Translations under genes and position numbers: made by a program
Shown: in pieces, positions 1 to 64,000 of the stretch
Position numbering within the stretch: position 1 is the first letter of the stretch
Layout: every line of letters begins with the position of its first letter
Assembly (NCBI RefSeq): GCF_964355755.1
Contig: NC_092678.1
Span: 25,871,365-25,935,364 of the forward strand
DNA length: 64,000 nt
Direction of reading: 5' to 3'
DNA from: Antedon mediterranea
Lineage: Eukaryota > Animalia > Echinodermata
Notes under the pieces: generated by a model
The model's database searches: none
Told to the model about the DNA's origin: nothing
Seen by the model: the letters and a program-made list of their open reading frames with translations, nothing else

Positions 1-1540
1 TATATCAAATATTCATTTTTTTACAAAGTACGCCATTTATAATTATTGAAATTAAATCATTTTATTGTACAATATTAAGTATAACTATATATTTATTTAG
101 ATAATCGGTAATCTTGCATAATATTAAATTCCCATCAAATTCCCATCATTTCAAAAATAATATTAAATGTTCAGTAGTATATAGATATATATTTATTCGT
201 TCAATAATATTTGGAAATTTGCTTTCCTTTGACATTGACACATTAAATATATTATTATTTTATATAGATTTCAGTTTCATACTTAAGTTTCCCGCCTAAG
301 TTTCCCGCCGCCCTCTAAGTTTCCCGCCGCCCTCTAAGTTTCCCGCCGCCCTCTATGCAAAATATCTGCCACTGAGTATGTTGTAATAAAGCAATCTATT
401 AGAAGTATTTAGGCATTTTCTGTAGCTAAAAAATCATGCTCTTGGCCAATACATAAATTTAGCATTTAATATAAAAAACATGCAGGAATAATAATTGGTT
501 GCTTGCATTACATACCAATATTCATAAATATAAAATGCTCACATTTTGCTGTCAAATTCAGCCAATGACCTTTGACCTCAATGTTTTTTTTAAAATGTCG
601 TTTATAACATGGTAGGTAGTTTTACAGTATACGTGATATTTTATAGTAAATAGTCAACTTGTGTAGGAAGACTGAAATGAATACTACAGAATAGATAAAC
701 AGTGAATATTTAAGTTGGTTTTAATAACAAGAATTACAACAAGCGATTTATATTCCTTTTATAGTATAAACATAATATATACAGTAAGGTAAATAGTAGG
801 AGAGGGTGATATGTATTAATTAGTTGATTCATTGGAGAAGTGACTAAACTGTCAGTCTTATAATTTGCTAACTTTCTGTTATCAAAAGCTTAGAAGATTC
901 TAAAACAAAGTTATGTCTTTAAGTCTAGTGTTTGTGATCATACTTAAATTCCTAGAGTTGGATTTTTAATGTATTTATCTTTAAGAGGGTTTGTTGTGGA
1001 GAACTTAATTAAGATAAGTATATACTTGAAAGGTGCAAAAACGTCTGGTAGAGATGGTTTTATCTTTGCATTTTGTTTATAACATGTAAACTACTTACTT
1101 AGCGTGGGTGGGTTTATAATAGCAGAACTACAATGCATATCTTATATAATAGTAGTCGCCTATTGATTTACTTTTTGACTTTTTGATGAAAGAAAAGAAA
1201 ATAGAAAAACAATAATATTTCAAGTCATATATTTTAATAGTTTTTTTAGTCTGTTCTTAATGTATACATTAAATAAAAATAAACATAAATGTAGAGGCCA
1301 ACATATAATACATCATTTTGAAATGGTAAAGATGAGGAAATCTGTAAGCGTAGAAAAATGTCAACGAGACTTGACATGCAGACATGCTACCATTAGACCA
1401 TACATACATTACATAGATTTAATTCAGTTTAATTTGGTATTTAATCTTAGCATGATAATTCATTGTTTGGTATGTACTACACTTTTATACATTGATGTTA
1501 GTTATTTTGGTTTTCAGTAGTGTAAATTAAAGCAAATAGT

Positions 1541-2043
1541 AGGGAGGTTTCGCAATCTTACGAATACGATAACGAAAACGGATACGTCACACATTTGTGA
1601 AACTTTTCAGCTGATCCCCATTTCATATTCGTAAAGCGTATTCGTGTTGACGAATATCACCAGTCATATTCGTAACTACAAAACGAGTATAGTTTTTAAT
1701 CTATTTTGCACATTTTGCATTTGAATCAGGAATGATTCATGATTATAATATAATTATAGGTTTATTGAAAGTAATTTACTAAAGTAATTTACTAAAATGC
1801 CAGGTCAATTTTGATAAATAGCAGTTTTTAAAGTCCTCACTCGCTTTGATGTTACGCTAGGCCTAGGCAGCCAAGCACTAAGCAACACGTACCTGCGCTT
1901 CGCTCAAATTTACCGCAGTCATATTTTGGACGGCGACCTCAATATTTCGTTGCCATGCGATTTTTACTGGCTTACAAAAACGAATACGTGTCGGTGACGT
2001 ATCCGTTTTCGTTATCATATTCGTAAGATTGCGAAACCTCTCT
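1541..2043. mobile_element. Non-autonomous TIR element (MITE)
   Basis: 50-bp terminal inverted repeats (AGGGAGGTTTCGCAATCTTACGAAT...) with 2 mismatches; no ORF. Confidence 0.85.
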
Positions 2044-5000
2044 AATGACTCCAGTAGCGACCTTTTAATGTGCGGAAGCTTTGATATTAAGTTGCTGTTT
2101 TAACACATCATCTTTTTATAATTAGTACTATTGAACTAGGAACAATTATTACTACTTGTGTCTAAGTACGTTCTCAAAAACAATTCAACGTATGTAATCT
2201 TTGGAACGAGCCGCTTTAAAGTGCTTTTCCATTTTCTGATTGTCCCAAGTGTTTTTAATTTAATATAAATACATTTCATTCATTTCTCTTGTTCCACTTT
2301 TGTCTCTCTGGTTTATTTTTCTCTTTTCCTTTAACTTTGTAAATTATTTAGAATTGTTGTTATAACAAGTCAAGTTTTACTTGAAACTGCTATCAAAATC
2401 TATAAATCTGTGGCAACCATCAGGATACATAATTTCCTCTAAAACCTCATCAAAGTTCCATGATTTTGAATTTGTTTATAATTTTGTGTAAATTTCCTGT
2501 CACTAAATTAGAACAAAACTGTTTTTGAGAAATTGTAAGTTCTATATTACACTTCAATCAAATACATGAATACAAAAAGTCACATTAGTAAATATTAGCA
2601 GATTTGTGTAACATGAACTTAAGGTACACTAATACACATCTGTGGTCCCCCTCTAACATTTCTAATTAAAAAGGTGAATAATGCTTAAGTATTATGTTTG
2701 AATATATATTATGAGTTATACACAGTAGAATTATACATGAGATATTTGTAGCCTAGATTTTTTTAGTTTGTAACTATCTTATGGCTTTTAAAAAACACAA
2801 TTGTACATTGAATTGAAGTATGTCAAAAAGTATACAGCAAGTCTCCTGCAATAGCTTAATTACAGATAACACAATTTAACGCATGTCAAATACAGTGCTG
2901 TACGTTATCAATATTTAATATCATCAACGAGATATTCTATGACGTTGTCTACAATGTTTGCTACACATTATTTTGTAGAAATTATGTGGGTTTACTTTCT
3001 GCGATGATGTTTGATTGTCTAAATGAAATGGCGCAACGCAGCGTCGTTTAGTGACTCTGTACGTGCCTGAAGAGTAATGAGTACACAGGGATCATACCGT
3101 GTCATAATCAGGTTACCGATCGTAAAGTCTGTTCTCATCTAATGGGCTTCTCACTGTAAACCTAAACAATAATGACAACTTGCAAACGGTACACACATTT
3201 ATTTAAATCCAAGCTTTAAGCCATTCCGTCATTGCGGCTAGTTTTGCATGACTAATTTATACAGATCCTATTTTGTATTATTGTTACTAAACTAAATGAA
3301 TATAATTACTAAATAACTTTCTCTATAGGAATTCAAATTATTTTTCTGCTCCTAAGAATTTTATTTGTCAAGGCAACCTGCTACAAGAATCTTCTTTGGA
3401 TTCTGCCTTTGTCCATTTTTTTTTCAATAATCTCAATCTGTCATTACTGTTTTTTCTACTTTTTGTCTTTTGGAATTGAATTGATAATTTTATATGTTTG
3501 CTCTCACTGTACATATTTATTTATATTTATTCAGTACAAAATAGTCATTGAATTTTAAAATGCTTTATTCATAGAAGAGTAAAATGTCCTCCATTTTTTG
3601 AATACATTTCTAACCATCAGAGTAAACAGACATGTTTATATATTGTTTACGTGATATTCTAGATTTACGTGAAATGATACGATTTAAAATCTCAATGAAC
3701 TAGCCTCGGAGATATAACCTAGATTATCAGAAGTTTGATTGGAAATTGTCAACATAATGATTTATTGTACAGTAGCCATTTGCCAGTCAGTTCTTACGAT
3801 TCTTCTACATTAGATAAAAACAACTATATTCATTCGCAAATTGTTGTTGTCGTGAGCCATTCCCAAAAAATTTGATAAAATGTCATTTCATGATCAAACA
3901 TATTTTTCAATATATATTATTGTAATTCCTATTATGAGCAACTTATTGTACTTTGTTGCTTTGTATTTTGTTAATTTTACTCATTTGTTCTTGAGAATAG
4001 TTCCATAATGGTTCAGAAATGTCAACCTTTTTTTTCATTAAATTTTATTTTAAAGTTATATGGTAAACGTCTCTTAATTCATCATTATTTTAACATGAGG
4101 ATCTGTATGTATTCATTTTTTCATCAGCTGAGTATAGTGATCTATTTGCAGCAGGTCTAAATCTGTGTTATGTCGTACAACACCACATTTGTCACTACTT
4201 TAAGTAGCAATCAATGTTATTGATCCTGGCAATCAATGTTATTGATCCTGGCAATTGGCAGCATATTCTGGTGATGATTCCCCCTGGGGGAGGGGAGGCG
4301 TAAAGTGCACAATATCTAAACTTGTATAATCATACCACCTCCTGCTTATATGAATAATGCGTTCAATGTGATCTCGTTTGTTTGGCAGGTCATCATTTTG
4401 TTGGTCACATCGCTCAGATAAGTTTAGATATTTAGATTCAAGTTTTCTGTTTTCAAATCTTTCAATTTATCCTTGTCTAACATTTTATTAAATTGTAGTA
4501 TTATTAATATTAATGCTAAATTAGCTAAAAAATAGATGCATTATTGAAAAGAGAATCTTAAGTTTGCTATGGTATAGTTTTGAGTCTCACATCCTGGTTC
4601 AATCGTAGCAAAGGTTTCTGTCTTCATATACAAAATGTATTGATACTTAATCTATATGTTTTGCCTGTGGGTTTATTCTCTACATATTGCGTTATTATGT
4701 AATCAAATAATCTTCCTTTAATGAATACATCAAATTTCTTCATATTTCGGAAGGTTGGCGATATTGTATAAATGAATAAATGTATTATTTCTATATTGAA
4801 GTTCTATTGAAAGTAATGTAGCTTATAAGCCACATGAATGGCTTTTAAATGTACGCTCATTTGTCATCCATCACTTTACTATTATGTCCTACACCTATTT
4901 ATGTATTCTCTGATGGCGGCCTTCAAATATGTAAACATTTGTACATGATAAGTGACCTGAGTTGCTAGTCAGATTTACAAATAATTTATTACATAAATTG

Positions 5001-5883
5001 AGCTGCATGTTTAAATATAATAATAAACCATTACAGCTTTCAGGATGTACATTTAGTTTGCGTTTCCTAGTTTCAACATCAGCGGCCATCTTCTCTCTAA
5101 GCACACCAAGTAATTAGATAAAATCTTAAGTTCTTACAAATTAGTTTTTTTTATATAAAATTCCAAAAATTATTTTTTAGCCAAATATTGTGTTGCTTCT
5201 TTAACACTGTATTAATTAACCATGTGTTTAATGTAAACAGTTTTATTCAATATTTTAAAAACATTTGGTAGATCAGCTTGTCGGCAGTCAATGTTAAAGT
5301 GTTGCTTATCATTTTATATGCAAGCCTTAACATTGGTAATCAACTTGGCTCGACTCAATATCTATGTTTGGGTCTTGAGATTATATAGTCATACATTTTA
5401 TAATGATAGCAGGGGTTAGTCCACAAACTGACAATTAAACTGGGTTTTAAATTCAAGTTTACACGTGACAGCCGTCAAAGTGAGCTTTTATATGCAGTTA
5501 AAACTAATTTTAAATTAACATTTAACTAATATTTTTGCATAATTATTGTATGAACAAAAAGTATTGCTTTTATAATTTTATAGTGTTGCTCTAATAAAAG
5601 ACTTTCTCAAATGAATACCACTTTTGGTGACCTAGTTTTGACCTCTTAGCTTCAATTTGTGTTACATATTGTAGCTAAATGCATTCATCTTGAATATTGA
5701 AATGCTATTGTGGAGGGAGTGGGTAAATTAAGTATTAGCTTACGTTTGCCATCATAGAATAATGAACAATATTGAAAATCTACATTGGCCTGATAAATTA
5801 TTTTGCAATAAAGTATTGTATAATACATGTTCCTATATCTATTATGTTTTAACTCTAACTTTTATTCTTAATTTTTGTTTTAG

Positions 5884-5999
5884 TGAATTTTCAAAAGAGC
5901 GAGAAAAAGCGAAGGTAAAAGGAGAGTTTAAAAAAATACGAGAGAAACAGCAAATTGAAGATGATCTTAAGGGTTACTTGGATTGGATCATGAAAGCGG
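5884..5999 (+). CDS. Cav1 exon: I-II linker with alpha-interaction domain (AID)
   Basis: [38 protein letters not shown], flanked by tag/gt. Confidence 0.95.
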
Positions 6000-8900
6000 G
6001 TAATTAACTTTGATGTAATTAAAGAGTTTAATAACCTTTGACCTGTTAGGCCCTCTTGGAGATTCTAAAGCAATAGTATTTGCTTTTAAAGCTATGTCTA
6101 TCCTATCAAACTACAGTCAATATAGTATATCATCATGTCCATACATGGGCACCTCACATTTTGTTGTCACATAACATTTGGTAGTGCTTATTAATGTTAG
6201 AATACATAACACATAGTTACTGTCATAGCTAAAGTCACATAGAGTACTTTTAATACTTTGATCGAAAAAGTTTAATGACCTGTGACCTGTTAGGCCGGCC
6301 CTCTTGGAGATTCTGAAGCAGAACATCTTCTTAATGTTAGAATACATATACATAGTTACTGTCATATCTATCATATAGAGTATTTTTAATACTCCGATCA
6401 ATAATTGCTAATGTGTGTTGTTGAAATAATTTTAATATAATAATAAAAGGAAAGAGTACAGTCTGAAGGCAGGTGACATGACCCAGGTGAACAATAGGCA
6501 TTGCACCTACTCTATTATTGCCTCATTGCGCTTTTTATTTGTGCTATGTAAAATGGATTAATGCTTACGAAGAAAATATTGCGGGATTTCATAATTAAAT
6601 TAGAAATTAATAATCTTTATAGAAAAATGATTATTCTAAAGAAGTCATAATTATGCTACATTAAATTACATTTAACTAATTATAATAGTTTCAACTAGAT
6701 GAAACATTTAAACATTAATGTTTTTTTTCAGAAGATATTGAACCAGAAACTGAGGAACAAAAACCAAGTTTACCGCCTCAGCATGGTAAGTAAATCAGGT
6801 TTTCAATAATCATCATTTTAAACTAAAAATTAAGCCATATTGGAAACACTTTTAGAAGATTGAAACGGTAAACTAAAAAGTTGCACACGCTTGGCATTTT
6901 ATAAATTGCAGAATGTCAAATATAGTTTACCTTTTACCTAAAGTTGCACACATTTAAAGAGAGTTAGTTAAGCATACAAACACAAATAACTGTAGCCTAC
7001 TGTGTGCACATAGATCATACAAGTTTTATCTCAGAGTTAAAATCTGTTTTTTTTTTATCAAAATAAAATTCTTTATTTACAGAACCCTACTGGAGTGGTA
7101 TGGTTTTGGGGCATTATTTCCATTTCTTTTGTTTTATATGTTTTTGGGTTAGGGTGTTTGGACACTTTGAGAGTCCCAATGGTAGCCAAATTATACTCAT
7201 CCATTTTTAAAATTTGTTTTTTAATCAATTTTTAATCATTTGTAACAGCTAAACAATCATTAAAAAGTTCATGGTGCTAGTATTAAGGGATAAATGACAC
7301 AATGTTATATTCCTTGAATGTAACCATATTTTCCATATTTCCTCTTTTGCGCTACTAGTGCTTTTATGATTTATAGTTTTGTATATTGAGAGTGGGGTAG
7401 CCTACATCCATAATAATGAATTTACAATTTATGTAATTTATTAAAAAAACATTAATATTTTAAATGCAAAAAAGTTCAAAAATGTAATGTAGTTTTGAAC
7501 TGTACATAATGTGTGCATAATGATGTGTGTATAATGTTTGCAGTCGTAAGAAAACAGAGATCATTAGTTCAACAAAAATGCTATAATTTTGGACAAAGAA
7601 ATGCTATTAACGTGGAGAAGTGTGGTTGAAGCAATTCTGATGCGTTTTCAAATTTGATCGCTCTTTTGGGGGTATACGCAGCAAATTTGATCGTAATATA
7701 ATTTTCTCAGTGATTTGTCTTATCAAATATTAATATGGTTGGATAGCTTATATATGTACAGAAGGGAATGTGGCCACCTAACCAATAAATGACTTGAATA
7801 GGTTATACGATGATGAGGGAATGTGGCCACCTAACCAATAAATGACTTGAATAGGTTATAGGTTATACGATGATGAGGGAATGTGGCCACCTAACCAATA
7901 AATGACTTGAATAGGTTATACGATGATGAGGGAATGTGGCCACCTAACCAATAAATGACTTGAATAGGTTATACGATGATGAGGGAATGTGGCCACCTAA
8001 CCAATAAATGACTTGAATAGGTTATACGATGATGAGGGAATGTGGCCACCTAACCAATAAATGTCATAGGTCATAGGTTATACGATGATGAGGGAATGTG
8101 GCCACCTAACCAATGAATGACAGGTCATAGGTTATACGATGATGAGGGAATGTGGCCACCTAACCAATAAATGTCATAGGTCATAGGTTATACGATGATG
8201 AGGGAATGTGGCCACCTAACCAATAAATGACAGGTCATAGGTTATACGATGATGTATGGACAAATTTTATAGAACTATAACCTTAACAGATTTACAAAAA
8301 TAATAGTAACGATATTTTACCTCAAATATGCGTTCTATTACAAGTCTGAGGGCGCACCAGCGCATCAAAACTGCAAGTGAGGTAAAACTATTCAACCATG
8401 AATGCGTCATTCCCATTGGATATAATAACTTGCATTTTAAATTGATAATATTGTACTCCAAAATGTTATGCGAAAGCAGATTTATTTTATTATATGCATT
8501 TATATTATTATATAACAATGGTTATGGTAACATCAATAACATAAGATGTATTAAACATATATTATGCTTTAACATTTGAAATATTGTTTATATTTGATTT
8601 AGCCTTTAATTCATTCTTGTCCTAACCTCTTGATTCATCCTACTATCTTAACTTTCATCCATAATTAATTTTCTTTACTTTTTATTTCCATTTTATTCGC
8701 TATCACTTACTTTTATTTTTACTATAAATATCTTTATTTTTGTTCTTTTTTACTTCATCAATTATGTCCATCACTAGTACCCCATTACTACTTGTTTTAT
8801 CACCAATATACAAATTACATATCCCATCATGCAGATTATGTATCCCATAATCCTGTAAGTAGTACTAGATGGGAGGTTAATACATTGCCTTCCTCATAGG

Positions 8901-11900
8901 TACCGTAAGCCTGACGTGTAACAAATAAGATTTCTCATGGCCGACAAGTTTTCAGGAACAAATCAGTCTCACAGCCAACTTGCGCACCATAGCAAATACA
9001 AGATAATTGTCATGCTATAATTGTAAATTCATGTTGCTCGTGGGTGTATTGTATAGTACATTATAATACCTTGGTTTCTTGTAATTGTTGGACGTTTGCT
9101 CATCTTATCAAGCAAATATAATTTATCACCTGAGACAATCCCTCTGGGAGCGTTTCCTAATGTTGGAAAATAATCAGTGTATTGACATTTAAATCGGCTT
9201 GGTACCTACATAAATTTGAGATGAAGAGAAATAAATGTAGATAAACGCATCTTGCTGAAGGATATACTGGTGGATATGATGATCAATGTTAGGGATCCAA
9301 CTCATTTTATTTGGTTCAAGAAAATATATTGTGCTACTGTTATTTCCCAATTTCCAACTATCAAACTGGACAGTTTCTGTCTATGCCTGTAAATAAATGT
9401 ACTGGAAAACTTTAGGGGTTCAATTCATATAATTTTATTTGGTTCCTATTAATAATATGCTACGGTTATTTTATATCCCAATTACCCCTACTATCTATAT
9501 TTTTCATGTTAAAATGTTTTTAGTTTCAAATGGTGGACATAAAAATGCATTTTATGGTTTCTTTTTGGCTATTTTAGTTGCAAATTAGTTTTTTGTTTTG
9601 TTCACATTTAGTTTATTATTTAACAATTAACTAACAACCCAATTTCTTTTTGATCTTGCCTGCTGCAGTTTTATGGAAACGTCTGGGCACGCTCAATACG
9701 AAAGGTATGAATAGTTTATGGTAAATGTCTAGTTCCTTTGTCATGCATGAATAAGCAATCTCATTCTGCATGTTGCAGTATAAAATTTGTTTTATAGAAT
9801 TTGTTTTTTATTCCTATTTACTTATTTCATATTTTTTTTATTTAATATTATGTACACAAACCAATGAATATTTATATTAACTCTTAAATATTTTTCAATG
9901 TGAAATTTTACAAATATTGCTTTTGTTTTGTCAGCAACTCTGCTTGGTTTTAAAATATCGTCTACTGATGACTATTGAACATAGGGACTGTAAATGTGTA
10001 TGCGGATATTAATTACTAGTAAAAGACTATTCTTATAGTGCATAATTTGTGTGTCCTGTTGTTGTTAATATTTTGTCTACATCCAATTCAATGTGTTTAA
10101 TATTTTGTTTTCCACTCACAAAATACAATAAGTTAAAAAGAAAAGTAAAATATAAGTATGTGGACAGAGACTAAAATACATTTTGGAACACATTTTGTGG
10201 CATGGCCTTTGTTGAAAGTAAGAGTTTTTCTTAACTAATTAGAGTGATAAAGAGAAACAAATTAGTTAAAATTTATATATATTTATTTTTAATTCCAGTT
10301 CCAAAACCGATTCCAGAGTCGTCCGACTATTCTGATAAATCGGACGATGATAAAAGTGAAAATCTTCAAGTAACTTGGTTTCAAAAGAAACGGTATAGTT
10401 TTATGTTTGATTTAAATTTAGCTCATCTAACAATGCATGTATAGCAGGCAGTGTTCTTTATCAATAATTATTATTATATATTATTCTTGTTATAGGAGAG
10501 TTCTTCGTCGGTGGAATCGTCGTTGTTTACGTGCCTGCAGGCAGGCCGTGAAATCACAGACATTTTATTGGATAGTAATTGTAATGGTGTTTATTAATAC
10601 ATGTATACTAGCTTCATTTCATTACAATCAACCAAAATGGCTAACTACCTTTCAAGGTACGATACTACCAAATATGTTATGCACTCAATTTACTTGTCCT
10701 TACTTAGTTTTTACATTTACGAATATGCATCTCCTATTCAATTTTAAGAATTGAGAATTAAAGTGTCTTTGATGAAAGTATGCTATGTCTTTGGAAGAAA
10801 GTCTAGTATTGTCAATTAAGGGGGATAAAGCAAACATATGATGGTGGTGATTATCATGATATTCCTGTGAATAGCTTAATAACACATTAATAATGGAGCT
10901 TTATTATCCAAGGTTCTTTATGGATCTTGTCCATAGTTCTGTTATTTTAGCTTTGTATGTTTAAAAAGTAATTTTTCTTTTGCTCTCTCCTTCCTTTCTT
11001 TCTTTCTTTCATTTATTTTTATTTATTCAGGTATATAAAAAACATTACAAAAAGCAGAACAAATCTGAAATTATTGTAATACAATCTTTAATTGATTCAG
11101 TGGTACCAATTGTCTATGCTAAAATTGTCAATATTAATTTAAAATCATTTTCCTTTCATCCTCTCCTTCCTTTTCTTCCTTCTTTAATTGGTTCAGTTAA
11201 AATCATTCCTTTTCTTCCTTCTTTAATTGGTTCAGTTAAAATCATTCCTTTTCTTCCTTCTTTAATTGGTTCAGTTAAAATCATTCCTTTTCTTCCTTCT
11301 TTAATTGGTTCAGTTAAAATCATTCCTTTTCTTCCTTCTTTAATTGGTTCAGTTAAAATCATTCCTTTTCTTCCTTCTTTAATTGGTTCAGTTAAAATCA
11401 TTCCTTTTCTTCCTTCTTTAATTGGTTCAGTTTAAATCATTCCTTTTCTTCCTTCTTTAATTGGTTAAGTTTAAATCATTTTCTTAACATTGTCAATTTT
11501 TTATTTTTCAGATTGTTCCAACATATTCTTTGTTATAGTATTTACGATTGAGATGGTGATCAAGATGTACAGTATTGGAATAGATGGTTATTTTGTTTCT
11601 CTCTTCAATCGCTTTGATTTCTTTGTTGTATGCAGTAGTATATTAGAGATGGTCCTCGTCTATGCACACTGGATTGATCCAATCGGAATTAGTGTTTTAC
11701 GTTGTGTTCGACTTTTACGTGTTTTCAAAGTAACAAAGTACGAAGAATGAAATCTTTTTAATTCTATATTTGTCGGTCAAATACTAAAGCCCTAAGGAGT
11801 GTGTAAAGTAAACTAAAGGAGTCTAGATGTTTCAGATCAATTTGACTTCAAAGAGTTCTTACTGAGCATCTTAGATGATTCACACCTCATAATAATAAAA

Positions 11901-14900
11901 TTATGTGCTTGCGTATAAACAAATATGCCCGAAAGCTCTGCTAACTTTTTTGGCCGTTTTACTTTATCGTTTTGATTTAGCTTTTTGCTTTTTTTTGTAT
12001 ATCCATTGAGATACAGCCACTGATACCCACAGCATTGTCATTTTTTCAGTAATTTGCCTTCAGATTTAAATAAAATGTATGTATGTGGTTGTTTCTCCAA
12101 TCCAGATATGTGTATATGTGAATATGTGTATTATTGTTAATGTTTGTTTTGTTTTCAGATACTGGAGTTCTCTAAGTAACCTTGTAGCGTCTCTACTGAA
12201 TTCAATGCGTTCTATTGCAAGTTTGCTTCTACTCCTCTTTCTCTTTATCCTTATTTTTGCCCTTCTTGGTATGCAAGTGTTTGGAGGCAAATTTAATTTT
12301 GATGATACTAAAGAAAAGCCACGCAGTAATTTTGACAACTTTTGGCAGGCTCTTTTCACAGTATTTCAGGTAAGGGGACTTTTTTTCAGTATGTATGACT
12401 ATGATATAATAAAGACATATATGCATAAACACAAGTGTATTCAATCCTACTTGATATAATAAAGACATATATGCATAAAGACAGTGTATTCGATCCTACT
12501 TTCCTTTTCATTTGCATTGCATTTTTGAACTAAAATGACTGGTACAGTATTTGACGAAAACGAGCCCTCTTAAGATTAAACATTATGTTGTAAGATATTA
12601 GGTACGTGAGAAAAAGAGTGTATACTGCCCTCCTGATGGGTATCCTTGATGTGTTGTTCACTATATGAATCCAATCCAATTAATGAATTGAGACCATTAA
12701 TCACAGTACATTATGATATAGATAAGTTAATAGGTTCTTTGAAATTACACTATTATCATTAATTTAAGACTTCTGGAAATATACTGCTTTATGAACTTTT
12801 AACTCTATTACATTGAATAATGAGGATTAGAGATGGACAATCTCTTGCATTTGATAAATGAAAAAAAAAACATATTCCTGTTTAATCTTTGATTTGTAGA
12901 TTTTAACCGGTGAAGATTGGAATGAAGTAATGTACAATGGTATAGAAGCCTATGGAGGTATTCATTCCATAGGCATTGTGGCCTGTACTTACTTCATAGT
13001 CCTATTTATTTGTGGTAACTGTATCCTTTTTACAAGTTTAAAACCATTTAGTTTGGTTTCAGCACTTTTAAATGAAAATGTGACTGAATGTTTTTAGTGT
13101 TTTTTTAACATCCAGGAACCTTCTGCTTATTACCAGCTATCTTGTAATCTTTTTTTATATATACTTATATTATATTGATTTTATGCTGGTCGAATAAATA
13201 CTGTAAATGAAACGAAAGACCAGAAAAAAGAGGACCTTTATTTATGTACATCAAATAGTTAATACATCTAATTTCCATCTGACATTTTGTGATATAAGCT
13301 TTTATTGTCCTCAACCTATAGAAAACATGATTTATAGTGAAAATTTATGAAAATAATTTATTCAAATGAATAGAAAAGATTCTTTAACGAAGATAAATAG
13401 ATATTTTGTTAAATGTATTTTTGGCCATCGCTGTTGACAACTTAGCTGATGCAGAAAGTCTGACAGCGTTGGAGAAACAGGAGGAGGAGCAAAAAGAGCG
13501 TGATAAATCAAAACGTAGAGCTAACGAGATGGAAGATATATCTAGACAGCTTGCGCCGGGTATGGATCCGTCGGGAATTAATCGCGGCCCAAAACATCTT
13601 CAAGAAAAACGAGCCAAGATGAATTATGAACAGAATCACAAGAACGGAAGGTACGATTAAATAGAAATTAAAAAGCTGAAAGTAGTGCTAATAGTGACAT
13701 TGAATTATGGCGTATCTTATTAATGCTCATTATCATACATGAACCATTTACAGTTTAAACACGATAGCATATATTAACTTCATATTCATTTTGTTATTTT
13801 ATTCGCATTTATTCAGTACACATCCAAAAGGTGATCACAAAACCCATGAAATCATGAGTGAAATAGTTGTTTTTTAATTCAAAGGATTCAATCAAATAAA
13901 ACCTGAGTCTACAACCATATTAACCAGTAGCTTCATTTGATTGGATGATTGTGTGTCACATGGTGTGCAATAGTAGCTGCAGCTTCATTTGATTGGACGA
14001 TTGTGGGTCACATAGTGTGCAATAGTACCAGTAGCTTTATTTGATTGGATAAGGGTCACATGGTGTGCAATAGAAGCCTCAGCTTTATATATGATATTTA
14101 ATATAATATAAATGTTTTATTACAGGGTTCCTGATGAAATCCTTCCTGATAAAATTGATGAAGATGGAAAAGCAGTTGGTAAATACATGTCTTTTACACT
14201 TCTTTAATTTTATATGGGAAACTGATTTTCGCAGATTTTATCATTTATTTAAACATTTGTTTGGTAGTAGTCACTCTCATACTGTACATTTAAAAGTAAC
14301 ACATCCAAATGCCAACTTTAAGTCAATGGCTACCAGATGTCTCTGTGAGACGGTTATTTGAACCAGTACCAGTACCAGTTATGTTTTCAATTTAAAAATC
14401 AGTTTCACCTTTAAAAAAAGTAAATTTTAATATGTTTATAGCTTTAACTGAAGAAGGAGGCGCTGATGAGGAGGATGATGATGATAACTCGACTACAGTC
14501 ACAGCACGTCCTCGCAGAATGTCGGAGTTAAATATCCAATTAAAAAAACACCCGATGCCTACAGAGAGCTCATTATTCATATTCTCCAAGGATAACAGGT
14601 AGATACAACAACCATAAATAAATAGTTATATTTCAGTATCCATGTTTGTTTCCATTCCCCCAGGTTGATTAAAGTGACAGACTCATTCAAAGGGAATTTC
14701 AGTATCCATGTTTGTTTCCATTCCCCCAGGTTGATTAAAGTGACAGACTCATTCAAAGGGAATTTCAGTATCCATGTTTGTTTCCATTCCCCCAGGTTGA
14801 TTAAAGTGACAGACTCATTCAAAGGGAATTTCAGTATCCATGTTTGTTTCCATTCCACCAGGTTGATTAAAGTGACAGACTCATTCAAAGGAAATTTCAG

Positions 14901-17900
14901 TATCCATGTTTGTTTCCATTTCCCCAGGTTGATTAAAGTGACAGACTCATTCAAAGGGAATTTCAGTATCCATGTTTGTTTCCATTCTCCCAGGTTGATT
15001 AAAGTGACAGACTTATTCAAAGGGAATTTCAGTATCCATGTTTGTTTCCATTCCCCCAGGTTGATTAAAGTGACAGACTCATTCAAAGGCAATTTCAGTA
15101 TCCATGTTTGTTTCCATTCTCCCAGGTTGATTAAAGTGACAGACTCATTCAAAGGGAATTTCAGTATCCATGTTTGTTTCCATTCCCCCAGGTTGATTAA
15201 AGTGACAGACTCATTCAAAGGGAATTTCAGTATCCATGTTTGTTTCCATTCCCCCAGGTTGATTAAAGTGACAGACTCATTCAAAGGGAATTTCAGTATC
15301 CATGTTTGTTTCCATTCCACCAGGTTAATTAAAGTGACAGACTCATTCAAAGGGAATTTCAGTATCCATGTTTGTTTCCATTCTCCCAGATTGATTAAAG
15401 TGACAGACTCATTCAAAGGGAATTTCAGTATCCATGTTTGTTTCCATTCCCCAGGTTGATTAAAGTGACAGACTCATTCAAAGGGAATTTCAGTATCCAT
15501 GTTTGTTTCCATTTCCCCATGTTGATTAAAGTGACAGACTCATTCAAAGGCAATTTCAGTATCCATGTTTGTTTCCATTCTCCCAGGTTGATTAAAGTGA
15601 CAGACTCATTCAAAGGGAATTTCAGTATCCATGTTTGTTTCCATTCCCCCAGGTTGATTAAAGTGACAGACTCATTCAAAGGGAATTTCAGTATCCATGT
15701 TTGTTTCCATTCCCCCAGGTTGATTAAAGTGACAGACTCATTCAAAGGGAATTTCAGTATCCATGTTTGTTTCCATTCTCCCAGGTTGATTAAAGTGACA
15801 GACTCATTCAAAGGCAATTTCAGTATCCATGTTTGTTTCCATTCTCCCAGGTTGATTAAAGTGACAGACTCATTCAAAGGGAATTTCAGTATCCATGTTT
15901 GTTTCCATTCCCCCAGGTTGATTAAAGTGACAGACTCATTCAAAGGGAATTTCAGTATCCATGTTTGTTTCCATTCTCCCAGGTTGATTAAAGTGACAGA
16001 CTCATTCAAAGGGAATTTCAGTATCCATGGTTGTTTCCATTCCCCCAGGTTGATTAAAGTGACAGACTCATTCAAAGGGAATTTCAGTATCCATGTTTGT
16101 TTCCATTCCCCCAGGTTGAATAAAGTGACAGACTCATTCAAAGGGAATTTCAGTATCCATGTTTGTTTCCATTCTCCCAGGTTGATTAAAGTGACAAACT
16201 CATTCAAAGGGAATTTCAGTATCCATGTTTGTTTCCATTCCCCCAGGTTGATTAAAGTGACAGACTCATTCAAAGGGAATTTCAGTATCCATGTTTGTTT
16301 CCATTCCACCAGGTTGATTAAAGTGACAGACTCATTCAAAGGGAATTTCAGTATCCATGTTTGTTTCCATTCCACCAGGTTGATTAAAGTGACAGACTCA
16401 TTCAAAGGGAATTTCAGTATCCATGTTTGTTTCCATTCCACCAGGTTGATTAAAGTGACAGACTTATTCAAAGGCAATTTCAGTATCCATGTTTGTTTCC
16501 ATTCCACCAGGTTGATTAAAGTGACAGACTCATTCAAAGGGAATTTCAGTATCCATGTTTGTTTCCATTCCCCAGGTTGATTAAAGTGACAGACTCATTC
16601 AAAGGGAATTTCAGTATCCATGTTTGTTTCCATTCCCCCAGGTTGATTAAAGTGACAGACTCATTCAAAGGGAATTTCATGCTAAACAAAGTTAATGAAT
16701 AATTTAAATCCCGGTATCTATTTGTTTACGGTTACTTTAATTTAAAATGATGTCTTTATTTGTATTCAGGTTTCGCAAAGCTAGCTATTTGATCGTAAAT
16801 CACAACTATTTTTCAAATGTGGTGCTTGTATTGATTATGGTCAGTAGTGCTATGCTTGCTGCCGAAGATCCTGTGGACAAAAATAGCAAACGAAACCAGG
16901 TAACCAATTCATACAATCTACTTTTAGTCAACTCTCTAAAAAATCTCTTTTTTTCAGAAAATTCCAGTGTTTCAAATAATTTGAACACATTTATGTTCGT
17001 TTTGAGAGCAGTATTTGATTGAGTGATATACATGGTGGTGATACATTCCCATAATCAGACAGTTTCTTTTGGAAACATCCTAACATTCATTGAACCCACG
17101 GTGCAAAACAACAGACAAACCACTATCCAAGTCTGTGAAGCTCTGTCTACACTATCAAACTAGTTTGACAAAAAAAGTGTGATGCGCACAAATATGGTAG
17201 TGATTTACCCAAATATGGTAGTGATATGACATCATCATGTACAGATTTGGGCACATCACATTGTTTTGTCACCTAAAGTTTGATAGTGTAGACAGAACTT
17301 TAGCCCGTATAGTGGTTCCCATTGTAAATGTAATAATTGTTGTAATAGATTGAAATATATATTTATTAGTTGTACGTTTTGTTCAAAGAAATTAACTTTA
17401 ATCTATTTTATATGCATGCAATGGCAAGACGTAGGCGTAGTTTAACTGCATTTCTTAGTTTTAATGTACTTTAATTAAACACCTTTTGCATTCTAATATT
17501 ACTATAAAAAAACAGTTCTTTTCATTACTTTGTTTCGTAGTGCATTTACTTTATGTTTGAAATGAAATTGTATATACTTGTTTTTGAAAAAAATTGCTTC
17601 ATTATGGCAGTTTTATTATTCAGTATATTGCATAAAGACAATAAAAACACTCTGAAAGCTAAATTCCAAGAAAAATGGAATTTCATACTGAAATTTTTTG
17701 TTTGACGCAAACAGTAAAATGAATTGATTAGAGTATTCATTATATTCCTCATTGCCATTTCAGTTCTTTTTTGTTACCATAATAATACTTTTTTTTTGAT
17801 GTAGTAAGATTGTTTGTTTCGTCTGCATGTTGTTGTTTTCCTCACCTTGGATGTCTAGTAGGTACACACACTCCTTTAAAAATTTAAACGTCAAAATACA

Positions 17901-20900
17901 TATAATTGACATTTAATAGCACATTGAAAAATAACTGAATGGATCCAAGCAAATATACTTTTTCATCTTGCTTTTTATATCACTTTTGAATGTTCACTAG
18001 GTTCATAATCAGGACTATAGCCAACATGATTGGTTGTCTGAATTGTTCATCCTCAGCACATATTGTATACTTTATATTAATTATATTTAAAACATCTTTG
18101 CCTCATCTGTTTTTAAGCTCTCACTACGGCCCTGATAAACCTGCATTAAAATTTGTCAGTCATTCCAGTGACTTAACATCATAACTGCATAGAAATGTCG
18201 ATGTTTATATAAGAAATACTTAGAATAAACACTTAGTTGTATGTCAGTCTTATTAATATAGTATGTCTGTCTACATACTTACATTGTATATATCTTGGCA
18301 ATTGAAGCGTTCTTAATAATGTTAGATAATTTCCGCACTTTACAAATTACTTGACACTTTGACCAGTTTTATTTTTGCTTTAATCAGCCAAAGAAAACAA
18401 TTATGTTTTATTTTGTTATTTTAGGATTCTGACTTCCTCTAATAAAGTTTGAGTGCTTAATTTAGTTAGGTGTTATTTTGTTTTAGTGCTCTACTAATTC
18501 AAACAAGAGTACACTAAATTGCCGAGCTCATTTTTAGTTCCTTCATTACTAACATAAAAACAATGTTCATCTTTTAATCATTCATTTTTAGTGCCTTCAT
18601 TACTAACATAATAACAATGTTCATCTTTTAATCATTCTATCTTTCGTTCATATTTTTCTTTCATTGCTAGTACTGATATTTTCATTATTTTGTATATTAA
18701 TACATTTTTTTTCTGGACTTTAAAAATATTTTCTTTTCAGATTCTACAGAGATTTGATTATGTATTTACAGGAATATTTACAATTGAAATCATGCTAAAG
18801 GTAATTATTACAAATAGACACTCAAATTATGCTAAAGGTAATTATTACAAATAGACACTCAAATCATGCTAAAGGTAATTATTACAAATAGACACTCAAA
18901 TCATGCTAAAGGTAATTATTACAAATAGACACTCAAATCATGCTAAAGGTAATTATTACAAATAGACACTCAAATTATGCTAAAGGTAATTATTACAAAT
19001 ATACACTCAAATTATGCTAAAGGTAATTATTACAAATAGACACTCAAATTATGCTAAAGGTAATTATTACAAATAGACACTCAAATTATGCTAAAGGTAA
19101 TTATTACAAATAGACACTCAAATCATGCTAAAGGTAATTATTACAAATAGACACTCAAATTATGCTAAAGGTAATTATTACAAATAGATACTCAAATTAT
19201 GCTAAAGGTAATTATTACAAATAGACACTCAAATTATGCTAAAGGTAATTATTACAAATAGACACTCAAATTATGCTAAAGGTAATTATTACAAATAGAC
19301 ACTCAAATTATGCTAAAAGTAATTATTACAAATAGACACTCAAATCATGCTAAAGGTAATTATTACAAATAGACACTCAAATTATGCTAAAGGTAATTAT
19401 TACAAATAGACACTCAAATCATGCTAAAGGTAATTATTACAAATAGACACTCAAATTATGCTAAAAGTAATTATTACAAATAGACACTCAAATCATGCTA
19501 AAGGTAATTATTACAAATAGACACTCAAATTATGCTAAAGGTAATTATTACAAATAGACACTCAAATCATGCTAAAGGTAATTATTACAAATAGACACTC
19601 AAATTATGCTAAAGGTAATTATTACAAATAGACACTCAAATCATGCTAAAGGTAATTATTACAAATAGACACTCAAATTGTAAGGGCCAACTAAGACATC
19701 GTTGTACGACTGACAAGTGTCTTGACTCGTCGGTGCTGGCCGAGTTGCAGCGCGGTGGGATGAGTTGTCTTGAGATAGCGTCAGGTGGTAGTTTTTAGGT
19801 TGTCGAAAGAACTTAAAACATGTTTATTTCCTCCAGACAAGACAACTCTTTGGACCTTGTCGTACGATGCTGTCTGAGTTGGCCTTAAGAAAGAGAACTC
19901 AACATGTCCCATGTCAGAGTAGGTTATTTCTGGTGTACCGTACAAAGAAATAGAAAACCTCATGTTGCCAATCTCTGGTATTTCTCTGTTTATCTTGCAG
20001 GTTGTAGCATATGGTTTAGTTGTACACAAAGGTGCCTTTTGTCGTAATTCTTTCAACCTGCTGGATTTGCTTGTTGTTACTGTATCCTACATTTCATATA
20101 TGTTAACGTAAGTCATTATTTTTAAACTGTTCAAATAAAATAGACTAGATTAAAATAATGATAATCTCTACAACATCAAGTAAAATATTTATGTTGCAAT
20201 TTATTGAAAATCAAAGCATTTGATTATTAAACATTTATTTTGAAACTAGATTAATTAGTGTGGAAACTCTTTAAAATGTTTTATTGTACAACAAGGCATC
20301 AAATGCGAAAGCAATCAAGCGTGAAATCCATCAGCTTTGAGTAGATTTAGTGATAGCAATTTCTTATTTTTGCGTATTTTCTTTTTCTTTATAAAAAATG
20401 TCTTTCTTTGATGCCTGTGTTGTGTGCAATTTCCTACAACATTGGAGTTGACATAGAGATAGTTGTTGGGAATTGGACATAGAGATAGTTGTAATTGGGG
20501 TTATTTTCATATTTTATCATGTCTATTAATTATACATCCTTCATCTATTTTGCTGCACTTTTAATATACCCATTTTTTATTTAACCTGATTGCATTATGC
20601 ACGCTATTTCTTCAATATTCTTTCTGTTTTTTCCCTTTTAAAAATATTATTTTAGTATGCGTACTACTTATAAAATTGAGTGAGTAATATTATATGCCTA
20701 TTAGTGAGTAATATTATATGCCTATTTAGTATGCTTGATCATACCGCATGCAATATGGACGTGTTTTCACAACACACATTTTACTAGAGATCACACTGTA
20801 CATGTTCTCAGATATCAGACTTTAAATGTCAACCGCCAAGAGCTGATCCAAGACAGTGGCACAAAGTGTTCATACCATAAATATACACAAGTTTAAGACT

Positions 20901-23900
20901 AATAAAACAGGAGTTACCTACTCCTGACTGCATGGGCCTGAAACTTGGTCAAACTCATCTGCACAACTTTGAATTCTGTATTGTCGAACACTGAATAGGA
21001 AAACCTTGCTGATTATTAATGGTCTTTATTATGCACTGGCAAATTATATCCATAGTCCTACCTGTGAACTTAAACCTGGTTTCTATAGAATCACTATCTC
21101 CACTATAATGTAATATAAACTCCAGAGTGATCCCAGGTTTTCCATAAGAGTGCACATCCATATTAATGAATCACTATCTCCACTATAATGTCTGCTGCCT
21201 CCGGAGTGATCCCAGGTTTTCCATAAGAGTGCACATCCATATTAATGAATGAATTCATTGTTTTCCATGTGCGAAATAAGTAAGTTAAACATTGACAAAC
21301 CAAAAGCCAACTTTGTTAACTTTAATGTTAAAGAATTATCTTAACTATAGTTCAATGTCACTTTAATTCTGATAGACTTGTTGGCTAAAATGATCATCCA
21401 ATCACAATCTGATGCTTTAGTTGATGGAAACACGTCTATCGTTTGTATGCATATGCTCTTGTCTGTACCCACAGTACTTATCAAACGTGTCACTGTTTAA
21501 CCATGCTCTATGCGATGCTTTTGTAATTACCATCAAGTTGATAGGGAGAAGTCGCTGATCGTCTAATCAAAATGCCTAATTGCTCCAAATAAAACTTTGA
21601 AATCTTATGCTTCTCTAACTTATATTATTTTGTCTTTCTTACTTTTTTATTTTCATTTTTTTTTTCTATATAATACAGAACTTGTCCCTACTTTTATAAT
21701 TGCCTTTTTTGCTTCAACATTATACATACAATTTAGGGTTTTTTATTTTAATCATTATCTTTCTAAACTTGTTAATTAACACAATTCTAATCAAGATAAT
21801 GTGACCTAAGGATACAATTTCAATCAATATAACATTTATATAAATTCCTAACTGATGATTTGCAAATAATATGTCAACATGGAATATCAGAATAACATCT
21901 CAATATGTTTTTCAAGTTGTATTTGGATTAGTTTGTTAACATCTGACTAATTTTAACACATCCGCACTACAATGATAAAGCTGACTTTAAATTATGTATT
22001 ACTAGAACAACTTTTACATGTACATTAATTAAATTATGAATGTTAAGAAATAAAATGTTATTATTATGAATATTAATTGAACTATTTTAAATTGAAACAT
22101 TTGTCATCAACAGAGGAAAGGAAGGTATCTCAGCCGTCAAAATATTGAGGGTGTTGAGAGTACTTAGGCCTCTAAGGGCAATCAACAGGGCAAAGGGCCT
22201 TAAGGTAATTATTATAATGGATTTTAATGTTAATAAATCAGCATAGGTTAGTGTGAACCATATGTATTCACTGTTAAAAAAGTGTTGCCAATTTCTGATA
22301 ACTGCACTTAATATGATAGGTAGCAACATATAAATTGGCTATTTAAAAAACCTGTTTTAATTCATAATGATTTTACCCAACTTGTGAAATCAAAATCAGT
22401 GCAACATTTTGTGTGTGATAGCAACATATAGTGATTGGTTATTTAAAAAAAAAACCTGTTTTAATTCGTGATGATTTTACCCAACTTGGGAAATTACAAT
22501 AAGTGTCACAACCTGTTTTTGTCTGTCTTCTACAGCGTGGTTCAATGTGCGATAATTGAAATTAAAACTATAGGTAGTTATATATAGATTGGTTACAAAA
22601 AATGTTTTGATTTGTAATGATTTTACCCAACTTGGGAAATTACAATCAGTGTAACATGTTTTTGTGTGTGTCCAATAGTATGTGGTTCAACATTGGTTGA
22701 TTGGTTTAATTAAAAAAAACTGTTTTCATTCATAATGATTTTACCCAACTTGGGAAATTACAATCAGTGTAACATGTTTTTTGTTTGTTTTGTGTTCAAC
22801 AGCATGTAGTTCAGTGTGTGATAGTTGCAATTAAAACCATAGGAAATATCATGCTAGTAACACTGTTACTCAAGTTCATGTTTGCATGTATTGGAGTTCA
22901 ACTGTTCTCAGGAAAGTTCCAAAGATGCAACGATGCTTCCAAGCTAACTCAAGATCTCTGCAAGTAAGTTACCTTTTCTGTATTTAAGTATTTAACGTTA
23001 AGTATTTCATTTTTACACTTTAGGGGGTCGGAGAGTCACTCGATAGTGTTTTTTTTTCACTTTTTGACAATCCCTCTAAAGTTCTCTGTACCTTGTGATT
23101 TTTTATTATTTATAAAAGACGAAATAAATGAAACAAACTTTAAATATTACTACAGGATTTAATAATCTAGTAAAAATGAAATCCAAAATGGAAATTAAGT
23201 ATTAATTCATTCATTCATTATTACTGATTACATGACCAAGATAGGTTATTAATATATATTAAATATTGTTATTATTTCAGAGGTCAATATTTTGTGTATC
23301 CTGACGGAGATATAAATCATCCACAACTAAACAACCGTACTTGGATTACCAACGAGTTCCACTTTGATACAATTTACTATGCTATGCTCTCACTCTTCAC
23401 TGTCTCAACATTTGAAGGATGGCCAAAGTAAGTACTAAGTATATGCTTAATAGTAAGCCTATACTCAATCTATATCTTTGCAATAACCCTAACCAACCAA
23501 CGAGTTCCACTTTGATACAATTTACTATGTTATGCTCTCACTCTTCACTGTCTCAACATTTGAAGGATGGCCAAAGTAAGTACTAAGTATATGCTTAATA
23601 GTAAGCCTATGCTTAGTATGGTATCTATCCTGCTTTTTGGAAATTCCATGTACATGAACTATAATTATGTTATTTGATTAATTGTTTTGAATAAAATAAT
23701 TATTAAGCCTATTATAGTAGTTTTAATAATTATTAAGCCTATTATAGTAGTTTTAATAATTATTAAGCCTATTATAGTAGTTTTAATAATTATTAAGCCT
23801 ATTATGGTAGTTTTAATAATTATTAAGCCCATTATGGTAGTTTTAATAATTATTAAGCCTATTATGGTAGTTTTAATAATTATTAAGCCTATTATAGTAG

Positions 23901-26900
23901 TTTTAATAATTATTAAGCCTATTATGGTAGTTTTAATAATTTACAAGGTCGAATTAGTTTGTCATGTAAAAATGATTTCTTATTTTGTAGATTGTTGTAC
24001 GTGTCCATAGACTCACATGAGGTGAACATGGGTCCAATCTACAACTTTAGACCACAAGTAGCCATATTCTACTTTGCTTACATTATTGTCATAGCATTCT
24101 TTATGGTGAATATCTTTGTGGGTTTCGTCATTGTCACTTTCCAGAGCGCTGGAGAGCAAGAGTATAAAAATTGTGAATTGAATAAAAATCAGGTGATATA
24201 TTATTTCTTTTTTTGTTTATTATGCTATGTCTGCTAAAGCGTGGTTGCCACTAAAACAAAACGCAACACAGAGTATTGATGCAAAGTGCCACAGAGTATT
24301 GATGCAAAGTGCCACAGAGTATTGATGCAAAGTGCCACAGAGTATTGATGCAAAGTGCCACAGAGTATTGATGCAAAGTGCCACAGAGTATTGATGCAAA
24401 GTGCCACAGAGTATTGATGCAAAGTGCCATTTCATAATCACAAGTGGCAACAATATTGCTGCAAACATTGCAGGTTTGATTTCACACAGATGTGAGCAAA
24501 TACAATGATTAAAAGGTCATTTTCTTGTTGTGTAGGTTGCGCAAAGTGCCACAGAGTATTGGTCATTTTCTTGTTGTGTAGGTTGCGCTACTTTGCGTCG
24601 CTAGTGGCAACCACGCTTAAGAAACAATAGAATGTTACAATAACCAATCACATGGTGCAAACCAACCAATCACTGCAGTGATAGTGTCCCTGTCTACTCT
24701 TCCAACATTTAATAAAGTTCCTAACATACATTAGGTGATATTTTTAATTTGTTTCAAGGTTTTATTTTGATGCAATTTGTTTTTAATATTAGATAAATAA
24801 TTCTTTTTTGATTTGTTTTACAGCGGCAGTGTATGGAGTTTGCATTGAATGCAAAGCCAGTTCGGAAATATATACCTAAAAATCCTCATCAGTTAAAGAT
24901 CTGGACAATAGTAACATCAAGGCCGTTTGAATATACAATTTTCATACTTATAATGTTAAACACTATAATATTAGCAATGAAGGTAATTGAGCCATTGACT
25001 TAAAACGTTATTCAAATGTTTATGTTCATTTTTATGCCATTAAAATAACAAAGGACAGCTTTAATAATTATTGGTAGTTGGTTAAAATATGACACCTAAT
25101 TCAAAATTTATATTATTAATTGTATTTGTATGATATGATACAATAGTGCACATACCAAATTTAACTTGTGTAATTTTTCTTTTTTAGTTTCATAAACAAC
25201 CTGAAAAATATGAGGATATTTTAGATTACTTAAATATGGTATTTACAGGCGCTTTTGCTGTAGAATTTTTACTCAAACTTATTGCATTTAAACCAAAGGT
25301 GATTGCATTTTGTAGTTATATATGGTTGTCATATACAGTATATAAAGGTTGCTATGGTTGTCATTATACAGTATATAAAGGTTGCTATGGTTGTCATATA
25401 CAGTATATAAAGGTTGCTATGGTTGTCATTATACAGTATATAAAGGTTGCTATGGTTGTCATATACAGTATATAAAGGTTGCTACGTTATACTATAAATA
25501 GTATACCAAGTATTTCCAATAGAACTCCATTTTTCCTATTTAAAATGTCAATTCTGCATTCACTAAAAGTCATATAATTGAATCACAGGTCTGGTGTCTT
25601 TTGAGTGGATGATGTTAAGCTATACTTAACATTTAAAATGCCTCTAATTTGAGGAATAGTTGTAGTAGTACCCCAATTTAAGAATCAGATTATTTTTTTT
25701 CAGAATTATTTTCGTGATTATTGGAACGTATTTGATTGCATAATTGTACTTGGCAGCTTTATAGATATACTCAGCCAAGAACTAGATGTAAGTTATATCT
25801 TTATTTATTTTGATTCTCCTTGTTTGGTTTAATTTTTGTTATTTTTGGCGTAATTGCTTCATGTAAAAATACAAGAAATTTATTTTGTAGATTTACACAT
25901 CATGCATTATAACTTACATTCCAATAAATTGTTCTTCTTAGCATATAAAGCAACAGTCAGGTTTATTTATCATGTTCTTCTTAGCATATAAATCAGCAGT
26001 CAGGTTAACATGTTTCTTTTCTTTTTTCTTTTATTCTGTTCACTTAATACAAGGTGGTTTGTTAGGATTTTAATTAATTTTCTCAATGTCTAATAAGCTT
26101 ATTAATATATACACGTTAACATATTTATTGATAGTAGATGAGTTAAGAATCTACTACTCTGAAATTACCTAATTGTGGGTAAAGTATGGGAGTGGTTTAG
26201 TAGTGTTTGGTTTTACATGCTCATGTATACAATTATTGTGTTGGCTTTTTAACATAGTGGTATATATTTCAACTGGTGTAGAATAACATAATAAGGAAGA
26301 CGGTTAAAACAAAATTTATGTAGTTTTGATAAGTTTGTTTGTATCCTTATGACAGTGTACTAACATTTTCTGTATGTTAACAGTATTAAATCTTTTCTCA
26401 TTAACTACAAACAATCTTATTTCTTTTTGCTCTCTGCTTGGACCACAGTTTTTATCGGTAAATAAGTTGTTATCTTTAAGTGTCTTTATTTATCCCTATT
26501 TCACCATAAATTGAATGAAATTTTATTTTATTCCTAATGTTTGCTTGATGATGTTTTGTGATGAAATGTTTCCAGTGGGGTGGCGCTAAGGGGATGCAAA
26601 TCTCTCCCTTTCAGTGGGGTGTTTGCTCGAGCTTTTCGGAAAGCTATATCGAGCGCTACCTCTGTATATTGAATGAATGAGATATATCTTATGTTGTGTA
26701 TCGCCCTCAACTGTTTTGCATGACTTTTTAGTGTTTGTGAAGATGTCTGGATTGATGCACAGTATACCAGATAGCATGTCAACATTCAAATATATTAATA
26801 TATATACAGAGCAATAGGATTATGCCTAAATAAGGAAACCATACCATAGTAAAGCAAGACACCATACAGATGTAATTAATACTATTTTATGACTGCTTGT

Positions 26901-29900
26901 GTTTAATATTATTTTATTTTATCTTTTATGTATTGGGAACACCTATCTTTTTGTACTTTTATTTTCCATTTTTAATTTTTTTTTTTCAGTGCTTTTTGTT
27001 CTTAAAAATGTTTTTAGTAAATTTAAAATAGAAAAACTTGACATTTTAAGATTTAAAACTATAGTGTTAATAATCCTATTTCCATCAGCATTTATTATTA
27101 TAAGACATCAGGATTGCCATCACCTTGATATTGATATCATAATAACAACATCATCATCATCATCCTTGTTGTTTCAATCCTTTTGAGGCCTGTAGACAGG
27201 AAGGCTTTTATCAGCACCCACCAGCCAGTTTATTCCCTTTACAATTCCTGCAGGATAGGCAAGACATTTAATGGTCGCCTTGAATTAAACGTTAGCAATA
27301 GTTGTAATGATTGTTTCTCTGCTTTTATTCACTGGCCCCTTGGTTGTCCCCAGCTGTATGATGCTTCCATATATTTCAAACCTACCCTTGACGATTGACG
27401 ATTGGCCAATTCTTTGTATTAATTATATTGTTGCTCCTAGCCTTTAAATTATTGTTTGTAATTATATATCTTTATTTAAATTTCTTCTCTGTCTTTTGGA
27501 AATATTAATATTTATAAAATAAACCAGTTAGGATTTTAATAAAGTTTTGTGAACAGATAGGGATATAATTAATTCACTCATTAACTATTAATTAAGTTTT
27601 GATCATTGTGTACACTTAATGATCTTTTCCCACAATGCACTACCAACCCCATAAAGCCAGAGAGGTACACACTTTGGAAATATAGCAATATTAATTAATA
27701 TACAATTAATAGTTATGTAACATTTGCAGTTCTGTGAAAATAACCTAAAAATTAAAATGTGGTAACATCCCTGGCCTTCTAAGTGTTTTTTTTTCTATCA
27801 TATATCTATTTCTAAAGGTCCGTCCTATTTATCACCCCATTTTCTGTCGAGCACTCTCGGTTTAGCCTACCCATTGCTGGTAATTTGCATTTGTTAACAT
27901 AGAGGTCCATCCTATTTATCACTCCATTTTCTGTCCTCTCTGTTTAGCCTCATCTCTTCAGAGAAGCATAATCACACGCTATTACTTGCACAGATCTTGG
28001 AAAACACAGCGCTTTGAAACCTTTGTCTCTTGCGCTTTATAAATGTTATTTATTATTATTATTACCCATTGCTGGTAATTTGCATTTGTTAACATAGAGG
28101 TCCGTCCTATTTATCACTCCATTTTCTGTCCTCTCTGTTTAGCCTACCCATTGCTGGTAATTTGCATTTGTTAAAATAGAGGTCCTTCCTATTTATCACT
28201 CCATTTTCTGTCCTCTCTGTTTAGCCTACCCATTGCTGGTAATTTGCATTTGTTAAAATAGAGGTCCTTCCTATTTATCACTCCATTTTCTGTCCTCTCT
28301 GTTTAGCCTACCCATTGCTGGTAATTTGCATTTGTTAACATAGAGGTCCGTCCTACAGTATTTATCACTCCATTTTCTGTCCTCTCTGTTTAGCCTAACC
28401 CATTGCTGGTAATTTGCATTTGTTAACAATGACAATTTTTTTTCTCTTATGTGCATCATGTTTATAAATCGGATTTTTTACAGATATTTTCGGTAAAATT
28501 TATAAAATTTACACTAAAATATTCGTGTTATGTTTGCTATGTGAAAAATGTGTTTAATGCATTTGATGTAACTTAATAATTCTTAAAAGGATTGCATGTC
28601 CAATGATTGGAATACTAAAATTATGAAATTCCGCAACAAAAAACTAAATATAATCTGCTAAAAACAGCTTTAATGTAATGAATGATAGTATACAGCTCTT
28701 AAACATAAAACTCAGAGAGTAGTATTAACCTCTTAGATTCTATAGTCTAGATAGGCAATATTATATTGAAAATAACCTCTTTTTATGTGTCTGTTAGAAC
28801 CCAGAATCTGACAACTTTGATACTATGAAGGTGAGAGTAGTTTTTCAGAAGCATGAACTAGTCACTCTATTCTTCTTCTTTAGAGCATGCTACTATTTGT
28901 CTTGCAACTACAGAGCATGTTTTAAAGCAAATTCTACATTTTATTTGGTTCCTAATTCTTTTTTCATCTGTTCTCAGAGCATGTATTGCTAGTTTGATTT
29001 CATCCTTTGTTACAGCATGTACAAAGCAAATTAGTCTATATTTCAATATTAAAACTATCTGGTGTAATACTAACAAACCGTATTATAACTATTCTAATAC
29101 TGTAATTGATTATTTTGTATTTTTGATATGGTAAAACCAACCAAAAGTTAAGGGTAGATTATTTGCTTAAAATAATAGGGCCATATTTGTCAGATGTTGT
29201 TTCGCATTCTTTACAATGTTTATGTATATTTTTACACAGAAAACTAATTGACACGGGTTCAACATTAGTTTAAAAACAAAATGAAATGAATTGTTTGTCA
29301 ATGTCACATGGTACTAGATGTTTTAGAATTGTTGCTAGTTACACTACACACAAATGATTACCCCTACCTGTGTATAAACACCTCAATGAAATACAGCAGA
29401 ATATACTATAGTTAAAATACTAGGTGAACTAGGCGACAGAAGACTCACATAATATATGACATGCTACAGTAGATAAATGGTAACTAAATAAACATTTTTG
29501 CAAACAAGGATTTATATATTACATGGTAGTATATTTAGGCCAAACATGAGGCAGGTTTCAAGCTTTCATCTGGCTCATTTGCAGCGGGCAATATAGAATG
29601 TCCCATGTATGGATGGATGGATGTGTTTTAAGCTTGCAATTGTTGTTTAATTTGATAAGTACCTCAACAAGGAAAATCTTGATACCAAATTTGTCTTAAA
29701 ACGCTGACAATGGCTTAATTTGTACATTGCTGTATTTTTATTCTGCATACTGTAGTAATTGCTATTTAATAATAAATAATTATTTATTTTTAAATTTTCA
29801 CCGATTTTGTAAAAGTAATTTTACATTTAATTTAATATTGAATGTAAACACAAACAAACTTTATAAAGAACTTAAATGAATAAGTAATTGTTAGTAACAT

Positions 29901-32900
29901 TGCAACAATTGATTTGCACAAACCCAAAGAAGCAGCAGCCGCCCAGTACAGTAATGGTATACTTAGCACTTGTTGTATGTGCATGTTTCACCATTTCATA
30001 TTATATTTATATAATAACTGTATTCATTGATATCCTGACTTGAATCCTAGTCTAAAGTATTTATGTGATGGTCATGTCATATTAAATTACTTTTTAAATG
30101 GTTTCCGATACATATTTTGATTGATTTTTTTAAAAGCAGACTTATTGAACCTTACATTTTAAAATGATATAATTGAATTAACAAGTGTATGTTGTATTAT
30201 GCATTTGTAGTTATTGTCATATAAATACTTTTCACTATGCAATTTAATTGAATCCAACTTCTTGGTAATGTTGAATTCCTGCTTTTAAATTAAAGTGACC
30301 ACAAACAAACTGTTCTTGTTTAAGATTCACTTGTTTAACATCATTTGATTTGGAATTCTTGGGTTTGAAGAATCTTGAAAATCAGTTTGATTTCAGATAT
30401 AATGTTAATTATTTAAATATTTCAAAAACATTGATAGTGTGATAAATTTCGCTTTACTTTTCTTCCCATTTCTACAGCCTGATAGTAACAGTAGAATAAG
30501 CATCAACTTTTTCCGTCTTTTTCGTGTGATGCGGTTGATAAAATTGTTGAGTAAAGGAGAAGGGATACGTACATTATTATGGACTTTTATCAAGTCATTC
30601 CAGGTATTACTTTATTATTTAAAGTTAATGATAAGTAAATGTACATTCTTATCTCATTGTTGGGTTTACAGCTTTAATATAAAATCCATAATATTTGTTA
30701 ATAAAAAGGAATAATTTTTTCTAGAAATAATTTTGATTAAAAATGTTGTTTTTTGTAGGCTCTGCCATACGTAGCCTTACTAATTGTAATGCTGTTCTTT
30801 ATATATGCTGTGATAGGGATGCAGGTAAGGAATTTTAAAGTTTACATTCAAAACACACAAGTTCAGTCAACATAATAATGCTCCCATAAAAGTTTATATT
30901 CATGGTATATTGATAATGTATGTTTGATGTTTTTTATTACTTTCATTTACTATTTTTAGATGTTTGGAAAAGTTGCTCAGATAGATGGACAAGAAATAAA
31001 CCAAAACAATAATTTCAAAACATTTCCAAATGCCCTTTTGGTGCTCTTTAGGTAAGTATGTGCATTACATGTAGCAGTGTATATCTATCAGTATGTGCAT
31101 TACATGTAGCAGTGTATATCTATCAACACTGTTGCATTTTGAATTTGCATTTAGTCTTTAGTTAGAATGGAACATAAAGGCTATATTTACGTACATTAGC
31201 TTCCTGGTCAGATTCTGACCACATTCACATTATATTGAATCAATTTGAATTTGGATTTGAATATACTAGTACAGACATGGTGACATTTAAACACATTTAA
31301 AAAACTAGTTAATTTGATAAATTTACTTGTTTGTATTCAGGTCAGCAACAGGTGAGGCATGGCAAGACGTAATGTTAGCCTGTATAAGTGCCAAATGCTA
31401 CGGAGAAGAAAGTGAAGACAAGAGTTGTGGCAGTCCAATCGCAGTTCCTTACTTCCTGTCTTTCTACGTTTTATGTTCATTTTTGGTAAGTGCTAAACAC
31501 CACTATTATAATTAAATTTATATGATTCAATTAGTATACTGTGCTTTCTTTGAAAATCAATACAAACATTCACTTATAGCATACTAAAATGGTACTATGA
31601 TTATAATGGTAACTATTAATAATTAGTGAACTGTATAACAAAACAGACAATACTAAAAACTATGTTATTTATAATTTAATCTTTTCTGTTTAGGTTATTA
31701 ATTTATTTGTAGCAGTAATTATGGATAATTTTGATTATTTAACAAGAGACTGGTCAATACTTGGACCACATCATCTTGAGGAGTTTGTAAGAATGTGGTC
31801 AGAATCTGACCCGGAAGCTACGTAAGTAAACTTAATTTGAACTGGACTTAGCACCTACTTTAGTACCATCTTAATTATGTTTCGTACTAACTCATAAGAA
31901 TAAACTCAATGTCTTGCCTGGACTTAGCACCTACATTAGTACCATCTTAATTATGTTTCGTACTAACTCATAAGAATAAACTCAATGTCTGGGCTGGACT
32001 TAGCACCTACATTAGTACCATCTTAATTATGTTTCGTACTAACTCATAAGAATAAACTCAATGTCTGGGCTGGACTTAGCACCTACATTAGTACCATCTT
32101 AATTATGTTTCGTACTAACTCATAAGACTAAACTCAATGTCTTGCCTGGACTTAGCACCTACATTAGTACCATCTTAATTATGTTTCGTACTAACTCATA
32201 AGACTAAACTCAATGTCTTGCCTGAACTTAGCACCTACATTAGTACCATCTTAATTATGTTTCGTACTAACTCATAAGATTAAACTCAATGTCTTGCCTG
32301 AACTTAGCACCTACATTAGTACCATCTTAATTATGTTTCGTACTAACTCATAAGACTAAACTCAATGTCTTGCCTGGACTTAGCACCTACATTAGTACCA
32401 TCTTAATTATGTTTCGTACTAACTCATAAGACTAAACTCAATGTCTTGCCTGGACTTAGCACCTACATTAGTACCATCTTAATTATGTTTCGTACTAACT
32501 CATAAGACTAAACTCAATGTCTGGGCTGGACTTAGCACCTACATTAGTACCATCTTAATTATGTTTCGTACTAACTCATAAGACTAAACTCAATGTCTGG
32601 GCTGAACTTAGAACCTACATTAGTACCATCTTAATTATGTTTCGTACTAACTCATAAGATTAAACTCAATGTCTTGCCTGGACTTAGCACCTACATTAGT
32701 ACCATCTTAATTATGTTTCGTACTAACTCAGTTGGTACATTAGTACCAACTGTTGGTATGATTTGATTCACTTGAATGTGTAGTACAGTATGCTTTTAAA
32801 TCAATAATTTAGTTTGCAAGACTTTGATACAAAATAATGTCTGTTTCTTTTAATAGGGGTAAGATAAAACATGTTGAAATTGTAGACATGTTGCGTCAGA

Positions 32901-35900
32901 TATCACCTCCTTTAGGGTTTGGCAAACTTTGTCCTTACCGAGTTGCATGCAAGGTGAGTGAATAGCCGTATCAATTGTCAATATATATATACTCAAGCAT
33001 GTAAAAAGAACATTTGATATCTAAATGAAATTGTGCCATTTACATGGTAAACTATATTTTAAATTAAGAAATTATAATAAAGGTGAAAAAGTGTCATACT
33101 AGATATTGAATGTTGAGTTATGGGACATAATGTAAATTATGCTAAAATTGATTGTAAATTTACTAAATTGTGTTTATTTACAGAGGTTAGTTACTATGAA
33201 CATGCCATTAAATAAAGATGGTACGGTGATGTTTAACGCGACCTTATTCGCTCTTGTGCGCACGTCACTAAAAATCAAGACGGAAGGAAATATTGATAAA
33301 GCTAACGAGGAACTGCGCACTGTGATAAAAAATCTGTGGAAGCGGACAAACTCCAAGTTAGATCAGGTGGTTCCACCAGCAGGAGGTACAGTCATTTTAT
33401 CCACGTTTGTAGTAAATGGTTTTGTGGATATTTTATTTTGTCTGTTTCAATTTACATTATTAAAATATAAATATCATTGTACATATAAATTGATAAAGAT
33501 TTGTGGTTTTTCTAGATGATGATGATGTGACTGTTGGGAAATTTTACGCAACGTTCCTGATACAGGATTATTTTAGACGTTTCAAAGCTCGGAAAAATGC
33601 AGAACACAAATCCGATCATGATGTGGCATCGCAAGCGCTACAGGTAAACAACTATACATGATCTAAATCGAAATAGGAATTTAAAGTTTACATTTTGATT
33701 ATACTGTACATGCGTCTGTTTATTTTGGTAGGCTGGCTTACTTAACTTACTGTACAATGTGTTTGTTTATGTTTGTAGGCCGGTTTACGCAACTTTCATG
33801 ATATTGGACCAGAGTTAAAGCGAGCAATATCTGGCAATCTAGAGCAGTTAGATGAAGATGAATCAATTGAAAATGAACAGCCATCTCACAGGGTAAACCA
33901 TAGTTACCCTACTCACGTAAATTCCCATTACATTACATTGAATAACTGCACGAAGGCTAACAAGTTTGATGTGCTGAGTTTGTCATCGGGGTTTTGTTTT
34001 TTTTTAATAAATTTAATTTAAGAAGTGACTTATTTAATCATACATTCATAATGGATTCGTAAAATGGAACATTTAGAAAACACATATTGATTGAAAATGG
34101 CTCCTAAGTTTGTTATGTTTTGTACACGCTAAAGACACTACAACAGTACACTTGTACAATAGACACGACTCAGTCAGGTGTGGATTCCAAGTGAACGAGG
34201 CATTTATTAACAACAGCCTATTATACTATTCTACCAATAATATCAATGCGCGTAGACCAATCACCCATGTCTTAATACACGACATTTCTCCCTTTTTAAT
34301 TTGGAAACCTATTTTCACATTTTATATATTTTTTTTTTACAGATTTTCAATACATTTTATTAAAATTAACAATACACCAAAATCTTAACGCAGAGCTTAT
34401 ACGCTGAATAGTCGAATGGATCAATGAACGTTAGTTATTAAATATGTACAACCAAACATAATACTACAGTAAATACTGCAAAGATGACTGTCTATAGAGT
34501 TATATTTTAAAATGACTACAAAGCAAATTCAATCATGCTGCATACAGACAATACTATAAAACATTATCATTCACTCTGGTTGACCTTCTTAACACACTTG
34601 GTTTAGTAGCAACATTACTTTTAACATTATCATTTATACAATTTTCTTTAGTCTGTTCAATAGCATCATTACTTTTAACATTATCATTTATACAATTGTC
34701 TTTAGTCTTTCTACTCAAAATTTCTTCTACTCTCTTATCTACATATTCCGTATCCATATCCTCCCCTTCTTTATTTTCAAAATCTACATTTACACCTCTA
34801 TCTTTAATTTGATCAACATGTCTTTTCCAAACCATTTTATTTCCAACATCAATTTTATAGTTTAGAGGACCTTCCTGGTTTACAACAACACCAGGAACCC
34901 ACTTAGTTTGTCCTATATAATTTCGCACATAAACCAAATCGTTTGTTTCGTATAAACGCAACTTTCGATCTCGTTTATGCATGGCTTTGTGTAAATTATT
35001 TCTCACAGAATCATTAATATTGGGTCGAAGGATATCTAATCTAGTTCTTATAGAACGGTTCATAAACAACTTTGCAGGCGTCTCTTTAGTCAATGAGTGT
35101 TCAGCATTTCTATAAGAAAGCAAAAACCTGTCTAATTTAGTTTGCGGATCACCTGAATCATTTCGAGCAGCCCTTAATCCTTGTTTTAACGATTGAACAA
35201 AACGCTCTGCTTGTCCATTCGTACTAGGATGATAAGGTGCAGATAATTTGTGACTAATACCATTCATAGCCATAAAACTCTTAAATTCCCCAGACGTAAA
35301 CTGTGGACCATTATCAGACACTAGAACTTGGGGCAAACCATTCCGGCTAAACAAAGTTCTCAATACCCCAATAGTTTTATGTGAAGTCGTAGATTGCATA
35401 ATAAAAACTTCGGGCCACTTTGAAAAAGCATCGACCACAATCAGATATGTAAGACCCTCAAAAGGACCCGCGAAATCTACATGTACACGTTCCCCTGGGT
35501 TAGAAACAGGTAACCAAGGATGCATAGGCGCAATGGTAGGATTATTTTGTATACGCTGACATGAGTCGCACTTTTTCGCAGTTTCCTCAATTTGCGCATC
35601 TAACAACGGCCACCAGAAATGAGAACGCGCTAACCCTTTCATTTTGACCACCCCAATATGGCCTACATGCAATTCCTCTAAAACCTGTTGTCGCAATTTT
35701 GGTGGAATTATTACCCGGACACCCCATAACAAACAACCCCCTTCAATAGTCAGTTCGTTTCGTCTGTTAAAGTAAGGTTTCAAACTCTCATCGCTTTGGG
35801 GCCAACTTCCATCCATAAGATAACGCATTACCCTAGATAATATTACATCTCTACGGGTATTATTTCTTATTTCGGCGCTAGTTACCGGAAGAATCTTACT

Positions 35901-38900
35901 AGAACCAATATGCGCAACCGAAATTTCGCTATGACGTGGGGGACCCTCAACCGGTAATCGGGATAAACAATCCGCGTTCGCATTTGCTTGACTGTTCCTA
36001 AATTTAATATTATAATCAAACCCAGACAAATAAAGAGCCCATCGCTGGATTCGCTCAGCAGCCAAAATTGGTAACCCTTTCTTCGGACCAAATATAGTAG
36101 TTAGGGGCTTGTTGTCGGTTATTAAAATAAACTTTCGGCCATAAATATAGGAATAAAACTTTTTGCAAGCATACACGATTGCCAAGGCTTCTCTTTCTAG
36201 TTGCGGATAATTTCTTTCGGTCTTATTCAATGAACGCGATGCAAATTTAATAGGTCTTTCTTTCCCATTAACCATGTGGGATAACACAGCGCCTACCCCT
36301 TCACCTGAAGCATCCGTAGCTACTGTTAAAGGTAAATTTGGATCATAGTGAACCAAAAACCCAGAATGTCTTAGCATTTCCTTAGATTTCACCCATGCAT
36401 TTCTAGCTAATTCTGTCCATTTAAATTCTCTACCCTTTTCTAACATACTAGTTAAAGGTGCTAATATTGTGGCTAATCGAGGTACAAATGAACGGTAATA
36501 ATTCACCATTCCCAGATACGATCTTAAAGTAGTAATGTCCGAAGGCAACGGCATTTGCAAAATATGATCAATTTTGTCTATGGATTTATGAACACCATGT
36601 TTATCAACACAATGTCCCAGATATTCAACAGACTGCTTCATAAATTCGCACTTTCCCCGTTTTAGTCTCAAGCCATAATCTTGCAAACGAACAAGGACCC
36701 TCTCTAAATTACCAATGTGCTCTTGATCGTCTTTCCCTGTGACCAAGATATCATCAAGGTACACTTGTACACCCGGGAGATCCTTCAAGATAACATTCAT
36801 TGCGTTTTGCCAAATTGCTGGGGCGGACGTTATACCAAAAACCAATCGATTTTGCTGAAACAAGCCCTTTTCAGTAATAATTGTGAGTACCTTTTTAGAC
36901 TCATCGGACAACTCCATCTGATTGTAGGCTTGTGCCAGATCTAATTTGGTAAAGGTTTCACCACCCGCAAGGTTAGACAAAATGTCGTCAACGTTAATGT
37001 TAGGTGGAGCAACAGATTGTAGCACTGGATTGATTGTGGGCTTATAATTTCCACATAATCTAACGGACCCATCCTTTTTCCGAACGGTTACTATACCACT
37101 GGCCCACTGAGTATGCGTCACTGGTGTCAGAACCCCAATGTTGACCAATCTATCTAACTCAGTATCAACGTCAGACCTTAAGGCATAAGGAACCCGGTAT
37201 GCTTTACTAACCATTGGCTTGGCATCTCCCTTAAGTAAAACATCAGCTTTAATATGCTTTAAAAGACCCAGTTCCTCTTTAAACAGACCCTCATGCTTAT
37301 CCAAGAGTTGTTTAAGAGCATCCCTACATTCCAATTTATTAACATAATTATTATGAAAACATTCTTGCCAATTTAACTTGATAACATTTAACCAGTCTCG
37401 CCCTAAAAGAGAATGCTTAGTATTAGTAACAACATACATGAATAAATAATGACATTGTGATTCATATACCACTTTAACACTGATTTTACCAAGGGGTTTT
37501 ACAATCTCCCCCGTAAAACTAGTAAATGTCCGAGAACTCCCTTGCAAACGTTTATACTTAAAATGTTCTTTATAAGTCTGTTCAGATATCAAAGTTACTG
37601 CAGAACCAGTGTCCAATTCAAACTGAAAGTTTCGGTCATCCACATTCATATTAACACAAATAGCATCTGATGATTTAGTTGTCGTAAAAATAGGCAAAGG
37701 TAATGTAGTTTCAATATCACTATCGCTGTCATCCATCTCTACCGTACGTACACCTTGTGACCTTTTGTAGCACACGCGACTGATATGTCCAACATTTTGA
37801 CACACGTTACACTTCTTGTCTTTAAACCAACAATTTTGTTGATCATGTGATTTTCTTCCACACCGGTTACACATCTTGAGTTCTTTATTCCGCTTTTTAT
37901 GTTTATCGTTATTACTTTTATACATATTCCTACGCTCACCACTTCCCTGTTTACCACCACTAGAGTATGTACCAATTTTATGAACCTCTATATTTATAGC
38001 AGACTCTCTCAGATACTTGGATTCATCCTTAGCACTTTCTCTCGCTAAAGCAACTTCTACTGCTTCATTAAAACTCAACGCAGCCACACCCGCCTTTTCC
38101 ATTAATTTCAATGACGTATTTTGGTCCCTCATCCCGCTTATGAATCTATCACGTAGTTGCTCGTCCAGCTTCTCGCCAAACTTGCAATTCAAACTTAAAT
38201 GTTTTAAAGCAACTATGTATTCAGAAGTCTTTTCATCGGGACGTTGATTACGCTGAATAAACTTATGTCTTTCGGCAATGGTAATTATCGGCTTAGTAAA
38301 ATGTTTCTTAAGTGTAGACTTTAATTCATCATATGGAATATCTTTTGGTGCCTTTGGGCTAACCAAATCCCTCAAAATACCGTAGTACTTACGACCTATT
38401 GCGTTCAGGAAAATGGCTGCTACCCTAGCTCCCACATTACCACGTGCATCAGCATCCGGCTCTCCATGTAAGACCAGTCCAATCGCCTCCACATAAATCT
38501 CAAACCGCTCCAAATAACAGTTAAAATTCTCGGCTTCATTATACTGCTCAAACATCGGCATATAGTGGTCTTTAACGGCCATCCTCGTCGCCAAATGTTA
38601 TGTTTTGTACACGCTAAAGACACTACAACAGTACACTTGTACAATAGACACGACTCAGTCAGGTGTGGATTCCAAGTGAACGAGGCATTTATTAACAACA
38701 GCCTATTATACTATTCTACCAATAATACCAATGCGCGTAGACCAATCACCCATGTCTTAATACACGACAAAGTTGTTGTGTGTTTCTTGCCATGAATAAT
38801 AAAGAATATTATTATTAAGTTGTTACATTCATAATGGATACGTAAAATGGAACATTTAGAAAACACATATTGATTGAAAATGGCTCCTAAGTTGTTGTGT

Positions 38901-41900
38901 GTTTCTTGCAGTGAATAATAAAAAATATAAATATAATAAAAATGTACTTTTAATTATTTAAGTTGATATTTAAATTGTTTTTCTTTTTTAATACAGAGGA
39001 GCCATTCTATTTTTGGAAATGTCCAAAACGGCTCAACAGGACGACGGCAGTCTGAGCCGTCACAAGGTTTGATGGCCAACAATCTGAGTGCTTCACCGTC
39101 TAACTCACACCGCGCCGTGTCACCTGCCACCTCTTTAAACATTTACCAGAATACATACGGTAGACGGTCACCGTATGAATTTGGTGGTGCACGTGTACAA
39201 CGACCCATCAATATGATTAATAACAAGATGCATAGTAACAGGTCTAGCAGATCTAGGTTGGTATTGTTTTTACTTAAGACAATAGTTCAACTATTAAAAT
39301 TGTCAATTTTAAAAACTAAGGTTATTAAACTGTGTAAACACCACACACCGTATGCATAAAAATGACAAAAGCCAGTGGATCAGTAGTGGATCAGTAGTGG
39401 ATCAGTAGTGGATCAGTAGTGGATCAGTAGTGGATCAGTAGTGGATCAGTAGTGGATCAGTAGTGGATCAGTAGTGGATCAGTAGCCTTCAACATAAAGT
39501 TTGCTACTAAATAGAAGAAAAAGAACAGAAAAGTTTCTCAATGTTCTCTTATCTAGAGATCTTATAAATATATATTGTGTAGAGATTATACTGTAATTCA
39601 ATTTATATTTCTGTTTATTTCTTCTGCACAATTGGAGCAGTCTTCGGGACATTTTTCAGCGGTATGTTTTTATTCATCATGCATCAAGCTCAATGCAATG
39701 CATGAAATAAGCTGTATACATACAGTGTTTTACCTTTGTATAGTCACATTCAGTCTGGGCACAAAATGACCAAAATATTACTTTAGTTGTATCATGCTCA
39801 GAGTCATTACTTGGGATTTCATTTGAGCATGGCAGTACGCTGGTCAAATTGCTACATTCACAAAGTTCATAATGACTGCTGCCATAATGCTATTTATTAT
39901 TTTGTAATTCACATACAGTTAATTAATTAATGTAAATATTTAATAATTTAAATATTTGGTTAATTGATGTCATTAATTTGTGTTTTTATTTCTGCATGTG
40001 TGAGAACAGGTTCAAAAGTGGGACGGATGTAATAATTCAATACCTCTTCATTTGAGGAATTTTGAGTTTATTTTCTTATTAACTCTGCATGTCACTTTTT
40101 GTTATGCACGCATTAAAATATTCACAGAATTCCACGAGAGTATATTTAAGTAGGGATCTATTAAGTAATGTAGTATTTGTTATTTAGAACATCTAATTGT
40201 CCATTGTTGTCCACTTTCAATGCAATAAAGTGCTCATTGACTGTAAGTGATACTCGAAAGTTTTGTCAATAATAAGGAATTGATTCCCTCTCATTCCCAC
40301 AGTCCCATGGGATTGTTATCCCATGGGACTGTTATCTCATCGCTGTGTATGTGAACACAAGGTCTTTGTGTAATCATGGAGAATGAGTATAATATCCCAT
40401 GTTATGATAACCTTTACTGTACTTGGATATGTTGTATTCTCATTTAGTTATGTTTGTACAATAATAACAATTTTTAAAATTCTGTAAGTGTATTATGGAA
40501 GTGTCTTATGTGCATATTGAATTATTTTTCTATTTTTATCAGTAAAATAGCAACAACATTTTCTGTCGAAAAAATCATTGAAAAAGTTTATAACACATTG
40601 TTATTTTTAAAATAGTATACCGGCTGAAGAAGAAGCAGAACCGTTAATGTCCAAGGAAGAAGATGATAGATCGCCTTCACCAGAACTTCCACAACGAGCA
40701 GAAAGTTGTTTCATCGATGAGAGGGCGGTGTCTCCTGTAGAGGAAGAAGATGACATGGAGTGTCGTCCATTGGTATTGCACCGAGGAGACATGTTGAGGG
40801 ATCTCAGGTTTGCTTATTTATTTTATCTTCTCAATTCAGCCAGAATTATTTTCATAGCAGTTTTATCTCTAGATATGTTATTTCCAACTTTTAGCTTTGA
40901 AATATTTTTCATGAAGAATAAAACTTTTTAAAAACTTTCTAATGACAAAAAATGTGCAATTTCCTACAATTTTTCTTTTAACAAACTTATTTTTGCTGAA
41001 ACTTTATTTTATTATATTTTAAAAAGATTATATGAATGTGTTTATTATAATGTATATGACCGTGTTCTATAGATACAATTTTACCAATAAGTATTGTATA
41101 ACAACATGTTGTGGTTGACTAATTATTAGTTCTGTGTATGTGTTGAAATGTTTCATAGTAAACTAAAGATTGTCGTCTCGTAAATTATCAACAAATGGGA
41201 AGGAAGTTTTGTACCATAGATGTTTTATATAAAGATGATCATTTTTTAAAATCCTGTCCCTCTTGATCTGATGATATTTTGTTGTAATGACATTATTTAA
41301 CCTGTGTCATTTTTTAATAATAATGAACAAATATTGTTCTGGTAATCAATTTTTATTATGAATAAACTTTAATTTCAAAGCCCATATGTCTTGATGTTTA
41401 CAATACTCCAATTTTGCATTAAAAGTATCTAAGGAGACAGCATGTGTAACTGATAACTTTATTTGTACAATATTTTATTACTACTCATAAAATATCTAAT
41501 AAGAATAGTTATATTGACTTTCAAGACACCATTATCCTCAATAAAATGTGGATTATACGGAAAAATATTGGAATTTTTATATTGACTCTAGACCGGTATT
41601 TAATAAGGCATTGACTGAAAAATGAATTAATTGAGTAAATTATTTCACCACAGTAAGTTTTGTAAGTAAGGTAAGTGATATATATGTGTAGTAGTACTAC
41701 TGTTGTAGTAAGTCTATCTTAGATGTTTTATTAACTAATTAGGATTGTGTGCACAATAATGACTAGAGGTCTTCACAACATGTAAAGTCAGATTGTCTGC
41801 CCCTAGTCGTCTTTTAAAAGCATTTTATAAGACACTCTATATTTTTACACCTTTTTTGAGACCTTGACAAAATCTATATCTATACCCAATAATGCTTTTA

Positions 41901-44900
41901 CTTTTCTTTGAAATAATCTTTATATAAATATTATTCATGTAGACATTTATTATTATGTGTAAGTTTCTTCTATTAATATCATTAACTTGTATAATAATTA
42001 TTCACTATAGTATTCATTGCATAGGCAATTATTAGTTTTACAATTTCTTTAATGTCCAATTGAAAGTAATCAGGCATAAAGGTATAGATTGATATGCGTG
42101 ACCGATCATGCGTGATTACACTTGACACCAAACGTATGGAGAATATACTTGGAACTTTAGCAGAAACGCAGAATCACTTTTCCATGATACACACACACAC
42201 ATATTAGTGTCTGTATCAGATACTATAACACGATTTAAAGCAAACAGATGATTTTTATAATGTTTCAAGTTTGTAATCATCAAAATTAATGCTTATGAGA
42301 GTTACTTTTTCTGATGTTATGTTTCGGAGGACAGTTCTTGTTGGATTTTTGTCACAATTTGTATCATAGAGATGTTCTAACAGTTGCCTGTGATAATTTG
42401 TATTGACTAGTAATTAAGCAGATTTCATACTAAGTTTCAACGGCTAAGCCAAGCTACTATAACATAATACAGACATTTGTTTAATTCAGAATTTAGACAT
42501 TGGTGTTCCAATACAATGGAGGACATTCCAGATGGAATACTTGTAAGTGAACTTAGAAATGCTTTGCAGAATTTTACCAAGTCAATACTGTTTTTGGAGA
42601 AAGAAGTTGAATTTTTACGTATGACTGTTTCTAAAACAGAGCGTGAAATGCGAGGGCGTTGTCTGGAATTGGAACACCATCTTGAGCAGTGGTTATGGAT
42701 GATGTCCGAGGAGACTTTAGTTTTTGTTGGCCTTGAAATCAATGATGACGGAATGGACATTGAAGACACACAAACAGTTATTATACATTTCATTCACAAA
42801 TACTTAAGTTTAGATCTGCAAATAAGTGAGTTAAAACGTGCATCCAGAATGCTAACATCTACTATTCACCCACCACCCATTCTAGTACAGTTTAATTGTG
42901 TGGAAGTCCAAGGACTTGTGTTTATGGCTGCAGCAGATTTGAACCACCCCATTTACAAAGTATTACATGTACCGGGTAAAATATGCCAGAATTGTATTAA
43001 GGAATCTAATGGATTTGGAACCGACTCAGTTGACGATGTGGAAGAAAATGATTCAGGGCTAACACAAGATATCAATTCAGAAGATGAAGATATCTCAATA
43101 AATAAAATTGATAGTTCTGGTGACCTGAGAGCAGAGAGTATCAAGGCTAAATGGAAAGGATATCCAACTGGTGACCTGAGAGCAGAGAATAGCAAGGCGA
43201 AATGGAAAGGATATCCAACTAGTGACCTCACAGTGGAAAGTAGCAAGCCTAAATGGACCGGATACCCAACTGGTGACCTCACAGCAGAGAGCAGCAAGCC
43301 TGAATGGACCGGATACCCAACTGGTGACCTCACAGCAGATAGCAGCAAGCCTGAATGGACCGGATACCCAAAACTTAGTAGGAACATGATTGTGGAAAAG
43401 TCTGACCTTTCACATAGCTGTACCTGGCCATCAATTAATAAGTCCAATGATAATGATGATATAAGTTGTAAAACACATGAGGATTTATCAAATGATGGAC
43501 ACGATATTTTCAATTTCACATCGACTGAAACATTTCGCAGCACACATTCTCGCAAAAGTCGTTCAGGAACCTTTTTTCATAAATTTATCAAGAGAGATAC
43601 CTCGAAAAATATTCGTCATAAATCTTCTCTACAAAAGCATTGTGAATTGAAGCTGAAACAAAACAGAGAATCATTGTAAGTGTCTTGAATGCACACAGCA
43701 GCGAATGATAAATTGTAATTCATTACTTCTTTTATTTGGTTGATTTTGTTTCCTTGCATTCCATGATACACAACTATCCCTATAGATACAATGAGCATTC
43801 ATTTGTAAGAATTATTGCTTGGAACTGATTTGATTATCAAGAGATAACAGCAGTCATAGAGTATTCCTGTGAACCAGACATTTTGCATTTGAAAAATCAA
43901 TACCAAAGAAAATGATCTCCCACTAAACTAATCCTTTGCCTTTAAATGGTATAGCATAAACTAATCCTTTGCCTTTAAATGGTATAGCATAAACTAATCC
44001 TTTGCCTTTAAATGGTATAGCATAAACTAATCCTTTGCCTTTAAATGGTATAGCATAAACGTTATAAATTATGCCTTTTATAAACAATATTCAGGGTATT
44101 CATTGGTTTGTTATAATTACCTTTAAGACAAAGGGTTTTCATTGTTTTAGAAAGTAACATTCATAAATTCAATAATAATACTTTTTATTTCAATAACATC
44201 TTTTATTTTGTATAATTTCAGAGGAGGAATTTCTCCAAGTGTATCACCACCTTGTAACTATGCCGACAGTTCAACAGACACGGCAACACCATCAGCAACA
44301 TCACCTTTACTGTCTGTTCAAGATTCAGTGACCCCATCTCCTGAACCCTCACCTTTACCATCTCCAGAGCCTTCTCCTGTGTTATCACGGAGGTCACTGA
44401 CCCCCAGTCACCTTTCCGCAGGAGCGAATCCAACAGCTACCCTGAACAATACAAGTCTTCCTGCTGATAACACAAGTTTTATTAGTACTGACAGTGATTC
44501 TTCATCCAAGAAAGGTGGACTTTTAGGCTGTGCTGGTAAAGTAGATGCACCAACCTTTCAACGTAAGGCATCTATGCCTGTGAATTTACCACAAAACCAG
44601 GTAATGATGACGATAGAAAAAATGAATAGGAATATTAAAATATTAAATATAAGATGATGATTATAATATTTTTTCTATTTCCATGCAGGCAATGGCTGTA
44701 GCTGGAACGGCATCAGGTGGACGACCAAAAAGTGAATCTAGTCATATATGGAGGACACCGCCCTCGTCTCCAGGCCGAGTCCGGGCTTCTTTCCACACTC
44801 CAGTGCCTCGTCCTAGTAGTGCTAATTTACATGGTAACAACTCCCCAAAGAGAAGGCAGAATTTCCGTCATTCCGTTGGGTGTCTGGACATGGCTCAAGA

Positions 44901-47900
44901 CCCGTCGGATGCTTTCTACAGAGAACTGACTAAACCAAAGCCTCGAACCCCATTATTACGCAAATCTTCATCAAAGCCAGAGGCCATTCTAAGTAGTACA
45001 GAAAATCTAGTAGCAAAGGTTAGCATCGAGAAATTACCGTGAACTACGGCAACATTTTGTTTTCTTATTTTAAACTTTTTAAAAATCTATGAAGAGTTTT
45101 CCATTTTGAATATTGATTGATTTGTTGAAAATATACAGAGCTAAATGATTTATTATTACTGATATTCAAACTAAACTCAAATTATCTAATATACTAGTTT
45201 TACGACCTCTGCAGGGAAAAATTTCATTTTAAAATTTTGTTTAGCAATATTGCTAATCAAACTGATTTTTTAGTCGAGAAACATAGTTTTGTATTGTATT
45301 TTTTGCTACACAATTTTAGAAATTTGTAGCAAAATGGTTGTTTTGTATAGCTTTTTGCTATGCTACACTGGCGAAATTATTGCCTGCTCTGTATGAAAAA
45401 GGTATTACTCTCAATTTAATGTGTACATTATTTTTAAATCAAATGCAGGACAATCTTGGAACTTGAGATATTTTTATTGTGATTGGTTAGTAAAGGTTGT
45501 GAATTATATTGACACGATTTCTAAACCATTTTCACTTTGATGTAGTGCAGTTTTCTTAATGATTGATTGTTGAGTTGTTGATCAATACATTTATTATTGC
45601 TTGTTGTTCATACTACTTATAACTATTAATATTTATAAATTAAATATAATCCAATGTCACAAAAGTAGCATGTCATTAACCTTTCTCCCTCCTCTGGGGT
45701 TGAGGCCTAATTTCTCAAGTATTTTAATAACTAATGGTACACCTCGCACCCTATCCCCATTTTGTCTCTTCTCAAGTGTTGATTGTTGGAAACACAACAT
45801 TAAAGACATTCTCAAGAGATTAGATACTGTGTTCATGTTCACAGTTGGGTAATTATGTGTTAATAGATAGAACATTATGGCTCCAAGGATGGTATACATG
45901 GCCCTTGAGCATTAATGTGTAACATGAATATAATAATGTGAAGATTATATTATATATTTAATTATGCCCAACAGAGTAAAAAAAAAACAACCAAAATAAC
46001 TAATTTACACACATTTTACATTACATTAACATTAGTAAACTAATTTTGCCCACAGATAGTAATATTGCAGTGTTGTTTACTTAGATGAGGTCTGACATTA
46101 GGAGTGGACCTGCACTTTTAATTACATTTTTAATAAGTTACATATCATTTTGGATTTACATATTTGTAATTGAAAACTAGAAATACTGTTTGCATAGTAA
46201 TATTTATCAAGGGAAATATATATTCAACAGAGTCTGATGTGTATATAGTTGTACACTAATATATATTCAACAGAGTCTGATGTGTATATAGTTGTACACT
46301 AATATATATTCAACAGAGTCTGATGTGTATATAGTTGTACACTAATATATATTCAACAGAGTCTGATGTGTATATAGTTGTACACTAATATATATTCAAC
46401 AGAGTCTGATGTGTATATAGTTGTACACTAATATATATTCAACAGAGTCTGATGTGTATATAGTTGTACACTAATATATATTCAACAGAGTCTGATGTGT
46501 ATATAGTTGTACACTAATATATATTCAACAGAGTCTGATGTGTATATAGTTGTACACTAATGGAATTAGAAGAACAGTAATTAAAATTATCTATACTAAT
46601 AAACTTAAAAATATAAATATTTATTTCTTATATGGTCTATTGGGAATAGAAGGTATGGAAAAGTGTTTCAAGAGGTACCCACTTCTGGATCATGGTTTAG
46701 GGTTAGGGTTAGGGAACTAACCCTAACCCACTTCTGGATCATGGTAAAGTGTTTCAAGAGGTACCCACTTCTGGATCATGGTTTTCTATTGGGCTATTTG
46801 CCAATTTTTTGATAATTAAATAGTGATTGAAAAACATAAATCAACAGCAAGGGGATTTTTAGAGAAATTGTATCACATGTCATTTTATTTTGAAAAATCT
46901 GTAACCTTTAAATTAAATTAGACACTAGCATTAAGCACTGCCTGATTAAACTTACTTATATTGATACCCATGTAAATGGGTATATTTAATGGGTATATTT
47001 AATGGGTATATTTAATGGGTATATTTAATTATTATGTCTGAATAATATATTGTGTCTATGCTGTTTTTTAGAATGCAAAAATTATCAATGAAATCAAAAT
47101 TATTTACATTTGGTTTTGTGCAATCCAGTCAGTAGCTTTTAAAATTATTTATCGCTTCCAACTGGTGGCCAGGCATTACTTAAATTTAGATTATCATTAT
47201 TGTTTTTAGCAGTGATATTGTAATAGGTTAGCCCACTAATGTGTTACTGACCAGGCTTCCACCAATCAATGACCAATGGCCAGCCAATCAGAGCTTGTTG
47301 AGATAGTTTCTATAGAAATTACTGTTCCTAAACTTTCCAACCAATAAGAGGTGTTTAAAGGTCATAAAAATACTCTTAGTAGGTTGGCTTGCAAGCTAGC
47401 CAATCAGAGCTTGTGGATAGGGTTCCTATAGCAACTACAGTGTCCAAACTGTCTAAGCAAGCTAGCCAATCAGAGCTTGTGGATAACTTCCCAACCAATC
47501 ATGAGTTATCAGTCATTTAGTGGATGAGTAGGCTAAGTTAGGTGTAGTAGGTTTTTGACTGTGCACCATGGAGTAAAGTTACTCCATGATTGCACAGATT
47601 TATTAACCATCCACTCCAGGTTTTGATTGAACTAACATCACACTTGACAGTGTTCACTCATGCATGTTAATAGTATTTGATTGTTCACAGTTTAAATTAA
47701 ATTTGGGTGGATGAGGTCGTGCTTTCATTATTTTCACTTTTCTCTGAATCATTCAGGGACAAGACATTTTTTAACGCATTTATTGATACATTGATTCGTA
47801 ACTGAAATAAAATCTATAATGTTCAGTTCTGTACATAAAAAGCTTGTCACTTTTTTGTTTCAGGCTTTATATGATGAAGGGATAGCACCATTAGTGGACC

Positions 47901-48172
47901 GAGATTTCATAAATATGTTTGAAAGAGAACTGGCAGAAGCATGTGAGCTAACTCAACAAGAGTTAGACAAAGCTGCTCATGAACTAATTAAAGACAAACA
48001 GACCGATACAAAACTGCCTTATTTTGATCACTTAGGTGGCTATGAATTACGGGATTATACGCAGCGTTCCCCGTCATCAACTGCACGAAGGAGAAGGCTT
48101 AATTCTGACTCTCCCGACGACAGCTCAAATGATGGACGAGACCCCGACACAGAATATGTAACAACTTTATAA
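5884..48172 (+). CDS. Cav1: L-type voltage-gated calcium channel alpha1 subunit (Cav1; CACNA1C/D/F/S family), 5'-partial, spliced
   Basis: Exons with GT-AG ends and consistent phases: 5884-5999, 6732-6785, 10299-10392, 10496-10656, 11512-11737, 12159-12369, 12900-13020, 13401-13650, 14126-14178, 14442-14598, 16770-16899, 18741-18800, 20001-20107, 22114-22204, 22803-22963, 23281-23427, 23991-24192, 24824-24982, 25188-25298, 25704-25787, 30478-30603, 30759-30824, 30960-31051, 31341-31485, 31694-31821, 32857-32953, 33184-33385, 33516-33643, 33779-33892, 38997-39256, 40616-40807, 44222-44600, 44689-45018, 47864-48172. Motifs: [17 protein letters not shown]; S4 segments; pore glutamates TGEDW/TFEGW/TGEAW; IQ motif [14 protein letters not shown]; KRAISG; C-terminal VTTL PDZ ligand. 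Confidence 0.97.
6732..6785 (+). CDS. Cav1 exon: I-II linker
   Basis: [18 protein letters not shown], cag/gtaagt, phase 1-1. Confidence 0.88.
7763..8254. repeat. Minisatellite, ~53-60 bp x ~9
   Basis: AGGGAATGTGGCCACCTAACCAATAAATGAC... Confidence 0.95.
9669..9704 (+). CDS. Candidate alternative 36-nt Cav1 exon (I-II linker)
   Basis: ACTAAC branch, pyrimidine tract, cag|...AAG|gtatga, phase 1-1, [12 protein letters not shown]; two downstream TGCATG. Confidence 0.6.
10299..10656 (+). CDS. Cav1 exons 10299-10392 and 10496-10656: I-II linker end and IIS1
   Basis: [32 protein letters not shown]. Confidence 0.93.
11143..11480. repeat. Minisatellite, 39 bp x ~8
   Basis: AAAATCATTCCTTTTCTTCCTTCTTTAATTGGTTCAGTT. 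Confidence 0.95.
11512..11737 (+). CDS. Cav1 exon: IIS2-IIS4
   Basis: [14 protein letters not shown]...[16 protein letters not shown]. Confidence 0.95.
12159..12369 (+). CDS. Cav1 exon: IIS5
   Basis: [45 protein letters not shown]. Confidence 0.95.
12900..13020 (+). CDS. Cav1 exon: domain II pore and IIS6
   Basis: [20 protein letters not shown]...[10 protein letters not shown]. Confidence 0.95.
13021..13400 (+). other. U12-type (minor spliceosome) GT-AG intron
   Basis: 5' site GTATCCTTT; branch TTCTTTAAC ~12 nt before AG; no polypyrimidine tract; splits the Tyr codon of GNYILLNV. Confidence 0.9.
13401..13650 (+). CDS. Cav1 exon: IIS6 end and II-III linker
   Basis: [21 protein letters not shown]. 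Confidence 0.95.
14126..14598 (+). CDS. Cav1 exons 14126-14178 and 14442-14598: II-III linker
   Basis: [31 protein letters not shown]; phases consistent. Confidence 0.9.
14631..16679. repeat. Minisatellite, 66 bp x ~31
   Basis: TTTCAGTATCCATGTTTGTTTCCATTCCCCCAGGTTGATTAAAGTGACAGACTCATTCAAAGGGAA. Confidence 0.98.
16770..16899 (+). CDS. Cav1 exon: IIIS1
   Basis: [21 protein letters not shown]. Confidence 0.95.
17138..17300. mobile_element. Short hairpin-type MITE
   Basis: TIR AAGCTCTGTCTACACTATCAAAC / GTTTGATAGTGTAGACAGAACTT plus subterminal complementarity. Confidence 0.8.
18741..18800 (+). CDS. Cav1 exon: IIIS2 (60 nt)
   Basis: [20 protein letters not shown]. Confidence 0.95.
18787..19678. 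repeat. Minisatellite, 37 bp x ~24, containing the exon end and 5' splice site
   Basis: AAAT(C/T)ATGCTAAAG|GTAATTATTACAAATAGACACTC. Confidence 0.98.
19684..19885. mobile_element. PIF/Harbinger-type MITE
   Basis: Imperfect TIR GGCCAACT(A/C)AGACA; TAA target duplication on both sides. Confidence 0.75.
20001..20107 (+). CDS. Cav1 exon: IIIS3
   Basis: [26 protein letters not shown]. Confidence 0.95.
20656..20679 (+). CDS. Candidate 24-nt Cav1 microexon (IIIS3-S4 linker)
   Basis: tttag|...|gtgagt, phase 2-2, open (MRTTYKI). Confidence 0.45.
22114..22204 (+). CDS. Cav1 exon: IIIS4
   Basis: [26 protein letters not shown]. Confidence 0.95.
22310..22800. repeat. Degenerate ~100-150 bp tandem duplication x ~4 of the acceptor region
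   Basis: Recurring ATGATTTTACCCAACTTGGGAAATTACAATCAGTG. Confidence 0.8.
22803..22963 (+). CDS. Cav1 exon: IIIS5
   Basis: [35 protein letters not shown]. Confidence 0.95.
23281..23427 (+). CDS. Cav1 exon: domain III pore
   Basis: [15 protein letters not shown]. Confidence 0.95.
23496..23610 (+). pseudogene. Partial duplicate of the domain III pore exon plus its donor
   Basis: Copy of 23348-23462 with one substitution (GCT>GTT); no upstream acceptor. Confidence 0.85.
23695..23940. repeat. Minisatellite, 30 bp x ~8
   Basis: AATAATTATTAAGCCTATTATAGTAGTTTT. Confidence 0.95.
23991..24192 (+). CDS. Cav1 exon: IIIS6 and III-IV linker
   Basis: [22 protein letters not shown]...[10 protein letters not shown]. 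Confidence 0.95.
24238..24617. mobile_element. PIF/Harbinger-type MITE with internal 23-bp tandem repeat
   Basis: Perfect 16-bp TIR AGCGTGGTTGCCACTA; TAA TSD; ~7 x ACAGAGTATTGATGCAAAGTGCC. Confidence 0.85.
24824..25787 (+). CDS. Cav1 exons 24824-24982, 25188-25298, 25704-25787: IVS1-IVS3
   Basis: [21 protein letters not shown]; [23 protein letters not shown]; [21 protein letters not shown]. Confidence 0.95.
25321..25484. repeat. Minisatellite, ~32 bp x ~5
   Basis: TATGGTTGTCATATACAGTATATAAAGGTTGC. Confidence 0.93.
26449..26457 (+). CDS. Candidate 9-nt Cav1 microexon (IVS3-S4 linker)
   Basis: Pyrimidine/UGC-rich tract, cag|TTTTTATCG|gtaaat, phase 0-0 (FLS). Confidence 0.4.
27815..28428. repeat. 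Minisatellite, ~82 bp x 6, each unit carrying acceptor, 14/15-nt segment and donor
   Basis: TTTTCTGTCCTCTCTGTTTAG|CCTACCCATTGCTG|GTAATT. Confidence 0.93.
27951..28063 (+). mobile_element. Short LINE/SINE 3'-tail fragment inserted into a minisatellite unit
   Basis: Ends GCGCTTTATAAATGTTATTTATTATTATTATT; splits a repeat unit at cct|acccatt. Confidence 0.55.
28798..28830 (+). CDS. Candidate 33-nt alternative Cav1 exon (IVS3-S4 linker, exon-33-like)
   Basis: ttag|[11 protein letters not shown]|gtgaga, phase 0-0; five GCATG motifs downstream. Confidence 0.7.
30478..31821 (+). CDS. Cav1 exons 30478-30603, 30759-30824, 30960-31051, 31341-31485, 31694-31821: IVS4 to EF-hand
   Basis: [32 protein letters not shown]; ALPYVALLI; SATGEAWQ; [27 protein letters not shown]. 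Confidence 0.96.
31842..32730. repeat. Minisatellite, 76 bp x ~12, each with TACTAAC
   Basis: CTGGACTTAGCACCTACATTAGTACCATCTTAATTATGTTTCGTACTAACTCATAAG... Confidence 0.97.
32857..33892 (+). CDS. Cav1 exons 32857-32953, 33184-33385, 33516-33643, 33779-33892: pre-IQ, IQ and proximal C-terminus
   Basis: [19 protein letters not shown]; [19 protein letters not shown]; IQDYFRRF; [19 protein letters not shown]. Confidence 0.96.
34111..34284 (-). repeat. 3' LTR
   Basis: Direct repeat of 38596-38769. Confidence 0.95.
34554..38582 (-). CDS. Gag-Pol polyprotein (two CCHC knuckles, aspartic protease, RT, RNase H, integrase)
   Basis: [46 protein letters not shown] region then VDF...SDNGPQF...AER; PR-RT-RH-IN order; first ATG (MAVKDH) at 38582. 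Confidence 0.96.
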   Translation of the reverse strand: MAVKDHYMPMFEQYNEAENFNCYLERFEIYVEAIGLVLHGEPDADARGNVGARVAAIFLNAIGRKYYGILRDLVSPKAPKDIPYDELKSTLKKHFTKPIITIAERHKFIQRNQRPDEKTSEYIVALKHLSLNCKFGEKLDEQLRDRFISGMRDQNTSLKLMEKAGVAALSFNEAVEVALARESAKDESKYLRESAINIEVHKIGTYSSGGKQGSGERRNMYKSNNDKHKKRNKELKMCNRCGRKSHDQQNCWFKDKKCNVCQNVGHISRVCYKRSQGVRTVEMDDSDSDIETTLPLPIFTTTKSSDAICVNMNVDDRNFQFELDTGSAVTLISEQTYKEHFKYKRLQGSSRTFTSFTGEIVKPLGKISVKVVYESQCHYLFMYVVTNTKHSLLGRDWLNVIKLNWQECFHNNYVNKLECRDALKQLLDKHEGLFKEELGLLKHIKADVLLKGDAKPMVSKAYRVPYALRSDVDTELDRLVNIGVLTPVTHTQWASGIVTVRKKDGSVRLCGNYKPTINPVLQSVAPPNINVDDILSNLAGGETFTKLDLAQAYNQMELSDESKKVLTIITEKGLFQQNRLVFGITSAPAIWQNAMNVILKDLPGVQVYLDDILVTGKDDQEHIGNLERVLVRLQDYGLRLKRGKCEFMKQSVEYLGHCVDKHGVHKSIDKIDHILQMPLPSDITTLRSYLGMVNYYRSFVPRLATILAPLTSMLEKGREFKWTELARNAWVKSKEMLRHSGFLVHYDPNLPLTVATDASGEGVGAVLSHMVNGKERPIKFASRSLNKTERNYPQLEREALAIVYACKKFYSYIYGRKFILITDNKPLTTIFGPKKGLPILAAERIQRWALYLSGFDYNIKFRNSQANANADCLSRLPVEGPPRHSEISVAHIGSSKILPVTSAEIRNNTRRDVILSRVMRYLMDGSWPQSDESLKPYFNRRNELTIEGGCLLWGVRVIIPPKLRQQVLEELHVGHIGVVKMKGLARSHFWWPLLDAQIEETAKKCDSCQRIQNNPTIAPMHPWLPVSNPGERVHVDFAGPFEGLTYLIVVDAFSKWPEVFIMQSTTSHKTIGVLRTLFSRNGLPQVLVSDNGPQFTSGEFKSFMAMNGISHKLSAPYHPSTNGQAERFVQSLKQGLRAARNDSGDPQTKLDRFLLSYRNAEHSLTKETPAKLFMNRSIRTRLDILRPNINDSVRNNLHKAMHKRDRKLRLYETNDLVYVRNYIGQTKWVPGVVVNQEGPLNYKIDVGNKMVWKRHVDQIKDRGVNVDFENKEGEDMDTEYVDKRVEEILSRKTKDNCINDNVKSNDAIEQTKENCINDNVKSNVATKPSVLRRSTRVNDNVL
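38596..38769 (-). repeat. 5' LTR
   Basis: Direct repeat of 34111-34284, adjacent to PBS. Confidence 0.95.
38997..39256 (+). CDS. Cav1 exon: C-terminal tail
   Basis: [12 protein letters not shown]...; phase 0 in, phase 2 out. Confidence 0.85.
39373..39486. repeat. 11-bp tandem repeat x ~10
   Basis: CAGTAGTGGAT. Confidence 0.95.
39641..39661 (+). CDS. Candidate 21-nt Cav1 microexon (C-tail)
   Basis: gagcag|TCTTCGGGACATTTTTCAGCG|gtatgt, phase 2-2 (LRDIFQ); TGCATG at 39699. Confidence 0.5.
40616..40807 (+). CDS. Cav1 exon: acidic C-tail
   Basis: [23 protein letters not shown]; phase 2-2. Confidence 0.82.
42473..43679 (+). CDS. Intronic sense ORF with LINE ORF1p-like coiled coil + RRM and 17-aa repeats (nested gene from ATG 42516, or alternative terminal exon of Cav1)
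   Basis: ~400 open codons; pattern [41 protein letters not shown] resembles the ORF1p/Tnp_22 RRM; Kozak ACAATGG; [17 protein letters not shown]-type repeats. Confidence 0.7.
43924..44060. repeat. 33-bp tandem repeat x 4
   Basis: TAAACTAATCCTTTGCCTTTAAATGGTATAGCA. Confidence 0.93.
44222..45018 (+). CDS. Cav1 exons 44222-44600 and 44689-45018: Ser/Pro-rich distal tail
   Basis: QAMAVAG and STENLVAK match Cav1 distal motifs (ALAVAG, SLVEAV); phases consistent. Confidence 0.88.
45212..45386. mobile_element. Dispersed short TIR element, copy 1
   Basis: CAGGGAAAAATTTC...GAAATTATTGCCTG; similar copy at ~56517-56697. Confidence 0.7.
46216..46561. repeat. 43-bp tandem repeat x 8
   Basis: ATATATATTCAACAGAGTCTGATGTGTATATAGTTGTACACTA. 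Confidence 0.95.
47864..48172 (+). CDS. Cav1 terminal exon (distal C-terminal regulatory region, PDZ ligand)
   Basis: ALYDEGI...[21 protein letters not shown]...YVTTL*. Confidence 0.92.
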   Translation, partial: ALYDEGIAPLVDRDFINMFERELAEACELTQQELDKAAHELIKDKQTDTKLPYFDHLGGYELRDYTQRSPSSTARRRRLNSDSPDDSSNDGRDPDTEYVTTL

Positions 48173-51100
48173 TGACTCGCCATTTATGTAAAACTCTTTT
48201 TTAATTAGATGGCATACTAATTGTATGTTTTTGTTTTTGAAATTTTTGATCAGTAGAAATTATATGAATATAATTTAAATGAGATGAAGGGACTGGCGCA
48301 TGTTGTGATCATGTGAGAGATACTGTCACTTGCACACAAAGCAATTGCAAGTTTTTAATTTTAAGAAGCCTGTCTTTTACCCAAGAAACCTTGCCAGATG
48401 CTTGCAAGTTGCCTAATTTGGTTAAGCTGAAGATTCTTAACATTTGCCGCACTGTGGAAGAACTTTGACAAATATATATGTGTGTGTGTGTGTATTGATA
48501 ATCTCATCTACTGATTGGCTTTTGCTAAGGCTGTAGATTTTGGAAATGATTTTGCTACAAGAATTTACTTCTGCAGGTTTCCTGATAAATCTTTGTTTCA
48601 CAAGTTTTTTCTCGGTTTGCTTTAGCTGGAAGCCTACTTTAGCTGGAATCCTACTTTAGCTGGAATCCTACATTAGCTGGATGCCAATTTAGGTGGAAGC
48701 CTACATACTTTAGTTGGAAGCCTATTTTAGCTGGAAGCCACTAACAGGATTATTTGCTAAAATATTACCTTGTTGACAAGGTGTATGATGAACGTAACTT
48801 TGAGCTATTTTTGTCTTGAAATCTTTTAAAGCTGTTTAACAATCTTAAAAGAGGTCAAGAGGTCAAATTGCTATGTCATTATGCAGGTCATATGGCATTA
48901 TTTAATTTAAATAAATTGCATTATTTGCGATTTTGTTCAAAATGTTTCTACGGTTTAATTGAATTGCAGAAAGTTTGTTTAATTATAAACTTATTTTTAC
49001 AAGTATTAATTATTGTACTTACAACAAATGTAAGTACATATATACATATATATATATTTGACTGAAATTTAGATATTATAAATAACATTTTTATTACTAA
49101 AGTAGACAGAGTATAAAAATATAGAACTATTTAATAGTAATGATTATATATTGCAATATTATTCAATTTTCTGACAACTAATCTAGAATTGATCATAGTG
49201 TGTCACAAGGGATAAATGTATACCTAGAAGTGTTAACAATCATTTCGCTGATGTATGTCATGAGAGTAAGCCTATACAACTTCCTGTACACAAGAAGGGA
49301 GATGAAACCTGTAACTTCTAAATATTTTAAGCATACTGAGGGCATACATGCTGCCTTTGATAACAAGGCTAGTAATTTAATTGATGGATTTAATGTAGCA
49401 ACATACTAAGCCAAAATCACACTCTTAAAATCTTTGTTGGATAACAAAAAATTAGATATGAAGAGAGTCTAAAATTTAAAATTATGTTTAATATCTGAAA
49501 TGTCACCTAGCAATACTGTTTGCTGCAACATCAGCAGCAACTTTGTAATGTCACCTAACAATACTGTTTGCTGCAACATCAGCAGCAACTTTGTGACAAT
49601 TCAACATCAGCAGCAACTTTGTGACAATTTTGTTAATTTTCATGAAAAGCAAACATAATTTAGCTTTTTTATTCATACATCCCAAAATAATGCATTTTAT
49701 AGATGCCATTTGGCATCAAGATTCTTATGATCAGATTCATACATCCCAAAATAATCCATTTTATAGATGCCATTTGGCATCAAGATTCTTATGATCAGAT
49801 TCTTACATCCCAAAATAATGCATTTTATAGATGTCATTTGGCATCAAGATTCTTATGATCAGATTCTTACTTTTTGAACGCATTAATGTTATTATTGCAC
49901 ACGATTATCTTTGTTGAAAGCCAAAGTTTAAAAAGAAACAAGTCTTTTGTTTATATAAATAGTGTTAATTGAAAGATTAAGTTATGCAAATTTTTATTTC
50001 ACATATACTTATATTAATTTTCTAGAGATATTTTATAAAGAGTGCTCATTTATTTATTGTTTGCCTGTTTTCAGTTTCATAAGAGAATATTTTGCTTTGG
50101 TTTTTAAAAACAAGATCTATCTTTGGAAGTTGTACCTAAACATTTCTAACTGTAAACCGTAAATTGTTGGAAAGAATTGGCTTGTATACCTTACCAGGTG
50201 CTAATGTCATTAACTTCCAAATTGATTTACAGTTGATATTTTTAGAATCATAATTATTTTATTTATTATTTATTTTGGGATATGAAAATCATTTATTCAA
50301 TTTTAAGCATGACAACTTGGGTTCAATATTTATAGTATGCAATTTTGTTGTTAAAAATGAGAATGAATGGTAGACATGTTAACCGTGGCTGCTTCAGTGT
50401 TTAGCTTCTGCTAGTCACGGTGCCTAGAATGAGAATGAATGGTAGACATGTTAACCGTGGCTGCTTCAGTGTTTAGCTTCTGCTAGTGGTGCCTAGAACT
50501 ATACATTATTATTATTATTATTATTTTATATTTATTATTATATTTCAACTGCTTTCTTCTATCTATCCAGTGGCAAGTCTTTCTTTTAATATTTTCTAAT
50601 TGATTTAGGTAAATTTGGCTAATTTTACTAGCCTTAATAGAATGACACATTTTTATAATTGACTTGTACAAATTTATATTAAATTATTATTATAGTGTAA
50701 TTATGAAAAGCTGTACATGGTCTCATCAGTGTAGGCTACACTAGGTCAATTATTCTATTACCAATTATAAATAGTTTATGGCACTTAATCCACTAAGATC
50801 TTGCTTGAACTATGGTAGCTGTTACTTAAACCATAGGTTAATATAAATTACATTTTTTTTGGTGAAGAATAATGATAAATACATTTTATAAAATATTTCT
50901 TACCTCAAATATAATGACCTAAACATTTTACGTAAATTTTCAGTCTGTATTTTAAATGTGTAATATTTATTTATGACATATAGCGTGCTCTTTCTGCATA
51001 TTAGAAAGACAAACCAGTAGCTTGAAATAGAAATCCACCTTGAACAGCATTTTGATATTTGTATTTTATTTAATTTGTTTCACATTTTGTAAAGATATTA

Positions 51101-52079
51101 TTCATTTCATGTTAACAAGGTGCTTATTATAAAAAGCAGCTAAAAATGATAGTTAAACAGTAAATCATGTTTGAAGTAGCTGCTCTAAAAACTACCGGAC
51201 TTAAGTCAGCAAAATGAATATAAGTACAGTTTTGTAATTGGTCCTGGGGTAAAATCTTATATCAGTCAGTCATCATTATTTCATAATAGTATTTGAAACT
51301 ACTGTATTGTATGACAATTCTTGAAGATTGGTTTAACACCAGAACATCTTTTATTTCATTTCTAATGGAGGTTTACCATGTACCGACATCAAAAAGATTA
51401 TTATTACATTATATATTTTCCAGAAACAATTTTGTGGGAGTTGATCCTGTTTTCTATTACCACTGAAATAACCGGAAATCAGTTTAATAAAAAAAAAAAA
51501 GAATTGTGGATTGTATGCAAAACAGTAAAAGTCCAACAGATAAAAAATGCTTTTTGTAAAAACACACAATAATAATTTACATTTTTTCTCCCATAGCAAA
51601 TGTCTACTTGGTTTTAGTTTTTTAGTGAAATGTCTTGTGTTGAGGTGATAGTAGCTGAATATATACTTATTTAATGTACATCCATTGGACTGTTGTTAAT
51701 AAATTATTATGTGAAGATTGAATACTAAACTCTACATGATTTCTATTTATTTATATGCATGTAGTAAACACAGGAAAATAACATTTAAAATGCCACTACA
51801 ACCCATCATGATGGTATACTGGAGGTTGGGTATAAAAACATTATTTCCATTATTGCCATAAAAAAGGCAATCAATAAAAGTATGACGAATGAGGGCGTAC
51901 TATATTTGTGGAAGGCCATTTTTATATGGAAATTTATAAACACATATCTATAAATATATTAGTTTATATTTAAATATATTTATATATTATTTATTTCATT
52001 ATATATTTTGTTGTAAACTATACTTAAATTATGCCATAAATAGTTAATTACCATAGGTTTTATACCTTTATTAATATAT

Positions 52080-52420
52080 TTGTTTACGGGCGCTAACGGC
52101 GTATCGTAATTTCGGTCACGCTTCGTCGCATTCGCAGTAAACATGAGGAATCTAAATATAAGGTGGGTAAAGATTGCGTATAAAACTCTAATTTACTCGT
52201 TAACTCCCAGATATATTCTGAACATACTGTGTGAATTTCATTAGGGTACAAGCTTATGCCACGGTGAAGGTGATTTTTACTGTTTGAAGTAGGACTAGCT
52301 AGCTAGTAGTAGTAGGCTAGGCCTAGCGTAGCGACATGTTCGTGTACATTGCGAAATATTTTACGCGTAATCCCTACTATAGGCCTAGACGCTTTCTATT
52401 CTAGGTGGTGCGAAAGTGCA
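52080..52420 (+). promoter_or_regulatory. Probable promoter/5' UTR region of the HemK gene
   Basis: Local CpG enrichment in an AT-rich background, TAGGCCTA motifs, upstream of acceptor 52526 and ATG 52571. Confidence 0.4.
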
Positions 52421-52570
52421 GTAATACTGAGGAGGTAGGAAAGAATACAAAATGGGTATATAACAATGTATTGGATGAATTCGTACAGTAATAAACAATA
52501 CATATTTCTTTATAATTATTTTTCAGAAGGACGAATGATCCCATTTTAAAATGAATGACTAGCAACAACC

Positions 52571-54862
52571 ATGCAGAAATTATTCTTTAGTAGGACATTA
52601 TGTAGACGCTGTTGTTACTTTATATTCGGTGGTAACCATAAACATGTCTACCCTTCTACATTGTTGCTGGATGCTGAGAATAGATCTCTTAATTCTAACG
52701 AAAGTCATCCATGTACACCAAAGTCATTGATTCAACATTGGACAGCAATATTAAAGAGTAAATTTGTCCCAGATTATGAACATGATGTTAAAGCCATTGT
52801 ATTGCATACACTCAAGGGGACAGCCAGTGATCATATCCTGGATGAAGGCATTAACAATAGAAATGTAACTTAAATACAGTAGAATGTTTGTATTGTTGTT
52901 TTGGCTGCAATAGCAACCTCTACTGCTTCTACTATCTACTTAGCTTGGCTGCAATAGCAACCTCTACTGCTTCTACTATCTACTTAGCTGCTGCTTTGAA
53001 ATACATACAATGCGTCGCCCATTCTAAAACACAATTTAAATTGATTGGAAAGTTTGATTTGTATATTTTGTAGGTTTCTCTTCATAAGAAGTATGAACAG
53101 CAGATCTCTGTTGACTTGATATCTGAAATCAACAAGTTATGCAACAAAAGGGCTAATAGGTAGGTTAAATACAAATAAAATAAAAACTAATGTTATGCAA
53201 CAAAAGGGCTAATAGGTAGGTTAAATACAAATAAAATAAAAACTAATAACATATTTTTTGAAATAATAATACAAACAGTATAAACTGAACATACTTGTTG
53301 ATGAATACAGCTACCGGTATATATTCAATTAGATGCACTAATTAGAACGGTTGATTGTCAAACACGTTTCAACGACGGTCAAAATCGAAACGCGTTCTTG
53401 TCGTTTGAAATAATTTACCGAAGGCGCCTAATAACATTATTTATATATATACACAGTATAATTATTTTGTTTAGTAATACATTCGTTATAATATGCTGAA
53501 CAAACTTGTTGATGAATACAGCTACCGGTAACAACATTATTTATATATATACAGTATAATTATTTTGTTTAGTAATACATTCGTTATAATATGCTGAACA
53601 TACTTTTTGATCATTCTTGCTTACTAGGATGCCGCTACAGTATGTGATAGGTGAATGGGATTTCCGAGAATTGACGCTGACGATGGCGCCACCTGTGTTT
53701 ATTCCTCGGCCAGAAACTGAGGTACGATTGTTTTTGCTGCTGCAGCAGTTTATGTTCTCTGAAACTGTATACCAATTTGTATGATGTACTTAACATTTTA
53801 TGTGTCACCTTAAATTAGGTTCTGGTTGACCAGATCAAAGATTACCAACTGACAAAAGTGAATAATGACAACATGAGTTTCTTAGAGATTGGTTGTGGTT
53901 CAGGAGCCATTTCATTGTCACTCTTACAGGAGTTTCCAAATGTAAAGTTTAGTTTTTTCATTTTTATTATAAAAATGTATTTATGAAACCCTTCCAACTA
54001 AACAATTTTTGATGTTCTTTAATTAATTTTCAATTTCTAGGCATCTGCTGTCGCGATTGATTCTAGCAATGACGCAGTCAAACTGACACTTGAAAATTGT
54101 AAAAGGTAAGGTAAAAATAATCATAATATATTATAACAATACATTAGTAATACAGTACATTGATGTTAATTATTGTTTTCAGATACCATTGTGCTGATAG
54201 GTTACGTGTATACCAACATCATCTTGGTACTATCTACCCAGAATTTCTGTTATCACTTCCAAAATTTGATTTTATTGTCAGTAATCCTCCTTATGTCTTC
54301 ACTGATGATATGGATAAGTTACAGCCAGAAATATCAAGGTAAATGATGTTGATATTTTTCATTAGTATGATTGCAAGAGTGTGGATAAAAACATTTCAGC
54401 ATGATGTATTGCCTTTACTTGCTGTAGTAGATAGTAAATAAATTAAATAATCATTGCTAATACATTGATTTCATGATTTTTATCCATCAAGATATGAAGA
54501 CCATAGTGCTCTTGACGGTGGCATTGATGGTTTGAACGTAATCAAAAGAATTATACATTTGGCTAGGTTTGTACTTAAGCCATCAGGAGTGATATGGTTT
54601 GAGACAGATAGCAAACACCCGCAGATGATCAAGAACTGGTTAGAAAAACAGCCACAAATGAATGTTAAATATATTACAAGTTTTACAGATTTTAATGAAA
54701 GGTATGTATCATTGTTTTAATGTGATCAGTTTAGTTCTTTTTAGTTTTTGTATTGAAAGATTTGTAGTATTGATTTAGTTATTTTCTCTTTTTATCTTCA
54801 GGCCTAGATTTGTGCAACTGTGCTATAAACCAGCATTTGTACATGCTGCTACCAACTCTTAA
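52571..54862 (+). CDS. HEMK1: HemK/PrmC-family N5-glutamine methyltransferase (mitochondrial release factor methylase), ~362 aa
   Basis: Exons 52571-52864, 53074-53159, 53628-53721, 53819-53941, 54041-54105, 54183-54338, 54492-54701, 54802-54862; motifs [49 protein letters not shown]; AATAAA near 54948. Confidence 0.93.
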
Positions 54863-55649
54863 AGTCATCAATTTGACTGCTCTAGCTTATCACAAACATT
54901 ATGTCCAGTGACACAGATTAAGAGGCAGCTCAATTGGAACATCATTGAATAAAAGAATATAATATGAGCAGGGAGTTGTTATAACTCCCTGATATGAGTA
55001 ATAATAAGCGTAAGGATAACATGTGTGACAACTGTATGCTAGCAAAACTGATTTCCTTAGTAACACCTTTGATTAACCCATTATGGTACTGTGTTTAATA
55101 TTATGTGAAGGTGTCAGATGCACTTATGAAGCAATTATTCTGAAAGAGGAAAATCAATTTTAAAAGCATTTGCTTCATGGTTGAATGGTTAGTCAATGGT
55201 TATGAGAGAAACCATCCCCTTTGTTCAAATGATTACCCTGCGTGTATAAGCAGTAAAACAAGTCATGTCTATCAATTATCTTGTATAAACTGATATGAGC
55301 AGCTTTTAGACTTGATCTGGAAATCAGGTTAAAAAACGAACAATGGTGGATGGGTGGTGGTGGTGCTATGTAAAAAGAAATAGTAAGATAGACTTCGGGC
55401 AAGAGGCAGCTGTTTTTCAGCCTTCATTGTTTTTTATATAGAATTTATTATTCTTTATTAAAGTAATACAAAGAAAAACATATTGGAATTCGAGTGTCTG
55501 TCCTCTGGCTGAGGTTGTTATCGATCGTTATGAATATCTAACTCATCTTTAATGCAAATTTATGTTCTATTAATTTATCAATTAATGTAATTTACATTTT
55601 CTACTCAAATAAAATTTAAAAATAAAATCATGATTGTGACGTTTTTAAT

Positions 55650-56100
55650 CAATAACGCGTTACAGTGTCACAGTTGACGCGAATTTCTTCAGCATCAATC
55701 AATAGAGGGCGATCATCAATGAAAACAACAGCAGAACGCGCGAGATCGACCACAAAAAGAGAAGTGTGTTGTTGTTTCTCAGAATAAAAAAGTGGATTTA
55801 CTTCATCTTTTAAGTATATTTCATTGGTAATGTAGACATCTATGAATTAAATATTTAAGAAAAATTGAGTGTATAGTAACTACGCTAAGGATCTATAAAT
55901 TTAAGGAGAGTATTTGATGGTTTCAGTATCGATAGTGTTTCCGTGTCTAGTTAGGCCACCAATGTAGACACTTTGTTTTTCCTGTCAACCCCGCCTTGTC
56001 AGCAGTGGAGCGGAAGTCTATTCACATACAAACAACGACGATATCTCGTTGCATGCCGATCGGCGGTGGTACAACAATGGTACAGTATTTGAACTCTTTA
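55650..56100 (+). promoter_or_regulatory. Probable promoter/non-coding first exon of the MATH-domain gene
   Basis: CpG-enriched stretch; an acceptor at 56830 just before the ATG implies an upstream UTR exon. Confidence 0.35.
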
Positions 56101-56516
56101 TATTAGTGAAATATTATTCTGCTTACTAACTTAATCTAAATTTAGCTTCCACTACATAAGTATAAGGAAGAGTAGAGAGAGTAGTCATAATAAAAGTAGG
56201 CCTAGGCCTAGTATTTTTTTAACTTTTAGTAGTTTTAAATTTTAGTAGTACAAAAGGCCAACAAAACAGTTGTATTGTAGTCCCGTATTGTATAGTTAAA
56301 AAAGTCAAATTTCCTTGTTTACAATCACGGAGAGGGAGTTGTAAATTCGCAGCCCCCTCCCTAGCTAGGCCTAGAGTAGATGATATATATTATAATATAC
56401 TGACAGTATATTAAAAAGTATGTAATGATAAATTGATAATAATCAACAATAATGCAGTCACTTTATTTTACTTTTATCATCAGTTTGTGGATGATCAATT
56501 TATTTTTAACAAACAA

Positions 56517-56697
56517 AGGGAAAAATTTCATCTTACAATTTTGTTTAGCAATATTGCTAATAAAACTGATTTTTTGAGTCGAGAAACATAGTTTTCTATA
56601 GTATATTTTGCTACACAATTGTAGAAATGTGTAGCAAGAAGGTTGTTTTGTATAGCTTTTTGCTATGCTACAGCCTACACTGGCGAAATTATTCCCT
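56517..56697. mobile_element. Dispersed short TIR element, copy 2
   Basis: Highly similar to 45212-45386. Confidence 0.7.
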
Positions 56698-56852
56698 GCT
56701 TGACAAGACAAGAATTTTTGATTACAAAAAAAAATAAATGTTACATTATTGATTGTTTGGAACTGAGAATTTGAATATGATGTCACAGTCATAGGATTTA
56801 TTATGATTTATTTTTTTTTTTAATTTAAAGAATTGAATTTGATTCGTTCAAA

Positions 56853-59800
56853 ATGAGCCGCTTTGGAGTACCAGTTTTTCCATCAAGTAGGGACACTCCA
56901 TCTCAGGGATACAGTGGTCATATTCAAGAACATGTTCCAGATGAGTTACCACTGCCACCATATTCTACAAATGACAGAGGAATCTATAGACCAACTCACG
57001 ATAATAGATCTAGTTACAATAACAGATCTTATTATGATGTTGACAATTCTGTGCAGCGTCAATCAGCCAATCAGCAATCATCTAAACTTGGTAATTATCA
57101 ATCAAACCAACAAACACCGAGCAATGTTCATAACCATGTACCACCACCAACTTACCATTCACCAAAAAACTTCAATAGCCAGAGAATAAGACCTGAAGCA
57201 GTGAATGAAATCCGCAATCATAGAATTAGCCAAGCTGCATCTACTCTCCAATCACCAACTAAAGATAGTGGCAAACAAAGAATGAATTATGGAGCTGCTG
57301 ATAACAACCTGCATTCACCTACTAAGTATAGTAACCAGAATGTCAACCATGGATCAACTCTGCAATCAACAGTTGGACTTGGGAATCAACGGATTTACCA
57401 GTCAGATTCTGCTGGTAATCCTCAAAATGAACGGATTGATTATGGACCCACAAATTACTATCAATCCAAAAATAAATCTAATCAACAATCACCAACTCAA
57501 AGTGGTAGGGTTAATTATTTGGATGAACCCAACAACACCTTGGTTGGTAACAGTAGGATTAGCCATGCAATGTCAGGCAATGCTTATGCTCCAGCTGATG
57601 TCGGTAACCATGGGATTAGCCATGCAGTGGCAGGTAATCCTCAATCTCTAGCTGATGTTGGTAACCATAGGATTAGCCATGCAAAGGCAGCTAATGTTCA
57701 ATCTCCAGCTTATGCTAGTAACCATGGGATTAGCCAGGCAATGGCAGATATTGCTCATTCTCCAAATGAGGTTAGCAACCACAGGCTTAGCCATATGATG
57801 GCAGCTAATCCTCAATCTCTATCTGATGTCGGTAACCACAGGATTAACCATACAATAGCAGCAAATCCTCACTCTCTATCTGATGTCGGTAACCATAGAA
57901 TTAGCAATGCTCCAATGTATGCTAGTAACCATGGGATTAGAGATACAATGCCAGGTAATGATCATTCTCCAAACGAGGTTGGTAACCATAGGATTAGCCA
58001 TACAATTGGAGCCAGTGACCATTCTCCAAACGAGGTTGGTAACCGCAAGATAGGTCACACACCAGCAATCAGGCACCAATCATCAAAAAAGTTTGGTAGT
58101 CAGAAAAAGATAAATGGATATGCAGATAATCTCCAATCTCCTGGTGAGGTTGATAAACATGTTAAAAACCAGGCAGCTATTGCAACCCATATACCAGAGC
58201 AAGTTGCAAAAAACATGGATGGAGACGTAACTCATGACACAAAACCAAAAACACCGCCACAAGACACCCACCCATTTAGACTTCATAGGTCTTTACCTTT
58301 AAATGACACTGAAAGTACGCACCTGTTTACATTTTTGTTAAATCTGAACAATATTGATGGTCTACGAGAAACACCAGTAAGATCGTCAGTTGCCTCATAC
58401 CAAGGCCATAAATGGTATCTGACAACCGGCGTGTATTCAAACGATAATGGCGTGGAATTTCTAGGTGTATTCCTTTATTGGTTAACAACTCAGAACCATA
58501 ATGTGGGTGGTAATGAAGTGGAGATTAAGTGCCGAACAGATTATCGTATTATTGTTCGTAACGTCATCAATCCCGCAGAAAGTAAAATATCTGAAGGTGC
58601 TCAGATGGAGTACAGCCCTTCCATGACAACAGGATGGGGGAAGCGTGAATTGATAACGTTACATGAACTCTGTTCTCGTGGGAATGGTTTTATAAATGAA
58701 CCAGGGAGCTTAGTTATCGTTGAGTTAGCGATGAAGTCTTGTACAACTACTTTTGAACATCGCATAGATGTTTCACATCTCGGCACACAAACATTTCAAG
58801 ATCAGAGTCAATATCCAGCTCATTTCACCCCAAATTTTGCGCTTGGTGCTTATGAGTTCTATTTATCTGTTTACCCACGCGGTGATAGAGATAAAGCCAG
58901 AAATTGCGTGTCGATGTATCTTCATCGTTATTCAAGTTCCTCTGATCTTTTAGGCTGCAGAGTAAGATTTCGTTTTTTTGTTGGGAAGCGTGTTTCACCG
59001 TCAAGCGGTGCCTCATTTGATTACGTTTTCAAAGAAAACAAAGGATACGGTAAATACAAAGCATTTGAACCGCTTACTAATACTGATTTTATGAATCGGT
59101 CATCAATTTTGACTATTGGTGTAGATATTGTATCAATTACACCACTTGCTCAGGTTGAAGTACCTTTAGTTACAAGAGGTTATTACCATACTGACAACTT
59201 TGTGTTTGATGAGGTAGTCTTCCCTGACCATCTTTTTAACTATTGGAAGCTTTCTGTAGATAACAGCAACGCAATGCTTCAATTCAAGTTTGATACAGAG
59301 GATAAGGAAATGTTACAAACTACAGACAAGAGTTGCACCAAATTTTTACAATGGAGAGCGTTTGTCATTTCACGTAAAGATAAAAAGAAAAGTAAAGCAG
59401 TGCTGGCATGCCCTTTGACCTCATTCTTTTCAAGACATCTTTTTGATACTGAAATCACCATGTCCACTCAGATTCCATTGCAAACTGTAAGTATTATCAG
59501 TTTTTTTAATCATTAGTTTTAAATTAACTATGACTTGTCAGAATCAATGTAAATTTATAATAAAATATACAGCACTATTGAAGGTAGTCATGTGATGCAG
59601 TTTCAACCAATCACGTTCACGTATTTACATAGGCTATGTAATATACAGCACTGTTGAAGGAAACAAAGTGCTTACTATAGTATTTTGTTTTATAAATCAT
59701 AAATGGTGTACTAGTATAATATACAGCACTATTGAAGGTAACAAAGTGCTTACTATAGTATTTGTTTTATAAATCATAAATGGTGTACTAGTATACAAAT

Positions 59801-62800
59801 AATGAATGTTTATGAGTGCAATGGTACAAATAATGGCACGAGGTGAATGATGAAAGGTTATATCAACGAGGCAAAGCCGAGTTGATATAACCTTTCATCA
59901 TTCACCAAGTGCCATTATTTGTACCATTACACGAATACAAAACATTCATTATTTGTTTTATATAACATCTAGACGTTTTTTTTTCGTACACAAAAATGTT
60001 TTAAAAAGTACTATTTAACGATCGTTGAATAGTGCGTACTATTGCACGCCATGTGACCCACATTCGTCCAATCAAATGACAGGAATTTATATAGGTGTTA
60101 TATAATATAATATACAGCACTATTGAAGGTAACAAAGTGCTTACTATAGTATTTGTTTTATAAATCATAAATGGTGTACTAGTATAATATACAGCACTAT
60201 TGAAGGAAACAAAGTGCTTACTATAGTATTTTGTTTTATAAATCATAAATGGTGTACTAGTATAATATACAGCACTATTGAAGGTAACAAAGTGCTTACT
60301 ATAGTATTTTGTTTTATAAATCATAAATGGTGTACTAGTATAATATACAGCACTATTGAAGGTAACAAAGTGCTTACTATAGTATTTGTTTTATAAATCA
60401 TAAATGGTGTACTAGTATAATATACAGCACTATTGAAGGAAACAAAGTGCTTACTATAGTATTTGTTTTACAGTATAAATCATAAATGGTGTACTAGTAT
60501 AATATTGCCAATTAAACTGTTCACAAAGGAACAGTATAAAGCAAAGGTCAAATCAAAGGAACAGTATAAAGCAAAGGTCAAATCACCAAACATTCAAGTC
60601 AAATTAATTGAATTTGCTTCCTGATTGAGTAGTTGAGCATTTCGTGTAAATCCCTGGATATTTATGGAATGTGTCTTTAGAGAGAACCATCATATCAATC
60701 TTTTAATTCAAAGTTAATATTGATTATTTTTGGGCTTGTAAAAAGAGCAATGCTAGATAAAAAATTGTTTCTACCACTCCTTGCATGCAGTGCTACTGTG
60801 AAGCTATAAGTACAGTATAGATAAATTAGACCATAGAGATAATATCTCTATGATTAGACTTACAGTGAGGTACTGTACTGGAGCTGATACTACTGTAAGA
60901 TGTTTGTCAATATATAATTAATTACATACTGTTTGTATCTTTGACTAATTAAATATAATTACACACCTGACAGATAATAAAACTTGATTATAAATATAGA
61001 CATTATCAGCTGTCTTGTCATAAATAGCATATTCTTTGCATTGGTAACCCTGAGGAGGGGTGGGGGCCGAATGTAAAGTTGTACATTTTATGATAGTTAT
61101 AATGATTTTCAAAATCTAAATTATTAAAAGAATATAATTAACCACAAATTACTTATATTTTTTCTATATATTTGAATGTCTTAGGCCAAGGAATTAAATG
61201 GTGATTATTGCACCAAGCAAGAGCCTTCTTTGCTAATTCGAATTGAGATACTGGATTTACAAGACTTGCCAGAGGCAGTACATGAACAGCCTATACTTCA
61301 CTTTGAACGGATACAGCTTTATCATATGAGGTAGGTTCACATCAAAGTTATTGCAGCATAATAATTTATATAAAGGTCAATCTCCCATTTAAGATTAAAT
61401 AAATTACCATGCTACTGTAATGTTATTGATTCATTCTATTTTATGCTTGGAAGTTGCCAGGATAACATAATATTTATTGTAAATTAAACAGTATAATTTT
61501 TCACTGCAGAATTTCATCCCAATTTAACTAGTATTCAGAGTAAGGTTTTTTCACAGCGCCATTTAGTAAATTTAAACTCAGATTTATTTATCGGCTGGCT
61601 TTCGTCGTTACTATCGAATGGTAAAGAAAGATCGAAATAGGTCTGTAGAGTAAAACAAGAATATGTGCTGTTCAGTCGTGCTTCAGTGAGTTTTCCTAAT
61701 GAACAGAATTAATGAAACAATATGCAAACATCGATCTAGCTTGACTAAATGGAAATTGTGAGGTTACATTTAGGGAATTTACAGAATGCTAACATATCAT
61801 TAATTGTGAGGTTACATTTAGGGAATTTACAGAGTGCTAACATATCATTTACTAGATTTATTGAAACTATATAGATTATTTTTTGTTCTCTTTCTGCTGA
61901 AGAATTTTGCTTTTTTGCAAAGCCTCATGGGATATTATGAATGGCTGGGTGTTAGGTTACAATATTTTAGTGTGGCAAATCATTGTAACCAGTAGATTTA
62001 TATATTGTTTACACTGTGTATTAGTTGTGTATGTTGCTGAAGTATAGTTAGGTTTGTGTGCACACATTATGGTAATTTATTCATAATATTCATCTTCTTG
62101 ATGTTGGTGAATTTCTAATAAATATTCCCAGAATCCAGTTGTATAGTGCAGACTTAGGTCATGTGTTGCGTACTTATGTCATGTGTTGCTTATTTACCAT
62201 TGTTGCTTACTTAGTAATTAAGCTAACCCAAAGTAGCCATTCTTCCATCACACTTTACATAATAAAATAAACTAAACTTTTTTCTTAATTTTAGGGATGG
62301 TTTTCGCCGATGCATGAAAGTACAAAATAGATTGGAGGCACAGATAGAAGAATTAAAGAAAAAAATGAATGAACTACTTCAAGAAAGGAGAGTTGGTAAA
62401 GAAGAAGCATTCCAACACTTGCAAGCTATTCTGCAGGTAGCTATTGTACAGACCTCTTTCAAAACTAAATACTGACAAATGTAACCTGTTTAATTAAAAT
62501 GACACATTTCATTTTTCAGTTGCAATCTATTCTGCAGGTAGCTATTGCAGATCTCTTACAATACTAAATACTGACAAATGTAACCTATTTAATTAAAAAA
62601 GACACTTCATTTTTTCAGATGCACGAAAACGTACTTAATGCAACGTCACCAACAGCACTACCCCACAGTCTTGAGGTTCCATCAGAAGCTAGCGAGCCAC
62701 TCTCGGACTCAATTGATGGTAATTTGAATAACATGTCATGGTTACCACCCCCTTTTGTCAGCAGCCAGCATGTTCCTGAAACAATTGAAGCAGATCCACA

Positions 62801-62828
62801 TGCAGGGATAATGCAAACTGATTTATAA
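56853..62828 (+). CDS. Uncharacterized protein: repetitive disordered N-terminus, tandem MATH/TRAF-like domains, coiled coil, C-terminal TDL (~1043-1049 aa)
   Basis: Exons 56853-59486, 61185-61330, 62295-62436, (62520-62537), 62619-62828; MATH motifs GHKWYL..FLGVFLYW..GWGKRELI and FYLSVYPRG..CVSMYL..GYGKYKAF. Confidence 0.85.
59563..60505. repeat. ~77-bp minisatellite interrupted by a palindromic element
   Basis: AATATACAGCACTATTGAAGGTAACAAAGTGCTTACTATAGTATTTGTTTTATAAATCATAAATGGTGTACTAGTAT. Confidence 0.92.
59795..60105. mobile_element. Palindromic element (~160-bp hairpin) inserted in a minisatellite
   Basis: Arms 59795-59870 / 59880-59956 around a GGC-AAA-GCC apex; interrupts the 77-bp array. 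Confidence 0.7.
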
Positions 62829-63879
62829 AATAACACAACAATTTATTTGTAAAAAATAGTGACACAGATGTCATGAATGATTTGTTTTATTAACATCTGG
62901 AATTGGATGATTTTAAGTTGGAAATTATGGGCTGTCAACTGCAACTGGGATATAGACAATAGCAGTTATAACAATAGAGTTATAATGGGGTTGGGGTATG
63001 ATGATAAAAGACACTATTTTGAGTGTCGTCATATCTTCTCTTTTTACTGTATCTTTAGTATTCATGTATATAATCAATTATTAAAATTCAGGACATTATA
63101 CCTTGCTTTCAAATACAATAAAATATATACAGTATATATATATATAGTATATATGCTAAACCAAATAAGATACCCTTTCCACATTAAGAAGTTACAGCTT
63201 TCAAATACAATAAAATATATACAGTATACAGTATATATGCTAAACCAAATAAGATACCCTTTCCACATTAAGAAGTTACAGGGTTATCATTTATATACTA
63301 CAGTATTATGAATTCAAACAATAATGCTTTTCATGATTTTGGTGTATGTACCAAATTTAAAGTCAATTTTAGTTATATTGTATGATGTGCCTTATACTAA
63401 GAAGAGTAGTCATAACCTGTAATGATGACATATTGTATGGAACGCCTCCTCTGCCTTCAGTTCACATTTATCATGCAGTACACACCAATGGTCATAACCT
63501 GTAATGATGACATATTGTAGATACAGTAGTGGATTCTGTATATAAACTGTATATTATATTTTAATAATAATCTTATTATGTTGCCTTTGACTATTTTATC
63601 TTGACACCTTGCTTTTACTCCGTCTGTAATTCAGTGTTTATTTGCTCGTCAGCTGAATTTTAGTTTAGTATGAACTTAATGAAAATGATAAAATAATATA
63701 TAATTAATGCTAGTGTGCACTGAGTATTATGAAAATATAAAATTGATCAAATGTTTAGATAATGTAGACGTTTTAAACTGAAACTATTTATCATGTATAA
63801 ATTTTATATTCTTGAATTAAATTTGTATAGGTGGTAACTATATACAAACACAAATACCCTGATAAATAGATTTTCACCC

Positions 63880-64000
63880 CTAATCCTGGTCCAAGTACCT
63901 TTAAACTAATCCTGGTCCAAGTACCTTTAAACTAATCCTGGTCCAAGTACCTTTAAACTAATCCTGGTCCAAGTACCTTTAAACTAATCCTCGTCCAAGT
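63880..64000. repeat. 26-bp tandem repeat running off the window end
   Basis: CTAATCCTGGTCCAAGTACCTTTAAA. Confidence 0.9.

What the first reader, a model, noticed from the sequence alone, without database searches (positions are those of the whole stretch)
42473..43679. LINE ORF1p-like ORF inside a Cav1 intron that can splice in frame onto the channel
Seen: an uninterrupted ~400-codon sense ORF in intron 40808-44221, with no ORF2/RT, poly(A) tail or TSD visible nearby. It encodes a coiled coil, then [45 protein letters not shown], an acidic tract, five ~17-aa GYPT repeats and a basic tail. The frame opens after TAA 42465-42467, just before tacag| at 42472, and this acceptor is phase 2, matching the upstream Cav1 exon ending at 40807. 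There is also a Kozak ATG at 42516, a second acceptor at 42489 (phase 1) and a strong donor aag|gtaagt at 41671. Known: CR1/L2/L1 ORF1p is coiled coil + RRM, and L1TD1 is a domesticated example. Inference: a domesticated ORF1p-like module. It could be a nested gene, or an alternative last exon that replaces the distal regulatory domain and PDZ ligand of Cav1 with an oligomerising/RNA-binding-type domain.
Basis: partly seen in the sequence, partly recalled or inferred. Interest (0 to 1): 0.82.

Follow-up and report, generated by a model that had tools for sequence, protein, structure and literature searches.

The report
Retrotransposon-derived gene inside calcium-channel intron
An intact reading frame inside an intron of an L-type calcium-channel gene encodes a very diverged relative of the RNA-packaging protein of LINE jumping genes that has kept its folding core but lost most of its RNA-gripping residues, so it is likely a host-adopted nested gene, while splicing onto the channel is possible on paper but was not seen.

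Summary
The 403-codon ORF (42468-43679, ATG 42516) is real and lies in a Cav1 intron confirmed by a spliced contig. It derives from type II LINE ORF1p: a 136-sequence ORF1 profile scores its RRM at 26.1 bits against a maximum of 8.1 in 2000 shuffles. It keeps 18 of 18 hydrophobic core columns but only 2 of 11 basic columns, and the CTD is not detected. One DNA sample shows no second copy at 80% identity or more, whereas a neighbouring gypsy element shows many. No ORF2 remnant was found. In the one run with spliced RNA, Cav1 skips the whole intron and unspliced contigs cover the ORF and run through the proposed acceptors. The acceptor at 42472 is weak, and an in-frame acceptor arises by chance in 283 of 993 intron stretches. 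Best reading (0.5): a domesticated, stand-alone nested gene for a coiled-coil scaffold or decoy that no longer binds RNA like ORF1p. Rivals: selfish ORF1-only insert (0.25), Cav1 fusion exon (0.12). Vertebrate precedents exist (L1TD1, Lyosin, USP4-L1). No orthologue was found, so selection across species is untested.

The parts
42468..43679 (+). Open frame, 403 codons stop to stop; 387 aa from ATG 42516
42516..42518 (+). ATG with A at -3 and G at +4, five codons before the predicted coiled-coil helix
   Evidence: chance of such an ATG in frame in 25 codons about 0.024
42531..42704 (+). Predicted coiled-coil helix, residues 6-63
   Evidence: helix 6-63 in alignment-led model; best heptad register 12 of 17 a/d positions hydrophobic; coiled-coil profile 6.3 bits, 2 of 2000 shuffles reach it
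42705..42968 (+). [quoted passage not shown]
42969..43118 (+). Acidic linker where ORF1p has its CTD (13 D+E, 3 K+R in 50 aa)
   Evidence: CTD profile 0.3 bits, 86 of 2000 shuffles reach it
43117..43371 (+). Five 51-nt tandem units coding 17-aa GYPT repeats
   Evidence: adjacent units differ by 6 synonymous and 13 non-synonymous codons
43536..43676 (+). Basic C-terminal tail, residues 341-387
42180..42193 (.). Left copy of an exact 14-bp direct repeat (candidate target-site duplication)
   Evidence: 25 of 2000 block shuffles reach 14 bp
43759..43772 (.). Right copy of the 14-bp direct repeat; no poly(A) in front of it
42471..42472 (+). Candidate acceptor, phase 2, in frame with the Cav1 exon ending 40807; poor T tract
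   Evidence: bridged unspliced by X1 contig 42328-42672
42488..42489 (+). Candidate acceptor, phase 1; out of frame with the Cav1 exon
42495..42496 (+).
41671..41676 (+). Consensus-like donor site
   Evidence: bridged unspliced by X1 contig 41637-41956
40616..40807 (+). Cav1 exon upstream of the host intron (ends in phase 2)
44222..44600 (+). Cav1 exon downstream of the host intron
43707..43712 (+). GATAAA followed by a T-rich stretch: possible non-canonical poly(A) signal, use not shown
   Evidence: and the sequence

Best explanation
The intact frame is a very diverged LINE ORF1p derivative that likely works as a host-adopted, intronless gene nested in a Cav1 intron, predicted to be translated from its own ATG into a 387-residue coiled-coil + RRM protein that would act as an oligomerising scaffold or decoy rather than an RNA chaperone. 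Shown: the open frame, ORF1p type II homology, retention of the hydrophobic core, loss of most basic columns, no detectable CTD, one unbranched DNA contig over the domain region, Cav1 mRNA that skips the intron, and unspliced contigs over the ORF. Inferred: (1) a LINE ORF1, or an ORF1-only retroposed unit perhaps bounded by the 14-bp repeat, entered the intron; (2) selection kept the frame and the fold while the RNA-binding surface was lost and the CTD was replaced by an acidic linker, five repeats and a basic tail; (3) it is transcribed on the Cav1 strand as its own RNA; (4) the coiled coil oligomerises, as in ORF1p, so the protein would cluster its repeats and tail for a partner or co-assemble with ORF1p of active LINEs. 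The partner is not identified.
For: Homology: the alignment of 16 metagenome ORF1s (A1) finds human L1 ORF1p 2yko at E 1.5e-16. A1 versus the ORF gives hhalign probability 79%, E 1.6e-5. The 136-sequence HMM scores it 23.4 bits, best of 475 window ORFs (next 7.5); RRM alone 26.1 bits versus maximum 8.1 in 2000 shuffles. Constraint on the fold: 18 of 18 hydrophobic columns kept versus 19 of 60 other columns, Fisher p 8e-8, at only 21-28% identity to the eight best family hits, with no stop in 403 codons. Changed surface: 2 of 11 basic columns kept, members keep 6-11 (85 rows); K+R 4.9% versus family minimum 14.5%; net charge -8 versus minimum -1. Human ORF1p binds RNA in positively charged clefts between RRM and CTD (PMC5940361, passages). 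Not a young repeat: at 80% identity the bin 42688-43099 holds only the depth of one 1.5-kb contig in each of 3 DNA runs of one sample, while the gypsy element 5 kb upstream is laid about 5-10 times deeper than its flanks. Stand-alone start: strong-context ATG at the start of the coiled coil (chance 0.024) and 1 ATG in the 188 nt before it where 4.7 are expected (p 0.054). X1 contigs cover 42328-43281 and 43342-43666 without a splice.
Against: No orthologue: 0 hits among 1.84 billion representatives for residues 1-201, and none in two word searches of residues 1-170, so dN/dS and synteny are untested. An open frame and a conserved core also describe a transposon's own ORF1. Contigs give no strand, start, end or level, and other parts of this intron also carry X1 contigs (41401-41586, 41637-41956), so cover may be pre-mRNA or DNA. 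K+R depletion against random codons is modest (p 0.019 with the ORF's own composition, 0.079 with intron composition). Three of the 11 basic columns were fixed in the family by my seed pattern, and the ORF was itself in the alignment used for the core test. A perfect 14-bp duplication would imply a young insertion, which sits badly with a long residence here. The C-terminal tail has no coding-like GC pattern (0.33/0.39/0.29 by codon position). Of the two ORF alleles seen, one is non-synonymous. Reporter assays reported for L1TD1 and Lyosin did not show LINE suppression (PMC12129022 Discussion), which weakens the decoy option.
Confidence: 0.5

Rival explanations
1. Selfish, not domesticated: a fairly recent insertion of an ORF1-only (HAL1-like) element, or of the 5' part of a LINE from an unsampled, very divergent family. 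The frame is open because it was under selection in the element and has not yet decayed.
For: Exact 14-bp direct repeat bracketing a 1.58-kb unit of leader + ORF + short trailer; 25 of 2000 shuffles, and three other non-array places in the window, reach 14 bp. ORF1-only non-autonomous elements exist (HAL1; PMC5753468, passages). Young elements do sit in this gene (gypsy, LTRs 99% alike).
Against: No second contig at 80% identity or more on the domain region. No poly(A) or simple-repeat tail before the right copy. The acidic RRM and missing CTD are unlike all 85 ORF1 rows compared and are hard to square with RNA packaging.
Confidence: 0.25
2. Alternative last exon of Cav1: the phase-2 donor at 40807 (or 39256) splices to 42473 or 42497, so the channel keeps its IQ region but swaps roughly 345 distal residues, including the terminal VTTL, for the coiled coil + RRM module, which would cluster channels.
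For: Two in-frame acceptors. The frame is open 16 codons upstream of the ATG. The junction lies 224 residues after the IQ motif. Precedent: NUP42-L1 and USP4-L1 have ORF1p-like final coding exons, and Lyosin lacks the CTD (PMC12129022 sections 11 and 13).
Against: The X1 Cav1 contig joins 40807 to 44222 across the ORF, and another contig reads unspliced through all three acceptors. Acceptor 42472 has 5 T where true ones have 9-14, and 92% of 172 background AG sites have as many; 42496 lies 7 nt behind a competing out-of-frame AG. An in-phase YAG occurs in 283 of 993 random intron stretches. The ORF has its own strong ATG.
Confidence: 0.12
3. Relocated copy: an already domesticated ORF1p-derived gene elsewhere was retro-copied into this intron, and the parent is lost or less than 80% alike.
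For: Explains together a perfect 14-bp duplication, an intronless unit with leader and trailer, and deep protein divergence.
Against: No parent seen at 80%; no poly(A); the direct repeat may be chance (p about 0.01-0.02, looked for after the fact).
Confidence: 0.1
4. An old dead LINE fragment whose frame stayed open by chance.
For: Old fragments lack ORF2, tail and close copies, as here.
Against: About 75-80% protein divergence with no stop or frameshift in 403 codons (p about 1e-11 under base composition) and 18 of 18 core columns kept.
Confidence: 0.03

Closest known systems
Type II LINE ORF1p (coiled coil + RRM + CTD; human L1 ORF1p, PDB 2yko/2ykq/2w7a; found in L1, CR1, L2 and R1 clades; PMC4120745, passages)
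   Same: Coiled coil directly followed by the same RRM; profile and alignment-led structure matches.
   Different: No N-terminal region, no detectable CTD, junction motif and most basic residues lost, acidic RRM, added repeats and tail, no ORF2 found, no close copies seen.
L1TD1 (PMC4161310, passages)
   Same: Stand-alone ORF1p-derived coding sequence with an acidic low-complexity region; a dominant-negative role through the coiled coil was proposed for it.
   Different: L1TD1 has two ORF1p copies and keeps CTDs at 30-43% identity to L1 ORF1p; orthology and selection are shown for it and not here.
ORF1p fusion exons Lyosin (MYL4), L1-RFX5, NUP42-L1, USP4-L1 and the UNC13C exon (Kitao et al. 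2025, PMC12129022; abstract, passages, sections 11 and 13)
   Same: Intronic ORF1p-like CC + RRM; Lyosin lacks the CTD and probably lost RNA binding; NUP42-L1 and USP4-L1 are final coding exons, the arrangement proposed here.
   Different: Those are vertebrate, annotated spliced isoforms; here no splice into the ORF was seen, and the host would be an invertebrate ion channel. The word 'invertebrate' does not occur in that paper's main text; its supplements were not read.
HAL1 (half-L1) non-autonomous elements (PMC5753468, passages)
   Same: ORF1 without ORF2.
   Different: HAL1s are mammalian repeat families; this unit shows no second copy at 80% and no poly(A).
Baculovirus FP25K-like domain (PF25298, PF03258) and Transposase_22 (PF02994) clusters in the ESM Atlas
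   Same: Nearest named clusters by language-model features (scores 0.84-0.91).
   Different: Lead only; no alignment. That FP25K is related to ORF1p is recalled, not tested here.

Membership tests
Type II LINE ORF1p | RRM homologous to L1 ORF1p | tested here: met
   26.1 bits versus maximum 8.1 in 2000 shuffles; members score 53-118; hhalign E 1.6e-5; profile validated on 2yko
Type II LINE ORF1p | Coiled coil directly before the RRM | tested here: met
   helix 6-63 in the alignment-led model; heptad register; 2 of 2000 shuffles reach the score. Oligomer state not established.
Type II LINE ORF1p | C-terminal domain (CTD) | tested here: not met
   CTD profile 0.3 bits, 86 of 2000 shuffles reach it; acidic linker and repeats follow instead
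Type II LINE ORF1p | Basic RNA-binding surface | tested here: not met
   2 of 11 basic columns (members 6-11), net charge -8; binding itself not assayed
Autonomous LINE copy | Downstream endonuclease/RT ORF2 | tested here: not met
   no such ORF in 43680-44221; tblastn of 62 locus ORFs (6 endonuclease-like, 1 RT-like) gave no hit outside the ORF1 region. The query set is small, so old remnants could be missed.
Young retroelement (LINE or HAL1-like) | Dispersed near-identical copies | tested here: not met
   one contig's depth at 80% and 90% thresholds versus many contigs on the gypsy control; one DNA sample only; more diverged copies not testable
Young retroelement (LINE or HAL1-like) | Target-site duplication and 3' tail | tested here: inconclusive
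   14-bp repeat, p about 0.01-0.02; no poly(A)
Domesticated ORF1p gene (L1TD1 kind) | Intact frame, single copy, no ORF2 | tested here: met
Domesticated ORF1p gene (L1TD1 kind) | Own transcript | tested here: inconclusive
   unspliced X1 contigs cover the ORF, but strand, ends and level cannot be read from contigs
Domesticated ORF1p gene (L1TD1 kind) | Syntenic orthologues under purifying or positive selection | not testable with these tools
   no eukaryote genome held; no homologue
ORF1p fusion exon (Lyosin, USP4-L1 kind) | In-frame splice site | tested here: met
   42472 and 42496 are phase 2, but this is common by chance
ORF1p fusion exon (Lyosin, USP4-L1 kind) | Spliced host-ORF1 junction in RNA | tested here: inconclusive
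   the joints listed in X1 are the 7 canonical Cav1 ones; contigs drop rare forms; one run

The most novel reading that the evidence does not exclude
A Cav1 isoform ends in a domesticated LINE ORF1p module spliced through the acceptor at 42496 or 42472. It trades the distal C-terminus and PDZ-type end for a coiled coil that would cluster L-type channels: a retrotransposon protein fused to an ion channel in an invertebrate, alongside a free form from the ORF's own ATG.
Probability: 0.12. Interest if true: 0.8.

Novelty: new member of a known kind. Interest (0 to 1): 0.45.

Why it matters
Domesticated LINE ORF1p sequences are few, and those in the papers read here are vertebrate (L1TD1, Lyosin, RFX5, NUP42, USP4, UNC13C). 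Five searches listed no invertebrate case by title or abstract start. If selection is confirmed, this would be an independent invertebrate case with the same outcome as Lyosin (fold kept, CTD and RNA grip lost), suggesting hosts repeatedly recruit ORF1p for its coiled coil rather than for RNA binding. If the minor fusion exists, it would be a new way to cluster or retarget an L-type channel.

Tried and rejected
Pfam: no ORF1p family for the ORF or five sub-pieces; uninformative, since only 3 of 12 genuine ORF1s hit Transposase_22 at E 0.01 or better. PDB sequence search with the ORF alone: nothing significant. Homologue searches: 0 hits (residues 1-201, residues 1-170, 74 candidates of 212-678 aa, 98 candidates of 679-2000 aa, weak, and Cav1 fusions above 2000 aa were out of range). 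The repeats and tail were searched only in Pfam and viral contigs (nothing). Single-sequence AlphaFold: pLDDT 36.7, unusable. The alignment-led model (pLDDT 83.9) ranks human L1 ORF1p first in Foldseek (ranks 1-10, best E 2.8e-4) and VIA-align (Z 8.0, rmsd 7.3, 125 aligned; Z 7.8, rmsd 3.5, 85 aligned; first unrelated row 5.9), but the alignment was of ORF1 proteins, so I do not count it as independent. Three-copy complex prediction: 'no answer', score 0.25, mark 0.32, alignment not used; not evidence either way. Run search: no RNA holder on record; X1 is a guess, though it holds 7 GT..AG joints. No joint 40807>42473, 40807>42497 or 41670>42490 is listed; contigs show presence, not absence. 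X1 cover stops at 43666 and summed contig depth is about 6.5-7.5 over the ORF against 0-4.8 in nearby intron bins; contig depth cannot rank parts, so this is not used as evidence. An X1 contig with a loose end at 43461 appears only at the 80% threshold; treated as a short chance match. An RhxxhE-type trimer motif at residue 48 arises in 1253 of 10000 shuffles; rejected. Repeat units show no synonymous excess worth citing. No terminal inverted repeat at the ends of the 1.58-kb unit. Motif scan of viral contigs: 0. Earlier-findings look-ups by sequence, by one word set, near and in-genome for ORF1p: nothing. Of the 27 motif loci, 16 went into A1; 7 near-duplicates of L002 and 4 short or broken ones were left out.

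Full report
Observation. The window holds the 3' part of a Cav1 gene: the IQ family matches at 33136-33516 (E 2e-15) and a weak CAC1F_C match lies in the last exon, which ends in VTTL. Run X1 contains a contig with seven GT..AG joints, one of which removes 40808-44221. In that intron lies a sense frame of 403 codons, 42468-43679; its 318 non-repeat codons would be stop-free by chance at about 1e-11.

What the protein is. Direct searches found nothing. The ESM Atlas pointed to FP25K-like and Transposase_22 clusters, a lead only. I therefore built a family from data: a pattern from a recalled ORF1p motif gave 27 metagenome loci, 16 of which were aligned (A1). Among 62 long ORFs in these loci, 6 look endonuclease-like and 1 RT-like by motif. 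A1 finds human L1 ORF1p at E 1.5e-16, so it is the type II ORF1p family (PMC4120745, passages). Only 3 of 12 members hit Pfam Transposase_22, so the Pfam blank for our ORF means little. A1 against the ORF gives 79% probability, E 1.6e-5. With 120 further relatives (the best 120 of 771), the 136-sequence profile scores the ORF 23.4 bits, best of 475 window ORFs. The RRM alone scores 26.1 bits; the best of 2000 shuffles scores 8.1 and members score 53-118. The CTD profile scores 0.3 bits. [quoted passage not shown]

How it has changed. Identity to the eight best family hits is 21-28%. All 18 hydrophobic core columns are kept, against 19 of 60 other columns; only 2 of 11 basic columns are kept, where 85 members keep 6 to 11. 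The RRM has 4.9% K+R (family minimum 14.5%) and net charge -8 (minimum -1). Caveats: three basic columns were fixed by my seed pattern, the ORF was part of that alignment, and the K+R shortfall against random codons is modest (p 0.019-0.079). In human ORF1p the RRM and CTD form positively charged RNA clefts on a coiled-coil trimer (PMC5940361, passages), so I infer that ORF1p-style RNA binding is lost. Lyosin is described as lacking the CTD while keeping a conserved RRM (PMC12129022, Discussion). An acidic linker, five 17-residue repeats and a basic tail follow; the tail could bind nucleic acid in another way, untested.

Is it a repeat? In three DNA runs of one sample, laid at 80% identity, the domain region carries the depth of a single 1.5-kb contig (41781-43281), while the gypsy element at 34111-38769 is laid about 5-10 times deeper than its flanks. 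That sample may be the source of the window. No ORF2 remnant was found with a small query set. An exact 14-bp direct repeat (42180-42193, 43759-43772) brackets the leader, ORF and an 80-nt trailer; 25 of 2000 shuffles and three other non-array places in the window reach that length. If it is a target duplication the unit is young, yet no source copy and no poly(A) are seen. I leave it as inconclusive; it keeps the ORF1-only-element reading (HAL1, PMC5753468, passages) and the relocated-gene reading alive.

Nested gene or Cav1 exon? The ATG at 42516 has a strong context and sits five codons before the helix (chance about 0.024); the 188 nt before it hold 1 ATG where 4.7 are expected. X1 contigs cover 42328-43281 and 43342-43666; one bridges all three acceptors unspliced and another bridges the 41671 donor unspliced. 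The Cav1 contig skips the intron. Acceptor 42472 has 5 T in its tract against 9-14 for seven real acceptors; a third acceptor, 42496, is in frame with 10 T but lies 7 nt behind an out-of-frame AG. An in-phase YAG occurs in 283 of 993 random stretches. A fusion would join 224 residues after the IQ motif and drop at least 243 residues plus the last exon of about 100. It has vertebrate precedent in NUP42-L1 and USP4-L1 (PMC12129022 section 11), and one set of contigs cannot exclude a rare or tissue-limited form. Against the nested gene: contigs give no strand, ends or level, and other intron parts are also covered.

Mechanism. Most likely (0.5) a host-kept nested gene whose product oligomerises through the coiled coil and presents an acidic RRM, repeats and a basic tail, as a scaffold or as a decoy for LINE ORF1p. 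The decoy idea was proposed for L1TD1 (PMC4161310, passages), but reporter assays for L1TD1 and Lyosin were negative, so I favour a scaffold. Rivals: selfish ORF1-only insert 0.25, Cav1 last exon 0.12, relocated gene copy 0.10, chance-open fossil 0.03.

Novelty. A new member of a known kind. Searches (listings only) showed no invertebrate or calcium-channel case; the library lacks most subscription papers, and I read no supplements, where such cases could be listed. An earlier AI note reports a similar lone ORF1 in a Lar intron of another genome, so such solo ORFs may not be rare. Interest 0.45; it would rise with an orthologue or a junction read.

Noticed in passing
window 34111-38769, - strand: Young gypsy-type LTR retrotransposon in Cav1 intron 33917-38996: 174-nt LTRs 99% alike, 5-bp target duplication, intact 1347-aa gag-pol frame, several copies by contig depth, and covered by one 4087-nt contig in X1.
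   Followed up: partly
window 34041-34110 and 38824-38893; 38770-38815 and 38889-38934: Short host-sequence duplications (70 nt at 99%, 46 nt at 89%) around the gypsy insertion site.
   Followed up: no
window 56829-59516, + strand: 895-codon frame with in-frame 57-nt repeats (57546-58044) and two MATH_2 domains (E 1.5e-15), downstream of Cav1.
   Followed up: no
window 45210-45386: Very high-copy short interspersed repeat in a Cav1 intron.
   Followed up: no
window 33893-33916: The X1 Cav1 contig uses a donor after 33916; a GT with donor-like context lies about 23 nt earlier, a possible alternative 5' splice site.
   Followed up: no
window 43097-43102: A canonical AATAAA lies inside the ORF; the X1 contig 42658-43281 reads through it.
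   Followed up: partly
window 14630-16679, 18787-19679, 31842-32730 and others: Many long, nearly perfect minisatellite arrays in the Cav1 introns.
   Followed up: no
L002, L008, L022 and related loci: Type II ORF1s followed by endonuclease-like ORFs in metagenome contigs; most get no Pfam ORF1p hit, so Pfam misses much of this family.
   Followed up: partly
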